64,000 nucleotides of DNA, from contig OZ024763.1 in assembly GCA_964016885.1 (NCBI GenBank), positions 5,890,001 to 5,954,000 of the forward strand, given 5' to 3'. Shown one piece after another: positions 1-64,000 of this stretch. This DNA is from Eledone cirrhosa (lineage: Eukaryota). The position numbers and the translations under genes are program-made. Under the pieces are notes generated by a model. The model saw nothing but the letters and a program-made list of their open reading frames with translations. It was not told the origin of the DNA and made no database searches. The number at the start of each line of letters is the position of its first letter. Positions within the stretch are counted from its first letter, which is position 1.

Positions 1-559
1 TCAACTATAAACAAGATATTTTACTTTTACATGGAAAAGAGGAAGTTGGGGAAAAACCCGAACAACAGAAATTCTTACCTGCTTTAAAGCTACCTTTGTT
101 TTATTTATACTTTTTTGCTTCCCGTGTTCTTTTTGTTTATCTCATACCTCCTCTAGTTTGTTTACTAGCTCTATACGGACGTTTGAAGTGATTAAATAGA
201 TAAAGGTTCTTTCATAAAAGTACGATAGAAAGCTTCCCTAGTCTGTCATGACTTACTAGCTCTATACGTACGTTTAAAATGATTAAATAAAGATTCTTTC
301 TTAAAACTACGATAGAAGGTTTAGATTTAAATATAAACATTTAAAAATGCGACAGTTTTGGGTTATCATTTTGGTTAAAGCATGGAAGAATCATTTTAAG
401 CATTTATAAAAACGCACTCCAAAAACTGTTAAATTCACGGTAATATTGTAGAACCACCACCACCATTGATTTAATCGACTTTACCCTCGTCCCAAAATTG
501 TTGGCTTTGGGTCTAAATCAAACCATTATTATGAACTAATATGTGTGTATGATGGGGGG

Positions 560-815
560 GGGGGGATAAAATAAATAACAGTATCGCACTGGGGTTGATT
601 TAATCGACTTTGCATGGTGTGAAGCGATTGAGAGTATAAGACACTCCACTGGATAGGACGCCAGGCCATCACAGGGTTAAAACCCCAGCTATTGCTGGTA
701 CTCATTTTCAGCTGAGTATACAGGAGCAACATGAAATGAAGTGTTTTGCTGAAGAACACAACACGCAACCCAACCCAGGAATCGAACCCACGACACTAGG
801 CCACGCTCCTCCACT
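560..815 (-). mobile_element. Degenerate tRNA-derived SINE
   Basis: Reverse strand has a B-box-like gggttcgattcc followed by tgtgttcttcagcaaaacacttcatttcatgttgctcc, similar to the SINE at 11382. Confidence 0.55.
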
Positions 816-1098
816 TAACCTTTTAACATTTACATTACTCTATATATATTATTATATTTTTACGGTAAAAGCTTTACCTCACCTAAATATCCCACATAAT
901 ATTGAATCTATGAGATTTTGATATTATTTATTTTGAGAACAATACCTTAACATCAGTATAAGTGGCTGGTTACAGCTGGTTTGAACAGAAAGAGGTGAGA
1001 GAGTTTTGGATGGGTATGGCCTAAATCAGAAACCATTATTAGTTCATTCTTCCAGTGTAGGGGGGGGGGGGTAAAATAAAGTACCAGTAATGCATTAG

Positions 1099-1322
1099 GC
1101 AGTGGATTGGCAGTATCAGTAGAGGGTCGGAGGCCATGCTTTGCAGCGTAGAGTTACAGCCCTTTATGATCTGAGTTCAAATCCTACCAAGGTAAACTTT
1201 GCCTGTCATCCTTACGGGGTCGATAAAATAAAGTACCAGTAATGCACTGGGGTCGATTTAATCGTCTTTCCCCTCCTCCCAAATTGCTGGTTTTTTGCCT
1301 ATATAAGAAACCATTATTATCA
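1099..1322 (+). mobile_element. SINE family A (tRNA-like head; gcctttcatcc..ggggtcgataaaataaagtaccag body; (ATT)n tail)
   Basis: B-box gagttcaaatcc. Related copies at ~1770-1990 (-), 13955-14030 and 61497-61690. Confidence 0.7.
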
Positions 1323-1769
1323 ATTATCCATCAATTTCAGTGGGAAATAATTATTTTATAATTCATGTGATAATTAAATTTACCTGCAATTGATTATCTC
1401 CCCTGGAAAAAGGCAGGAACGTGGACTCTTCCTAATCCTTATTGATTTCTTAATGACAATCATCATCGTCATCATTTTACGTCTGCTTTTCCCTGTTTGC
1501 AAGGGTGGTACGGGTCCTATTCAGCACAGCACCTCTCCATTCTTCACGGTCCTTCGTCATCTCCACCCCTGATTTCGTGGTCTTGCTCTACTGGGATTTC
1601 TTGGCACTTCTTTACCCAGCAGTCATCCTCCATTCACATCACATGACCATACCAACACATCACATGACCATACCAACACATTACTTGGCCATACCAACAC
1701 ATTACTTGGCCATACCAACACATTCTTCTCCCCCAACACATTACTTGGTCGTTCACACACATTGACAAT

Positions 1770-1992
1770 AATAATAATAATAATGGTTTCTGATTTAGGC
1801 ACAAGGCCAACAACAATTTGGGCAATTAAATCAACCCCCAGTACATTACTGGTACTTTATTTTATCGACCCCGGAAGGATGAAAGGCAAAGTTAACCTTG
1901 GCGGGATTTGAACTCAGTCCGTAAAGGGACGTAACTGTGCTGCAAAGCATGGTGCCCGACCCTCTACCTATTCTGCCAATTCACCGCCCTTG
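1770..1992 (-). mobile_element. SINE family A copy, inverted
   Basis: Reverse-complement similarity to 1099-1322 (ctggtactttattttatcgaccccgg...gggatttgaactcag). Confidence 0.7.
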
Positions 1993-2030
1993 TGATAATA
2001 ATAATAACAATAATAATAATAACAATAATG

Positions 2031-2061
<31 letters not shown>

Positions 2062-2131
2062 CAACAACAACAACAACAACAATAGTAGTAGTAATGATAA
2101 TTATTATTTTTACCTTCCCAAGGCTGTCAAG

Positions 2132-2470
2132 ATGGATGGTACAAGAAGCAGCACAAAATCTCGTCGCAGGTCTTTGAGGACCCTGCAGCCACTGGACACT
2201 ACTCTGAATACAACACAGAGTGATGACTTACCCCAGAAGTATGGGTCAGTTTGGATTAACTGTGAATTGCCATCCCCAAAACTGAAGTATAAACGTCAGA
2301 GTATGTCCAGGCGGTCAATAAATCGGTCTTTCATGGAGAGCCACAACAACAACAACAACTGCAACGATATGGACTGTTCCGACAAGGAGAATGTTTATAT
2401 CAACTGTCATCTTGGTATCAAAACTGAAAGTGTAGCATCTCCGATGTCATCATCATCATCATCAACACCG

Positions 2471-2501
<31 letters not shown>

Positions 2502-5500
2502 TGTCGTCAATGTCAAACTGCATTATGGCCAGGAACTCTGGGATTAATTCTATTAATTCTAAAGACATTTCTAGTTCTGGCCGTTCCAAGCAATCTTCCA
2601 TTCCACCGGAGCGTCTCGTGGAAGTTATTAGTGCCATGTCTATTGAAGATAGTTATAAACATTACCAAAAGAAGGTCTACTCAAATCCTGGTCTTTCTTA
2701 TAGTAACATGCAGGATAACAATAATAATAATAATACGGACTACCAGCCTTATTCTGAAACATTCTCTGAGGAATTTGTATCGCAGATATTTGAGAAAAAT
2801 GGAAACAACTCTAATTTGACTTCAGCCAACCATTCAGTGGTGAAATCTTGTGATTCTAGCTTTGATTCTGGTCATTCAGTGGTGAAATCTTGTGATTCTA
2901 GCTTTGATTCTGGTCATTCAGTGGTGAAATCTTGTGATTCTAGCTTTGATTCTGGTCATTCAGTGGTGAAATCTTGTGATTCTAGCTTTGATTCCAGTCA
3001 TTCAGTGGTGAAATCTTGTGATTCTAGCTTTGATTCCAGTCATTCAGTGGTGAAATCTTGTGATTCTAGCTTTGATTCCAGTCATTCAGTGGTGAAATCT
3101 TGTGATTCTAGCACCGATTCCTGCCACCTTTCAGATGAAACAGAACAACAATACAGAAGATACTACATTCTGTTGAAAGAAAACTTGTTAGGACTTCAGA
3201 GTCCTGCTGTTAATGAATGTGGCTCGTTTGGGCTCCAGAACCCTGATGTTAATGAGAATGACTTGTTAAAAGTTCAGAATCTTGACGCTAATGAGAGTGA
3301 CTCGTTAGAACTCCAGAGTTCTGATACTAATGAGAGTGGCTCGTTAGAACTCCAGAGTTCTGGTACTAATGAGAGTGGATCGTTAGAACTTCAGAGGCTT
3401 CAAGCTAATGAGGGTGACTCGTTAGAGTTCCAGAGCCCTGATGCTAATGAGAGTGACTCATTCAAAGTCCAGAGCCCCAATACTAATAAGAGTGACTCGT
3501 TAGGAGTCCAGAGTTCTGATACTAATGAGAGTGGCTCGTTAGAACTCCAGAGTTCTGGTACTAATGAGAGTGGATCGTTAGAACTTCAGAGGCTTCAAGC
3601 TAATGAGGGTGACTCGTTAGAGTTCCAGAGCCCTGATGCTAATGAGAGTGACTCATTCAAAGTCCAGAGCCCCAATACTAATAAGAGTGACTCGTTAGGA
3701 GTCCAGAGTTCTGATACTAATGAGAGTGGCTCGTTAGAACTCCAGAGTTCTGATACTAATGAGAGTGGATCGTTAGAACTTCAGAGGCCTGAAGCTAATG
3801 AGGGTGACTCGTTAGAGTTCCAGAGCCCTGATGCTAATGAGAGTGACTCATTCGAAGTCCAGAGCCCCAATACTAATAAGAGTGACTCGTTAGGAGTCCA
3901 GAGTCATGAAACTAATGAGGGTGACTCGTTAACACTAAATAAAAGCCTAAGCCAAGTGAAGAAACTCAACAATTCACTGTCTTCCCAGACTTCTTCCGAT
4001 AATCTCATTTCTATCAAAATTAATCTTTCCGGGGTGTCGGATAGCACGAGAGGAAACTCTGCGTGTCTGGAATATTCAACTGGTCCCACTGGCATAGAGA
4101 TGAATTTTTCCAGTAAAATGACTCGCCTTGATGAAAATAGTTCCGAGTTCAGTGGAAACTACTCCCATGAAAGCACAAATGAGTCATCTGAAGTTGAAGA
4201 AAACAGTTTCAATAACTCTGCATGTTTTCATTCCTCTGTTGATACCAGCAGTTCCTCCCCTTCTGATCTCACGTCAGTCACTTCAGACTCATGGCAGTTT
4301 TTCACAGGATATCCTGATGCCGATGATGTACACAGGAAGAAGGAATTTAATGTGTTGTCTAATTCCGTTTTATGGAACACCTCGTTAGAGTCAGAATTGT
4401 CCGAGTCTTGGTGCTTTACATCACAGAGTTCTCTCCATAAACTGCCACACTCTTCCATTTACCAATGCTCAACACCTTGCAGAAGAAGCGAAACTCTACC
4501 TGCTAATGAAAGTTTTACTTTGTCTCAATCAGAGTCTCAAAGTCCGCAGACAGGTAGAGAGCAAGACCAGGTGTTGAATGTTTCTAGAATTCTACTGAAA
4601 GGTGTTTCTCCTGTGTTACCCCAGTTCAAAATTCCGGCACACCTCAGCCAAACTGGACAAAACTACAGAGATATGCCACCCTGTTCTTCGTTTAACAACA
4701 TCAGAGACAGTATACCTGAGAACAGTAGTGTGTTGTTTGGAACAGAAGTATCAGGTGGCAGGGACCTTTCCGGAGCTAATTTAAGGGACACTCCTGGACC
4801 TTATCTAAAGGACTCTTTTGAAGCCAATTTAAAGGATGCTTCTCAGCAAATGAGCCCTGTTGGAAATAAAAGTCTTGAGTCTTTAATGACCAAGCTTAAT
4901 TTGTCTTGTACTGGCATTTCTGAAGAATCTTCCGCCAACCAGTCTTCAGAATCTGCGACATCTGTTGTTGACTGTCACTATTCTTCAGTTTCAGAACTAA
5001 AAGCTAAAAAGTCTAAAAGCCAAGTTCTAGAGTCAGCTTCTGATTCTGAAGCAGCTTTAGTTAAACTAAACCTTGAGAATGTTGGACCAGTCCAAGAAAT
5101 TGATAATGTCCATATGGAATATTTGCGGGAATTTAAATCCGCTGATGTAGAAAAGCAAAATACATGCAAAGCTCCCCCTATTTCTAAAGTTACAATAAAA
5201 AGGGGTCGGAAATCTTCTGTGACTTCCAAGGATGTGACAATAGAATGTTTGCAAGAACCTGTCGCCTTTTTGGAATTTAACCCTCCTCACGAACAATATA
5301 CATGTTCAGCTCCCCCTATTTCTAAAGATACAATAAAAAGGGGTCGCAAATCTTCTGTGAATTCCAAGGAAGAAACAAGAGAATGTTTGCAAGAACCTGT
5401 CCCCTTTTTGGAATTTAACCCTTCTGAAGAAGCTCATCCTATTTCTAAAGTTATAATAAAAAGGGGTCGGGAATCTTCTGTGAATTCCAAGGAAGAAACA

Positions 5501-8086
5501 AAGGACTTTGAAATTGTTGATATGGAATGTTGCCTGGAAAGTGATACCCCTCAGGAAATTAACTTCGCTGATATAGAGAAACAATATACAAGCAAAGCTC
5601 CCCCTATTTCTAAAGTTACAATAAAAAGGGGTCGGAAATCTTCTGTGACTTCCAAGGAAGTGACAATAGAATGTTTGCAAGAACCTGTCCCCTTTTTGGA
5701 ATTTAACCCTTCTGAAGAACAATATACATGTTCAGCTCCCCCTATTTCTAAAGTTAAGCCAAAAAAGGGTCGGAAATCTTCTGTGAATTCCAAAAAAGTG
5801 ACAATAGAATGTTTGCAAGAACCTGTCCCATCTTTGGAATTTAACCCTTCTGAAGAACAATATACATGTTCAGCTCCCCCTATTTCTAAAGATACAATAA
5901 AAAGGGGTCAGGAATCTTCTGTGACTTCCAAGGAAGAAACAAAGGACTTTGAAATTGTTGATATGGAATGTTGCCTGGAAAGTGATACCCCTCAGGAAAT
6001 TAACTTCGCTGATATAGAGAAACAATATACAAGCAAAGCTCCCCCTATTTCTAAAGTTACAATAAAAAGGGGTCGGAAATCTTCTGTGACTTCCAAGGAA
6101 GTGACAATAGAATGTTTGCAAGAACCTGTCCCCTTTTTGGAATTTAACCCTTCTGAAGAAGCTCATCCGATTTCTAAAGTTACAATAAAAAGGGGTCGCA
6201 AATCTTCTGTGAATTCCAAAGAAGAAACAAGAAAATGTTTGCAAGAACCTGTCCCCTTTTTGGAATTTAACCCTTCTGAAGAAGCTCATCCTATTTCTAA
6301 AGTTACAATAAAAAGGGGTCGCAAATCTTCTGTGAATTCCAAGGAAGAAACAAGAAAATGTTTGCAAGAACCTGTCCCCTTTTTGGAATTTAACCCTTCT
6401 GAAGAAGCTCATCCTATTTCTAAAGTTACAATAAAAAGGGGTCGCAAATCTTCTGTGAATTCCAAGGAAGAAACAAGTGAACGTTTGCAAGAACCTGTCC
6501 CCTTTTTCGAATTTAACCCTTCTGAAGAACAATATACAAGCAAAGCTCCCCCTATTTCTAAAGTTACAATAAAAAGGGGTCGCAAATCTTCTGTGAATTC
6601 CAAGGAAGAAACAAGAAAATATTTGCAAGAACCTGTCCCCTTTTTGGAATTTAACCCTTCTGAAGAAGCTCATCCTATTTCTAAAGTTACAATAAAAAGG
6701 GGTCGCAAATCTTCTGTGAATTCCAAGGAAGAAACAAGAAAATGTTTGCAAGAACCTGTCCCCTTTTTGGAATTTAACCCTTCTGAAGAAGCTCATCCTA
6801 TTTCTAAAGTTACAATAAAAAGGGGTCGCAAATCTTCTGTGAATTCCAAGGAAGAAACAAGTGAACGTTTGCAAGAACCTGTCCCCTTTTTCGAATTTAA
6901 CCCTTCTGAAGAACAATATACAAGCAAAGCTCCCCCTATTTCTAAAGTTACAATAAAAAGGGGTCGCAAATCTGTGAATTCCAAGGAAGAAACAAGTGAA
7001 CGTTTGCAAGAACCTGTCCCCTTTTTCGAATTTAACCCTTCTGAAGAACAATATACAAGCAAAGCTCCTCCTATTTCTAAAGTTACAATAAAAAGGGGTC
7101 GGAAATCTTCTGTGAATTCCAAGGCGGTAACAAGAGAATGTTTGCAAGATCCTGTCCCCTTTTTGGAATTTAACCCTCCCCCTATTTCTAAAGTTAAGCC
7201 AAAAAGGGGTCAGAAATCTTCTGTGAATTCCATGGAAGAAATAAAGGACTTTGAAATTGTTGATATGGAATGTTGCCTGGAATGTGATACCCCTCAGGCA
7301 ATTAACTTCGCTGATATAGAGAAAGAAAATATATGCAAAGCTCCCCCTATTTCTAAAGTTACAATAAAAAGGGGTCGGAAATCTTCTGTGACTTCCAAGA
7401 AAGAATTAGGAAACTTTGGTGTTGTCGATATGGAATGTTACCTTCAAAGTGGTAACCGTCTGGAAATTAACCCTGCTGAAGAAGAAGGCAAAACTCTACT
7501 GACCTCTGTTACCAAAGTTAAACTGCAAAGAAGCAGAAAGTCTATCAGTAATTCTAAACAGACGAATTTAAAGACAAGAGGAGGGCGAAGGTCAACCTGT
7601 CTGAAAATTAACGATGACCAATCTGGAGAAAATGTGAACATCATTGACGACACTGTAGCAAACTGTTCTGAAGTAGATTGTAACAACATCACCATTGCTG
7701 ACACAAAACCCTTTCGTAGGACAAGCAAGAGGAAATCTATCGAAGTCTCTCTCATGCTGAATAAAAATACTAAAATGGAAGGAATTGATTCAATGGTTGT
7801 GGAAGACGAGGGGAATGTCAAGTTGGAAGAAATTTACCTCCAGAAAAATTACAAACCCATTAAGACCACTCTACAACTTGAAACTATTTATGATTCTCCG
7901 ACCAAGAAAGGGCCCAATGCTTTGTTTAGCAAGAAGAAAACCTCGAGGACGCTCACCTTCGAGACAAATAATACAAAATTGAAGAATCGCAGAAAGAAAG
8001 CTTTGAAAAACTGGCCGTTGTTGTTTGAAGTCTTAGACGCCGCTTATAATCGGCAGCTGACGTTTTGTGATGATGACTCACTTTAG
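2132..8086 (+). CDS. Large low-complexity/tandem-repeat protein (~1984 aa) with C-terminal Tantalus (PRR14/PRR14L-like) motif, single coding exon
   Basis: Uninterrupted ORF 1937-8086. Its 5' part runs through a SINE and (AAT)n, so the probable start is ATG 2132, just after a pyrimidine-rich acceptor (ttttaccttcccaag, AG 2121-2122). The C-terminal EEIYLQKNYKPIKTTLQLETIYDSP resembles the Tantalus-domain consensus (EEIYxNKNY...LETIFEEP) recalled from PRR14/Tantalus. Confidence 0.75.
2831..3120 (+). repeat. Coding 42-nt tandem repeat (HSVVKSCDSSFDS[G/S]) x7
   Basis: cattcagtggtgaaatcttgtgattctagctttgattc recurs every 42 nt, in frame. Confidence 0.95.
3190..3932 (+). repeat. Coding 39-nt repeat (NESxSLELQSxxT/A), ~18 units, with 195-nt higher-order period
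   Basis: aatgagagtg recurs every 39 nt. Five-unit blocks recur at 195-nt spacing (3317, 3512, 3707). Confidence 0.9.
5150..7400 (+). repeat. Coding ~40-50 aa repeat (PISKVTIKRGRKSSVNSKEE...LQEPVPFLEFNPSEE), 17 units
   Basis: 17 PISK-containing units counted in the ORF translation. All indels preserve the frame. Confidence 0.92.
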
Positions 8087-8388
8087 ATTTGGTTACATAA
8101 AATATTATTATTATTATATTATATATATATGTATATATTATATATATATTCACAAACACACACTCACTCATGTGTGTGTAAGTGTATATATGTATATATG
8201 TACATACACACTCGTGTATGTATATATATATATATATATATGTGTGTATGTGTATACATATATATACACATATATCTATACATACACAGAGATACAGATA
8301 CATATGTATTTATGTGTGTGTGTGTGTGTGTATATACACACATGTATGTGTTGTGTACATTTATATATATATAGAGAGAGGGGGGGGA

Positions 8389-8452
<64 letters not shown>

Positions 8453-8569
8453 GTGAAGCAGCAGGAAGGCCAGAAATCAGGAAATATTCAATGAGACATG
8501 ACTGGAATGGCTGAAGTGCAATGACTGACCAACAGTAAAAAAACACACACACACGTCTACATAACTTTA

Positions 8570-8960
8570 CTGTCTTCACACACACATCTTCACATAACTC
8601 TACTATCACACATACACATCTCTTCACATAACTCTACTATCACACATACATCTTCACATAACTTTACTATCACACATACACATCTCTTCACATAACTCTA
8701 CTATCACATACACATCTCTTCACATAACTCTTCTATCACACATACACATCTCTTCACATAACTCTACTATCACATACACATCTCTTCACCTAACTCTTCT
8801 ATCACACATACACATCTCTTCACATAACTCTACTATCACACATAAACATCTCTTCACATAACTCTACTATCACACATACACATCTCTTCACATAACTCTA
8901 CTATCACACATACATCTTCACATAACTTTACTATCACACAGATATAACTACTATCACACA
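8570..8960. repeat. ~33-bp minisatellite (cacatacacatctcttcacataactctactatca)
   Basis: Roughly 12 tandem copies visible downstream of the large ORF, upstream of an ATTAAA at ~9007. Confidence 0.9.
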
Positions 8961-9185
8961 CTGTTACAGACAAAATGAACATTTTTTAATACTTTGAATA
9001 TATAAAATTAAAAGTTTTACATTTAATCTGTGTTTCTTTTTCTCTCTCTATGAAGGATGTTTATCTATTTATATATATATATATGCGATGAAATACCAAT
9101 GATGGTTGGAAAATCACTGACGAAGGACTATTTTTATCATATGTAACCCATGTGCAACCACACAGTATTCTTCTTTCTTCTCATG

Positions 9186-9228
<43 letters not shown>

Positions 9229-9315
9229 GGAAAGTTATATTTAAAATTGTTGGGTTACAACTAGTAAATATTTATAACTGATATAAAAGCACTCAACAAG
9301 TATTTGGAGTATATT

Positions 9316-9707
9316 TACAATATTAAATAAATGGAAACTATATTTATAAAACCATATTTATTTCATTATATATATTTCGGGGATATCATATTAACAATAT
9401 GCTATGCCTTCCTCAGACAAAATACAATATAAACAGTTTTATAGATAAATAGATTCGACATACCGTAATAACACCGACTTGCATTTGGAGAGGTTAAAAC
9501 AGGCAGTGTTTTAACACTGCCTGTTTTAACCTCTCCAAATGCAAGTCGGTGTTATTACGGTATGTCGAATCTATTTATCTATAAAACTGTTTATATTGTA
9601 TTTTGTCTGAGGAAGGCATAGCATATTGTTAATATGATATCCCCGAAATATATATAATGAAATAAATATGGTTTTATAAATATAGTTTCCATTTATTTAA
9701 TATTGTA
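9316..9707. repeat. Perfect palindrome, 195-bp arms, 2-nt spacer
   Basis: Symmetric about 9511/9512 (ggcagtgtt|tt|aacactgcc). End coordinates are symmetric (9316+9707 = 9511+9512). Confidence 0.92.
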
Positions 9708-10358
9708 TATATATATATATATACTGGGATTTCTTGGCACTTCTTTACCCAGCGTCATCCTCCACACACATCACATGTCCATACCATCTTAGTCTTCTCT
9801 CCTGCACACTACAGCCTATCCCTCTTATATACTGTATATAGAACATAACCGGTTTCGATGTATCAGTGAAATCCATCTTATCAAATGTTTAGTATTACAA
9901 TTAAAAAGAATTAAAAATTAAAGATTTAAAATTAAGTGTTGAGGCAGGTTTGTTCATCTTTCTTGTTGAGAAGACTGGATCTAAAATGGAATCTTGTATA
10001 TATATATATAGAGAGAGAGAGGGGTAGTTATAGTAGTAGTAGTGGTGGTGGTTGTGTTTTTTCACAGAACAAAATTATTTTTAAGGGGGGAAATTTTCTG
10101 TAAATATGTGTGCATCTCAATTGTGTTAATGGACTGGTCAAGAGTTCAGATGGAGGTGCCGAGGAGGCGAAATGTAAGCTAGAGATAAATTCTATGTATA
10201 TATCTATGACAAATTATATATATATATATTCACTTTGCGCGAATAACGGACTATAACGCGTGTGGTTTTTAATTTTTTTAAATTAGACTTGAATTACACG
10301 AATTTGCTTTATGCACTGTGTTCACAAACACATCTTCGCGTAAAAAGCAAACGCACTG

Positions 10359-10391
<33 letters not shown>

Positions 10392-10443
10392 TAATTTCAG
10401 TAACAGAAGATTCAAAGCATTATCAATTAATACAACTATTATA

Positions 10444-10740
10444 TCATCATCATCATCATTTCACGTCCGCTTTTCCCTGCTTACAAGGGTGGGACGCGTC
10501 CTATTCAGTACAGCATCTCTCTACTTGTCACGGTCCTTCGACATCTCCACTGTGAGGTTCAGCAATCTGAGGTCTGCTCTCACCACCTCCGCCCATGTTT
10601 TTCGTGGTCTACCTCTACCACGTCTTCCTTCAACTGGCATTTCCTGGCACTTCTTCACCCATTGGTCATCCTCCATGCGCATCACATGTCCATACCATCG
10701 CAGTCTCCTCTCTCGCACACTACAATCTTTCCCTCTCAAC
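10444..10740 (-). mobile_element. RTE-clade LINE 3' end fragment with (ATG)n tail
   Basis: Encodes RERRLRWYGHVMRMEDDQWVKK...GRRGRGRPRKTW. A near-identical fragment lies at 21675-21966 (+). Confidence 0.85.
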
Positions 10741-11116
10741 ACATCCATATACATATTTATGTATATATATATAAATGTGTGTATTTATATCTATCTATAT
10801 ACTACTAAAACTCTGTGGTTGCTTGCCTGTCTGTCTGTAATGTAATACAGCCAAAAGGGCGCATAATGGGAAAATACTTTGAAAGGAAGTTGACCCTGAA
10901 ATGGGGATAGAAATGGAATAAAACAAGTTTTGAGTAATTTGGAGCACATGTTCCCAAGATATGGGGTTTTTCTGGGTACCTTCATAAATAGAGAGAAAGA
11001 GATAGTGGTTGTGAGAGAGGGGAGAGGAGAAGGAGAATGGAAGATAGTGGTGGTGTTGTGTATATATGTGTATGTATGTGTGTGTTGGTGACCAGTGTAT
11101 ATAGATCACTGACACT

Positions 11117-11156
<40 letters not shown>

Positions 11157-11333
11157 CATACATACATGCATATATATATATATGTATACACAGATACATA
11201 TATATATATATACACACACACGTATATATACGGACCTTCCAGTTTCATTTCACATTATATACATGTCTGTATATTTTGATTATTTAAAAATTATTTTTAA
11301 GTGAACATGACCTAACGGGTCACCAGTGGTCTA

Positions 11334-11381
<48 letters not shown>

Positions 11382-11383
<2 letters not shown>

Positions 11384-11715
11384 AGGCACATGGCTTAGTG
11401 GTTAGAGCATTGGCCTTGCAATCGAAAGGCTGTGAATTCAATTCTCAGACCGGGTGATGTGTTGTTTCCTTGAGCAAGACACTTTATTTCACATTGCTCC
11501 AGTTTACTCAGCTGTAGAAATGAGATGATAGGGACTGGGGTCCTTATCATTCCACTGCAAAGTGGTCGTGGAGGCGCCACGGCAAAAAAGCACCCAGCAC
11601 TCACTGTAAATGAGGTTGGTGTTAGGAAGGGCATCCAGCTGTAGAAATCAGGCCAGAATCAGTTCCCGTCCCACCCTTGCAAGCAGGGAAAAAGTGGACG
11701 TAAAATGAAATGAAA
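11382..11715 (+). mobile_element. tRNA-derived CORE-like SINE with RTE-derived 3' tail
   Basis: A-box tggcttagtgg, B-box-like gaattcaattc, CORE-like tccttgagcaagacactt. Tail cccacccttgcaagcagggaaaa..ggacgtaaaatga is shared with the RTE 3' end. Inverted copy at 60598-60930. Confidence 0.8.
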
Positions 11716-11728
11716 TATATATATATAT

Positions 11729-13520
11729 AGGAGACAATCATGGGCAAAAAGCAGGCTTGGAAAGACTGGTGGGATGGGGGAAGTAGAGAAGACTATCAGG
11801 TGGCCAGGAGAGAAGCTAGGCAACAAGTGTACTTTGCAAGAAGTGAAGCAGAGGATAGAAAGTTCAAGCATGTTCTACAACATAAGGACCAAAAATGAGA
11901 GGTGTTCAGGATTGCAAGACAATGTGTCAAGGAAAACTGTGATATTGTTGGGGAGAAGTGTGCCCGTAATGATGATGGTGTACTTGCCCTCACTGATACT
12001 GATAAGAAGGTAGCTTGGAAGTGTCACTAAATGAGGAGAATAAATGGAAAAAAGATAGTCTGCCCCTAATCGATCCAAAAGAGGGACCAACTGTATAAGT
12101 TAATGGTAGTATAATAAGTAAGGCAAACAAAGATATGAAGATAGGCAAGGCAGCTGGGCCTTTGGAGATAGTTGCTGAGATGTTGAAAGCATCTGGAATG
12201 GTGGGACATACTATGGTCACCCAGATAGTAAACCAAGTAATACAGAATGGGACCATACCAAATGACTGGCATAGCAACATCATTGTTAACTGCTACAAGG
12301 GCAAAGGAGATGCTCTAGATAGAGAAAACTATAGAGGCATTAAGTTAGTTGACCCGGTTATGAAGGTCACAGAAAGAGTTATTGCACAACTAATTAGAGA
12401 CCGAATTGATCTAGATGAAATGCAGTTTGGGTTTGTCCCAGGTAAAAGTACCATGGATGCTCTCTTCAGAAGTATCTAGCTAAAAGTAAACCCCTCTACT
12501 TAGCATTTGTTGACTTGGAGAAAGCCTTTGACAGAGTCCTCCCGCTCCATTATCTGGTGGGCTCTTAGAAAACTAGGAGTGGAAGAATACTTGTGAGAGC
12601 TATACAAACCATGTATGGAGGAACAGTCAGCAAGGTTAGAATTAACAATGAATTTAGCGTAAAAGTTGGTGTTCATCAAGGCTCTGTCATTAGCCCCCTC
12701 CTGTTATTTATTGCCTTATAGGCTATAACAGAAGAGTTTAAGACCGGCTGCCAATGGGAACTTCTATATGCAGATGATCTAACTCTCTCACCTGAATCTA
12801 TGGCAGATTTAGAGAACAAATTCCAAACATGGAATCAAAAGGCCTTAATGTTAACTTGTCTAAGATTAAAGTTCTAGTATGTAGAAAGGAAATGGCCATG
12901 CTCGGTGTATAGGAAAAGAGTAGGTAGAAATTCCAAATGCAAACTATGGGTACATAAAAGATGTAGTGGGATCACAGGTAAACTATCTAAGAACGTAGAC
13001 TTTATATGTGGCCGATGCTCAGGTGCAGTAAGTAGCAAGTGCCCACAAGATACTAGCTCCTTCAACTGCCCAGATGGTTCTATAGAAATAGTAGACACTT
13101 TCCGTTACCTGGGTGACAAAATCTGCAGTGGAGGAGGGTGCTCTGAAAGTACAGTAGCCAGAGTTAGAACGGGATGGATAAAGTTCAGAGAGCTTATACC
13201 ACTGTTGGCCACTAAAGGTTTCTCTCTAAAAATGAAAGGCAGATTGTATGATGCTTGTATACGAACAGCAATGTTACATGGCAGTGAGACAAGTGCATTG
13301 TGTGCAGAGGACCTGTGAAGATTGGAAAGGAACAATGCATACATGCTCTGTTGGATGTGTAATAGTAAAAAAACTAAGTGAGAAATTAGGAATAAGAGGG
13401 ATCAGATGCAATTTACTTGAGAGGATATTACGTTGGTATGGTCATGTGATGCTATGGAGTAGGTAGACCCAGAAAAACCTGGGACGACATGATAAAATCT
13501 GACTTTGCACACTTACACCT
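11729..13520 (+). mobile_element. Degraded 5'-truncated RTE-clade LINE (RT with LYADD, Cys-rich insert, C-terminal RWYGHV)
   Basis: ORF fragments [17 protein letters not shown]...MQFGFVPG, ctatatgcagatgat (LYADD, ~12764) and FRYLGD...LHGSET. Multiple stops and frameshifts. Confidence 0.9.
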
Positions 13521-13783
13521 CTCTAAGACAATGTCACTGGATCAAGACCTTTGGTGCCACGCAGTAATACAGAAGACCCGCTTTCCCTTACATACAAAGT
13601 TAAACCTACAGTCAGTAAGCTCCTCTTAACCAAATATACACCCCAACCCACTACCCGTACTCCATGGCCCCTCCTAGTTCCTGCATATACATTTAGAGAA
13701 ATATCCTCCACCACCAACTGACTTCTGGTGTAGAAAAATTAAAAGGAAGTTTATAATTTTCCTGGCGGCTTCTGTTGTAGAGA

Positions 13784-13901
13784 ATGGACAAGTTTGTGGT
13801 TAAAAAACAGAAGTTGTCTGCTACAAATGAAGAATTCTCCGCCACTAAACAGCAAGATGGTGATGATGGTGATGGTGAAAATACTGGCAAATTTAAAAAA
13901 G
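13784..13901 (+). CDS. ALKBH2: ALKBH2 coding exon 1 (MDKFVVKK..., APIM motif)
   Basis: ATG 13784 gives MDKFVVK, matching the ALKBH2 N-terminal APIM (human MDRFLVK). Donor ag|gtatgt after 13901, phase 1, compatible with exon 2. Confidence 0.85.
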
Positions 13902-14335
13902 GTATGTTGTATTTATTGCCTTTAGTCTTAACATAGTGAAATTATTGTTGTTATATGCTTTGAAGCATAGAGTTACCTCCCTTTATGATCTGAGTTCAAA
14001 TCCCGCCGAGGTTAACTTTGCCTTTCATTAAATTCCGACACTAATTTGCATAATAGACTAAATAAATTTAATAACCCCACTATCCGGGAGCTTCCAACAG
14101 AAATGGTCGCATTCTTTAAGGGTATGTCAATATTTATTTATAAAACTGATCTATATTATATTTTATCTGATGAAAGCGCACCATAATTTGACTTGGTGTC
14201 CTTGAAATATGTATAATGAAATAAATATGGTTTTATAAATATAGTTTCCATTTGTTAATATCGTATATATATATATATATATATTAAAAGGTCTAAATGT
14301 AACCATGTTTGTGAATAAGAAACATTCTATTGCAG

Positions 14336-14511
14336 CTCTTCAATGGAAGAAGATTCGATCTATTAATCTAGACTGTGATTATGTGATGTTATACAGTAAA
14401 ATAGAGGCTGATAGCTTATTGAGACAGTGTGAAGAGACTTTAACATACAACACTGGACGTCTGGCTCAGGTACAAGTGTTTGGTAAATGGTATGATATAC
14501 CGCGTAAACAG
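14336..14511 (+). CDS. ALKBH2: ALKBH2 coding exon 2
   Basis: Acceptor tattgcag|, donor cag|gtaagg. Encodes LQWKKIRSINLDCDY...VQVFGKWYDIPRKQ, typical of ALKBH2. Confidence 0.92.
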
Positions 14512-14739
14512 GTAAGGTTTATATTATATATATATATACATGTGTGTTTATATGTCTGTGTGTCTGTATATTCTGGGCCTCCAAGAGAAATTTTGCAAGG
14601 TGGTACAAGACCCCTTCGGATGTTGCATGGTTGGTGTGGGGCCTTTTTAGCTTTTGGGCCCCAGAATATCTAAGTGTGTTTGTGTGTGTATATGTCTATA
14701 TATGTCTGCAAGTTAGTGTGTATATATATGTGTATATCT

Positions 14740-15352
14740 GTCAGGTCACCAGTTGGTGCTACTGGTAACATGTATCCCAGTACAACCTGTCCCATGGTCG
14801 AGTCGTTGGCGACTAAACTGGCAACCCCACCAAGGTTTCTTGGTGAGGAGGGTGACTTTGGACATCCTGCAGGACTAAAAACAAAACCTGTCAAAGGGCA
14901 AAGGAGCTCTTAAGAGTCAATGGCCATCCAAAATCACCGGGAGAGATGACCCCTTAGCCTTTGTCAAGGCATAATTCTAGGAGAAGGAAAACTCTGATAT
15001 AACACCTGCAACCCTGATGGTATCCAATGATGTTGACTTGTTCTTCTTTTTGGTAAATATCATCTTGGTTAAGAGAGTGGGACTGGCTTTGTGCAGTGCC
15101 TTCGCTCACTATAAAAGCTTCACGGCACAGGCATTGCTTTATATCTGGAGATCTCTCTGCACTTGTCGTCACATGGTACCATGGGCCCTGCACTATGTGT
15201 CAATAATTGTCACAGGTGTGGAGTGTTTGTACCAGAGTTTTCAAGTCGCTGGCTGGACTAAAAAGTCACACTCGTTCAGCGCATCGGTAGGGGTTCTCCT
15301 ACATGGATATAAAGTAGTGGCCGTACTCGAAAACGAGTTGGCAGCCACCATA
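14740..15352 (+). mobile_element. Non-autonomous LINE-derived element (5'-like segment fused to 3' segment encoding a C2H2-like zinc-finger remnant)
   Basis: The 3' part matches 29540-29827 and 31279-31640. The 5' part (actaaactggcaaccccacc...) is repeated at 15590-15770. A related 3' end is at 16400-16645. Confidence 0.6.
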
Positions 15353-15379
15353 TCTGTCTATAGATGTCTGTAAGTTCGT

Positions 15380-15565
15380 ATGTATCGACAGTCGATAGAC
15401 TTTCGTCAAATCGGACCGAGGAAACCATGTTTCCATTGGTGTTTCCAATTGCTAATACTCTCTACAAGTGGCAACTCCGGGTAGAAGGACATGAGGGGTT
15501 GCCCGGTCCAGGAATCAAACTCACAATCTCAATTCTCTAGCCACTCAGCCACGCGCATTCACTTT
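15380..15565 (-). mobile_element. tRNA-derived SINE (same family as 49726-49945)
   Basis: Reverse complement of ...cctcggtccgatttgacgaaagtc plus a tRNA-like head. Confidence 0.65.
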
Positions 15566-15811
15566 TTGCGTGTATATATGTCTTAAGTACTACTGGTAAC
15601 ATGGAACCCAGTACAACTTGTCGCACATTCGGGTTGTCATCGACTAAACTGGCAACCCCACCAAGTTTACTTTACTTGGTGAGGAGGGTGATTTGGGACA
15701 CCCTGCAGGACAAAAGACAGAACCTGACAAATGGCGGAAGAACTCATAAGAGTCAACAGTCATCCAAAAATGTGTAAATATGTATATACATGTATGCATG
15801 TGTATATATGA

Positions 15812-15850
<39 letters not shown>

Positions 15851-15890
15851 CATGTATATATGAATATATATATATATACATGTGTATATA

Positions 15891-15946
<56 letters not shown>

Positions 15947-15958
15947 CATGTGTATATA

Positions 15959-16009
<51 letters not shown>

Positions 16010-16089
16010 GAATATATATATATATACATGTATGCATGTGTATATATGAATATATATATATATACATGTATGCATGTGTATATATGAAA

Positions 16090-16134
<45 letters not shown>

Positions 16135-16159
16135 CATGTGTATATATGAATATATATAT

Positions 16160-16190
<31 letters not shown>

Positions 16191-16210
16191 CATGTATGCA
16201 TGTGTATATA

Positions 16211-16270
<60 letters not shown>

Positions 16271-16681
16271 CATGTATGCATCTGTATATATATATACACA
16301 TATATATATATGTATGCATGTGTATGTATATGTGTAGGGACATAGAAATAATCAGGCTGGATGCCTGATCGCGCGGTTAAACCACTGTGAGTGAAGGCCC
16401 CTAGCCTTTGTCAGGGCATTCTTCTAGGAGAAGGCAACTCAGGAAACTGGGATAACTCTGATGATGTTGATCTTTCCTTCTTTTCAGGTTATAGCTACTC
16501 TCGCTCGGAGAGTGGGATTGACTCAGTCTTTCCTCACTTTCAAAAAAATCTTCACGCACAGGCATTGCATAACAGCATTAATTGATAATTATTAATGTTA
16601 TATCGTGCAATGGCCATACTCGATAACGAGGGGGCAGCCATCATGTATGTGTACATATATGTCTATGTATATTTATGTTTG

Positions 16682-16717
<36 letters not shown>

Positions 16718-16722
<5 letters not shown>

Positions 16723-16918
16723 GAACAAGTATGACCCCGACGGCAGAGCTCAAGCTGTTTCAACGGCTAATTCTGGACTCAGAGTCAAGAATTAGTCGTC
16801 GAAACGGCTTGAGCTCTGCCGTCGGGGTCATACTTGTTCCTATTACCCACTCTACAACCCTAAGTATTGAGTACTTTGGTGCGTTATGGTCCATCTGGTT
16901 CCTTACCACATTTCCTGC
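16718..16918 (+). repeat. Dispersed ~200-bp element with long terminal hairpin (copy 1)
   Basis: ~55-bp inverted arms (ataggaacaagtatgaccccgacggcagagctcaag.../...cttgagctctgccgtcggggtcatacttgttcctat) plus a constant tail. Copies at 21992-22152 and 56195-56392 (-). Confidence 0.8.
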
Positions 16919-17110
16919 ATTCTATATCTATATATATAAGTCTGTATGTGTGTGTATATGAATAAAAGCACACAGTACACTCTGTAAAGTGGTAGTGTTG
17001 GCACCACAACACCTACACCACACTTATGTATATGATATATATGTGTGTGTGAAGGTGTTAAATGCTTTAAACAATAAATTAATTAATATTTGTATTTCCT
17101 TGTTAACCAG

Positions 17111-17253
17111 GTTGCCTATGGAGATGAAGGTTTGTGTTATACATTCTCTGGAAACACTGTTCCAGCTCGGCCTTGGACTCCACTTTTATTGGAGATCAAA
17201 GATAGAATTACACAGGTGACAGGACATTCTTTTAACTTTGTCCTCGTCAACAG
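17111..17253 (+). CDS. ALKBH2: ALKBH2 coding exon 3
   Basis: Acceptor ttaaccag|, donor ag|gtaagt. Encodes VAYGDEGLCYTFSGNTVPARPWTPLLLEIKDRITQVTGHSFNFVLVN(R). This frame is not in the ORF track. Confidence 0.93.
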
Positions 17254-17566
17254 GTAAGTATCATTGTAACTTAGTCCTTTTGTTACCCTTTTTCTAATGA
17301 AATATACCCTCTTAATTTCAATTAAGAATTTTGAGGGAGTTTCTAAAATTATTATTTCATTACCAAGATAGTAACTTATATAAAATTATGTTGGAGGAGT
17401 TTAATTTGAATAACAGCTCTGCGTTTCAATTAATTAATGAAGAATGTTGAGGGATTTACTAAAATTATTTAATTATTTTGGTTTCTAACTCAATTGTTAA
17501 TGTACCCACCTCCGCTGTTCCCTAAATACTTCCATTATCTAAGTGACTCCCAACTCTATTCCATAG

Positions 17567-17888
17567 ATACCGAGATGGTACCGATCACATGGGAGAACAT
17601 AAAGATGACGAGAAGGACCTCAGAAGACAAAGTCCCATAGCGTCGCTGTCTTTGGGTCAAACTCGAGATTTCGTCTTCCGTCATGAATGTCACCGTGGTA
17701 ACCAAAGAAAGAAGGGCTTAGCCAAACCTGAGATTGACCCAGTCAAGATAGAACTACAACATGGCAGTCTACTACTAATGAACTATCCTACCAATATCTA
17801 TTGGTACCATTCTCTGCCACAACGTAAGAGATTGGCTAATGTGAGGATCAATATGACATTTAGAGATATGGTTGTTAAATCGCAATAA
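17567..17888 (+). CDS. ALKBH2: ALKBH2 coding exon 4 (catalytic 2OG-Fe(II) motifs, stop)
   Basis: Acceptor ccatag|. Encodes YRDGTDHMGEHKDDE (HxD)...YWYHSLP (distal His)...RINMTFR, then TAA. The four exons sum to 759 nt = 252 aa with consistent phases. Confidence 0.95.
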
Positions 17889-18144
17889 CTAAAGGTCTAG
17901 TGCTCCCACTGACTACTCTAACAGACATACCATCAACACTACTACTCACCTCTCAAACAGACCATCAACACTACCACTGTATAGTGCTACCACCCACAAA
18001 CATCAACACAACAAATAATGTGCATAAATATATATATATATATACATGGATATAGGCATACATATATTCATACTTATATATATTTGTGTCTATATATATA
18101 GATATATACACACATAATTATAGGCATACCTATATTTATGTATC

Positions 18145-18440
18145 TTCATCATCATCATCGTTTAACGTCCATCTTCCACGCTTGCATGGGTTTGGACGGG
18201 AGTTTTGCCACTTGAAGCAAGATTGGTTGTCTTGCTCGTATAGGACTGTCTGGCGGGTTTTTCTACGGCTGGATGCCCTTCCTAACACCAACCACGTTTA
18301 CAGTGTGGACTGGGAGGTTTTTACCGTGTTACCTACACGGCCACATTACAGCGTGGACTGTGTGTTTTTTTTTCGTGACACCTACACGACCTCATTTGTT
18401 TCGGACTGGATGTTGTGGTACCGACATAACTTTACATGAG
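18145..18440 (-). mobile_element. SINE/RTE-tail fragment with (ATG)n end
   Basis: Contains ggatgcccttcctaacac...tttacagtg as in the 11382 SINE tail. Similar copies at 53200-53515, 54872-55115 and 61150-61345. Confidence 0.6.
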
Positions 18441-19019
18441 GGAGATGAGGTTATGTTAGCCATCCGCGGCCGAAATAAAGAGGAGGAGTCTTTGCATACC
18501 GAAATAAAGAGGAGTCCCTGCATTCCTATATATATTTGTGTCTTAATGACATCATTTCCAATTTTTTCAAAAATGTAAACATTCTCTGTAACTGATGGCT
18601 GGTGATTGCTTTGGTGAGATTATAACGAAGATTCATTATTAAATAACTGATTTTGAAAAGTCCCAGGAAGGGGATGAAATCTTCGTAAATCAGCATTTAG
18701 TGTATTAATTGTATTTGGTGTCTATTTTAATGACTAATTTGCCTCTAGTGTAATTGTTATTTTTAGCATGATAGGATTTTGAATACATGTCTTTTTGGAA
18801 AATTCTTTAAAAGGGGTATGATAGCCTTTTGTATTGCTTTTAATAATAAATTATTCTATTTTGAGCTGTGTTTAACTTCTCCACCTATCTTTATAACTTT
18901 TTTATATTGTTTTTATAAAAAAAAACGATATTTATTTCTTTTATATAATCATAATCCACCTGGTTGTGGTGGGGCTGATAACATTGTATCCTGGGAAAGA
19001 TGGTTGCAGCTTTCCTTTA

Positions 19020-19340
19020 TGATGCCATTTATGCCATTTTAGAGTCATTTTAGCCATTTTAGTGTAATTTTAATAATTTAGGATGCCGTTTTAGCCATTT
19101 TAGAGTCATTTTAGTCATATATGTTGCCGTTTTAGCCATTTTAGAGTCATTTTAGTCATATATGATGCCGTTTGAGTTATTTTAGAGTCATTTTCGTAAT
19201 TTATGATACCGTTTTAGCATTTTTAGAGTCATTTTATTCATTTCTGATGCCATTTTAGAGTCATTGTAGTCATTTATGATGCCGTTTTAGCCATTTTAGA
19301 GTCAATTTAGCCATTTTAGAGTCATTTTATATTTTAGAGG
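19020..19340. repeat. Degenerate short-period tandem repeat (gccattttagagtcatttta)
   Basis: Visible 10-22-nt periodicity. Confidence 0.8.
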
Positions 19341-19414
19341 AGTAGACTGTATTTACAGTGAACTTTGATGTAAAGATATGGCACTTTGTATGAAAAATTC
19401 AATTGTAGCACTAT

Positions 19415-20642
19415 ATAATAATAATAATAATGAAATATTGTGTACAGTGCTCAGGTGCACTACAACTCATCAAAAAGTGTATGTATAGTACATAGGGTAA
19501 TGTACAAACATCAGGAAAATGAACAGTGCATGAGTCATGATACACACATGTGTGCATGTGTATGGAAGGGGTACATCAGGTGTAGTTTTGGCGTATTTCG
19601 GGAAGCATGAGTGTCTTAAAGGATGCAGTGTCTCGGCAGCTAACAACTGACGTAGGCAGTTTGTTCCATGCTTCAGCAACTCTGAGCGTGAAAAAATGTT
19701 TACGAAAGTCATGGGAGCTGTGCTGTTTTCTGATTTTGTAGGCATGTCCACATGTGTTAGACACATGGAGATCAAAAAGGTGCTCAGGGTTGCAATTGGC
19801 GAGATGGTTCATAACTTTGTGGGTATTCACCAAGTCCATTGCCAGACATCGGAGCTTCAATGAATCCATGCCCAGGGAAGCAAGGCGTTCAGAGTATGGT
19901 AGGTGTCTGATGGAGGGTATGCGCTTGGTTGCACGTCTCTGAACAGTTTCCAGGAGGTCAATGTTCTGAGCAAGATAGGGGTTCCAGACTGATGATGCGA
20001 ATTCCAAGTGTGGTCGTACCATAGCTGTATACAGTTTTAAATAGATGGCTGGAGAGCGGCTAACAAAGGTCTTGCTGAGTGATGCCAAGACACCCCTCGG
20101 CCTTCTTGACAATCTTAGAGACATGCTTTGTCCAATGCAAATCGCTGCTGACAGTAATGCCCAGGTCACGTTCACAAGAGGACTTCTTGATATCAGTGTT
20201 GTGGAGGGAGTATGTGGACGCTGGATTTTTCCTCCCAAAATGCATGATGGTACACATGTCCACAGCCAGCTTCAGTTGCCAGTCTGTGATCCATTGCTGC
20301 ATTGTGTCCAGGTCTGATTGTAGGAAAAAGTTGTAGATTTCAGGATCAGTCCTTTTGATTTCAAGGTACAGCTTGATGTCATCTGCATATTTCAGTACCG
20401 TGGCATTCTGTAAGTTGGCATCTATGTCATTAATATATGCCACAAACAAAAGGGGACCAAGAACAGATCCCTGTGGTACACCAGATGACATCTCATATGG
20501 TGAAGAATGCTGTCCAAGAACCGTGACTACTTCTTTTCGGCTGAGAATGAAGGATTTCAACCAGTCGAAAAGATCATCCCTCACACCCATTGCAGAGAGT
20601 TTTGCCATAAGTCTTTTGTGTGGCACAGAATTAAAAGCCTTA
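19415..20642 (-). mobile_element. 5'-truncated CR1/L2-group LINE, RT C-terminal half, frameshifted, (TTA)n tail
   Basis: SGVPQGSVLGPLLF...KYADD...ERDLG in one frame and LYTAMVRPHLEF..VWNPY...LETVQRRATK...WNKLP in another. The minus-strand 3' end terminates in tcattattattat. Confidence 0.9.
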
Positions 20643-21339
20643 AGGAGTAATCAACTTCCTATAGATACCTTTAATACATTATGATAGAGTAGACTGTATT
20701 TAAATTGAAAATTAGATATAAATATATAACCTTTTATATAAGGGACTCAATTGAGGCAACATATAATGTATGTTAGAACAATGAATTTAGTTATGATAAT
20801 CAGCTAGTTACCTCTCCTAGTTACCTTCCGGGTAATAAACCACTGTAGATTCTCGCAGCAGAAGGAACCTATTCTATAAATGTGGATTAAATAACACTGA
20901 GCCTCAATACTCTACAATCATTTACTACATCAAACATTCAATATGGAATCATCGTAACTTATGTGATGGATGTAAAAACTATATCTTCCTTTTTCTGAAT
21001 GTGAAAATAGTGGTGGATACGAAAACTATAACTCTCTTTTTCTGCACACATACTTTTTTGATCTATACAAAAAATACCCTACCACTACAACCACTATAAT
21101 ACTCTTGCTTACCCGCTTAAAGTGCTTGCATTACATGTAACTCCTTGCCACACAATAATCGTATATAAATGAGACACACTTGCATCCTCCATGTGTAACT
21201 AACGCATACACTACCTACTAGATCTGACTATCAAACTATCCTCTTGCATTATCTGCCGAATGTATTTTAATTTTGATTTTGAATTTGAATTGTTCTACAA
21301 AGATAGTATAGTATAATATATGTCACTCCACTGTACATC

Positions 21340-21370
<31 letters not shown>

Positions 21371-21674
21371 CTCTTGCGTTGGAAAGGAGGTCAATCATGT
21401 GTACAAACATTGAAAAATGCTTCGAAGACTCCAAGCCTAGGTTTGGATGAAACAATTGTAAGTGAATAAATGCTTTGAACATAGCTTTGATTCTTGTGAA
21501 TTCTATATAACTGCTCTGTAGAACAACTGATGTTATTACATTGAGCTATTTATCTTACTGGTAATAAGGTAGTAATAAATTACTGACCTTCCCTGTTTAA
21601 GGTTTAAAATATACATAACAATAAATAGTATCCTTAATATTATATATATATATATATATATAGAAACTGTGTCT

Positions 21675-21966
21675 GAGAGGGATAGAATGTAGTATACGGG
21701 AGAGGAGACTGAGGTGGTATGGACATGTGATGCGCATGGAGGATGACCGATGGGTGAAGAAGTGCCAGGAATTGCCAGTTGAAGGAAGACGTGGTAGAGG
21801 TAGACCACGAAAAACATGGGCGGAGGTGGTGAGAACAGACCTCAGATCATTGAAGCTCACGGTGGAGATGACGAGGGACCGTGACGAGTGGAGAGATGCT
21901 GTGCTGAATAAGACCCGTCCCACCCTTGCAAGCAGGGAAAAGCGGACGTAAAATGATGATGATGAT
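21675..21966 (+). mobile_element. RTE LINE 3' end fragment
   Basis: RLRWYGHVMRMEDDRWVKK...GRPRKTW followed by an (ATG)n tail. Confidence 0.85.
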
Positions 21967-21991
21967 ATGATATATATATATACATACATAC

Positions 21992-22152
21992 AGAGGAGAA
22001 AGTATGACCCCGACGGCAGAGCTCAAGCCGTTTCGACGGTTATTTCTGCCGTCGAGGTCATACTTTCTCCTATTACCCACTCTATTACCCTAAGTATTGA
22101 GTACTCTGGTGCGTTATGGTCCATCTGGTTCCTTACCACAACTCCTTCGTTA
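21992..22152 (+). repeat. Hairpin element copy 2 (partly deleted arm)
   Basis: Same arm and tail sequence as 16718-16918. Confidence 0.75.
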
Positions 22153-22167
22153 TATATATATACATAT

Positions 22168-25100
22168 ATATGAATGACGCATGGCAAATTTAATTTACGA
22201 TACATTAGTGCAGTACTGCCAATCCCGTTGTTGTGGCATCGAATAAACACTAAACTGTTAAGAAGAAAGTTTGAAAATGTCTTAATAAATTAAAAAGCAC
22301 ATTCGTGTGTGTGTCTGTGTGTTATGTGTAACTATACTAGATATAAACACTAATTTCCCTCTTTAAACTATCTCACATACACACGTTTTCACGCATTCCT
22401 ATGAAGAGGTATTGTAGTTATGAAGTAACTACATACTGTATGATCAAATATATTCGAAGTACTGTCAATCACGTTGTGGTTTCCATTAAACTTAACAAAA
22501 AAGTCTGAAAATGTCTTAATATAATCAAAGGCATACTTGTGTGCGTAATGCATAACTATACTAGATATAAACACGGATCTCCCTTTCTCACACAAACACA
22601 CCCTTTGTATAGGAATGGCGCAATGACAGGAGTTGTATTTATGAAGCATCTGTAACTACATATTGTATGTTCAAATATTCGAAGTTGAAATCAACGTTAG
22701 TTCAATGAGATATGAACTTGTGTAGGTAACATGGAACCCATATGTAACCGGTCGACTTGCTCACAAGGACGACCAAATAAAACACATAAATGTGTGTGTC
22801 TCTGTGTGTTATATATAACTATACTAGATATAGACGTCAACAGGAAGACTGTAGATGGCCAATTGTAAGTTCGAATCAACTATAAACCGATGAGGAGTTT
22901 TGAAAAACTTTAAATAAAACACATAAATGTGTGTGTCTGTGTGTTATATATAACTATACTAGATATAGACGTCAACAGGAAGACTGTACATGGCCAATTG
23001 AAAGTTCGAATCAACTATAAACCGATGAGGAGTTTTGAAAAACTTTAAATAAAACACATAAATGTGTGTGTGTCTGTGTGTTATGTATATAAGATATGGG
23101 AAGCCCCCTACGTTGTCGGTCGACTTGTTCGAAATAGTAGCCAAAGACTGCTATTTCTAGCAGGTTTACTGCTGTCCTGTGGACGCACAAGAAAAACCGG
23201 AAGTGGCAGCCATTAAAAAACTTTGGCTTAAAATCAGGCAAAAGTTTTTAAACAATAGAAAATTTAATGTAAACAAACCAGGGTGTTTTTGCCAAGAAAG
23301 ATAACTCTTGTCTTACTTAATCGCAAAAATCGAGACAAAAATTTTGTGTGTGTGTCTGTGTGTTATGTATACAAGATATAGACGCCATTTTGAAGCCCGT
23401 ACGTGGTCGGTCGACTTACTCGAAATAGTAGTCAAAGAGAGGAGATTTTTTTTCACCCGATACAAAAAGTAGGTTTATAAATATTAATTTTCACTATATT
23501 TTTAAGGCGGTCTCGTTGGCCGAGTGGTACGGTGCGTTGAGTCTGCTGAGATACTGGTTGGGGGTTCGATCCCGGCCAACGTCTACACATAGGGGGTCTT
23601 ATTAAACTTTTTCAGTTTTTATTTTATCTCTTAGTATAAAAAGTGAAAAAGTTTAATAAGACCCCTTATGTGTAGACGTTGGCCGGAATCGAAACCCCGA
23701 CCAGTATCTCAGCAGACTCAACGCACCGTACCACTCGGCCAACGAGACCGCCTTAAAAATATAGTGAAAATTAATATTTATAAACCTACTTTTTGTATTG
23801 GGTGAAAAAAAATCTCCTCTCTTTGACTACTATTTCGAGTAAGTCGACCGACCACGTAGGGGCTTCAAAATGGCGTTTATATCTTGTATACATAACACAC
23901 AGACACACACACATTTATGTGTTTTATTTAAAGTTTTTCAAAACTCCTCATCGGTTTATAGTTGATTCGAACCTACAATTCGCCATCTACAGTCTTCCTG
24001 TTGACGTCTATATCTAGTATAGTTATATATAACACACAGACACACACACATTTATGTGATTTGTTTTAAGTTTTTCAAAATTCCTCATTGGTTTATAGTT
24101 GATTCGAACCTACAATTGGCCATCTACAGTCTTCCTGTTGACGTCTATATCTAGTATAGTTATATATAACACACAGACACACACACATTTATGTGTTTTA
24201 TTTTAAGTTTTTCAAAACTCCTCATTGGTTTATAGTTGATTCGAACCTACAATTGGCCATCTACAGTCTTCCTGTTGACGTCTATATCTAGTATAGTTAT
24301 ATATAACACACAGACACACACACATTTATGTGTTTTATTTAAAGTTTTTCAAAACTCCTCATTGGTTTATAGTTGATTCGAACTTACAATTGGCCATCTA
24401 CAGTCTTCCTGTTGACGTCTATATCTAGTATAGTTATATATAACACACAGACACACACATTTATGTGTTTTATTTAAAGTTTTTCAAAACTCCTCATCCG
24501 TTTATAGTTGATTCGAACTTACAATTGGCCATCTACAGTCTTCCTGTTGACGTCTATATCTAGTATAGTTATATATAACACACAGAGACACACACATTTA
24601 TGTGTTTTATTTGGTCGTCCTTGTGAGCAAGTCGACCGGTTACATATGGGTTCCATGTTACCTACACAAGTTCATATCTCATTGAACTAACGTTGATTTC
24701 AACTTCGAATATTTGAACATACAATATGTAGTTACAGATGCTTCATAAATACAACTCCTGTCATTGTGCCATTCCTATACAAAGGGTGTGTTTGTGTGAG
24801 AAAGGGAGATCCGTGTTTATATCTAGTATAGTTATGCATTACGCACACAAGTATGCCTTTGATTATATTAAGACATTTTCAGACTTTTTTGTTAAGTTTA
24901 ATGGAAACCACAACGTGATTGACAGTACTTCGAATATATTTGATCATACAGTATGTAGTTACAGATGCTTCATAACTACAATACCTATACATAGGAATGC
25001 GTGAAAACGTGTGTATGTGAGATAGTTTAAAGAAAGAAATTAGTGTTTATATCTAGTATAGTTACACATAACACACAGACACACGAATGTGCTTTTTAAT

Positions 25101-25213
25101 ATATTAAAACATTTTCAAACTTTCTTCTTAACGGTTTAGTGTTTATTCGAAGCCACAACAACAGGATTGGCAGTACTGCACATTTGTATTAAATTTGCCA
25201 TCCCTCATTCATA
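22168..25213. mobile_element. ~3-kb foldback element: long inverted arms with ~137-bp internal tandem repeats and a central palindrome
   Basis: ORFs 22389-22649(-)/24738-25004(+) and 22697-22879(-)/24508-24690(+) are mirror images. The 135-137-bp unit occurs 2x in the left arm and 5x in the right. The central palindrome spans 23347-23912. Confidence 0.85.
23505..23612 (+). ncRNA. tRNA-like Pol III unit/SINE head (A-box, B-box, T5 terminator); mirror copy 23644-23752 (-)
   Basis: A-box TGGCCGAGTGG, B-box GGTTCGATCCC, self-complementary cgttggccg/cggccaacg, TTTTT at 23608-23612. No canonical anticodon arm recognised. Confidence 0.5.
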
Positions 25214-25699
25214 TTATATATGATAGTTTGTGTGTGAGACACGTTGGCTGAGAACCTCTGACAGGAACTAATAGATTGATTCTTTTTAGCTTCCCGTCCT
25301 CACGTAAAATTTATAAATCGGTGGCTAGTTGAGAGATAGAGTCCTATCGGTTGCCAGTTAATCGCTTTACCATGTCGGTTGTCACAAACAGTTATGACTG
25401 GCGCGGGTCGGTGTTTGGATTATGTCGATCGATTGGTTATTGATTAGGCGATACCCGCTGATGAAGCAGCATAAGCCGATTGTGCATTGTTGCATAATAT
25501 ATGCAGACAGATGGTGCAGTGCACCTTAGTGCTGCAGAAACTCGAGTCCGGGAACCTTGTAGGCACCCGATTAACGTGTGTTGAGTTGAGGCAAATAACT
25601 AAGTGTATACTCTGGTAATGTATCTTACATTGACATTGAGTGCCCTGAGATACAACTGGTACTGGCATTGATAAATATGCTGGGTCCGTCAACCCTTAT

Positions 25700-27153
<1,454 letters not shown>

Positions 27154-27154
27154 A

Positions 27155-28717
27155 ACTTTGAAATGTTTTGACCAGTATTGGCCCAGGCCATGTCTAACTT
27201 AATAGCACCACCTGGCGAAGTCTTTCAATTCAGGATTTGGGCCCCATGGCCCATTCGAGAAGAGAATTACTGTTTGCGGAGACATATCCGGGTGTGGGTG
27301 GTTTGTCCGGGATTACTTGGAGGAATTTGTCCAAAGACTTCTTGAATTTTGTGTGGTCAGTTTCTGTTTTGACGTGTCCTGGTGTGATGTTGAAGAGAGC
27401 AGGGCCAATTGAGGTGAAATAATTGTGCCGTATTGTTGTTATGAGTTGCGATTTAGATTTTTGTATGGGACGGATAGCACAGGGCCCAAGCCTTGGGTGT
27501 ATCGTGAAGGCGATGCCAACATCATTTGGGCAGTGATGATGGAACATTTTCCACATCATGCAGATAATATAACGCTCTCGGCGACGTTGGAGTGAGTAAA
27601 ATTTCAGCTTTTCTAGTCGACCCCAGTAGTCAAGGTCTGACATGCCATCTATCTTTTTCGTGATTGCCCTTTGAGGAGCTTCAAGTTTCATGATACTTTG
27701 TTTCGTGTGGGGAGACCACAGTGGACAACAGTATTCAAGGTGTGGTCGGGCAAAAGTAGAGAAGAGAAGGATAATGGTGTGGGAATCTCTCGACTGGAAG
27801 GTTTTGAGGATCCAGGAACACATTCTGTGGACCATGTCAACTTTGCTGCTTATATGCGTGGCCCAGCTTATGTTGCTGTCCATGGTTACTCCCAAGTCTC
27901 TGATGTTGTTAGATGCCACGAGAGTTTCCCCGGAGGGAAGGGAGTACGGGAGTTTCAGAGCATCCTCTTTTCCAAAGTGGATCAGTTCGAATTTGTCTTC
28001 GTTCAGTAACATGTTGTTCTTTTCCACCCATTGGGTAATAGCCAGTAGGTCTGACTGAAGGCTTATCCGGTCATCCACGCCATTGATGACCTTTTGGAGC
28101 TTGGAATCATCAGCGAAAATTTTAATGTTGCTGTGTTTGATGATGTCAGTGATGTCATTAATATAGATGATGAAGAGAAGTGGGCCCAACACAGTGCCTT
28201 GTGGGACCCCACTACTGACTTTGGCTGGGTTGGATTTGACTCCTTCAACTACAACATGTTGGGTTCTGTTTGACAGGAAGCTCTTGATCCACTGCAGCAG
28301 CTTTCCAGTGACACCAATATTGGACAGCTTTCTCAGTAGAATGTTATGATCAACCCTGTCAAAGGCCTTGCTGAAATCAAGGTAGATAACATCAGTGTTG
28401 GAACCCTCTCCCAAGGCTCTCAAAATGTCATCAAAGTGATGCAGTAGCTGCGTCAGGCAATCCCTTCCGTTACGGAATCCATGCTGGTTGGAGTTCAGCA
28501 TATTGTTACTCTCAAGGAAGTGGGTCATTCGCGATCTCACCACTCTCTCAAATACCTTAATGATATGAGAGGTGAGTGAGATTGGACGGTAATTCACGGC
28601 AAGGGATTTGTTTCCTTTTTTGAAAACTGGGACAACAGACTGGGATAGAAGGTTTTCTGGCACATATCCAGCATCCAGTGAGTTCCGCCACAGATTGGCA
28701 AGAGGAGATGCAAGTTG
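27155..28717 (-). mobile_element. 5'-truncated CR1/L2-superclade LINE with an intact RT reading frame and 3' UTR
   Basis: NYRPISLTS...QHGFR...YLDFSKAFD...[10 protein letters not shown]...IFADD...[11 protein letters not shown], stop at 27230. The ORF's N-terminal YI run is microsatellite read-through. Confidence 0.93.
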
Positions 28718-29539
<822 letters not shown>

Positions 29540-29827
29540 ATCATCTTGGTTAAGAGAGTGGGACTGGCTTTGTGCAGTGCCTTTGCTCACTATAAAAGCT
29601 TCACGGCACAGGCATTGCTTTATATCTGGAGATCTCTGCACTTGTCGTCACATGGTACCATGGGCCCAGCACTATGTGTCAATAATTGTCACAAGTGTAG
29701 TGTTTGTACCAGAGTTTTCAAGTCGCTGGCTGGACTAAAAAGTCACACTCGTTCAGCGCATCGGTAGGGGTTCTCCTACATGGATATAAAGTAGTGGCCG
29801 TACTCGAAAACGAGTTGGCAGCCACCA
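29540..29827 (+). mobile_element. 3' segment of the 14740-15352 element family
   Basis: Near-identical to 15060-15350. Encodes the remnant [22 protein letters not shown]. Confidence 0.8.
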
Positions 29828-31278
<1,451 letters not shown>

Positions 31279-31280
<2 letters not shown>

Positions 31281-31640
31281 TGGCTGCCAACTCGTTTTCG
31301 AGTACGGCCACTACTTTATATCCATGTAGGAGAACCCCTACTGATGCGCTGAACGAGTGTGACTTTTTAGTCCAGCCAGCGACTTGAAAGCTCTGGTACA
31401 AACACTACACTTGTGACAATTATTGACACATAGTGCTGGGCCCATGGTACCATGTGACGACAAATGCAGAGAGATCTCCAGATATAAAGCAATGCCTGTG
31501 CCGTGAAGCTTTTATAGTGAGCAAAGGCACTGCACAAAGCCAGTCCCACTCTCTTAACCAAGATGATATTTACCAAAAAGAAGAACAAGTCAACATCATT
31601 GGATACCATCAGGGTTGCAGGTGTTATATCAGAGTTTTCC
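31279..31640 (-). mobile_element. Inverted copy of the same element (tail-to-tail with 29540-29827)
   Basis: Reverse complement of 14985-15350. Confidence 0.85.
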
Positions 31641-31672
31641 TATATATATATATATATATACATACATATATG

Positions 31673-31781
<109 letters not shown>

Positions 31782-31853
31782 GTATATATATATATATGTA
31801 AGTATATATGTATATGTATGTATATATATGTATATGTATGTATATGTATGTAT

Positions 31854-31884
<31 letters not shown>

Positions 31885-31930
31885 TGTATATATATGTATA
31901 TATATATATATGTATGTATATATATATATG

Positions 31931-31989
<59 letters not shown>

Positions 31990-32875
31990 CAAGAAGGGAA
32001 GCTGAGGAAAGAAAGTTCAAGCATGTTCTACAACGCGATGACCAAAAACGTGAGGTGTTCAGGATTGCTAGGCAATGCGTCAAGGAAAACCGTGATATTG
32101 TCGGGGAGAAGTGTGTACTTAACGATGATGGCATACTTGCCATCACCGACGCTGATAAGAAGGTAGCTTGGAAGTGTCACTATGAAAGGCTACTAAATGA
32201 GAATAAATGGGAGAAAGACAGTCTCCCCCATATCGACCCAATAGAGGGACCAGCAGTGTTAGTCGAGGGGAGTATAATAAGTAAGGCAATCAAGGATATG
32301 AAGACGGGTCGGGCGGCTGGGCCTTCGGAAATAGTTGCTGAGATGCTGAAGGCATCTGGCACGGTGGGACACACCATGGTCACCCGCATAGTTAACCAAG
32401 TCGTACAGAATGGGGTTGTTCCGAAGGACTGGCATAGCAGCATCATCGTTAACTGTTATAAGGGTAAAGGAGACGCCCTAGATAGGAGTAACTATAGAGG
32501 CATTAAATTAATCGACCAGGTCATGAAGGTCACGGAAAAAGTAATAGCGCAACTAATCAGAGAGAGAATTGACCTAGATGAAATGCAGTTCGGGTTTGTG
32601 TCAGGCAAAAGCACCACAGACGCTCTTTTCATAGTACGACAACTACAGGAGAAGTACCTAGCTAAAGGTAAACCCCTCTACTTAGCTTTTGTCGACCTGG
32701 AGAAAGCCTTCGACAGAGTCCCCCGCTCCATTATCTGGTGGGCTCTTAGAAAACTAGGCGTTGACGAATGGCTTGTGAGGGCTATACAAGCCATGTATAA
32801 AGAAACAGTCAGCAAGGTTAGAATTAACAACGAATATAGTGAAGAGTTTAGCGTAAAAGTTGGCGTCCATCAGGA
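31990..32875 (+). mobile_element. RTE-clade LINE RT fragment (open frame, truncated both ends)
   Basis: [17 protein letters not shown]...[16 protein letters not shown]...[12 protein letters not shown]...VGVHQ. Same family as 11729-13520. Confidence 0.92.
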
Positions 32876-33735
32876 TACACTTGAGAGACAAGGGTAACGG
32901 CTGGTTCTCCAACATAATGGCAAATAAGGTGAGATGCTCTACAAAAGGAGCACGGTAATACAGTATTTACGTATCGAGAGAGAGAAAAAAGGGAAGGATA
33001 GGTAATACATATAGTTATTTGCCAAGTAGCGTATGCCAAAGGTGCTCGATACTAGTGCCGGCAGTATTAATATTCGAAGTGTTAATATTTAGTGGGCTAG
33101 AGAGTTAGCAGAGCGTAAGCACGTGGGAAAGTAAGAAATCGGAGAATTAACCGTTAAAACATGTTTATTTAAAACAGCACCTACGTACGTTTCGCCCAGG
33201 TGGGCTTCTCAAGGGCATAAATAACCAAAAGTGTTCCTTACATTGCTCGGAAATAGTTTGGGGGGGTTACATTCACGTCAAGGTTCATTGCTTGCAAAAA
33301 TAGATTGTTTTGATTCTGGAGCTAGTCAAGGAAGGTAACTCTGGCCGGTGTTAGGGCAGTCTTTCCCGGACAAATTTTTATCCGCTACAAGATGAGGTTA
33401 CAACTTTACCATTGTCGATACGCACAGGGTCATGTAACCAACGCTTATTTTTAGACGTTTGTTTGCCACATATACATTATATATATATATATAAAGAAGA
33501 AAAGATGAAATCGAAAATGCAACTGGAGTCTTTTAAAAAATATATATATATATTTATTTGGTTCCTTTCTATATAACTATGTATATATATAGATATATAA
33601 TTTATATGTGTGTGTGTGTGTGTATTATGTAGGTCTCAATATGTAAACTAAACGACTAACACCGACTACAGAAAAATCAGTGTTAGTCGATTAGAAAAAT
33701 CATCAACTACTGCGACCTTAAAGTATCCCTACAAA

Positions 33736-36700
33736 ATCTCAATTAATAATCTGTACAATTGTGAAAATAATCAAGAAAGCAAGTTAGTAAAGTGAAAGGT
33801 ATGATTTTACATAGTAAGTTGAATGAGTTGTGGCCCTTAGATGAAAGACAACAAAACGAAGAGTCTAGTGAATGCTAGAAATGGCAGCCACTGAATATTA
33901 TAAATAATGATAGTTTTGGTAGTTAAACAACCCTCAAATATATGCCATAGTCAACAGTTTACCCTACAACAGCTTACAAAACTGATGAAAACCTTCTTCA
34001 GCGGTTAATAATACTAGAAATGGCGACTAAATATCCCTCAAATCACAGAGTAGTGACACTGGAAGTATTTAGAACAAATTCAATGATATATATAATATAC
34101 GAGGGTAGGCTGACCAACATTCACTCATGGAATGACCAAATGAGGTTTATTTTTCGACATGCACGATTTCACAGCACTAGCATCACTCCTTCATAGGGTG
34201 ACCAAGATACTCTCATGGAATGACCAAATGAGGTTTATTTTTCAACATGCAAGATTTCACACCCTAGCATCACTCCTTCATAGTGAGCCTATGAACTTTT
34301 AAGCCTATCTTCGATTATGTAAACAATGTATTTATTTAATAAACAAATAATTACTAAGAAATTCGAAATAATTTTTGCACCCATTTTTGCGATTAAGTAA
34401 AGACGGAGTTATCGTTCTTGAGATTTCGGCTCAGAGAAATTTATGGAACTGATGTCGCTAAATCGCCAAATCATTTACCTGCCCCGTTGCATCATGGGAA
34501 GGTAATGGCTGCCTTTTACTTTTCAAAAACCATGGCAGTCTTTTTAATATCTTTCTCGCCAAAATGTTTTAATTATTTACTTATATGAAACAAGGAACAA
34601 GATACTGCGAAAGAAACTAAAGATTCTGCCATCTTTTAAAAAATAAAAGGCAGCCATTACCCTCCCATGAGGCAACGGGGCAGGTAAATGATTTGGCGAT
34701 TTAGCGACATCAGTTCCTTAAATTTCTCCGAGCCGAAATCTCAAGAACGATAACTCTGTCTTTACTTAATCGCAAAAATGGGTGCAAAAATTATTTCGAA
34801 TTTCTTTAACTTTTGACACAATTGTTGCATGAATTAAAAACTGAATTTAAAATATTTTTTGTACATTTTTTAACTGTAGCCATAGTAATTATTTGTATAT
34901 TAAATAAATACATTGTTTACATAATCGAAGGTAGGCTTAAAAGTTCATAGGCTCACTATGAAGGAGTGATGCTAGGGTGTGAAATCTTGTATGTTGAAAA
35001 ATAAACCTCATTTGGTCATTCCATGAGAGTATCTTGGTCACACTATGAAGGAGTGATGCTAGAGCTGTGAAATCTTGCATGTTGAAAAATAAACCTCATT
35101 TGGTCATTCCATGAGCGTATCTTGGTCAGCCTCTGAAGGAGTGATGCTAGAGCTGTGAAATCTTGCATGTTGAAAAATAAACCTCATTTGGTCATTCCAT
35201 GAGCGTATCTTGGTCAGCCTCTGAAGGAGTGATGCTAGAGCTGTGAAATCTTGCATGTTGAAAAATAAACCTCATTTGGTCATTCCATGAGAGTATCTTG
35301 GTCAGCCTATGAAGGAGTGATGCTAGAGCTGTGGAATCTTGCATGTTGAAAAATAAACCTCATTTGGTCATTCCATGAGAGTATCTTGGTCACCCTATGA
35401 AGGAGTGATGCTAGAGCTGTGAAATCTTGCATGTTGAAAAATAAACCTCATTTGGTCATTCCATGAGAGTATCTTGGTCACCCTATGAAGGAGTGATGCT
35501 AGAGCTGTGGAATCTTGCATGTTGAAAAATAAACCTCATTTGGTCATTCCATGAGAGTATCCTGGTCCGCCTATTTTTCAACATGCAAGATTTCACAGCC
35601 CTAGCATCACTCCCTCATCCGCTGACCAAGATACTCTCATGGAATGACCAAATGAGGTTTATTTTTCAACATGCAAGATTTCACAGCTCTAGCATCTCTC
35701 CTTCATAGGCTGACCAAGATACTCTCATGGAATGACTAACATGAGGTTTATTTTTCAACATGCAAGATTTCACAGCTCTAGCATCACTCCTTGATAGGCT
35801 GACCAAGATACTCTCATGAAATGACCAAATGAGGTTTATTTTTCAACATGCAAGATTTCACAGCTCTAGCATCACTCCTTCATATGCTGACCAAGATACG
35901 CTCATGGAATGACCAAATGAGGTTTATTTTTCAACATGCAAGATTTCACAGCTCTAGCATCTCTCCTTCATAGGCTGACCAAGATACTCTCATGGAATGA
36001 CCAAATGAGGTTTATTTTTCAACATGCAAGATTGCACAGCCCTAGCATCACTCCTTCATAGGCTAACCAAGATACTCTCATGGAATGACCAAATGAGGTT
36101 TATTTTTCAACATGCAAGATTGCGCAGCTCTAGCATCACTCCTTCATAAGCTGACCAAGATACTCTCATGGAATGACCAAATGAGGTTTATTTTTCAACA
36201 TGCAAGATTGCACAGCCCTAGCATCACTCCTTCATAGGCTGGCCAAGATACTCTCATGGAATGACCAAATGAGGTTTATTTTTCAACATGCAAGATTGCA
36301 CAGCCCTAGCATCACTCCTTCATAGGCTGGCCAAGATACTCTCATGGAATGACCAAATGAGGTTTATTTTTCAACATGCAAGATTGCACAGCCCTAGCAT
36401 CACTCCTTCATAAGCTGACCAAGATACTCTCATGGAATGACCAAATGAGGTTTATTTTTCAACATGCAAGATTGCACAGTCCTAGCATCACTCCTTCATA
36501 AGCTGACCAAGATACTCTCATGGAATTACCAAATGTGGTTTATTTTTCCACATGCAAGATTGCACAGCCCTAGCATCACTCCTTCATAGTAAGCCTATGA
36601 ACTTTTAAGCCTACCTTCGTATATGTAAACAATGTATTTAATATACAAATAATTACTAAGAAATTCGAAATAATTTTTGCACCCATTTTTGCGATTAAGT

Positions 36701-39700
36701 AAAGACGGAGTTATCGTTCTTGAGATTTCGGCTCGGAGAAATTTAAGGAACTGATGTCGCTAAATCGCCAAATCATTTACCTGCCCCGTTGCATCATGGG
36801 AAGGTAATGGCTGCCTTTTATTTTTCAAAAACCATGGCAGTCTTTTTAATATCTTTCTCGCCAAAATATTTTTAATTATTTACTTATATGAAACAAGGAA
36901 CAAGATACTGCGAAAGAAACTAAAGAATCTGCCATCTTTTAAAAAATAAAAGGCAGCCATTACCTTCCCATGAGGCAACGGGGCAGGTAAATGATTTGGC
37001 GATTTAGCGACATCAGTTCCTTAAATTTCTCCGAGCCGAAATCTCAAGAACGATAACTCTGTCTTTACTTAATCGCAAAAATGGGTGCAAAAATTATTTC
37101 GAATTTCTTTAACTATTGACACAATTGTTGCATGAATTAAAAACTGAATTTAAAGTATTTTTTGTACATTTTTTAACTGTAGCAATAGTAATTATTTGTA
37201 TATTAAATAAATACATTGTTTACATAATCGAAGGTAGGCTTAAAAGTTCATAGGCTCACTATGAAGGAGTGATGCTAGGGTGTGAAATCTTGTATTTTGA
37301 AAAATAAACCTCATTTGGTCTTTCCATGAGAGTATCTTGGTCACACTATGAAGGAGTGATGCTAGAGCTGTGAAATCTTGCATGTTGAAAAATAAACCTC
37401 ATTTGGTCATTCCATGAGAGTATCTTGGTCACCCTCTGAAGGAGTGATGCTAGAGCTGTGAAATCTTGCATGTTGAAAAATAAACCTCATTTGGTCATTC
37501 CATGAGAGTATCTTGGTCAGCCTATGAAGGAGTGATGCTAGAGCTGTGGAATCTTGCATGTTGAAAAATAAACCTCATTTGGTCATTCCATGAGAGTATC
37601 TTGGTCACCCTATGAAGGAGTGATGCTAGAGCTGTGAAATCTTGCATGTTGAAAAATAAACCTCATTTGGTCATTCCATGAGAGTATCCTGGTCCGCCTA
37701 TTTTTCAACATGCAAGATTTCACAGCTCTAGCATCACTCCTTCATAGGGTGACCAAGATACTCTCATGGAATGACCAAATGAGGTTTATTTTTCAACATG
37801 CAAGATTTCACAGCTCTGGCATCACTCCTTCATAGGCTGACCAAGATACTCTCATGGAATGACCAAATAAGGTTTATTTTTCAACATGCACGATTTCATA
37901 GCTCTAGCATCTCTCCTTCATGGGCTGACCAAGATACTCTCATGGAATGACTAACATGAGGTTTATTTTTCAACATGCAAGATTTCACAGCTCTAGCATC
38001 ACTCCTTGATAGGCTGACCAAGATACTCTCATGGAATGACCAAATGAGGTTTATTTTTCAACATGCAAGATTTCACAGCTCTAGCATCACTCCTTCATAT
38101 GCTGACCAAGATACTCTCATGGAATGACCAAATGAGGTTTATTTTTCAACATGCAAGATTGCACAGCCCTAGCATCACTCCTTCATAGGCTGACCAAGAT
38201 ACTCTCATGGAATGACCAAATGAGGTTTATTTTTCAACATGCAAGATTTCACAGCTCTAGCATCACTCCTTCATAGGCTGACCAAGATACGCTCATGGAA
38301 TGACCAAATGAGGTTTATTTTTCAACATGCAAGATTTCACAGCTCTAGCATCTCTCCTTCATAGGCTGACCAAGATACTCTCATGGAATGACCAAATGAG
38401 GTTTATTTTTCAACATGCAAGATTGCACAGCCCTAGCATCACTCCTTCATAGGCTAACCAAGATACTCTCATGGAATGACCAAATGAGGTTTATTTTTCA
38501 ACATGCAAGATTGCACAGCTCTAGCATCACTCCTTCATAAGCTGACCAAGATACTCTCATGGAATGACCAAATGAGGTTTATTTTTCAACATGCAAGATT
38601 GCACAGCCCTAGCATCACTCCTTCATAGGCTGGCCAAGATACTCTCATGGAATGACCAAATGAGGTTATTTTTTCAACATGCAAGATTTCACAGTTCTAG
38701 TATCACTCCTTCATAGGCTGGCCAAGATACACTCATGGAATGACCAAATGAGGTTTATTTCTCAACATGCAAGATTGCACAGACCTAGCATCACTCCTTC
38801 ATAAGCTGACCAAGATACTCTCATGGAATGACCAAATGAGGTTTATTTTTCAACATGCAAGATTGCACAGCCCTAGCATCACTCCTTCATAGGCTGGCCA
38901 AGATACTCTCATGGAATGACCAAATGAGGTTTATTTTTCAACATGCAAGATTTCACAGCCCTAGCATCACTCCCTCATAGGCTGACCAAGATACTCTCAT
39001 GGAATGACCAAATGAGGTTTATTTTTCAACATGCAAGATTTCACAGCTCTGGCATCACTCCTTCATAGGCTGACCAAGATACTCTCATGGAATGACCAAA
39101 TAAGGTTTATTTTTCAACATGCACGATTTCATAGCTCTAGCATCTCTCCTTCATGGGCTGACCAAGATACTCTCATGGAATGACTAACATGAGGTTTATT
39201 TTTCAACATGCAAGATTTCACAGCTCTAGCATCACTCCTTGATAGGCTGACCAAGATACTCTCATGGAATGACCAAATGAGGTTTATTTTTCAACATGCA
39301 AGATTTCACAGCTCTAGCATCACTCCTTCATAGGCTGACCAAGATACTCTCATGGAATGACCAAATGAGGTTTATTTTTCAACATGCAAGATTGCACAGC
39401 CCTAGCATCACTCCTTCATAGGCTGACCAAGATACTCTCATGGAATGACCAAATGATGTTTATTTTTCAACATGCAAGATTTCACAGCTCTAGCATCTCT
39501 CCTTCATAGGCTGACCAAGATACTCTCATGGAATGACCAAATGAGGTTTATTTTTCAACATGCAAGATTGCACAGCCCTAGCATCACTCCTTCATACGCT
39601 AACCAAGATACTCTCATGGAATGACCAAATGAGGTTTATTTTTCAACATGCAAGATTGCACAGCTCTAGCATCACTCCTTCATAAGCTGACCAAGATACT

Positions 39701-42700
39701 CTCATGGAATGATCAAATGAGGTTTATTTTTCAACATGCAAGATTGCACAGCCCTAGCATCACTCCTTCATAAGCTGACCAAGATACTCTCATGGAATGA
39801 CCAAATGAGGTTTATTTTTCAACATGCAAGATTGCACAGCCCTAGCATCACTCCTTCATAGGCTGGCCAAGATACACTCATGGAATGAACAAATGAGGTT
39901 TATTTTTCAACATGCAAGATTGCACAGTCCTAGCATCACTCCTTCATAAGCTGACCAAGATACTCTCATGGAATGACCAAATGAGGTTTATTTTTCAACA
40001 TGCAAGATTGCACAGCTCTAGCGTCACTCCTTCATAGTAAGCCTATGAACTTTTAAGCCTACCTTCGTATATGTAAACAATGTATTTAATATACAAATAA
40101 TTACTAAGAAATTCGAAATAATTTTTGCACCCATTTTTGCGATTAAGTAAAGACGGAGTTATCGTTCTTGAGATTTCGGCTCGGAGAAATTTAAGGAACT
40201 GATGTCGCTAAATCGCCAAATCATTTACCTGCCCCATTGCATCATGGGAGGGTAATGGCTGCCTTTTATTTTTCAAAAACCATGGCAGTCTTTTTAATAT
40301 CTTTCTCGCCAAAATGTTTTAATTATTTACTTATATGAAACAAGGAACAAGATACTGCGAAAGAAACTAAAGAATCTGCCATCTTTTAAAAAATAAAAGG
40401 CAGCCATTACCCTCCCATGAGGCAACGGGGCAGGTAAATGATTTGGCGATTTAGCGACATCAGTTCCTTAAATTTCTCCGAGCCGAAATCTCAAGAACGA
40501 TAACTCCGTCTTTACTTAATCGCAAAAATGGGTGCAAAAATTATTTCGAATTTCTTAGTAATTATTTGTATATTAAATACTTACATTGTTTACATATACG
40601 AAGTTAGGCTTAAAAGTTCATAGGCTCACTATGAAGGAGTGACGCTAGAGCTGTGCAATCTTGCATGTTGAAAAATAAACCTCATTTGGTCATTCCATGA
40701 GAGTATCTTGGTCACACTATGAAGGAGTGATGCTAGAGCTGTGCAATCTTGCATGTTGAAAAATAAACCTCATTTGGTCATTCCATGAGAGTATCTTGGT
40801 CAGCCTATGAAGGAGTGATGCTAGAGCTGTGAAATCTTGCATGTTGAAAAATAAACCTCATTTGATCATTCCATGAGAGTATCTTGGTCAGCCTATGAAG
40901 GAGTGATGCTAGAGCTGTGAAATCTTGCATGTTGAAAAATAAACCTCATTTGGTCATTCCATGAGAGTATCTTGGTCAGCCTATGAAGGAGTGATGCTAG
41001 AGCTGTGAAATATGGCATGTTGAAAAATAAACCTCATTTGATCATTCCATGAGAGTATCTTGGTCAGCCTATGAAGGAGTGTAGCTAGAGCTGTGAAATC
41101 TTGCATCTTGAAAAATACCTCATTTGGTCATTCCATGAGAGCATCTTGGTCAGCCTATGAAGTGGTGATGCTAGAGCTGTGAAATCTTGCATGTTGAAAA
41201 ATAAACCTCATTTGATCATTCCATGAGAGTATGTTGGTCAGCTTATGAAGGAATGATGCTAGGGCTGTGCAATCTTGCATGTTGAAAAATAAACCTCATT
41301 TGGTCATTCCATGAGAGTATCTTGGTCAGCTTATGAAGGAATGATGCTAGAGCTGTGCAATATTGCATGTTGAAAAATAAACCTCATTTGGTCATTCCAT
41401 GAGAGTATCTTGGTCAGCCTATGAAGGAGTGATGCTAGAGCTGTGAAATCTTGCATGTTGCAAAATAAACCTCATTTGATCATTCCATGAGAGTATCTTG
41501 GTCAGCCTATGAAGGAGTGATGCTAGAGCTATGAAATCTTGCATGTTGAAAAATAAACCTCATTTGGTCATTCCATGAGAGTATCTTGGTCAGCCTACGA
41601 AGGAGTGATGCTAGAGCTGTGAAATCTTGCATGTTGAAAAATAAACCTCATTTGGTCATTCCATGAGAGTGTCTTGGTCAGCCTATGAAGGAGTGATGCT
41701 AGAGCTGTGAAATCTTGCATGTTGAAAAATAAACCTCATTTGATCATTCCATGAGAGTATCTTGGTCAGCCTATGAAGGAGTGATGCTAGAGCTGTGAAA
41801 TCTTGCATGTTAAAAAATAAACCTCATTTGGTCATTCCATGAGAGTATCTTGGTCAGTCTATGAAGGAGTGATGCTAGAGCTGTGAAATCTTGCATGTTG
41901 AAAAATAAACCTCATTTGGTCATTCCATGAGAGTATCCTGGTCAGCCTTTTTTTCAACATGCAAGATTTCACAGCTCTAGCATCACTCCTTCATAGGCTG
42001 ACCAAGATACGCTCATGGAATGACCAAATGAGGTTTATTTTTCAACATGCACGATTTCACAGCTCTAGCATCACTCCTTCATAGGCTGACCAAGATACTC
42101 TCATGGAATGACCAAATGAGGTTTATTTTTCAACATGCGCGATTTCATAGCTCTAGCATCTCTCCTTCATAGTCTGACCAAGATACTCTCATGGAATGAC
42201 CAAATGATGTTTATTTTTCAACATGCAAGATTTCACAGCTCTAGCATCACTCCTTCATAGGCTGACCAAGATACGCTCATGGAATGACCAAATGAGGTTT
42301 ATTTTTCAACATGCAAGATTTCACAGCTCTAGCATCTCTCCTTCATAGGCTGACCAAGATACTCTCATAAAATGACCAAATGAGCTTTATTTTTCAACAT
42401 GCAAGATTTCACAGCTCGAGCATCACTCGTTCATATGCTGACCAAGATACTCTCATGGAATGACCAAATGAGGTTTATTTTTCAACATGCAAGATTTCAC
42501 ACCCTAGCATCACTCCTTCATAGTGAGCCTATGAACTTTTAAGCCTACCTTCGATTATGTAAACAATGTAAGTATTTAATATACAAATAATTACTATTGC
42601 TACAGTTAAAAAATGTACAAAAAATACTTTAAATTCAGTTTTTAATTCATGCAACGATTGTGTCAATAGTTAAAGAAATTCGAAATAATTTTTGCACCCA

Positions 42701-45700
42701 TTTTTGCGATTAAGTAAAGACGGAGTTATCGTTCTTGAGATTTCGGCTCGGAGAAATTTAAGGAACTGATGTCGCTAAATCGCCAAATCATTTACCTGCC
42801 CCGTTGCCTCATGGGAGGGTAATGACTGCCTTTTATTTTTTAAACGATGGCAGATTCTTTAGTTTCTTTCGCAGTATCTTGTTCCTTGTTTCATATAAGT
42901 AAGTAATTAAAACATTCTGGCGAGAAAGATATTAAAAAGACTGCCATGGTTTTTAAAAAATAAAAGGCAGCCATTACCCTCCCATGATGCAACGGGGCAG
43001 GTAAATGATTTGGCGATTTAGCGACATCAGTTCCTTAAATTTCTCCGAGCCGAAATCTCAAGAACGATAACTCCGTCTTTACTTAATCGCAAAAATGGGT
43101 GCAAAAATTATTTCGAATTTCTTAGTAATTATTTGTATATTAAATACTTACATTGTTTACATATAAAGTAGGCTTAAAAGTTCATAGGCTCACTATGAAG
43201 GAGTGATGCTAGGGCTGTGCAATCTTGCATGTTGAAAAATAAACCTCATTTGGTCATTCCATGAGAGTATCTTGGTCACACTATGAAGGAGTGATGCTAG
43301 AGCTGTGCAATCTTGCATGTTGAAAAATAAACCTCATTTGGTCATTCCATGAGAGTATCTTGGTCAGCCTATGAAGGAGTGATGCTAGAGCTGTGAAATC
43401 TTGCATGTTGAAAAATAAACCTCATTTGATCATTCCATGAGAGTATCTTGGTCAGCCTATGAAGGAGTGATGCTAGAGCTGTGAAATCTTGCATGTTGAA
43501 AAATAAACCTCATTTGGTCATTCCATGAGAGTATCTTGGTCAGCCTATGAAGGAGTGATGCTAGAGCTGTGAAATCTTGCATCTTGAAAAATACCTCATT
43601 TGGTCATTCCATGAGAGCATCTTGGTCAGCCTATGAAGTGGTGATGCTAGAGCTGTGAAATCTTGCATGTTGAAAAATAAACCTCATTTGATCATTCCAT
43701 GAGAGTATGTTGGTCAGCTTATGAAGGAATGATGCTAGGGCTGTGCAATCTTGCATGTTGAAAAATAAACCTCATTTGGTCATTCCATGAGAGTATCTTG
43801 GTCAGCTTATGAAGGAATGATGCTAGAGCTGTGCAATATTGCATGTTGAAAAATAAACCTCATTTGGTCATTCCATGAGAGTATCTTGGTCAGCCTATGA
43901 AGGAGTGATGCTAGAGCTGTGAAATCTTGCATGTTGCAAAATAAACCTCATTTGATCATTCCATGAGAGTATCTTGGTCAGCCTATGAAGGAGTGATGCT
44001 AGAGCTATGAAATCTTGCATGTTGAAAAATAAACCTCATTTGGTCATTCCATGAGAGTATCTTGGTCAGCCTACGAAGGAGTGATGCTAGAGCTGTGAAA
44101 TCTTGCATGTTGAAAAATAAACCTCATTTGGTCATTCCATGAGAGTGTCTTGGTCAGCCTATGAAGGAGTGATGCTAGAGCTGTGAAATCTTGCATGTTG
44201 AAAAATAAACCTCATTTGATCATTCCATGAGAGTATCTTGGTCAGCCTATGAAGGAGTGATGCTAGAGCTGTGAAATCTTGCATGTTAAAAAATAAACCT
44301 CATTTGGTCATTCCATGAGAGTATCTTGGTCAGTCTATGAAGGAGTGATGCTAGAGCTGTGAAATCTTGCATGTTGAAAAATAAACCTCATTTGGTCATT
44401 CCATGAGAGTATCCTGGTCAGCCTTTTTTTCAACATGCAAGATTTCACAGCTCTAGCATCACTCCTTCATAGGCTGACCAAGATACGCTCATGGAATGAC
44501 CAAATGAGGTTTATTTTTCAACATGCACGATTTCACAGCTCTAGCATCACTCCTTCATAGGCTGACCAAGATACTCTCATGGAATGACCAAATGAGGTTT
44601 ATTTTTCAACATGCGCGATTTCATAGCTCTAGCATCTCTCCTTCATAGTCTGACCAAGATACTCTCATGGAATGACCAAATGATGTTTATTTTTCAACAT
44701 GCAAGATTTCACAGCTCTAGCATCACTCCTTCATAGGCTGACCAAGATACGCTCATGGAATGACCAAATGAGGTTTATTTTTCAACATGCAAGATTTCAC
44801 AGCTCTAGCATCTCTCCTTCATAGGCTGACCAAGATACTCTCATAAAATGACCAAATGAGCTTTATTTTTCAACATGCAAGATTTCACAGCTCGAGCATC
44901 ACTCGTTCATATGCTGACCAAGATACTCTCATGGAATGACCAAATGAGGTTTATTTTTCAACATGCAAGATTTCACACCCTAGCATCACTCCTTCATAGT
45001 GAGCCTATGAACTTTTAAGCCTACCTTCGATTATGTAAACAATGTAAGTATTTAATATACAAATAATTACTATTGCTACAGTTAAAAAATGTACAAAAAA
45101 TACTTTAAATTCAGTTTTTAATTCATGCAACGATTGTGTCAATAGTTAAAGAAATTCGAAATAATTTTTGCACCCATTTTTGCGATTAAGTAAAGACGGA
45201 GTTATCGTTCTTGAGATTTCGGCTCGGAGAAATTTAAGGAACTGATGTCGCTAAATCGCCAAATCATTTACCTGCCCCGTTGCCTCATGGGAGGGTAATG
45301 ACTGCCTTTTATTTTTTAAACGATGGCAGATTCTTTAGTTTCTTTCGCAGTATCTTGTTCCTTGTTTCATATAAGTAAGTAATTAAAACATTCTGGCGAG
45401 AAAGATATTAAAAAGACTGCCATGGTTTTTAAAAAATAAAAGGCAGCCATTACCCTCCCATGATGCAACGGGGCAGGTAAATGATTTGGCGATTTAGCGA
45501 CATCAGTTCCTTAAATTTCTCCGAGCCGAAATCTCAAGAACGATAACTCCGTCTTTACTTAATCGCAAAAATGGGTGCAAAAATTATTTCGAATTTCTTA
45601 GTAATTATTTGTATATTAAATACTTACATTGTTTACATATAAAGTAGGCTTAAAAGTTCATAGGCTCACTATGAAGGAGTGATGCTAGGGCTGTGCAATC

Positions 45701-47275
45701 TTGCATGTTGAAAAATAAACCTCATTTGGTCATTCCATGAGAGTATCTTGGTCACACTATGAAGGAGTGATGCTAGAGCTGTGCAATCTTGCATGTTGAA
45801 AAATAAACCTCATTTGGTCATTCCATGAGAGTATCTTGGTCAGCCTATGAAGGAGTGATGCTAGAGCTGTGAAATCTTGCATGTTGAAAAATAAACCTCA
45901 TTTGATCATTCCATGAGAGTATCTTGGTCAGCCTATGAAGGAGTGATGCTAGAGCTGTGAAATCTTGCATGTTGAAAAATAAACCTCATTTGGTCATTCC
46001 ATGAGAGTATCTTGGTCAGCCTATGAAGGAGTGATGCTAGAGCTGTGAAATCTTGCATCTTGAAAAATACCTCATTTGGTCATTCCATGAGAGCATCTTG
46101 GTCAGCCTATGAAGTGGTGATGCTAGAGCTGTGAAATCTTGCATGTTGAAAAATAAACCTCATTTGGTCATTCCATGAGAGTATGTTGGTCAGCTTATGA
46201 AGGAATGATGCTAGTGCTGTGCAATCTTGCATGTTGAAAAATAAACCTCATTTGGTCATTCCATGAGAGTATCTTGGTCAGCTTATGAAGGAATGATGCT
46301 AGGGCTGTGCAATCTTGCATGTTGAAAAATAAACCTCATTTGGTCATTCCATGAGACTATCTTGGTCAGCCTATGAAGGAGTGATGCTAGAGCTGTGAAA
46401 TCTTGCATGTTGAAAAATAAACCTCATTTGATCATTCCATGAGAGTATCTTGGTCAGCCTATGAAGGAGTGATGCTAGAGCTATGAAATCTTGCATGTTG
46501 AAAAATAAACCTCATTTGGTCATTCCATGAGAGTATCTTGGTCAGCCTATGAAGGAGTGATGCTAGAGCTGTGAAATCTTGCATGTTGAAAAATAAACCT
46601 CATTTGATCATTCCATGAGAGTATCTTGGTCAGCCTATGAAGGAGTGATGCTAGAGCTGTGAAATCTTGCATGTTAAAAAATAAACCTCATTTGGTCATT
46701 CCATGAGAGTATCTTGGTCAGCCTATGAAGGGGTGATGCTAGAGCTGTGAAATCTTGCATGTTGAAAAATAAACCTCATTTGATCATTCCATGAGAGTAT
46801 CTTGGTCAGCCTATGAAGGAGTGATGCTAGAGCTGTGAAATCTTGCATGTTGAAAAATAAACCTCATTTGGTCATTCCATGAGAGTATGTTGGTCAGCCT
46901 ACCCTCGTATATTATATATATCATTGAATTTGTTCTAAATACTTCCAGTGTCACTACTCTGTGATTTGATGGATATTTAGTCGCCATTTCTAGTATTTTT
47001 AACCGCTGAAGAGGGTTTTCGTCAGTTTTGTAAGGTATTGTAGGGTAAACTGTTGAATATGGCATATATTTGAGGGTTGTTTAACCCCTAAAACAATCAT
47101 TATTTATAATATTTCAGTGGCTGCCATTTCTAGCATTCAGTAGACTCTTCGTTTTGTTGTCTTTCATCTAAGGGAAACAACTCATTCAACTTACTATTTT
47201 GTTAAATCATACCTTTCACTTTACTAAGTTGCTTTCTTGATAACTTTCACAATTGTACAGATTATTAATTGAGAT
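33736..47275. repeat. Giant foldback: ~365-bp inverted outer arms enclosing alternating inverted arrays of an 88-bp satellite and five hairpin spacers
   Basis: 33736-34099 is the diverged reverse complement of 46908-47275. The unit ctatgaaggagtgatgctagagctgtgaaatcttgcatgttgaaaaataaacctcatttggtcattccatgagagtatcttggtcagc (88 nt) occurs on both strands between 34100 and 46907. Confidence 0.93.
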
Positions 47276-49330
47276 GTCCCCAGATGTATGTGACAGCACG
47301 GAGGACCTACTCAGCAGAATCGGCGGGAGTAACCGATCTAGGGACCTAACAAACTGCATAATAGGTAGTATGGATGTTGTGTCCCTGTATCCATCTATTG
47401 ACGTGGATTTTGCTGTGGAGAAATGCGTAGAAATGATCAGCGAGAGCAAGGTTGAGTTCCGTGGGATTGATACCAGTGAGCTGGGACTCCTACTTAAACT
47501 TACCTATAGTAATAATTATCTAGACACATATGACCTTAGCAACCTGTGTCCTACAAGACCAGCAAGAGGCAGACCACATACCATTACCTCAATGGCCAAG
47601 AAAACCCACACAGATAGATGGAATGGGTGGACCAGAGCCATACAGACCCCCGAAAACCTCAATGAACTAAAGAAAATGATTGCACATGCGGTGGGGGCCA
47701 GCATAAAATTAACCCTTAAGGAACATATGTTCAAATTTAATGGAAAAACGTATGCCCAAGAGGAGGGAGCAGCCATTGGTGTTAGCATTGCAGGCGACAT
47801 AGCTAACTTATTCATGGTATGGTGGGACAGTAGACTTAAACTTAAACTTAAAGAACAATTAGAAGACCCCTTAACCCTGATAATGTACTCCTGCTACGTT
47901 GATGATATAAACATCGTAGATAAAACACCACCACTAGAGAACAGTCCAGTCAGGAATTTGAGAAAAACACAATGGAAAGCATCCAGCAAATAGCTAACTC
48001 CATCCACCAGAGTATTAGAGTTACTATAGACTACCCAAGCAAACACCCTAACCATCGATTACCTGTACTAGACACAGAGCTCTGGTTAGATACCATTAAT
48101 AACAAAAAACAAATCCTCCATTCCCATTATGCCAAACCCATGGCTTCCAAATATCTGATCCACCGAAACTCAGCTGATTCGGACCATACCAAAATCAACA
48201 TACTGATTGCAGATTTGGTACGGGTGATGAGAAACATGTCCAGCATGTGCAACCCCGAAGAACTAGAGAGACACATACAACACTTCATCCACCGTATGCA
48301 GTTCTCTGGTTACAATCAGAGAGATAAGATCAGAGTATATAGAGGAGCCAGAACCAAATGGGAAAAAATGGTAAATAATGACATAAATGGGACCTGCCCC
48401 TTGTATAGGAGCAAATTTTGGAATAGAATAGAAAGAACTAGGAATAAGGCTAATAGAATAAACTCATGGTATGATAGCAATAAATACCAGAGTGTAATGT
48501 TCATCGATACAACCCCAAGAGGTGAATTAGCTTACAAATTTAGAAGGGCCCTAGATAAACATAAACTCAATATTAAGATAGTAGAAAGACCAGGTACCTC
48601 CATAAAAACACTTATTAGCAAGACATACCCTTTTCAAAGACCCCCCCCCTGTATAGATAAGAAATGTATAACCTGTAAATTAAGCCCCCATATTAACTGT
48701 AAAACTAGAAATGTAGTATATAGCATAAGATGTACTGAAGGACAATGTAGAGATAAAAATATAGCGTACATAGGTGAGACAGCTCGTAGTGTAGGGGAAC
48801 GGATAAATGAACACTGGCGAGACCTTCAAGATAGTAAAGAATCATCTGTACTCTACCAACATGCTAAAATAGAACATAAGGGTAAATTAGAGAACATAGA
48901 AATAAAAATAGAATCTACACAGGAAAGACGCAATGTTTAGACAAATCACAGAGGCAATAAACATAAAAGAATTACAACCAAAATTAAATAGAAAACATGA
49001 GTGGAACAGCAACATCACAACTTACAATTAAGGACAAAATGAAAACACACACACACATAGAACAAACAACCAACCAGTAACATGTAAATAAACAAATAAA
49101 TAAACGAATATAAATACACACAGACACCCGGATGTGGCGCATGTGCAGACTGAGCACACAACACACACACAGAAACAAGATGGCGTAGAACAGAACAAAG
49201 GTACAAAAACAAAGAAAAGAATCCCCAGTCACTGAAGACGTCACAGAATGTGTGACGAAAGAACTTTGACAATATATAAACAACCATCTGGTTGTGGAAC
49301 CAACCAACCAACCGGAAATTTATAAATTCC
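47276..49330 (+). mobile_element. 5'-truncated Penelope-like retroelement (RT + GIY-YIG endonuclease), frameshifted
   Basis: SMDVVSLYPSID...QEEGAAIG...YVDD (RT), thumb LPVLD...HY.KP, Cys-rich linker CIDKKCITC...C, then NVVYSIRC...YIGETARSVGERINEH (GIY-YIG). Hammerhead-like motif in the 3' region. Confidence 0.93.
49228..49270 (+). ncRNA. Minimal type-I hammerhead ribozyme-like motif in the PLE 3' region
   Basis: gtca-CTGAAGA-c-gtcaca gaatg tgtgac-GAAA-gaac-TT-tgac: stem I gtca/tgac, stem II gtcaca/tgtgac, minimal stem III. Confidence 0.7.
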
Positions 49331-49491
49331 TAAATTCATAAATTTATTATAATAGATTGAAGTGAAAGCAACTGGTGCGTGTGTTTCTTATTGGCAACAT
49401 GACCCTCCCAAAATATAACAATATCGGTTTCAACACACGTTTTCAGATAAAGAATCTCGCTAAACAAATTCAGAAACGAAATATATATATT

Positions 49492-49721
<230 letters not shown>

Positions 49722-49725
49722 TATA

Positions 49726-49945
49726 TGAAGGCGTGTGGCGGAGTGGTTAGAGAATTGGATTCACGATCGTAAGGTTGTGAGTTCGATTCCTGGACCAGGC
49801 GATGCGTTATGTCCTTGAGCAAGACACTTTATTTCACGTTGCTCCTTCTACCTGGAGTTGCGACCGATAGATAGTATTAGCAATTGGAAAGACCAACGGA
49901 AACATTGTTCCCTCGGTCCGATTTGACGAAAGTCGATCGTCCATC
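49726..49945 (+). mobile_element. tRNA-derived CORE-like SINE with alternative tail
   Basis: A-box tggcggagtgg, B-box gagttcgattcc, tccttgagcaagacactt. Confidence 0.75.
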
Positions 49946-51463
<1,518 letters not shown>

Positions 51464-51979
51464 GCTTCAAGTTTTCTTCCCGCAAGACTTATCACATAAA
51501 TGCAAAGGCTCAAAAATTTCTCAGGGATGAGTTTGGGAACAGGTTTGGGGATAAGGTCTCTTGACCCCCTTCCTCACTTGATTAGAGAGCGGCAGACAAA
51601 TTGGTAAACTGGCAGAAACATAATCACAAAAAAAAGAGACACCCAGTTTTCACTAATTAACCGTTTCTCTTGAATTGTTTTATAAAATATTTGGTGGCAG
51701 TTTTTGTTATTTATTTCAGTGAAGAAAAATATTAACAAAAAAATAACAAAAAGATTTGGTTAAAAACAAAAAAAAAACAAATACCAACAAAATTTACAAG
51801 ATATGAGAGAGGAGTGAGTGAGTGTGTGTGGGGGTGGGGTCTATTACAACAGGTGTATAACACCTGTTTGACCCAACCACCAACACCACCTCTTACCTTC
51901 TACCTCGCCCTTTTGTGGAGGGGGAGGAGAGTTTGTTTTTTAAAAGTTTATAATGATGTGGTTGTTGACAAAATATTAG

Positions 51980-52182
51980 GAGGGCTGGCTGACAATTTCA
52001 TAGGCTGACGATAAAGGAGTGATGCTAGAGCTGTGAAATCTTGCATGCCATTAATTTCAAATTTCAAATCTTATTAATAACTGCATTGTTTCTTTCCAGG
52101 GACTATGTTGAAAATATAAACCTCATTTGGTCATTCCATGAGAGTATCTTGGTCAGCCTATGAACTTTTCAGCCGACCCTCG
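51980..52182 (+). mobile_element. Tc1/mariner-type MITE, copy A (~200 bp)
   Basis: TIRs gagggctggctgacaatttcataggctgac / gtcagcctatgaacttttcagccgaccctcg, then TA. Confidence 0.8.
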
Positions 52183-52193
52183 TATGTATGTAA

Positions 52194-52224
<31 letters not shown>

Positions 52225-52228
<4 letters not shown>

Positions 52229-52423
52229 GGTCGGTTGAAAAGTTCATAGGCTGACTAAAAAGGTATGATGCTAGGACTGCGAAATCTTGCATACCATTAA
52301 TTTCAACTCTTCTTATTAATATCTGCATTGTTTCTTTCCAGGGACTAAGTTGGAAAATAAACCTCATTTGATCATTCCATGAGAGTATCTTGGTCAGCCT
52401 GTGAACTTTTCAGCCGACCCTCA
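52225..52423 (+). mobile_element. Tc1/mariner-type MITE, copy B (199 bp), TA-flanked
   Basis: ~30-bp TIRs tgagggtcggttgaaaagttcataggctgac / gtcagcctgtgaacttttcagccgaccctca, with TA on both sides. Confidence 0.85.
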
Positions 52424-52922
52424 TATACATGGATGCATGCATGGCATGCATGCCATAGAACCCTGGGGCAGGGGAAGTCGCAAGGGTGCTGATTGACATA
52501 GGCGGCCGGCCGCCCGGCATTTCTAGGGCTCAACATACATGGATAAATCCACAACGATAGAGAGAAGTCCAACAAGAGTTTTTTTGTTTTTGTTTTTCTT
52601 CGCCACCCCTCTCATCCCCAAAATTGTGCAACTATGAGGAAATTCCTCAAATTTCAACTGAGAAGTTTTACAATGTTTTTTTTTTTTTTATTTTGAGAAA
52701 AAAGTCTCCGAAGATGATGATGATGAAGAAGTAGTTCTGATAATTCCCCCAGATTTTGAATAAGAAAAAAAAGGTGGGTGGGGTTGTGGAGAAATCTTTC
52801 AATGTTTGTTACTGCCAGAAAAAATCTCCGAAGAAGATGACTGAAGTTCCGATAATTCCTCCTCCAGAGTTTTGAATTGGAAAGAAAAAGGGTGGAATGG
52901 GGTAGGAGGAAGAAGTTTCTTT

Positions 52923-53060
52923 TCAATGTTTGACACGAGAGAAAAACGAAGAAGTTCTTTTCACTTTGGTTTCTTTCATTCGCTCCTCAGCCAACTCATT
53001 CCGAGTCTCCTGGATCAATCTCTTCCGCATCTGGATGTCAATCAGATCTTCCATGTCATT
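52923..53060 (-). CDS. BICDL1: BICDL1-like terminal coding exon
   Basis: Acceptor tttccttccag|. Encodes NDMEDLIDIQMRKRL...RTSSFFSRVKH then TGA, continuing the WQ|DDM..ID motif of BICDR proteins. Confidence 0.85.
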   Translation of the reverse strand, partial: NDMEDLIDIQMRKRLIQETRNELAEERMKETKVKRTSSFFSRVKH

Positions 53061-53515
53061 CTGGAAGGAAACAAACAGAAATGATAGAAAATAAATGTAT
53101 ATGTATGTAGAATAGATAGATATGTAGAATAGATACAGTAGATACATATGTATATACAATAGATAGATATGTATATACAGTAGATATATATACAATAGAT
53201 CATCATCATCATCATCATCATCAGGTTTAGCGTCCGTGTTCCACGCTTGCATGGGTTTGGACGGGGGTTTTCCCACTTGAGGCAAGAGTGGTTGTCTTGC
53301 TCGCATAGGACTGTCTGGCGGGGTTTCTACAGTTGGATGCCCTTCCTAACACCAACCACATTTACAGTGTGGGGCTGGGAGGTTTTTACCGTGTTGCCTA
53401 CACGGCCACATTACAGCGTGGACTGTCTGGCGGGTTTTCTACAGCTGGATGCCCTTCCTAACACCAACCACATTTACAGTGTGGGGCTGGGAGGTTTTTA
53501 CCGTGTTGCCTACAC

Positions 53516-54320
53516 AGATATCTATATACAGTAGATATATATACAATAGATAGATATGTATATACTGTAGATATATATACACTAGATAGATATGTATATA
53601 CTGTAGATATATATACAATAGATAGATATGTATATACTGTAGATACATATGTATATACAATAAATAGATATGTATATACTGTAGATATATATACAATAGA
53701 TAGATACGTATATACTGTAGATATATATACACTAGATAGATATGTATATACTGTAGATATATATACAATAGATAGATATGTATATACAGTAGATATATAT
53801 ACAATAGATAGATATGTATATACTGTAGATATATATACAATAGATAGATATGTATATACTGTAGATATATATACACTAGATAGATATGTATATACAGTAG
53901 ATACATATGTATATACAATAGATAGATATGTATATACAGTAGATATATATATACTAGATAGATATGTATATACTGTAGATATATATACAATAGATAGATA
54001 TGTATATACAGTAGATATATATACAATAGATAGATATGTATATACTGTAGATATATATACACTAGATAGATATGTATATACTGTAGATATATATACAATA
54101 GATAGATATGTATATACTGTAGATATATATACACTAGATAGATATGTATATACAGTAGATATATATACACTAGATAGATATGTATATACTGTAGATATAT
54201 ATACAATAGATAGATATGTATATACAGTAGATACATATGTATATACAATAGATAGATATCGATATACTGTAGATATATATACACTAGATAGATATGTATA
54301 TACTGTAGATATATATACAT
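53516..54320. repeat. ~36-bp minisatellite (tagatagatatgtatatactgtagatatatatacaa)
   Basis: Tandem copies, with a short additional run at 53100-53200. Confidence 0.9.
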
Positions 54321-54691
54321 ATATGTGGGGGGGGGCGTATGTGTAGATATATACATAACAGGTATATACTGACTTAGACAGGTACGTATATTTAGTAGAT
54401 GTGTATGGACAGCAATGTAAACATAACCCTGAACCAGTAGCATATCAAAGACAAAAACAACACACATCTCAAACTGTCTGAAGAGAACATGTCAGAAGGT
54501 TATTATGCAACCACTCTGACATTTTCGAAATACATATAACAGAACTATGTAATAAAAAGAAGATGTACAGATAAAACGATCTCGTTTATTCATAATATTG
54601 AAGCTCCGGTTAATACCTTACTGAGAAAATCCTAAGGAATAAAAATCGTAGTTGGTGGATTATATGATCAACCAACTTTCATTAATTGAAT

Positions 54692-54737
<46 letters not shown>

Positions 54738-55148
54738 ATGAAAGAATGAAGAATAACACTGATAAGCTATACAGTAGGGTTTATTCCAAGTATTAACTTC
54801 TGTTTCATTGGCTAGTATGTGACTGGATGCATCTTAAAATCGTTATCTGCAATGTTATATATATATATATATCATCATCATCACCGTTTTACGTCCGTTC
54901 TTCCATGCTAGCATGGGTTAGACGGGTTGTCCTGTTGTGGGCAGTGTCTGGTCGGCTGATTTGGCTTGATTTCTACAGCTGGATGCCCTTCCTAACACCA
55001 ACCTCATTTACAGTGAGTGCTGGGTGCCTTTTTCCGTGGCGCCTACACGTCCACTTTACAGTGTGGGCTGGGTGCTTTTTTGCCGTGGCACCTCCACGAC
55101 CACCTTGCAGTGGGGGGGTGTGGGGGCATATATATATATATATATATG

Positions 55149-55675
55149 TAACATTAATAAACATGCTGACGTTACATAAATCGTTTATTTATTATAATTA
55201 TTTCAACAGTCCTCCTATGCAATCAAGATGTAATTCATACATTAGTTGTTGTTATGGGAACAGTATCCTCAGATGAAATTCAATTTTGTGGCATGCCGCT
55301 GGCAGGAAAGACACATCCTTCTGCTCGTGCGTCCAGCAGACATATGATTTAGATTGATTTACGACCCTAATTCCGTGGGGGGGGAGGCATGAATCCTGAT
55401 TTTGCTAATTGACACATGGATAGCACTTTACTCCAGTAAACACGACGATGGCTGGGAGACCCTTTTAGGAACTCATATGTCTGCTGGACGCACAAGCAAA
55501 AAAGGACGTGTGTTTATCCTGGTGGCGGCGTATCACAAAATTGAATTTCATCTCAGGATACCACTCTTAATACAACAACAAATGCATGAATTACATCTTG
55601 ATTGCATGGGAGAACCGTTGAAATAATTATAATGAATAAACGATTTATGTAACATCAGCATCTTTATTAATGTTA
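55149..55675. repeat. Imperfect inverted repeat, ~200-bp arms, ~125-bp spacer
   Basis: 55149-55346 pairs with 55473-55675 (taacattaataaa...gtccagcagacatatga / tcatatgtctgctggac...tttattaatgtta). Confidence 0.85.
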
Positions 55676-56146
55676 TTAAACTGAATCTCCATCATAACAA
55701 CAAACTACAAATGTTGACAGCTTTCTCCTGCTTGCTCCTGTTTTTACCAAAACAATCTCTTCGGAACATATAATCAACAAACAGCGAAAGACGCGTTCCG
55801 AGTTGTCTGACAGACAACCTTTTCCCCCACCCCGGAAAAAAAACCCCAGTTGATGGATGTGAATCCGAAATATATAGGGACTATTAAATCTCTCCCAAGG
55901 TAACTCTCTGTCTTGTGTTGTTATTATTTTTACCCTTTTACTCTTCCCTTCATTCTACACATCTCACACATCTTATACACACCACACATCTCAACGTACA
56001 CCCACTTACATATCTCTCTCTCCACCACCGGACCTTGTTACCCGGAGATTTACCTATTTGCATTGTCGAGGCTTCCAAACGACTTATAAATATTTAATTA
56101 TTGTTCCACAATGCTTCAAGCAAACTTCAATACTCTCTTATATATG

Positions 56147-56194
<48 letters not shown>

Positions 56195-56196
<2 letters not shown>

Positions 56197-56386
56197 ACGA
56201 AGGAAATGTGGTAAAGAACCAGGTGGACCATAACGCACCAAAGTACTCAATACTTAGGGTAGTAGAGTGGGTAATAGGAACGAGTAGGACCCCGACGGCT
56301 GAGCTCAAGCCGTTTCGATGGCTAATTCTGGACTCAGAATTAGCCATCGAAACGGCTTGAGCTCAGCCGTTGGGGTCCTACTCGTT

Positions 56387-56392
<6 letters not shown>
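56195..56392 (-). repeat. Hairpin element copy 3
   Basis: Reverse-complement copy of 16718-16918, flanked by (TA)n. Confidence 0.8.
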
Positions 56393-56429
<37 letters not shown>

Positions 56430-56715
56430 ATGTGTGTGTGTATACACTAAGTTAGGGTATCATAACATATACAATATGTATGATGCTTGTATTTCTCAGT
56501 AGAAAAACTCAGTAACTGGTGCAGGATGTTAAGTGGTGCAGCTGGTATTAGTAACTAGCACAGTTGCTGCTGTTATGAAGTGCAGTTGGTGTGTGCAACT
56601 GGTGCAGTTGTTAGTAACTGGTGGTATCAAGTGCGGGAGAGGTGAGACTGGCAGTAATAATAAAACAGTGCAGTGGTTAGTACAAGAGAGAAGAATTTCC
56701 TGTGTGACCATATGA

Positions 56716-57530
56716 CGGTGGGGATGGTGGTGGTGGTAATGGTGGTGGTGGTGGTGGTGATGGTTTTGATGGTGGTGGTGGTGGTGGTTTTGGTGGCGGT
56801 GGTGGTGATGGTGGTGGTGGTGGTGATGGTGGTGGTGGTGATGATAGTGGTGGTGGTGAAGGTTTTGGTGGTGGTGGTAGTGATGGTTTTGATGGTGGTG
56901 ATGATGGTGGTGGTGATGATGGTGGTGGTGGTGGTGAAGGTTTTGATGGTGGTGGTGGTGGTTTTGGTGGTGGTGGTGGTGAAGGTTTTGATGGTGGTGG
57001 TGGTGGTTTTGGTGGTGGTGGTGGTGATGATGGTGGTGGTGGTGGTGGTTTTGGTGGTGGTGATGGTGGTGGTGATGGTGGTGGTGGTGGTGGTGGTGGT
57101 GGTGGTGGTGGTGGTGGTGGTGGTGGTTTTGGTGGTGGTGGTGATGGTTTTGGTGGTGGTAATGGTGGTGGTGGTGGTTTTGGTGGTGGTGGTGGCGGTG
57201 GTGGTGGTGGTTTTGGTGGTGGTGGCCCGTAATCTCATCACAAAATGTGTTGAGACACTCACCGAATACAGCGGCCCAGTGAGAGCGACCCGGCTCCACC
57301 GCATCACCGAACGAGTTCCTCCAATCAGATAATGGTGATGGTGGTGATGGTGGTGGTGGTGGTGGTGATGGTGGTGATGGTGATGATAGTAATGGTTGTG
57401 GTGGTGACAGTGGTAATGATGGTGACAATGATAGTGATGATGATAGTAATGGTGATGATGATGTTGATGGTAGTAATGGTGGTGATGACTAATGGCTGTG
57501 ATGGTGGTGATGATGATGATGAAGATGATA
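56716..57530. repeat. (GGT/GAT)n trinucleotide repeat, intronic
   Basis: Direct inspection. It gives spurious poly-H/T/V ORFs. Confidence 0.95.
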
Positions 57531-57662
57531 ATACAATTTAGCAATTGCCACAAGAAAGTGTTATATCCTCACATTTAGTTTAAGTGCACGGCTGGGAAGG
57601 GTTCGTTAAGGATTAATTGCAGGAAGACAATCCCGTCCCATCATTAATTATTATCGTCTCAC

Positions 57663-57783
57663 CTGCCACTGATCTCTCTGTTGTGAAACCATCACTTTCT
57701 GATGTATAGCAGCCATCAGCTGATTGTTTAAACTCATTATTTCAACCTTAGCTTGATACAGTTCTTTCTCAATCTGGACTTTC
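57663..57783 (-). CDS. BICDL1: BICDL1-like penultimate exon (conserved C-terminal coiled coil)
   Basis: tttcag|...CAG|gtgag, 121 nt. KVQIEKELYQAKVEIMSLNNQLMAAIHQKVMVSQQRDQWQ matches the recalled BICDL1 segment MSLNSQLLDAIQQKLNLSQQLEAWQ. Confidence 0.88.
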
Positions 57784-57881
57784 CTGAAAGAAACAGAAAA
57801 AATTATGATTGGTGAAAAAAAAAAAAATTTAAAGTGTTACATTTGTAGGATTTGAACTTTGAACACTAAAATACCTCTAAA

Positions 57882-60158
57882 TTGAGTGATCACAGCTCTG
57901 ATATTACAGATATGTGGTTAGAATGTCTCAGGAAAGAATTACTGGACAGATTTGAGAGATCACAGCTCTGATATTACAGATATGTGGTTAGAATGTCTCA
58001 GGAAAGAATCACAGGACAGATTTGAGAGATCACAGCTCTGATATTACAGATATGTTGTTAGAATGTCTCAGGAAAGAATTACTGGACAGATTTGAGAGAT
58101 CACAGCTCTGATATTACAGATATGTGGTTAGAATGTCTCAGGAAAGAATCACAGGACAGATTTGAGAGATCACAGCTCTGATATTACAGATATGTGGTTA
58201 GAATGTCTCAGGAAAGAATCACAGGACAGATTTGAGAGATCACAGCTCTGATATTACAGATATGTGGTTAGAATGTCTCAGGAAAGAATTACTGGACAGA
58301 TTTGAGAGATCACAGCTCTGATATTACAGATATGTGGTTAGAATGTCTCAGGAAAGAATCACAGGACAGATTTGAGAGATCACAGCTCTGATATTACAGA
58401 TATGTTGTTAGAATGTCTCAGGAAAGAATTACTGGACAGATTTGAGAGATCACAGCTCTGATATTACAGAGATGTGGTTAGAATGTCTCAGGAAAGAATC
58501 ACAGGACAGATTTGAGAGATCACAGCTCTGATATTACAGATATGTGGTTAGAATGTCTCAGGAAAGAATTACTGGACAGATTTGAGAGATCACAGCTCTG
58601 ATATTACAGATATGTGGTTAGAATGTCTCAGGAAAGAATCACAGGACAGATTTGAGAGATCACAGCTCTGATATTACAGAGATGTGGTTAGAATGTCTCA
58701 GGAAAGAATCACAGGACAGATTTGAGAGATCACAGCTCTGATATTACAGATATGTGGTTAGAATGTCTCAGGAAAGAATTACTGGACAGATTTGAGAGAT
58801 CACAGCTCTGATATTACAGATATGTGGTTAGAATGTCTCAGGAAAGAATTACTGGACAGATTTGAGAGATCACAGCTCTGATATTACAGATATGTGGTTA
58901 GAACGTCTCAAGAAAGAATTACTGGACAGATTTGAGAGATCACAGTTCTGATATTACAGATATGTGGTTAGAATGTCTCAGGAAAGAATTACTGGACAGA
59001 TTTGAGAGATCACAGCTCTGATATTACAGATATGTGGTTAGAATGTCTCAGGAAAGAATCACAGGACAGATTTGAGAGATCACAGCTCTGATATTACAGA
59101 GATGTGGTTAGAATGTCTCAGGAAAGAATCACAGGACAGATTTGAGAGATCACAGCTCTGATATTACAGATATGTGGTTAGAATGTCTCAGGAAAGAATT
59201 ACTGGACAGATTTGAGAGATCACAGCTCTGATATTACAGATATGTGGTTAGAATGTCTCAGGAAAGAGTCACTGGATAGATTTGAGGGATCACAGCTCTG
59301 ATATTATGGACATGTAGTTAGAATGTCTCAGGAAAGAATTACTGGACAGATTTGAGAGATCACAGTTCTGATATTACAGATATGTGGTTAGAATGTCTCA
59401 GGAAAGAATTACTGGACAGATTTGAGAGATCACAGTTCTGATATTACAGATATGTGGTTAGAATGTCTCAGGAAAGAATTACTGGACAGATTTGAGAGAT
59501 CACAGCTCTGATATTACAGATATGTGGTTAGAATGTCTCAAGAAAGAATTACTGGACAGATTTGAGAGATCACAGTTCTGATATTACAGATATGTGGTTA
59601 GAATGTCTCAGGAAAGAATTACTGGACAGATTTGAGAGATCACAGCTCTGATATTACAGATATGTGGTTAGAATGTCTCAGGAAAGAATTACTGGACAGA
59701 TTTGAGAGATCACAGTTCTGATATTACAGATATGTGGTTAGAATGTCTCAGGAAAGAATTACTGGACAGATTTGAGAGATCACAGTTCTGATATTACAGA
59801 TATGTGGTTAGAATGTCTCAGGAAAGAATTACTGGACAGATTTGAGAGATCACAGTTCTGATATTACAGATATGTGGTTAGAATGTCTCAGGAAAGAATT
59901 ACTGGACAGATTTGAGAGATCACAGTTCTGATATTACAGATATGTGGTTAGAATGTCTCAGGAAAGAATTACTGGACAGATTTGAGAGATCACAGTTCTG
60001 ATATTACAGATATGTGGTTAGAATGTCTCAGGAAAGAATTACTGGACAGATTTGAGAGATCGCAGCTCTGATATTACAGATATGTGGTTAGAATGTCTCA
60101 GGAAAGAGTCACTGGATAGATTTGAGGGATCGCAGCTCTGATATTATGGACATGTAGT
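57882..60158. repeat. 60-bp tandem satellite, ~38 copies, in BICDL1-like intron
   Basis: cacagctctgatattacagatatgtggttagaatgtctcaggaaagaattactggacagatttgagagat. The listing shows this string advancing 10 columns per copy, so the exact period (60 vs 70 nt) should be checked; a 70-nt unit would give ~32 copies. Confidence 0.85.
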
Positions 60159-60396
60159 TTGCCCTTCTTGATGATCTCAATTATGTCCTTCATTCCAGTC
60201 ATGCCATCTCAACTTTAGCTGCTCTTTGGTTCTTCTCCATTGCCTTCATGTCCACTCTGTCACTCTAATAGTCCACCTCTTGTCTCTGAAATGAGAGATG
60301 TGGCCAGCAGCCCTTATATGTTTACCTTTTTTCATGGTCTCAATTATGTCCTAAGTTGGAAGATGCAAAGAAAAGCTAAAACTCCACACAACTTAC

Positions 60397-60527
60397 GTCT
60401 CCATGGCCGTGTTTCTGTCTTGTCTTGTCTGTTCCACAATTTCATCTCTTGACAAATCAAGTGTTTTGTTTTCTAAATTATCACAATATTCTCGCAGTCT
60501 GAACAAATCTGCCTGTTGTGCATCAAT
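60397..60527 (-). CDS. BICDL1: BICDL1-like exon
   Basis: gtag|ATT...AC|gtaagt, 131 nt. Encodes IDAQQADLFRLREYCDNLENK...EQTRQDRNTAME, phase 0/2. Confidence 0.8.
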
Positions 60528-60597
60528 CTACACGGGGAAAAGAAAATACAGACATATTTATATATATGTGTGTATATATATCATCATCATTTCATCA

Positions 60598-61083
<486 letters not shown>

Positions 61084-61496
61084 ATATAAAAAGAGAGAGG
61101 GAGAGAGTTAGATCATAAATATAGATCAAAATAAAATTATTTCAATCAGAGGAGACATGACAAAAAGCACCCCGCCCACACTGTAAATGTGGTTGACGAT
61201 AGGGAGGGCATCCAGACGTAGAAATCTACCCAGAAACAGTCCTATATGAGCAAGATATGGTCACCTGACCCAACTTGCCTCTAATGAGACAAACCCGCCT
61301 AACCCATGCTAGCGTGGAAAATAGATGTTAAACGATGATGATGATATTACACCATAAACATCTGAATGCAAGTTAAAAACCATACTTTACAGGCCTTCAT
61401 TTATACAAATTATATTTAGGTATAATAATATATAGTATATTAAAACTTTGCATATTAAGCAAAGAATACATTTAAAAGAAAACCTTACATAATTAC

Positions 61497-61690
61497 ATGG
61501 ATTGGCAGTATCGGTAGAGGGTCGGACGCCATGCTTTGACGTAAAGAGTTACCTCCCTTTACAGTCTAAGCTCAAATCCCGCCGAGGTTAACTTTGCCTT
61601 TCATCCTTACGGGGTTGATAAAATAAAGTACACCAGTAATGCACTGGGGTAATTGCTGGCCTTGTGCCAACAGTAGAAACAATAATTACA
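61497..61690 (+). mobile_element. SINE family A copy
   Basis: Near-identical head and body to 1099-1322. Confidence 0.7.
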
Positions 61691-61929
61691 TATATATATA
61701 AACTTGTATTAGTGCCTGAAAAAAGGTCACTATTTTGACAACTGATGTTTTCAGGATGTATGGTCAAATTTGGGCTTTGAAACATTGAATGATCCTTTTG
61801 TTCCGTGTATGAACATAAATCAATAATATAATATAATATATATAATAGAAAAAACGAGGAAGTTTCATACTACCTACACTATATATAGAGAGAGGGAGGG
61901 GAAAGGGGTTAGAAAAACTGAATGTTAAA

Positions 61930-62225
61930 TGACTAGACCAACTGTGACCCGTTGAGTTACGTTCACTTAAAATATTTTTTAAATAATTGAAATATATACA
62001 GACATGTATATAATGTGAAATGAAATTTTCAACCTACTCTCTCACAACCACTATATCTTTCTCTATTTATGAAGGTACCCGGAAAAACCCTGTATCTCGG
62101 GAACCCGTGCTCCAATTTACACGAAACTTGTTTTATTCCATTTGTATTCCCATTTTAGGGGCAACTTCCTTTCAAAGTATTTTCCCATTCTGCACAGTTT
62201 TGGCTGTAGTAAATTACAGACAATG
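61930..62225 (-). repeat. Dispersed repeat, inverted homolog of 10835-11335
   Basis: 62040-62220 matches the reverse complement of 10835-11015, and 61930-62025 matches that of 11244-11335. The 10.8-kb copy is interrupted by microsatellite. Confidence 0.7.
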
Positions 62226-62260
62226 ACATAATCACATAGTTTTAGTAGTATATAGATAAA

Positions 62261-63145
62261 TGAGGGTGTTTGGAAAGTAATTGTGTTTTTCCAGAAAGGA
62301 TGTAAAAACAAATATAAACTAGGTTCATCTGAATAATTTTAATCAAGAATGTAATCACCATCGTTTTCAATGACTGCAGCTCAATAGGAAGGCAATTTTT
62401 TGATGCCATGTTCAAAGAAACATATTTCTTTTCCTGAAAAAAAGTCTCAAAGATTGTTTTCAACTTCCTCTCTGTTTCTGAATGTTTCACCCCTTATAAA
62501 ATGCTCTAGTGATCGGAACAGATAGAAATCTGTGGATGCTAAGTCAGATGAGTATGGAGGATGTGGAAGATCTTCCCATCCTAATGATCTTAATTTTTCT
62601 TGGATTTGTTTTGCAGAGTGTGCACATGCATAGTCTCAAGTATAAGCTCATGAGGAACCCAAATTCCCTCCTTGCACGTTTTCCTAATTTGCCTGAGATG
62701 TTCATGGGTAGTTAACATCACACACTAAATTTATGCACAAAATCTCTGGTGCTTCGAAGTAGTCTCATGCAGAGTGGGCCGTCTTCCTGAGCGAGGCTTG
62801 TCAGATATATCACAATAGTCATCATTAAATATTTTAAGCCACAGCTGGCATGTACAAGCTTTTACGGCATCAGGATACACTCCACAAATGTTTTTCAACG
62901 CTTCCGTAGCAGTACTGCTCTTTAGAAACCCATACATTAAGTAATGACAAATATCTTGTTTCATAAAGTTCTTATCCTCTATGGGGTTAATTACCGAAAT
63001 AACTATGACACACTGCTGAATAGAAAGGTGATATACTGAACTATTTTAAACAGTTCCCACCCATTTGACCTTGGCTCTGACGGGATTGGTTGATTCATAT
63101 TTCATTGTGGTAAAAAAAAACACAATTATTTTCCAAACACCCTAA
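62261..63145 (-). mobile_element. Internally deleted mariner transposon (TIRs plus transposase remnants)
   Basis: TIRs tgagggtgtttggaaagtaattgtgttttt / aaaaaaaacacaattattttccaaacaccctaa. N-terminal HTH remnant MKQDICHYLMYGF...ATEALKNICGVY...W..IF...DISDKPRSGR. C-terminal remnant FFQEK...GIKKLP...VIENDGDYILD across frameshifts. Confidence 0.85.
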
Positions 63146-63166
63146 TGTATTGGTTTTACTTGATTA

Positions 63167-63235
63167 ACAAGTCTGATGAGCAGATTGGGCCACCATGGAC
63201 CTTGAGCCACTCATTTGTGAAACGGTTGTAACTGT
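63167..63235 (+). ncRNA. Hammerhead ribozyme-like motif
   Basis: agt-CTGATGA-gcagat...atttgt-GAAA-c ggtt g-TA-act, with a GUA cleavage triplet and AATAAA ~10 nt downstream. Confidence 0.6.
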
Positions 63236-63637
63236 GTATAATCAATAAAGACCTTAATGTGAAACCTCGTTTTATTCTTAATATATATATATATAAAACA
63301 CTCTATACTTTTACGTGAATTAGATATTCAGTGTAGTAAATGTGTATTAACGCTGGCATCTGTTTGTTATTGATGTAATATGCAGAATGTTTATATTAAG
63401 AAAAAGAGCTCTCAAAGTTTCAGTTTAACAAATTTTAATTGTAATCACACATAACACGTGTTTCACAAATAATTGGCTCAGAGACTTTATCAATTACAAT
63501 CAACTCTAGGATTCTGAGATCGGTTTGTTCAACAGATTAACAATAGTGCTATACCTTACTGTTAAGGTAGTGTTTATTAATTATCTAATTAGTAACGGCT
63601 CACCTTACTCTTAATTAACTAATTAGTACTGGCTTAC

Positions 63638-63829
63638 CTTACTATTAAGTTCTGCCACTTCTGTGACCTTCTGCTGCAGTTGCTGGTCACGCAGCTGCAA
63701 GTCTGCATGCAATCCTGCAATGTGTGTGCGGACACTATTTAGTTCAACATGTAAATCATGGATTTGTTCGGTCATCAAGTTCACCTTGCCTCCCTCATCT
63801 GGTTCACCTTCAGCAGCTTTACTTCCATC
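63638..63829 (-). CDS. BICDL1: BICD family-like cargo adaptor (BICDL1/BICDR), internal coiled-coil exon; gene continues beyond window
   Basis: Minus-strand gtcag|GAT...AAG|gtaagc, 192 nt, phase 0/0. Encodes DGSKAAEG...LQLRDQQLQQKVTEVAELNSK. Confidence 0.75.
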
Positions 63830-64000
63830 CTGACAACAACAACAACAACAATAATGAGAGAAGAGCTACAAGTTACAGAAGAGAGCTTATATGTGTTTAG
63901 CTGATACCTGGGTATTTAGTAGCTCTACAAGGTGTACCTGAGTATTTAGTACCCTACACTAGCTCTACAAGGTGTACCTGAGTATTTAGTACCCTGGGTT

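Follow-up and report, generated by a model that had tools for sequence, protein, structure and literature searches.

The foldback element Tetris of Drosophila virilis is organized into flanking, tandem and inner domains, and the accessible part of its description cites FB, TU and Galileo among foldback-like transposons (PMC4079207). A second group of mobile sequences is built around tRNA-like promoters. Helenus and other TRIMp3 elements carry tRNA-like A and B motifs, TRGCY/YGG and GGTTC (Kojima, 2024; PMC10886601). According to the available text of the same source, Helenus is known from bivalve molluscs and has direct LTRs, a PBS, a PPT and 4-bp target duplications in animals. SINEs in palindromic arrangement have been reported from bivalves, and the criteria given there for tRNA-derived SINEs are a body, a 3' microsatellite or poly(A) tail and a length of 200-700 nt (PMC11481361, in part). 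In the giant squid, tRNA-derived loci are described as very numerous (PMC6962438, in part). The locus reported here is a 3-kb palindrome that is real and is probably a composite repeat of low copy number, foldback-like in plan, that holds a tRNA-derived cassette in mirror copy. It may be regarded as analogous to the LTRs of Helenus, but inverted.

The palindrome consists of two long modular arms around a short loop. Self-comparison of the 64-kb window (the whole stretch of DNA that was analysed) places the left arm at 22168-23622 (+ strand, 1455 bp) and the right arm at 23636-25213 (- strand, 1578 bp). The two arms are identical in 1272 columns, and their longest uninterrupted match spans 267. 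By arm comparison the unpaired apex loop is 13 nt long (23623-23635); the initial annotation had rightly placed a loop at the apex and had put its length at ~14 nt. Self-BLAST pairs the outer arms (22160-23089 vs 25221-24298) at 95.8% identity over 936 columns and recovers a central palindrome of 569 bp (23345-23913) at 95.6% identity, close to the ~565 bp first proposed. The folding energy of the central part is -507 kcal/mol (z -56), equalled by 0 of 100 shuffles. The outer domain of the left arm (22212-22700, + strand) is formed by two diverged modules of ~245 bp, M1 and M2, which are 68-71% alike. Each contains a GT-rich motif, and the same motif is found in every arm module. TRF detects tandem arrays of a 135-137-bp unit with 2.3 copies in the left arm (22775-23089, + strand) and 5.3 copies in the right arm (23887-24612, - strand), where the 137-bp units differ by 1-6 substitutions. 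This agrees with the earlier description of inverted arms holding unequal numbers (2 vs 5) of ~137-bp repeats. Module M5 (23090-23344, + strand, 255 bp) is present in the left arm and absent from the right; it joins a piece of a commoner repeat to a duplicate of the beginning of M6 (81% alike) and shows a 52-column match to the inner palindrome of an element at 34284-34960. The inner domain, M6 (23345-23622, + strand), is identical to the right arm at 270 of 278 positions. The longest ATG-started frame in the element has 88 aa, in keeping with the claim that no protein is encoded. All Rfam miRNA matches were far below the gathering score and are ascribed to the generic hairpin shape; the matches were rejected on these grounds.

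The anatomy of the element matches foldback elements in plan and departs from them in its inner domain and ends. Like Tetris and FB, as far as their accessible description goes, it has long modular inverted arms in which an inner domain adjoins tandem units of varying number, is non-coding, and apparently occurs in few complete copies (PMC4079207). Unlike them, it has a middle domain of only 13 nt, its inner domain is a tRNA-derived Pol III-type cassette, it lacks a known transposase, and it ends in TA runs instead of carrying the 8-10-bp target duplication given for those elements. Because this duplication is missing, we describe the element as foldback-like and do not file it as a Mutator-type member. 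At the left end, the palindrome begins in the TA run (22150-22171) of its left neighbour, a very abundant repeat that has a TA run at its end in 3/3 copies within the window. This run is the probable insertion site and also the usual 3' neighbour of the flanking repeat. At the right end, the palindrome stops in a short TA run (25211-25221). A scan of end positions yielded no informative target-site duplication: every match of at least 4 bases derives from the TA runs. With symmetric ends the sole result is ATAT, and matches of 8-9 bp need asymmetric ends inside the TA runs. The inverted repeat with its palindromic junction also resembles the inverted pseudo-LTRs of Penelope-like elements as presented in the available text of PMC3846280, and such structures are present in the window. 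Unlike Penelope-like elements, this element lacks a hammerhead as well as RT and endonuclease frames, and its ends show no similarity to theirs. The other palindromes in the window include a hammerhead-bearing one of Penelope type.

Each arm contains a predicted tRNA-derived Pol III-type cassette directed toward the loop. In the left cassette (23510-23612, + strand), the A box is located at 23517-23527, a consensus-like B box at 23563-23573 and a T5 run at 23608-23612. The mirror cassette (23646-23748, - strand) has its A box at 23731-23741, its B box at 23685-23695 and its T5 at 23646-23650, reading from 23741, 23695 and 23650, respectively. All three signals assigned to each arm by the initial annotation, pointing to the loop, were thus located on both strands. 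Within the 64 kb the A-box to B-box pattern has exactly two occurrences, one in each arm, compared with a mean of 0.01 in 200 shuffles. We take the tRNA-like +1 to be 23510, from tRNA numbering, which gives a cassette of ~103 nt from +1 to the T5, with TATAAA (23476-23481) 34 nt upstream. The TATAAA is part of an AT-rich block (23464-23503, + strand) common to a repeat family that continues into related A-box heads. The box consensus used in the scan has the motifs that the accessible text of PMC10886601 lists for Helenus. The B box of the right arm carries a G>T at its first base (23694). Among the 8 differences between the arms in the inner domain, 2 affect the 22 columns of the A and B boxes (p = 0.13 for excess). 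The boxes have thus not been spared from mutation.

The cassette is not a tRNA. ARAGORN predicts 0 tRNA genes, and Rfam reports nothing at the gathering score in the window and no tRNA match even at E <= 10 on 133 bases. A tRNA search had been proposed for the region 23505-23612 and came back negative with both programs. The acceptor strands of the cassette do not pair, and a cloverleaf with paired acceptor, T and anticodon stems is absent; the cassette instead folds into two marginally stable hairpins (z -1.0 to -2.2). A candidate 9-bp stem would pair 23514-23522 with 23573-23581. A tRNA gene was rejected on the ARAGORN and Rfam results together with the unpaired acceptor stem. The flanks of the cassette head are weakly alike, at a level also reached by 194 and 140 of 2000 shuffles, and a decayed target duplication around the head was considered and not accepted.

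The arm appears to be pieced together from commoner repeats and ends in the cassette. What had been called two convergent units is one cassette in mirror copy, probably a passenger, its convergence following from the mirror symmetry. Where ~110-nt Pol III RNAs had been envisaged from both arms, the unit measures ~103 nt, and the mutation in the right B box casts doubt on RNA production by both arms. On sequence grounds, a Pol III RNA of ~103 nt is the most that would be expected of the left copy, and less or none of the right; the RNAs of the two cassettes would not overlap and would be near-identical in sense. T runs lie at or before the loop on both strands (T5, T5 and T4 on +; two T5 on -). 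Both units would meet a T5 ahead of the loop. Transcription by Pol III would therefore yield no dsRNA by itself, and the proposed hairpin by read-through from the cassettes is not supported. A long dsRNA would need Pol II read-through from outside.

An independent contig contains the same apex. All seven runs listed belong to one study with one organism label; four of them were compared, by aligning their contigs to 22060-23660 (left arm and apex) at 85% likeness with the left terminus (22142-22179) masked. A contig of run X2 matches the apex (23572-23660) with 0 differences and folds back through an opposite-strand joint. In M2, contigs of X1 and X2 carry insertions of about 10 bp at two places that are absent from both arms of the window. 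These contigs are therefore not this assembly's own sequence, and the two window arms are more like each other than like the contigs. A contig of X4, another sample, contains the join between the 137-bp unit and M6 (joint 22952/23396) in the form found in the right arm. In the RAD run X5, depth is present in 22 of 30 bins and near zero over 22384-22761 and 23410-23660, in the outer arm and around the cassette.

Contig depth points to a few copies of the palindrome. Depth is 67.8 at the apex, 60-66 over the outer arm and 104-119 over the inner arm, compared with a median of 10.4 (quartiles 7.5-15.4) for 25 hand-picked single-contig depths from X1 and X2. This baseline leaves out the X4 rows, repeated rows and seven others (1717, 2080, 82, 100, two two-contig rows and the apex). 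The ratio corresponds roughly to 6 palindrome copies, or ~3 if 10.4 is the heterozygous level, with the proviso that depth is no copy number. X1 is ~83-fold deeper than X4, which has 6% of the contig letters of X1; this caps the single-copy depth in X1 near 33 and hence implies at least 2 copies. Together these values roughly suggest about 2-6 copies, that is a few, not one and not hundreds, bearing in mind that contig depth is no copy number and that filters drop records. On this rough estimate, the initial expectation of more than one copy holds. The additional copies could be segmental duplicates.

Pieces of the arm belong to repeats far commoner than the palindrome, and steps in depth mark their extent. 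Summed contig depth rises to 5,000-14,000 over 23140-23355 and to 18,000-21,000 over 23464-23517. Immediately behind 23503/23504, loose ends of 13+3 contigs in X1 and 21+3 contigs in X2 continue into heads related to that of the cassette. Compared by eye and gapless with the head from 23510, the consensus loose ends match at 14/16 and 17/20 positions. The 5-6 bases before +1 differ between the loose ends and this head, and the A box keeps its register. A few contigs carry the upstream block and the stretch from 23603 without this head. Block and head thus appear to constitute a repeat family of, very roughly, 500-2000 copies (hundreds to ~2000), in which the TATA-like flank upstream, and apparently the T-run downstream as well, seem to have been propagated along with the cassette. 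The shared upstream flank indicates that a flanked cassette was acquired and not a bare SINE head. Of the proposal of a Foldback-like transposon with a captured SINE or tRNA head, the foldback-like anatomy, the lack of coding capacity and the tRNA-derived head are retained; capture of a bare SINE head is not.

The cassette resembles mollusc SINEs and Helenus without conforming to either. Like the tRNA-derived SINEs described in the available parts of PMC11481361 and PMC4758252, it has an A/B-box head. Unlike SINEs, it lacks a body and a LINE-derived tail, the T5 at +99 to +103 being followed by the apex; a 3' microsatellite or poly(A) tail is likewise absent, and the length of the unit falls short of 200-700 nt. 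The upstream flank is common to the copies; RNA-level copying from +1, as in a SINE, would not give this, and the shared flank points to copying within a larger unit. Similarity to Helenus and TRIMp3, and with them to Cassandra and Ajax, is found in the non-functional tRNA-like A/B unit within a longer mobile sequence, the conserved flanks, the T-rich stretch behind and the two copies per element (PMC10886601, in part). The orientation is different, since the cassette copies are inverted with arms 13 nt apart at the loop and the LTRs of Helenus are direct. No TGG is present within 20 nt behind the candidate CA end of the cassette, which leaves no PBS-like start, and a PPT is likewise absent. 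No Helenus from a cephalopod is named in the accessible text of PMC10886601. A search of its supplement for five test strings, in which FASTA line breaks could hide a match, gave 0 hits. The high-copy cassette family could nevertheless be Helenus-like.

Our preferred interpretation, held with moderate confidence, is a foldback-like mobile element, non-autonomous and low in copy number, with a 1.5-kb arm composed of pieces of repeats and the tRNA-derived cassette as a passenger. The palindrome is probably an ordinary mobile-element relic and not a dedicated RNA-making locus. What the sequence and the contigs show directly is the mirror with its modules, an apex found again in another assembly, and the steps in depth; we infer a fold-back origin, arm conversion and transposition. 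The arm would have been built from repeat fragments joined at the recurring GT-rich motif. A single event of fold-back DNA synthesis, with the T-rich cassette end as primer, would have mirrored it and left the 13-nt loop. The arms may later have been altered by module slippage, giving 2.3 vs 5.3 units and M5 in one arm, and by patchy arm-to-arm conversion. The whole unit would then have been copied to few sites, here into a TA run, by a putative transposase acting in trans. Counting for a mobile element is the plan of flanking, tandem and inner domains, which appears to match that of Tetris in the accessible description (PMC4079207), together with the lack of a longer coding frame, the recurrence of the apex in an independent contig, the depth estimate of copies and the uneven divergence of the arms; counting against it is the want of any informative target-site duplication, and an autonomous partner was not found either.

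Differences between the arms are unevenly distributed. Mismatches along the length amount to 14/245, 1/350, 5/315 and 8/278 (chi-square p = 2e-4), with 231/263 identical positions in 22168-22424 and 349/350 in 22425-22774. These rates suit an older mirror with patchy arm-to-arm conversion better than one recent copying event. Between the arms there are 28 substitutions, in line with the several that had been noted, of which 13 are transitions, 6 of these 13 at CpG; several indels are found in addition. An A-to-G strand bias of ADAR type between the arms was looked for and rejected (8 vs 5, p = 0.58).

An unlikely account, and the strongest of the alternatives, is a local fold-back duplication of repeat-rich DNA that never moved as a unit, its extra copies being segmental duplications. 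Break repair primed at a short inverted repeat of the T-rich apex and resolved at the self-complementary TA runs would provide a route. Such an origin would explain ends in TA runs without a distinctive duplication and an arm composed of unrelated repeats. It also suits the several long mirrors of the window, one of which (33736-47275) reaches beyond the ends of the element inside it. As the window holds other palindromes of different apparent origins, mirror structure alone does not show transposition. However, the apex is present in 2 or more copies to judge from depth, arms of modular tandem build are in keeping with foldback elements (PMC4079207, in part), and the mirror stops exactly at the terminal TA run of the left neighbour, as an insertion would.

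A rather doubtful but more far-reaching possibility is that mobile elements of a class not yet described, moving at the DNA level, form a foldback equivalent of TRIMp3. Their inner domain would be under selection as a complete Pol III cassette (TATA block, A box, B box and T5), mirrored into two inward-facing units that give ~100-nt RNAs or paired TFIIIC boundary sites. The cassette family of this cephalopod, with about 500-2000 copies, would then be one that keeps the promoter register as the body diverges.

We consider it quite doubtful that the palindrome arose by Penelope-type retro-insertion, in which a 1.45-kb RNA would be self-primed at its 3' end, copied tail-to-tail and inserted into the TA run. 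The model is weighed seriously because a sense template that primes itself at its 3' end is expected to yield inverted repeats joined tail-to-tail (PMC3846280, in part) and because the window contains both RT and GIY-YIG frames (47244-48940; E 3e-4 and 1.6e-4, just under the Pfam cut-offs) and a TA-flanked 404-bp palindrome with type I hammerhead folds (9310-9713). Against it, 0 hammerheads were found in 22101-25750 even with one core mismatch allowed, in a scan that found 3 elsewhere in the window compared with 0.05 in shuffles. Rfam gave no hammerhead match in the element either, and it also missed the hammerhead at 9607. A candidate hammerhead in the 137-bp unit was rejected for a core mismatch and the lack of stem I. 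The outer end of the element is unlike the ends of Penelope-type elements, and similarity of its ends to other palindromes of the window was rejected after comparison. In addition, independent self-priming should vary the apices, and one apex seems common to several copies.

A selected function is improbable. Under this hypothesis the inward Pol III cassettes would make ~100-nt RNAs, serve as a TFIIIC double insulator or yield a hairpin for ADAR or Dicer. The left cassette has a TATA-like sequence, A box, B box and T5 at plausible spacing, and the family keeps the A box in exact register behind the AT block with a variable 6-nt spacer. A read-through RNA would pair over the identical columns of the arms, including the longest perfect run, and ADAR mainly targets dsRNA of young repeats according to the available text of PMC9989829. 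These points are set against the mutated right B box, box columns that are not spared, T runs at or before the loop on both strands, arm differences without A-to-G strand bias and a position outside the mapped introns of the nearest gene.

An assembly artefact is highly improbable: near-perfect mirrors are a known artefact of fold-back long reads and one stretch is identical at 349 of 350 positions, but the arms differ by substitutions, several indels, repeat number and a whole module, and an independent contig carries the same apex hairpin, which largely refutes the artefact.

The palindrome by itself is a low-copy repeat relic, and any mirrored promoter-bearing repeat yields convergent promoters. 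The embedded high-copy cassette family is the more useful result, as a tRNA-derived Pol III unit apparently spreading with a TATA-like flank is not a standard SINE. If confirmed, it would extend the small-RNA promoters of mobile elements such as Cassandra, Helenus and Ajax to cephalopods, perhaps to DNA-level elements. The family would then add false positives to tRNA and SINE annotation. It would also supply further hairpin substrates and TFIIIC sites to a lineage that attracts interest for its ADAR editing. The element has no description in the literature searched, including the accessible parts of PMC13282606 and bioRxiv 10.64898/2026.07.22.740005; Repbase, Dfam and the Octopus vulgaris Zenodo library may already name the cassette family. 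In an exact-pattern scan of metagenome contigs, a 24-nt head pattern had 0 matches. An 18-nt head pattern matched 3 viral contigs with no likeness beyond the pattern and no tRNA, and patterns from the AT block matched one prokaryotic-looking and one viral contig over 24-25 bases only; both sets were rejected as chance matches.

The neighbouring gene is ALKBH2-like, with exons mapped at 14332-14514, 17105-17254 and 17553-17879. On the evidence of this one gene the host would be a cephalopod, as the initial annotation had considered, and probably an octopod. The element starts 4280 bp past its stop, outside the mapped introns, with 10 AATAAA/ATTAAA hexamers in between. For its last exon, the closest named matches among the 120 homologues listed are the ALKBH2 proteins of Octopus vulgaris (81%) and O. 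bimaculoides (80%); the other 118 reach at most 74%.

The tRNA-derived Pol III-type cassette at the apex of the 3-kb foldback (23510-23612 on the + strand, mirror copy at 23646-23748 on the - strand) contains a 9-bp perfect complement between the start of the A box (23514-23522) and the end of the T arm (23573-23581). This pairing possibly represents a panhandle, a predicted fold that is favoured in the right-arm version of the cassette.

A 404 bp palindrome at 9310-9713, 99% perfect and adjoining a TA run, carries one well-formed type I hammerhead fold per arm, at 9607 (+) and 9416 (-). Both hammerheads read outward and possess an 8 bp stem I and a palindromic stem III; they were not scored by Rfam. 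Judged by its sequence, the palindrome looks like a head-to-head pair of Penelope pseudo-LTRs. A lone related copy, 82% alike, is located at 14121-14271 with a hammerhead at 14167, immediately upstream of the first of three mapped exons of an ALKBH2-like gene (14332-17888, +). The two hammerhead variants differ in stem II while the core is kept. A stop-free frame of 2053 codons at 1925-8086 (+) contains coding repeats of 39, 42 and 123-138 bp with numerous KRGRKSS units and is probably a single very large exon.

A 13.5-kb mirror with 94% outer arms spans 33736-47275 and encloses an element with TA-CGAGGG ends, presumably mariner-like, together with 88-bp arrays of alternating orientation and repeated inner palindromes of ~450 bp. 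Its right arm leads to a broken Penelope-like element, represented by frames for RT and GIY-YIG at 47244-48940. A second mirror (29127-31989; 2.9 kb, 89%) is centred on a long TA-type array, and each arm contains a ~310-380-bp repeat that occurs again at 14985-15365.

A TA-flanked repeat with a ~120 bp palindrome and a ~75 bp tail is found at 21990-22150, 16716-16950 and 56176-56400. Its summed contig depth in X1, one of the outside runs compared, is 2.4 million, a rough guide to abundance, and the repeat therefore probably exists in tens of thousands of genomic copies or more. A homogeneous 70-bp tandem array occupies 57882-60146 (32.4 copies, 96% matches).

Follow-up and report, generated by a model that had tools for sequence, protein, structure and literature searches.

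Long inverted arms made of an outer domain, a variable tandem array and an inner domain, placed around a non-coding middle, are known from the Tetris/TIR-220 elements of Drosophila virilis, whose arrays expand into satellite DNA (excerpts of PMC4079207). In Xenopus, the interior of a mariner-type MITE has given rise to the satellite miDNA4 thanks to short microhomologies (PMC12628747, in excerpt). Inverted junctions of yeast use repeats of 2-14 bp, preferentially located 40-80 bp apart (excerpts of PMC10766183), and palindromes can seed larger palindromes by fold-back priming (PMC7999016, in excerpt). Finally, the rolling-hairpin concatemers of AAV2 alternate head to head and tail to tail, with hairpins at the turns (PMC11575299, in excerpt). 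A locus of Eledone cirrhosa is like each of these systems in part. It occupies positions 33736-47275 of the window, that is, of the whole 64,000-nucleotide stretch that was analysed (assembly GCA_964016885.1, contig OZ024763.1, positions 5,890,001-5,954,000, forward strand). This locus, a non-coding, hairpin-centred, alternating satellite of mariner-MITE origin, belongs to a set of at least five such arrays, located on few small chromosomes.

Organisation of the 13.5-kb locus

BLAST of window-derived parts and TRF delineated ten alternating arrays of an 88-bp unit (R0-R4 and F1-F5), five hairpin spacers (S1-S5) and four junctions (J1-J4), with the following features.

33570-33733 (+): outer end of the left arm, a TA/TG microsatellite tract followed by about 110 bp, common to other copies
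33734-34105 (+): left outer arm (OD), dispersed on scaffolds C23, C24 and C26
34106-34283 (-): array R0, 2 units of 88 bp, beginning at a deleted mariner-MITE terminal repeat
34284-34955 (+): spacer S1, made of MITE terminal repeat and inner 40 bp, core, and mirrored inner part; hairpin core 34353-34806 (loop +), one-sided 78-bp segment 34808-34885
34956-35572 (+): array F1, 7 units
35521-35582 (+): junction J1, 11-bp inverted arms around 40 unpaired nt, with 3-4-bp microhomology
35572-36589 (-): array R1, 11.5 units
36590-37258 (+): spacer S2, loop +, 78-bp segment on the right
37259-37699 (+): array F2, 5 units, direct copy of F1
37648-37709 (+): junction J2, letters identical to J1
37699-40037 (-): array R2, 26.5 units, with internal duplication of an R1-like run
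40038-40628 (+): spacer S3, loop +, no 78-bp segment
40629-41948 (+): array F3, 15 units
41897-41958 (+): junction J3, two substitutions relative to J1 and J2
41950-42523 (-): array R3, 6.5 units
42524-43192 (-): spacer S4, loop -, 78-bp segment on the left
43193-44424 (+): array F4, 14 units
44373-44434 (+): junction J4, identical to J3
44426-44999 (-): array R4, 6.5 units, identical to R3
45000-45668 (-): spacer S5, identical to S4
45669-46901 (+): array F5, 14 units, ending in a deleted MITE terminal repeat
46902-47275 (-): right outer arm (OD), 18 mismatches relative to the left arm, cut at 47275
41084-46166 (+): perfect direct duplication with a period of 2,476 bp
47276-48940 (+): reverse-transcriptase-like element, adjoining and truncating the right arm, outside the array
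51980-52426 (+): two free copies of the mariner MITE of about 200 bp, source of the 88-bp unit

Array orientation alternates strictly (-,+,-,+,-,+,-,+,-,+), as a preliminary description of the window had stated, and the successive arrays contain 2, 7, 12, 5, 27, 15, 7, 14, 7 and 14 units, 110 in total with the four half units at the junctions. The approximate array limits given in that description had to be moved, since they also cover the terminal repeat of the MITE and some 40 bp of the spacer. The rest of the architecture that it had proposed is present. All five reverse-to-forward switches pass through the same hairpin spacer and all four forward-to-reverse switches use the same junction. 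The inverted outer arms of about 365 bp, 33736-34105 and 46902-47275, align with 352 matches, 18 mismatches and 4 gap columns. The block of about 2476 bp is directly duplicated, 41084-43690 being identical in the assembly to 43560-46166 at 2,607 of 2,607 positions. In homologous copies, the left arm is longer by at least 110 bp on its left side, and the first 28 bp of this outer stretch match the interior of another abundant repeat. The element cutting the right arm gives a weak RVT_1 match (E 3e-4, below the Pfam cut-off). No open reading frame of at least 120 amino acids occurs between 32897 and 47244, and no Rfam match at gathering score was obtained in 22000-48000.

Unit, hairpin and junction within and beyond the window

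When the unit and both array ends are aligned to the free MITE, the 88-mer is shown to derive from it: the unit corresponds to the MITE interior with a 56-bp deletion and repeats at a 7-bp sequence common to both MITE ends. These ends are also those of mariner elements of about 1.27 kb, with both ends near full at four of the seven loci examined. Open frames from such loci match HTH_48 (E 3.6e-5, at the cut-off) and Transposase_1 (E 4.9e-16). A short mariner-like fragment among the open reading frames of the fetched regions belongs to the family of the MITE; by itself it had no Pfam or PDB match, and longer copies did match. The end of the source MITE has 51 exact matches on 16 contigs, mostly large ones.

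The hairpin core of the spacer (S), about 454 bp long, consists of two arms of about 171 bp and a 115-bp middle. Folded as DNA, spacer 3 reaches -286 kcal/mol (z -41.6 relative to 100 shuffles). The older repeat of which S is a folded-back copy also exists unfolded, and S presumably originated from it by fold-back. The term flip/flop, used in the preliminary description, is appropriate for the spacer because the loop orientation from S1 to S5 is + + + - -. The 78-bp segment is present in spacers 1, 2, 4 and 5, always on a single side, but not in S3, the left side of which is like S2 and the right side like S4; S3 is probably a recombinant. S4 and S5 are closer to a spacer located 1 Mb away (5 mismatches) than to S1 and S2 (12 and 9), and the spacer tree does not join S1-S3 and S4-S5 as sister groups. 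Similarly, the right outer arm differs from the left arm by 18 mismatches and from other loci by only 9-11, and sister status of the two arms, which share no private state, is not supported. The window locus may therefore have arisen by fusion of two paralogous copies instead of descending from a single palindrome.

The exact junction (J) has four matches in 3.0 Gb, all in the window, with four on the forward and none on the reverse strand, an agreement that, for the window alone, is not significant (p 0.125, own arithmetic). A 62-nt contig identical to 35538-35599, across J1, was found with 0 differences in runs X3, X4 and X5 (depths 9.3, 8 and 5.6), with 34 and 25 letters beside the microhomology, one side thus being below the 31-letter rule; the RAD run X6, which is uninformative, listed no such piece. 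The runs that contain J come from one sample, which may be the assembly's own source. J, with its 3-4-bp inverted repeat and 40-nt spacing, matches the geometry of the inverted junctions of yeast (excerpts of PMC10766183), and the template-switch (fold-back) geometry evoked earlier fits it. Arrays of the same orientation are copies of each other and the arrays flanking the hairpin are not mirror copies. Indeed, rare variant types are found in common between F1 and F2 (7), R1 and R2 (8), F3 and F4 (15), R3 and R4 (10), and F4 and F5 (9). Across J1-J4 there are none at any junction, across S1-S5 there are 2, 0, 1, 1 and 2, and none of the five window spacers has units in mirror register. Copying is hierarchical, with an F1-F2 group and an F3-F4-F5 group. 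Because the arrays flanking J are not mirror copies, only its geometry would argue for an origin by a U-turn.

Genome-wide, the hairpin has 100 matches carrying locus-specific variants, 95 of them on the four scaffolds C22, C23, C24 and C26, which represent 3.9% of the assembly. Among 95 hairpins in fetched DNA, 69 have arrays on both sides, invariably reverse on the left and forward on the right (69/69), 14 have an array on one side and 12 have none. The arm-array-hairpin architecture is found at many loci. In agreement with the preliminary description, the locus is neither an ordinary satellite nor the outcome of a single local inversion. Alternating arrays with their own junctions arose independently at at least four loci besides that of the window. 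They include a 59-kb array on C23 (22,127,264-22,186,380; 11 S, 11 J), two arrays of 3 S and 2 J each (C24:10,761,725-10,768,324 and C23:4,672,142-4,683,080), one of 4 S and 3 J of two kinds, in which the spacer flips (C24:4,378,379-4,401,263), and one of 8 S and 7 joints including part of the outer arm (C26:19,919,928-19,959,977). In the 59-kb array, all 11 spacers and all 11 junctions have one orientation (p about 0.001 each, own arithmetic), and at C24:10.76 Mb and C23:4.67 Mb S and J are uniformly oriented as well. Within each of the six loci scored, all copies of J keep the same direction, discrimination being weak at two of them with a nearly palindromic turn. Moreover, S7 equals S9 and S8 equals S10 in the 59-kb array (0 mismatches, and 8 between the pairs), which indicates a two-unit duplication spanning about 6.5 kb.

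Palindromes reaching about 43-55 kb are also centred on the hairpin, and their outer arms are of several kinds. The arms that accompany this hairpin and its arrays on C23 are wholly different and 14-20 kb long, and no common outer end of these giant palindromes was seen within the 25-45 kb read per side at five loci. A TA-microsatellite turn is observed at other loci. The outer arm of the window has at least 43 matches; it is met at the same TA/TG tract by at least three different upstream contexts, flanks common to several copies extend beyond it over about 1.1-1.4 kb, and it stands at both ends of two loci (L016 and L017). The second arm stops at arm positions 3, 105, 112, 118, 161 or 320, the arm ends differ from locus to locus, and no fixed ends common to the copies were found at the loci examined. 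Target-site duplications, for which the preliminary description had suggested looking, were not seen by eye at the printed ends, many of which lie in TA tracts that would hide one. An own terminal inverted repeat was considered and rejected: the outer-end 22-mer has 987 matches, but only 28 bp match in 19 of 19 C1 loci inspected. As its context in these 19 loci is the interior of another repeat, the 22-mer gives no indication of a transposon family. Among open reading frames of at least 150 amino acids in ten fetched regions, none for a transposase or Rep protein could be linked to the arms. Helitrons and Helentrons are characterized by a terminal hairpin, sub-terminal repeats, central arrays, a RepHel partner and genome-wide spread. 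Head-to-tail tandems exist here, but spread is confined to few scaffolds, and no RepHel frame was recognised among the open reading frames of the fetched regions.

Possible modes of origin and spread

The locus is probably best accounted for by a MITE-derived satellite set back to back around an older hairpin, followed by a second fold-back junction and then by unequal exchange duplicating the whole unit head to tail. The deleted MITE interior is repeated at the 7 bp common to the MITE ends, and S, which presumably arose by fold-back of the older repeat, centres palindromes. A single J would have formed here by a U-turn at the 3-4-bp inverted repeat, at the end of a long array; alternatively, it may derive from the deletion of a TA-microsatellite turn like those of other loci. 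The inverted pair could then be duplicated head to tail because the second fold-back junction closes its outer end, giving a direct-repeat unit [reverse array - hairpin - forward array - junction]. As the shared variants suggest, unequal exchange between same-orientation arrays and spacer arms would have led to five spacers and four junctions, and one inversion or arm exchange would have flipped the spacer in part of the array, with S3 as a recombinant. Most tentatively, spread within and between the few small chromosomes might have occurred by ectopic recombination or repair at TA-rich tracts, and not by cut-and-paste. Uniform orientation of S and J would equally be expected from rolling-circle copying, since copying of a circle in this way gives equally uniform turns (PMC11575299, in excerpt).

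An unlikely alternative is precisely a closed-loop intermediate, in which S and J (or the TA turn) would be the ends of a hairpin-capped piece, extruded and then replicated by the host to an inverted-dimer circle as in ODIRA. Such a circle would be copied by rolling circle and reinserted by homology, with unequal exchange intervening only later, and would explain how amplification began as well as how the family spread from locus to locus. The uniform turns of the three loci named above, the ODIRA-junction form of J, a short repeat with a 40-nt spacer (excerpts of PMC10766183), the lack of fixed ends and the local clustering are in its favour. However, copies within arrays are hierarchical and not star-like, as illustrated by the two-unit duplication and by the two groups of forward arrays, and spacers of both orientations occur in the window as well as at C24:4.38 Mb. 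It is tempting, though still rather unlikely, to imagine S as a heritable non-coding "palindrome seed" that, with a second turn, defines a hairpin-capped piece that is set free, replicated by enzymes of the host and reinserted nearby. Were this so, the family would be a protein-free parasite on few small chromosomes, generating palindromes of 3-55 kb and alternating satellites of up to 59 kb. Another unlikely alternative is a foldback transposon of Tetris/Galileo type, non-autonomous, whose long inverted arms would carry the satellite and which would insert in TA microsatellites and hop locally, the alternating array being a local derivative. The layout of the locus matches that of Tetris, from outer arm through tandem array and inner domain to middle (PMC4079207, in excerpt), and the recurrence of the outer arm, its junction to several contexts at one TA/TG tract and its presence at both ends of L016 and L017 agree with such a transposon. 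Nevertheless, no target-site duplication was found at the ends examined, although a TA tract would hide one, and the second arm stops at many points. The terminal 22-mer belongs to another repeat in the 19 C1 loci inspected, flanks are shared beyond the arm, the C23 arms are wholly different, and no transposase gene with these ends occurs in the DNA fetched.

An artefact of assembly or amplification, through chimeric reads or false duplication of the whole locus or only of the 2,476-bp block, is very improbable. The perfect overlap would be expected of it, and the runs containing J represent a single sample. Yet the J1 contig has no difference in three runs, many substitutions separate the arms, the spacers and the arrays, and the hairpin occurs at 100 places with variants of their own; the preliminary description was right that the outer-arm substitutions make a simple WGA chimera unlikely. 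As for the self-amplifying rolling-hairpin element evoked in the same description, after the manner of parvoviruses, it is hardly credible. Arrays joined head to head and tail to tail through turns of two kinds, and a very stably folding spacer present here in both orientations, recall such a mechanism. However, hairpin orientation is random in AAV concatemers (excerpts of PMC11575299), whereas the 59-kb array has a single orientation of either turn and J never flips. Mirror copying is not observed, either across J or in the register of units at the spacers, unit lengths all differ and the element has no open reading frame of at least 120 amino acids. Orientation and variant patterns have already largely refuted this reading.

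Comparison with described systems

No description of this family, or of alternating hairpin-spaced arrays, was found in the literature searched, which includes few subscription papers; the family may already be catalogued in a repeat database such as Repbase or Dfam. Second junctions arose independently at five or more loci of a single genome, in one case in an array of 59 kb. As each locus has a junction of its own and datable variants, they constitute a natural replicate series on the origin of strand-switching satellites. The family is thus suited to asking by which process, circles or unequal exchange, amplification first proceeds, and how large palindromes are maintained in the germ line. 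It also shows that the "inverted chimera" patterns of long-read assemblies are, in some cases, likely to be genuine.

Tetris has target-site duplications of 8-10 bp and defined ends (PMC4079207, in excerpt). Neither was found here, where TA tracts would nonetheless hide duplications. Also unlike Tetris, the locus has a hairpin for its middle and takes its repeat from a mariner MITE, and multiplication of the inverted pair has produced an alternating higher-order array. The miDNA4 array has one orientation and rides on its MITE (excerpts of PMC12628747), whereas the present array is set in opposite orientations on either side of a foreign hairpin and is restricted to few chromosomes, the free MITE being genome-wide. 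With respect to AAV2, the element has no replication gene, no random flip/flop of turns, no mirror-identical arms and no unit length. J is like the ODIRA junction in being inverted and in having a very short repeat, the copies of which are 40 nt apart (PMC10766183, in excerpt). ODIRA and fold-back priming are, however, single somatic or laboratory events on unique DNA (excerpts of PMC10766183 and PMC7999016), whereas the locus of E. cirrhosa belongs to a family that is inherited and aged, counts about 100 hairpin copies and has undergone secondary expansion.

Architecture and authenticity of the window element

The window corresponds to C24:5,890,001-5,954,000 of a 3.0-Gb assembly (1,796 contigs), with a repeat landscape suggestive of a cephalopod. 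The element was delineated with TRF and by searching the window with its own parts (BLAST). This confirmed the plan proposed in the preliminary description, namely inverted arms, alternating 88-bp arrays, hairpin spacers, a repeated junction and a duplication of about 2476 bp.

33734-34105, + strand: left outer arm (BLAST, TRF)
46902-47275, - strand: right outer arm (BLAST, TRF)
Ten arrays of the 88-bp unit, in the order - + - + - + - + - +: 2, 7, 12, 5, 27, 15, 7, 14, 7 and 14 units

Four of the array units are half units, located at junctions. Reverse arrays (R0-R4) switch to forward arrays (F1-F5) through five spacers (S1-S5), the core of each consisting of two inverted arms of about 171 bp and a 115-bp middle; the folding energy of S3 is -286 kcal/mol (z -41.6). 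From S1 to S5 the middle is oriented + + + - -. S1 and S2 carry a 78-bp segment on the right-hand side of the core and S4 and S5 on its left-hand side, whereas S3 lacks it. At the four forward-to-reverse junctions (J1-J4), 40 unpaired bases are found between 11-bp inverted arms, with two substitutions between J1/J2 and J3/J4. This junction pattern has four matches genome-wide, all within the window and on the + strand. In the assembly, positions 41084-43690 and 43560-46166 are identical (2,607/2,607), which corresponds to a duplication with a 2,476-bp period; 18 mismatches separate the two outer arms. The element has no Rfam match.

A 62-nt contig identical to 35538-35599, across J1, is present in each of the runs X3, X4 and X5 (depth 9.3, 8 and 5.6), which represent one sample with an unrecorded library, possibly the assembly's own source. 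It comes from the comparison of four of the eight listed runs with a 136-base stretch spanning J1, and has 25 letters on one side, below the 31 required; no information came from the RAD run X6. This contig, the number of substitutions that set the parts apart and their recurrence at other loci make a chimeric origin unlikely, in agreement with the earlier argument against a WGA chimera. The read comparison covered J1; the order across 13.5 kb and the perfect 2,476-bp block are as given by the assembly.

Other features were observed in the window:

1925-8086, + strand: open frame of 2,053 aa that contains coding repeats of 39, 42 and 123/138 bp and, near its end, a sub-threshold Tantalus-like match (E 9.8e-5)
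22160-25221: another palindrome, unrelated but built on the same plan, with a central hairpin, a one-sided extra segment and inverted arms that bear 135/137-bp tandem arrays (2.3 and 5.3 copies)
25703-31989 and 49481-51460: very long tracts rich in TA (up to 2.5 kb)
27230-29647, - strand: LINE reverse-transcriptase frame among these tracts
57882-60146: tandem array with 32 copies of a 70-bp unit (96% matches)

The extra segment of the second palindrome includes 50 bp of the spacer arm. Close copies of this palindrome cluster on contig C24, where some of them form tandem units of 12.8-15.7 kb.

The hairpin family across the genome

The fold-point pattern of the spacer (at most 2 mismatches) has at least 100 matches (C26 40, C23 29, C24 20, C22 6, unplaced C1515 4, C15 1), a lower bound since the window's own S2 escapes the pattern. 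C22, C23, C24 and C26 together make up 3.9% of the assembly. Among 95 hairpins scored in retrieved DNA, 69 have arrays on both sides, 14 on one side, and 12 have none, with other flanks; all 69 two-sided hairpins are reverse-left/forward-right. Copies on C24 and C26 usually consist of an outer arm, a short array, the spacer and a long array, in that order, and often stand head to tail. The arm-array-hairpin architecture, whose recurrence had been left to check, is found at many loci. Since unfolded relatives of the spacer arm (L016, L017) run on into other sequence, the spacer would be a folded-back derivative of a repeat that also occurs unfolded.

Several relatives were also observed. On C26:110,205-135,042 (orientation - - - + + + +) and on C1515, a hairpin variant without the 88-bp satellite is repeated with (GGT)n-rich flanks. 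Older relatives of the unfolded arm form back-to-back pairs 2-4 kb apart (L214-L217 at C12:49.77 Mb, C13, C7, C20, C21); C12 also shows tandem repetition of a 2.86-kb unit whose arms are inverted. Palindromic mosaics may occur generally in this genome. Clusters of C2H2 zinc-finger motifs adjoin some hairpin copies (L171, L172 and L147, C26:5.71-5.73 Mb and 3.73 Mb), with 15, 9 and 13 matches, as against 0-2 at other loci (1.47 Mb scanned).

Alternating arrays occur elsewhere:

C23:22,127,264-22,186,380 (L161, L137-L141, L162): 59 kb, 11 spacers, 11 junctions, TA-tract junction
C23:4,672,142-4,683,080: 3 spacers, 2 junctions
C24:4,378,379-4,401,263: 4 spacers (- + + +), two junction kinds
C24:10,761,725-10,768,324: 3 spacers, 2 copies of a different abrupt junction
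C26:19.92-19.96 Mb: 8 spacers, joined via part of the outer arm

In the 59-kb array, all spacers have one orientation, as do all junctions; the switch from reverse to forward at its right end lacks the spacer and lies at a near-perfect short hairpin. Elsewhere, long arrays finish with a unit that meets a CA/TA tract at the exact base where the junction turns in the window. The window junction would therefore result either from deletion of a CA/TA-tract turn or from a U-turn at a 3-4-bp repeat.

Contig C23 also carries giant palindromes with the spacer core at their center:

C23:9,372,366-9,415,571: 43 kb
C23:11,783,146-11,816,660: about 33 kb
Further palindromes: 29 kb, about 31 kb and about 55 kb
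Centers near 3,956,540; 7,376,100; 9,394,210; 11,800,245; 14,407,500

Their arms, which are 82-100% identical and contain LINE and mariner debris, are common to several loci and stop at differing points, with no visible duplication at these ends. One arm segment has 24 close copies, on C22/C23 only. Two palindromes show 100% identity between their inner unique arms over 1.4-1.8 kb, beside arrays that are not mirror images, which suggests arm-to-arm conversion.

Origin of the unit and growth of the alternation

The 88-bp unit is related to a mariner-type MITE:

51980-52426: two free MITEs of about 200 bp each

Aligned with the MITE interior, the unit shows a 56-bp deletion; it is repeated at a 7-bp word found inside both MITE ends. 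Arrays end with a full MITE end on the spacer side and a deleted one on the outer-arm side. MITE halves flank elements of about 1.27 kb, near-full on both sides in 4/7 loci examined. Open frames from such loci match HTH_48 (E 3.6e-5, at the cut-off) and Transposase_1 (E 4.9e-16); of four frames, one has a sub-threshold DDE_3 match and one has no match. Probed with an exact 33-mer, the MITE end is found 51 times, across 16 contigs. By contrast, an exact 54-mer taken from the tandem unit is found 566 times, the first 100 listed starting at C22.

Considering how the arrays came to alternate, several possibilities may be envisaged. Rolling-hairpin self-amplification, put forward in the preliminary description, is not borne out. 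In AAV, hairpin orientation is random in rolling-hairpin concatemers and uniform in rolling-circle products (PMC11575299). The junction never flips inside any locus scored, a test that is weak at two loci with a nearly palindromic turn and, for the 4/4 of the window alone, not significant. Moreover, none of the units flanking the window spacers lies in mirror register, and the element contains no open frame of at least 120 aa; the family fails the orientation, mirror and gene tests for rolling-hairpin replicons. Uniform spacer and junction orientation would also be expected from a circular template copied by rolling circle, a less probable origin, and the junction is shaped like the ODIRA junctions described in PMC10766183. 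A foldback transposon resembling Tetris (PMC4079207) is likewise a less probable alternative; a target duplication could be hidden where ends lie in TA tracts. However, the second arm ends at many points, flanks are common to copies more than 1 kb past the arm, and the apparent terminal word belongs to another repeat; the family fails the fixed-end test of this class.

Sharing of rare unit variants (present in at most 6/110 units, half units trimmed to 47 columns) points to stepwise direct duplication. Same-orientation arrays have 7 (F1-F2), 8 (R1-R2), 15 (F3-F4), 10 (R3-R4) and 9 (F4-F5) in common, whereas none is common to the two sides of any of J1-J4; 0-2 are common to both sides of window spacers. 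Together with the lack of mirror register and with the 59-kb C23 array, where S7=S9 and S8=S10 reveal that a two-unit block of about 6.5 kb was duplicated, this argues that alternation would grow by stepwise direct duplication of an inverted unit. The best explanation, which we consider reasonably probable, is a MITE-derived satellite around an older hairpin, in which a second junction lets the inverted unit duplicate head to tail. Against this reading, the locus may combine two paralogous copies. Indeed, the outer arms have no private states in common, the right arm showing 9-11 mismatches to other loci and 18 to the left one. S4/S5 have 5 mismatches to the spacer at C24:4.908 Mb, as against 12 and 9 to S1/S2, and the spacer tree leaves the two window groups unjoined, with a bootstrap that had not fully settled.

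Relation to known systems

No description of such a hairpin-spaced alternating satellite family was found in the literature, the search covering published papers. The family works like a Tetris-type satellite nursery, but without fixed ends (PMC4079207); the origin of its monomer is of the same type as that of miDNA4 (PMC12628747), and its junction resembles fold-back junctions (PMC7999016). Inverted tandems are described as unable to expand by unequal exchange (PMC5932611); in the Eledone cirrhosa genome, a second junction would repeatedly bypass this bar.

Follow-up and report, generated by a model that had tools for sequence, protein, structure and literature searches.

An 88-bp tandem repeat probably derived from a mariner-type MITE and amplified in mirror image at one locus of Eledone cirrhosa

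How does a tandem repeat arise from a transposable element, and does it remain mobile afterwards? A 12.8-kb locus of Eledone cirrhosa, in which arrays of an 88-bp unit change orientation repeatedly near two short mariner-type MITEs, raises both questions. We analysed the locus within a 64-kb stretch of contig OZ024763.1 (hereafter the window), which is TA-rich animal DNA. A sequence-only reading had proposed that the unit arose from the MITE by deletion, and had taken every inverted pair of arrays for an expanded MITE that could be moved in trans. We favor, at a probability of roughly 0.8, a different overall account: a single MITE insertion that expanded, was amplified in mirror image and is now immobile, persisting as passive repeat DNA that changes by recombination.

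The MITE copies and the origin of the 88-bp unit

The features that relate the MITE to the unit are as follows.

51979..52182, plus strand: MITE copy M1, 204 bp, with 31-bp TIRs and TA on each side
52045..52104, plus strand: 60-bp segment of the MITE that is missing from the array, with ATG at both breakpoints (equivalent placement 52048-52107)
52101..52119, plus strand: remnant of the last mariner transposase codons, reading D-Y-V-E in M1 followed by one inserted base, and V-E-K-stop in the units
52183..52224, no strand: TA-rich microsatellite of 42 bp between M1 and M2
52225..52423, plus strand: MITE copy M2, 199 bp, less similar to the 88-bp unit than M1 is (80/88)

The interval 51980-52423, initially described as the MITE, indeed contains two TIR-bearing elements, although M1 begins at 51979. 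These are the two full MITE copies in the 64-kb window, a head-to-tail double insertion with an ungapped identity of 89%. The TIRs of M1 match each other at 26/31 positions and those of M2 at 29/31. TA lies on either side of both copies, as in a TA target duplication, which is weak evidence by itself because the context is TA-rich. Both are short and non-coding, with no ORF of at least 100 codons across them. In length, TIRs and TA flanks, M1 and M2 fit MITEs of the Tc1/mariner type. The left TIR of M1 (51979-52015) is unusually worn, with 5/31 positions off its right TIR, though the M1 interior equals the unit consensus. At 52087-52101 the 5' part of the MITE ends with a pyrimidine tract and CAG-G, a splice-acceptor-like sequence located exactly where the transposase tail is joined on.

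Aligned to M1, the majority consensus of the unit agrees at 88/88 bases, the alignment containing a single extra base in M1 and one gap of 60 bp; against M2 it agrees at 80/88, with a 56-bp gap (gap lengths derived from the element lengths). Local alignment scores of 146 (M1) and 115 (M2) are far above the best of 2000 unit shuffles against M1 (33.9), so these are not short chance matches. Each of the 89 full units that measure exactly 88 bp is nearer to M1 than to M2. The relation proposed earlier thus stands, except that the missing segment, given as about 65 nt, measures 60 bp. Its breakpoints share a 3-bp ATG microhomology. Probing 33700-47300 with 16-mers from the segment gave no match at up to 2 mismatches; since it is missing from the whole locus, the deletion preceded tandem growth.

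The expectation that units are joined through the inner right TIR was also borne out: every unit holds 13 bp of inner TIR. Specifically, the unit spans from just past a CTATGAA heptamer inside the left TIR to the identical heptamer in the right TIR, 88 bp apart. The heptamer is perfect in the array's own left end only (5/7 in both M1 and M2), and may therefore have been homogenised later. In several plus-strand blocks the first junction has two bases in common with the left end and not with the right TIR, which fits a left-right fusion within this element. Overall, we consider it very probable that the 88-bp unit originated from this MITE family. M1 is a sister copy of the array's MITE and was not accepted as the direct donor: the left TIR of the array differs from that of M1 at 8/31 positions, and the two have no derived state in common. 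Of the 54 distinct unit variants between 34926 and 46907, five equal the M2 state at the eight sites that distinguish M1 from M2, against a mean of 2.1 under the null (P 0.026, a post hoc test), possibly by conversion from other family copies, or by chance.

The direction of change can be read from a transposase remnant. M1 encodes D-Y-V-E at 52101-52112, followed by a one-base insertion, and the edge of the deletion lies inside the Tyr codon. The strict tail pattern, selected post hoc after it had been sighted, has a single occurrence in the 64-kb window, and shuffling M1 produced it 12 times in 200000; a looser codon motif appeared in 781 of 50000 shuffles (1.6%). The segment present only in the MITE supplies the missing D-Y codons, with a chance of about 0.008 by composition. 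Because the MITE keeps the transposase tail, and the deletion cuts through that tail and leaves inner TIR in the units, the MITE is ancestral and the repeat derived. This backs the original proposal of a satellite born from a MITE. The five-codon tail is the sole coding remnant, and there is no catalytic sequence in the MITE.

We predict that the MITE derives from an irritans-type mariner. According to Table 1 of PMC5490172, irritans TIRs begin CGAGG, as does the right TIR of M1. Among the 15 transposases of supplement 2 of that paper, three end in GDYVEK, all from the irritans clade, and five end in YVEK. In a further protein search, 75 of the 120 matches listed (724 in total) were 330-370 aa long, and 62 of these 75 end in GDYVEK, a count biased by the query, which itself ends in GDYVEK. 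In an unbiased set, the relatives of another mariner in the window, 58/150 end in G-x-Y plus 1-6 residues and 2/150 in GDYVEK. Both the CGAGG tip and the GDYVEK-type tail are thus present, and are typical of irritans elements but not formally diagnostic. The distance from the stop codon to the end of M2 is 63 bp, compared with 78 bp in the window's other mariner.

No autonomous parent was found in the window or among the 120 of 724 protein matches listed, and none of those listed was a cephalopod-named transposase. The other mariner (62261-63146, minus strand) was considered as parent and rejected, given its different TIRs and a tail reading D-G-D-Y-I-L-D-stop. It is a decayed element of another family, with TIRs, an HTH_48 match (E 3e-10) and in-frame stops; the protein search with it yielded, for longer proteins, 1 match among 9 candidates. 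Exact patterns of the unit and the TIR gave 0 matches each in bacterial and archaeal genome contigs, a result that is uninformative for a cephalopod repeat.

Architecture of the array locus

The locus comprises alternating array blocks and palindromic spacers within a pair of inverted outer flanks.

33736..34099, minus: outer flank Z', an inverted copy of 46908-47275 (94.6%), ending in TA
34100..34313, minus: shortened right end, two units and left end, 214 bp
34314..34925, no strand: spacer S1, palindromic, with a central 449-bp foldback (F) at 34357-34805
34926..35572, plus: left end and 7 units, up to head-to-head junction 1
35573..36619, minus: about 11.6 units and left end
36620..37228, no strand: spacer S2
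37229..37699, plus: left end and 5 units, to junction 2
37700..40067, minus: about 26.6 units and left end, the longest run
40068..40598, no strand: spacer S3, of a short type in both arms
40599..41948, plus: left end and 15 units, to junction 3
41949..42553, minus: 6 whole units, a part unit and left end
42554..43162, no strand: spacer S4, inverted relative to S1-S3
43163..44424, plus: left end with damaged TIR tip and 14 units, to junction 4
44425..45029, minus: 6 whole units, a part unit and left end
45030..45638, no strand: spacer S5, equal to S4 at 609/609 positions
45639..46907, plus: left end with damaged tip, 14 units and right end lacking 16 bp of TIR
46908..47275, plus: outer flank Z, beginning with TA and stopping at the start of a Penelope-like retroelement

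Tandem Repeats Finder places the 88-bp arrays between 34106 and 46901. The 95 full units called, a set that missed the first units of some blocks, average 97.1% identity to the majority consensus, and the mean pairwise difference over 89 units is 4.9%. A 20-mer probe counted 103 units in the locus (55 plus, 48 minus), a lower bound because a few units with indels were missed; elsewhere in the window the same probe matched the two MITEs and nothing else. The term satellite, used in the first description, suits the homogeneous head-to-tail units but is generous as to size, as the longest unbroken run is about 27 units (2.3 kb), below the satellite norm of tens of kilobases.

Masked self-BLAST identified 33736-34109 as an inverted copy of 46898-47275. 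In inverted orientation the outer flanks show 352 matches and 20 mismatches, and include 364 bp of common host flank. As mirror copies, they imply that the two outer termini are one right end, and both carry the same 16-bp TIR loss, with 15 bp left. Likewise, 10/10 internal termini are one left end with one flank, and the two right termini share one flank. MITE termini do lie at the array edges as had been described (TA at 34098-34099 before an end at 34100, an end at 46907 before TA, and ten left-type internal starts), but that description overlooked that the outer two share both their end sequence and their flank, as do the inner ten.

The interior points the same way. The five spacers are copies of one palindromic sequence of 531-612 bp, 96.7-100% alike, each holding a foldback of 449-450 bp; in S2 the foldback arms are near-identical for about 170 bp and enclose a looser centre. 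The spacer core was considered as a candidate TTAA-type MITE, for which Kolobok-like would be our presumptive label; TTAA flanks it on one side only in 4/5 spacers, and on neither side in S3. The four head-to-head junctions lie at one position in the unit, with a 3-bp TAT microhomology and, just before it, a private variant listed in 0/95 full units. By these shared marks all four are copies of one junction, and the 12.8-kb locus is best read as one insertion. The 214-bp two-unit element (34100-34313) was rejected as an independent intermediate, as it has the same two flanks.

The stretch 41100-43690 is identical to one 2476 bp downstream (2591 identical bases), so the last amplification step was recent. 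If the rate quoted in PMC13282606 applies (a distance of 0.09 for 25 million years), 2.7-2.9% per copy would correspond to roughly 8 million years, a crude age because homogenisation lowers divergence.

A stepwise model and its alternatives

We propose that the locus began as one copy of a MITE of about 200 bp, derived from an irritans-type mariner and inserted at a TA site. Loss of 60 bp between two ATG triplets would have produced a 143-bp element; the sequence relation is observed, and the element itself is predicted. Slippage or unequal exchange at the 7-bp CTATGAA direct repeat could then have duplicated the interval, either inside a single element or between the members of a head-to-tail dimer such as M1-M2, a route described in PMC5932611, giving two units, after which full-unit homology would drive growth. 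The right TIR lost 16 bp before the inversion, presumably between its own short direct repeats. The array and its flanks were subsequently duplicated in mirror image about the palindromic spacer, a structure that is directly visible although its route is conjectural. Formation of one head-to-head junction through the TAT microhomology, an event whose single origin the private variant records, would have created a 2-4 kb higher-order unit, and unequal exchange together with flips between inverted arms may have generated the five higher-order copies. Neither the one-unit deletion element nor an independent multi-unit MITE was seen in the 64-kb window. The inversion could have arisen either by fold-back or by arm-to-arm copying; fold-back at short inverted repeats is known to generate such palindromes (PMC3907307, PMC4689423).

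The second of these routes could involve an older structure. A MITE may have landed in one arm of a foldback-type element (Z'-spacer-Z), with copying between arms filling the other, as the portion of PMC3573991 on Galileo proposes for TIR extension. Such an event would explain outer flanks of the same sequence without loss of a host flank, and would leave the origin of the unit unchanged. The spacer arm also shares 52 bp (85-87%, E 8e-10) with a palindromic 3-kb element at 22160-25221, so it is partly a dispersed repeat. However, the Z arms, 5.4% apart, have diverged no further than the two terminal units, which differ at 5 of 90 positions, and an older divergence of the arms is therefore not visible, and neither a terminus nor a target duplication was recognised at 33736 or 47275. 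We regard this history as possible but somewhat doubtful.

Alternatively, and also tentatively, the array may have been born elsewhere and arrived by transposition as a tandem-bearing MITE similar to DTC84, with only later growth and inversion being local. A two-unit element with both ends would measure just 214-231 bp, and tandem-bearing MITEs are reported in the DTC84 account of PMC3879986. Against an arrival of this kind, there is no second flank in the window, and both copies have a broken right TIR, which would place any move before the TIR loss.

Returning to a single, immobile insertion, the second of our opening questions concerns mobility. The suggestion that a mariner transposase could act in trans on every inverted pair of arrays, as on an expanded MITE whose ends are still usable, did not hold up and is very unlikely. 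In its favor, three of the four internal left-left pairs (1.7-2.8 kb) have a full 31-bp left TIR at each end, in inverted orientation. However, both ends of a pair trace to a single left end and its flank, one tip has been lost, and 0/4 pairs have TA on both sides. The pair TIRs differ from the right TIR of M1 at 4/31 positions, and within the window no pair lies at an unrelated site, nor was any independent array insertion with different flanks found. The two left-right segments carry the sole right end, which lacks 16 bp of TIR and retains 15 bp. In Mos1, the transposase linker contacts TIR bases 15-18 and HTH1 the inner TIR, according to the structural details drawn from PMC4505599, so a 16-bp loss in the middle of the TIR should cripple the right end, by analogy with an element of another subfamily. 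Judged by their ends and flanks, the arrays show no sign of transposition.

A related scenario, to which we assign a slim chance, is that a Foldback-type transposon is forming de novo. The mirror-duplicated, expanded MITE would be bounded on both sides by a full mariner TIR and would hold about 100 inner TIR half-sites, and an irritans transposase could move the 1.7-2.8 kb units or be soaked up by them. The 52 bp common to the spacer and the 22160-25221 palindrome hints that a foldback family in the genome does this repeatedly.

It is highly improbable that the inverted higher-order structure is an artefact of assembly or amplification: the copy represented by 41100-43690 and its downstream duplicate, with S4 identical to S5, could be mis-assembled, but the other arms are 2-5% apart, with shared derived variants and orientation changes that are unlike chimeric reads. 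Least probable of all is that the MITE captured a pre-existing 88-bp repeat and that M1 and M2 gained 60 bp later, a process that PMC12628747 reports, in its treatment of Xenopus, for the Tc1/mariner MITE miDNA4, but which is difficult to reconcile with units that hold 13 bp of inner TIR and a tail cut within the Tyr codon, with D-Y codons supplied by the MITE-only segment, and with the lack of any unit outside MITE-ended blocks in the window.

Comparison with known systems, and the surrounding window

In the review sections that list them (PMC12628747, PMC9659126), MITE-derived tandem repeats are known from Xenopus (Xstir, miDNA4), rye, ants and bivalves. As described there after Hikosaka and Kawahara 2004, the Xstir/Xmix MITE of Xenopus likewise has tandem units from the MITE interior, with MITE, array and composite forms co-occurring, as here; the Eledone locus differs from it in its mariner-type parent, TA sites, a deletion unit joined via the inner TIR, and mirror duplication with flanks. 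The miDNA4 element of Xenopus tropicalis (Scalvenzi and Pollet 2014) is similar in being a Tc1/mariner MITE with a variable inner array and microhomology. The two reviews' passages on it differ, PMC12628747 favoring capture of a pre-existing repeat and PMC9659126 birth within the MITE, whereas here the cut transposase tail marks the direction, with one insertion seen in the window. Among molluscs, the account of DTC84 from the clam Donax trunculus (PMC3879986) describes MITE ends around ordered tandem variants, a comparable arrangement. However, DTC84 is Pearl-like and high-copy, with an AA target and up to five repeats, in contrast to the TA target, at least 103 units and one broken end found here.

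The long inverted arms with tandem repeats that grow by unequal exchange resemble Tetris/TIR-220 of Drosophila virilis and Galileo, as portrayed in parts of PMC4079207 and PMC3573991. Those are true foldback families, whereas the arms here are a duplicated insertion plus host flank without a target duplication of their own. The locus shows long inverted arms with tandem repeats, and no termini with a target duplication of their own were recognised at its outer limits. The M1-M2 pair, as a head-to-tail double insertion, is reminiscent of the TE dimers presented as satellite seeds in the relevant text of McGurk and Barbash 2018 (PMC5932611); deleting sequence across a dimer junction of this kind would yield the unit junction found at the locus. 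M1-M2 is not the seed itself, because neither copy has the 60-bp deletion. The irritans mariners and MITEs covered in the pertinent part of PMC5490172 share the CGAGG start, TA target, C-terminal GDYVEK and microhomology at deletion breakpoints; unlike those mariners, the MITE here has no catalytic domain left, and its parent was not found. At a far larger scale, satellite blocks in cichlid centromeres alternate in orientation around inverted TE-like elements, in the description taken from PMC13652916.

In the open-licence literature we found no report of this element or of a MITE-derived repeat in a cephalopod. The locus is a clean example of a known birth route for repeated DNA and not a new kind of element; its notable features are the readable direction and the palindromic higher-order structure. 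The origins of tandem repeats are mostly inferred from old, blurred cases, whereas here each step leaves a scar within 20 kb: the parent MITE, a 3-bp microhomology, a 7-bp repeat that sets the unit length, the cut tail, and junctions of single origin from which the order of amplification can be read. It is well suited to testing MITE-to-satellite models and to the study of palindromic higher-order repeats in cephalopods; no function is indicated.

Other features were predicted across the window. Adjoining the locus at 47276-49340 (plus strand) is a 5'-truncated retroelement with a reverse transcriptase (weak RVT_1) and a GIY-YIG-like tail (clusters with HTH_animal and GIY-YIG), which we take to be probably Penelope-like. 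It starts exactly at the end of the outer inverted repeat, and masked self-BLAST did not find the remaining outer flank beyond it. The 3-kb foldback-like palindrome at 22160-25221 has arms that are 96% alike and each contain tandem repeats of 135-137 bp; the 52 bp in common with the spacer lie at 23293-23343. Short near-perfect palindromes at 9310-9713 (404 bp at 99%), 16722-16840 and 56277-56388 (about 115 bp) are probably other MITE families. Scanned against Rfam at gathering scores, the window gave 0 matches. Probable ALKBH2 exons were identified at 14245-17888 (plus strand), of which 17547-17885 matches 2OG-FeII_Oxy_2 and is 79% identical to Octopus vulgaris and 78% to O. bimaculoides, above all other identities in the list of 120 of 193 matches. 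A 2053-codon open frame at 1925-8086 (plus strand) contains several tandem peptide repeats and, near its end, a weak Tantalus-like match (E 1e-4, below the cut-off). A second tandem array, with a 70-bp unit in 32 copies at 96% matches, occupies 57882-60146.
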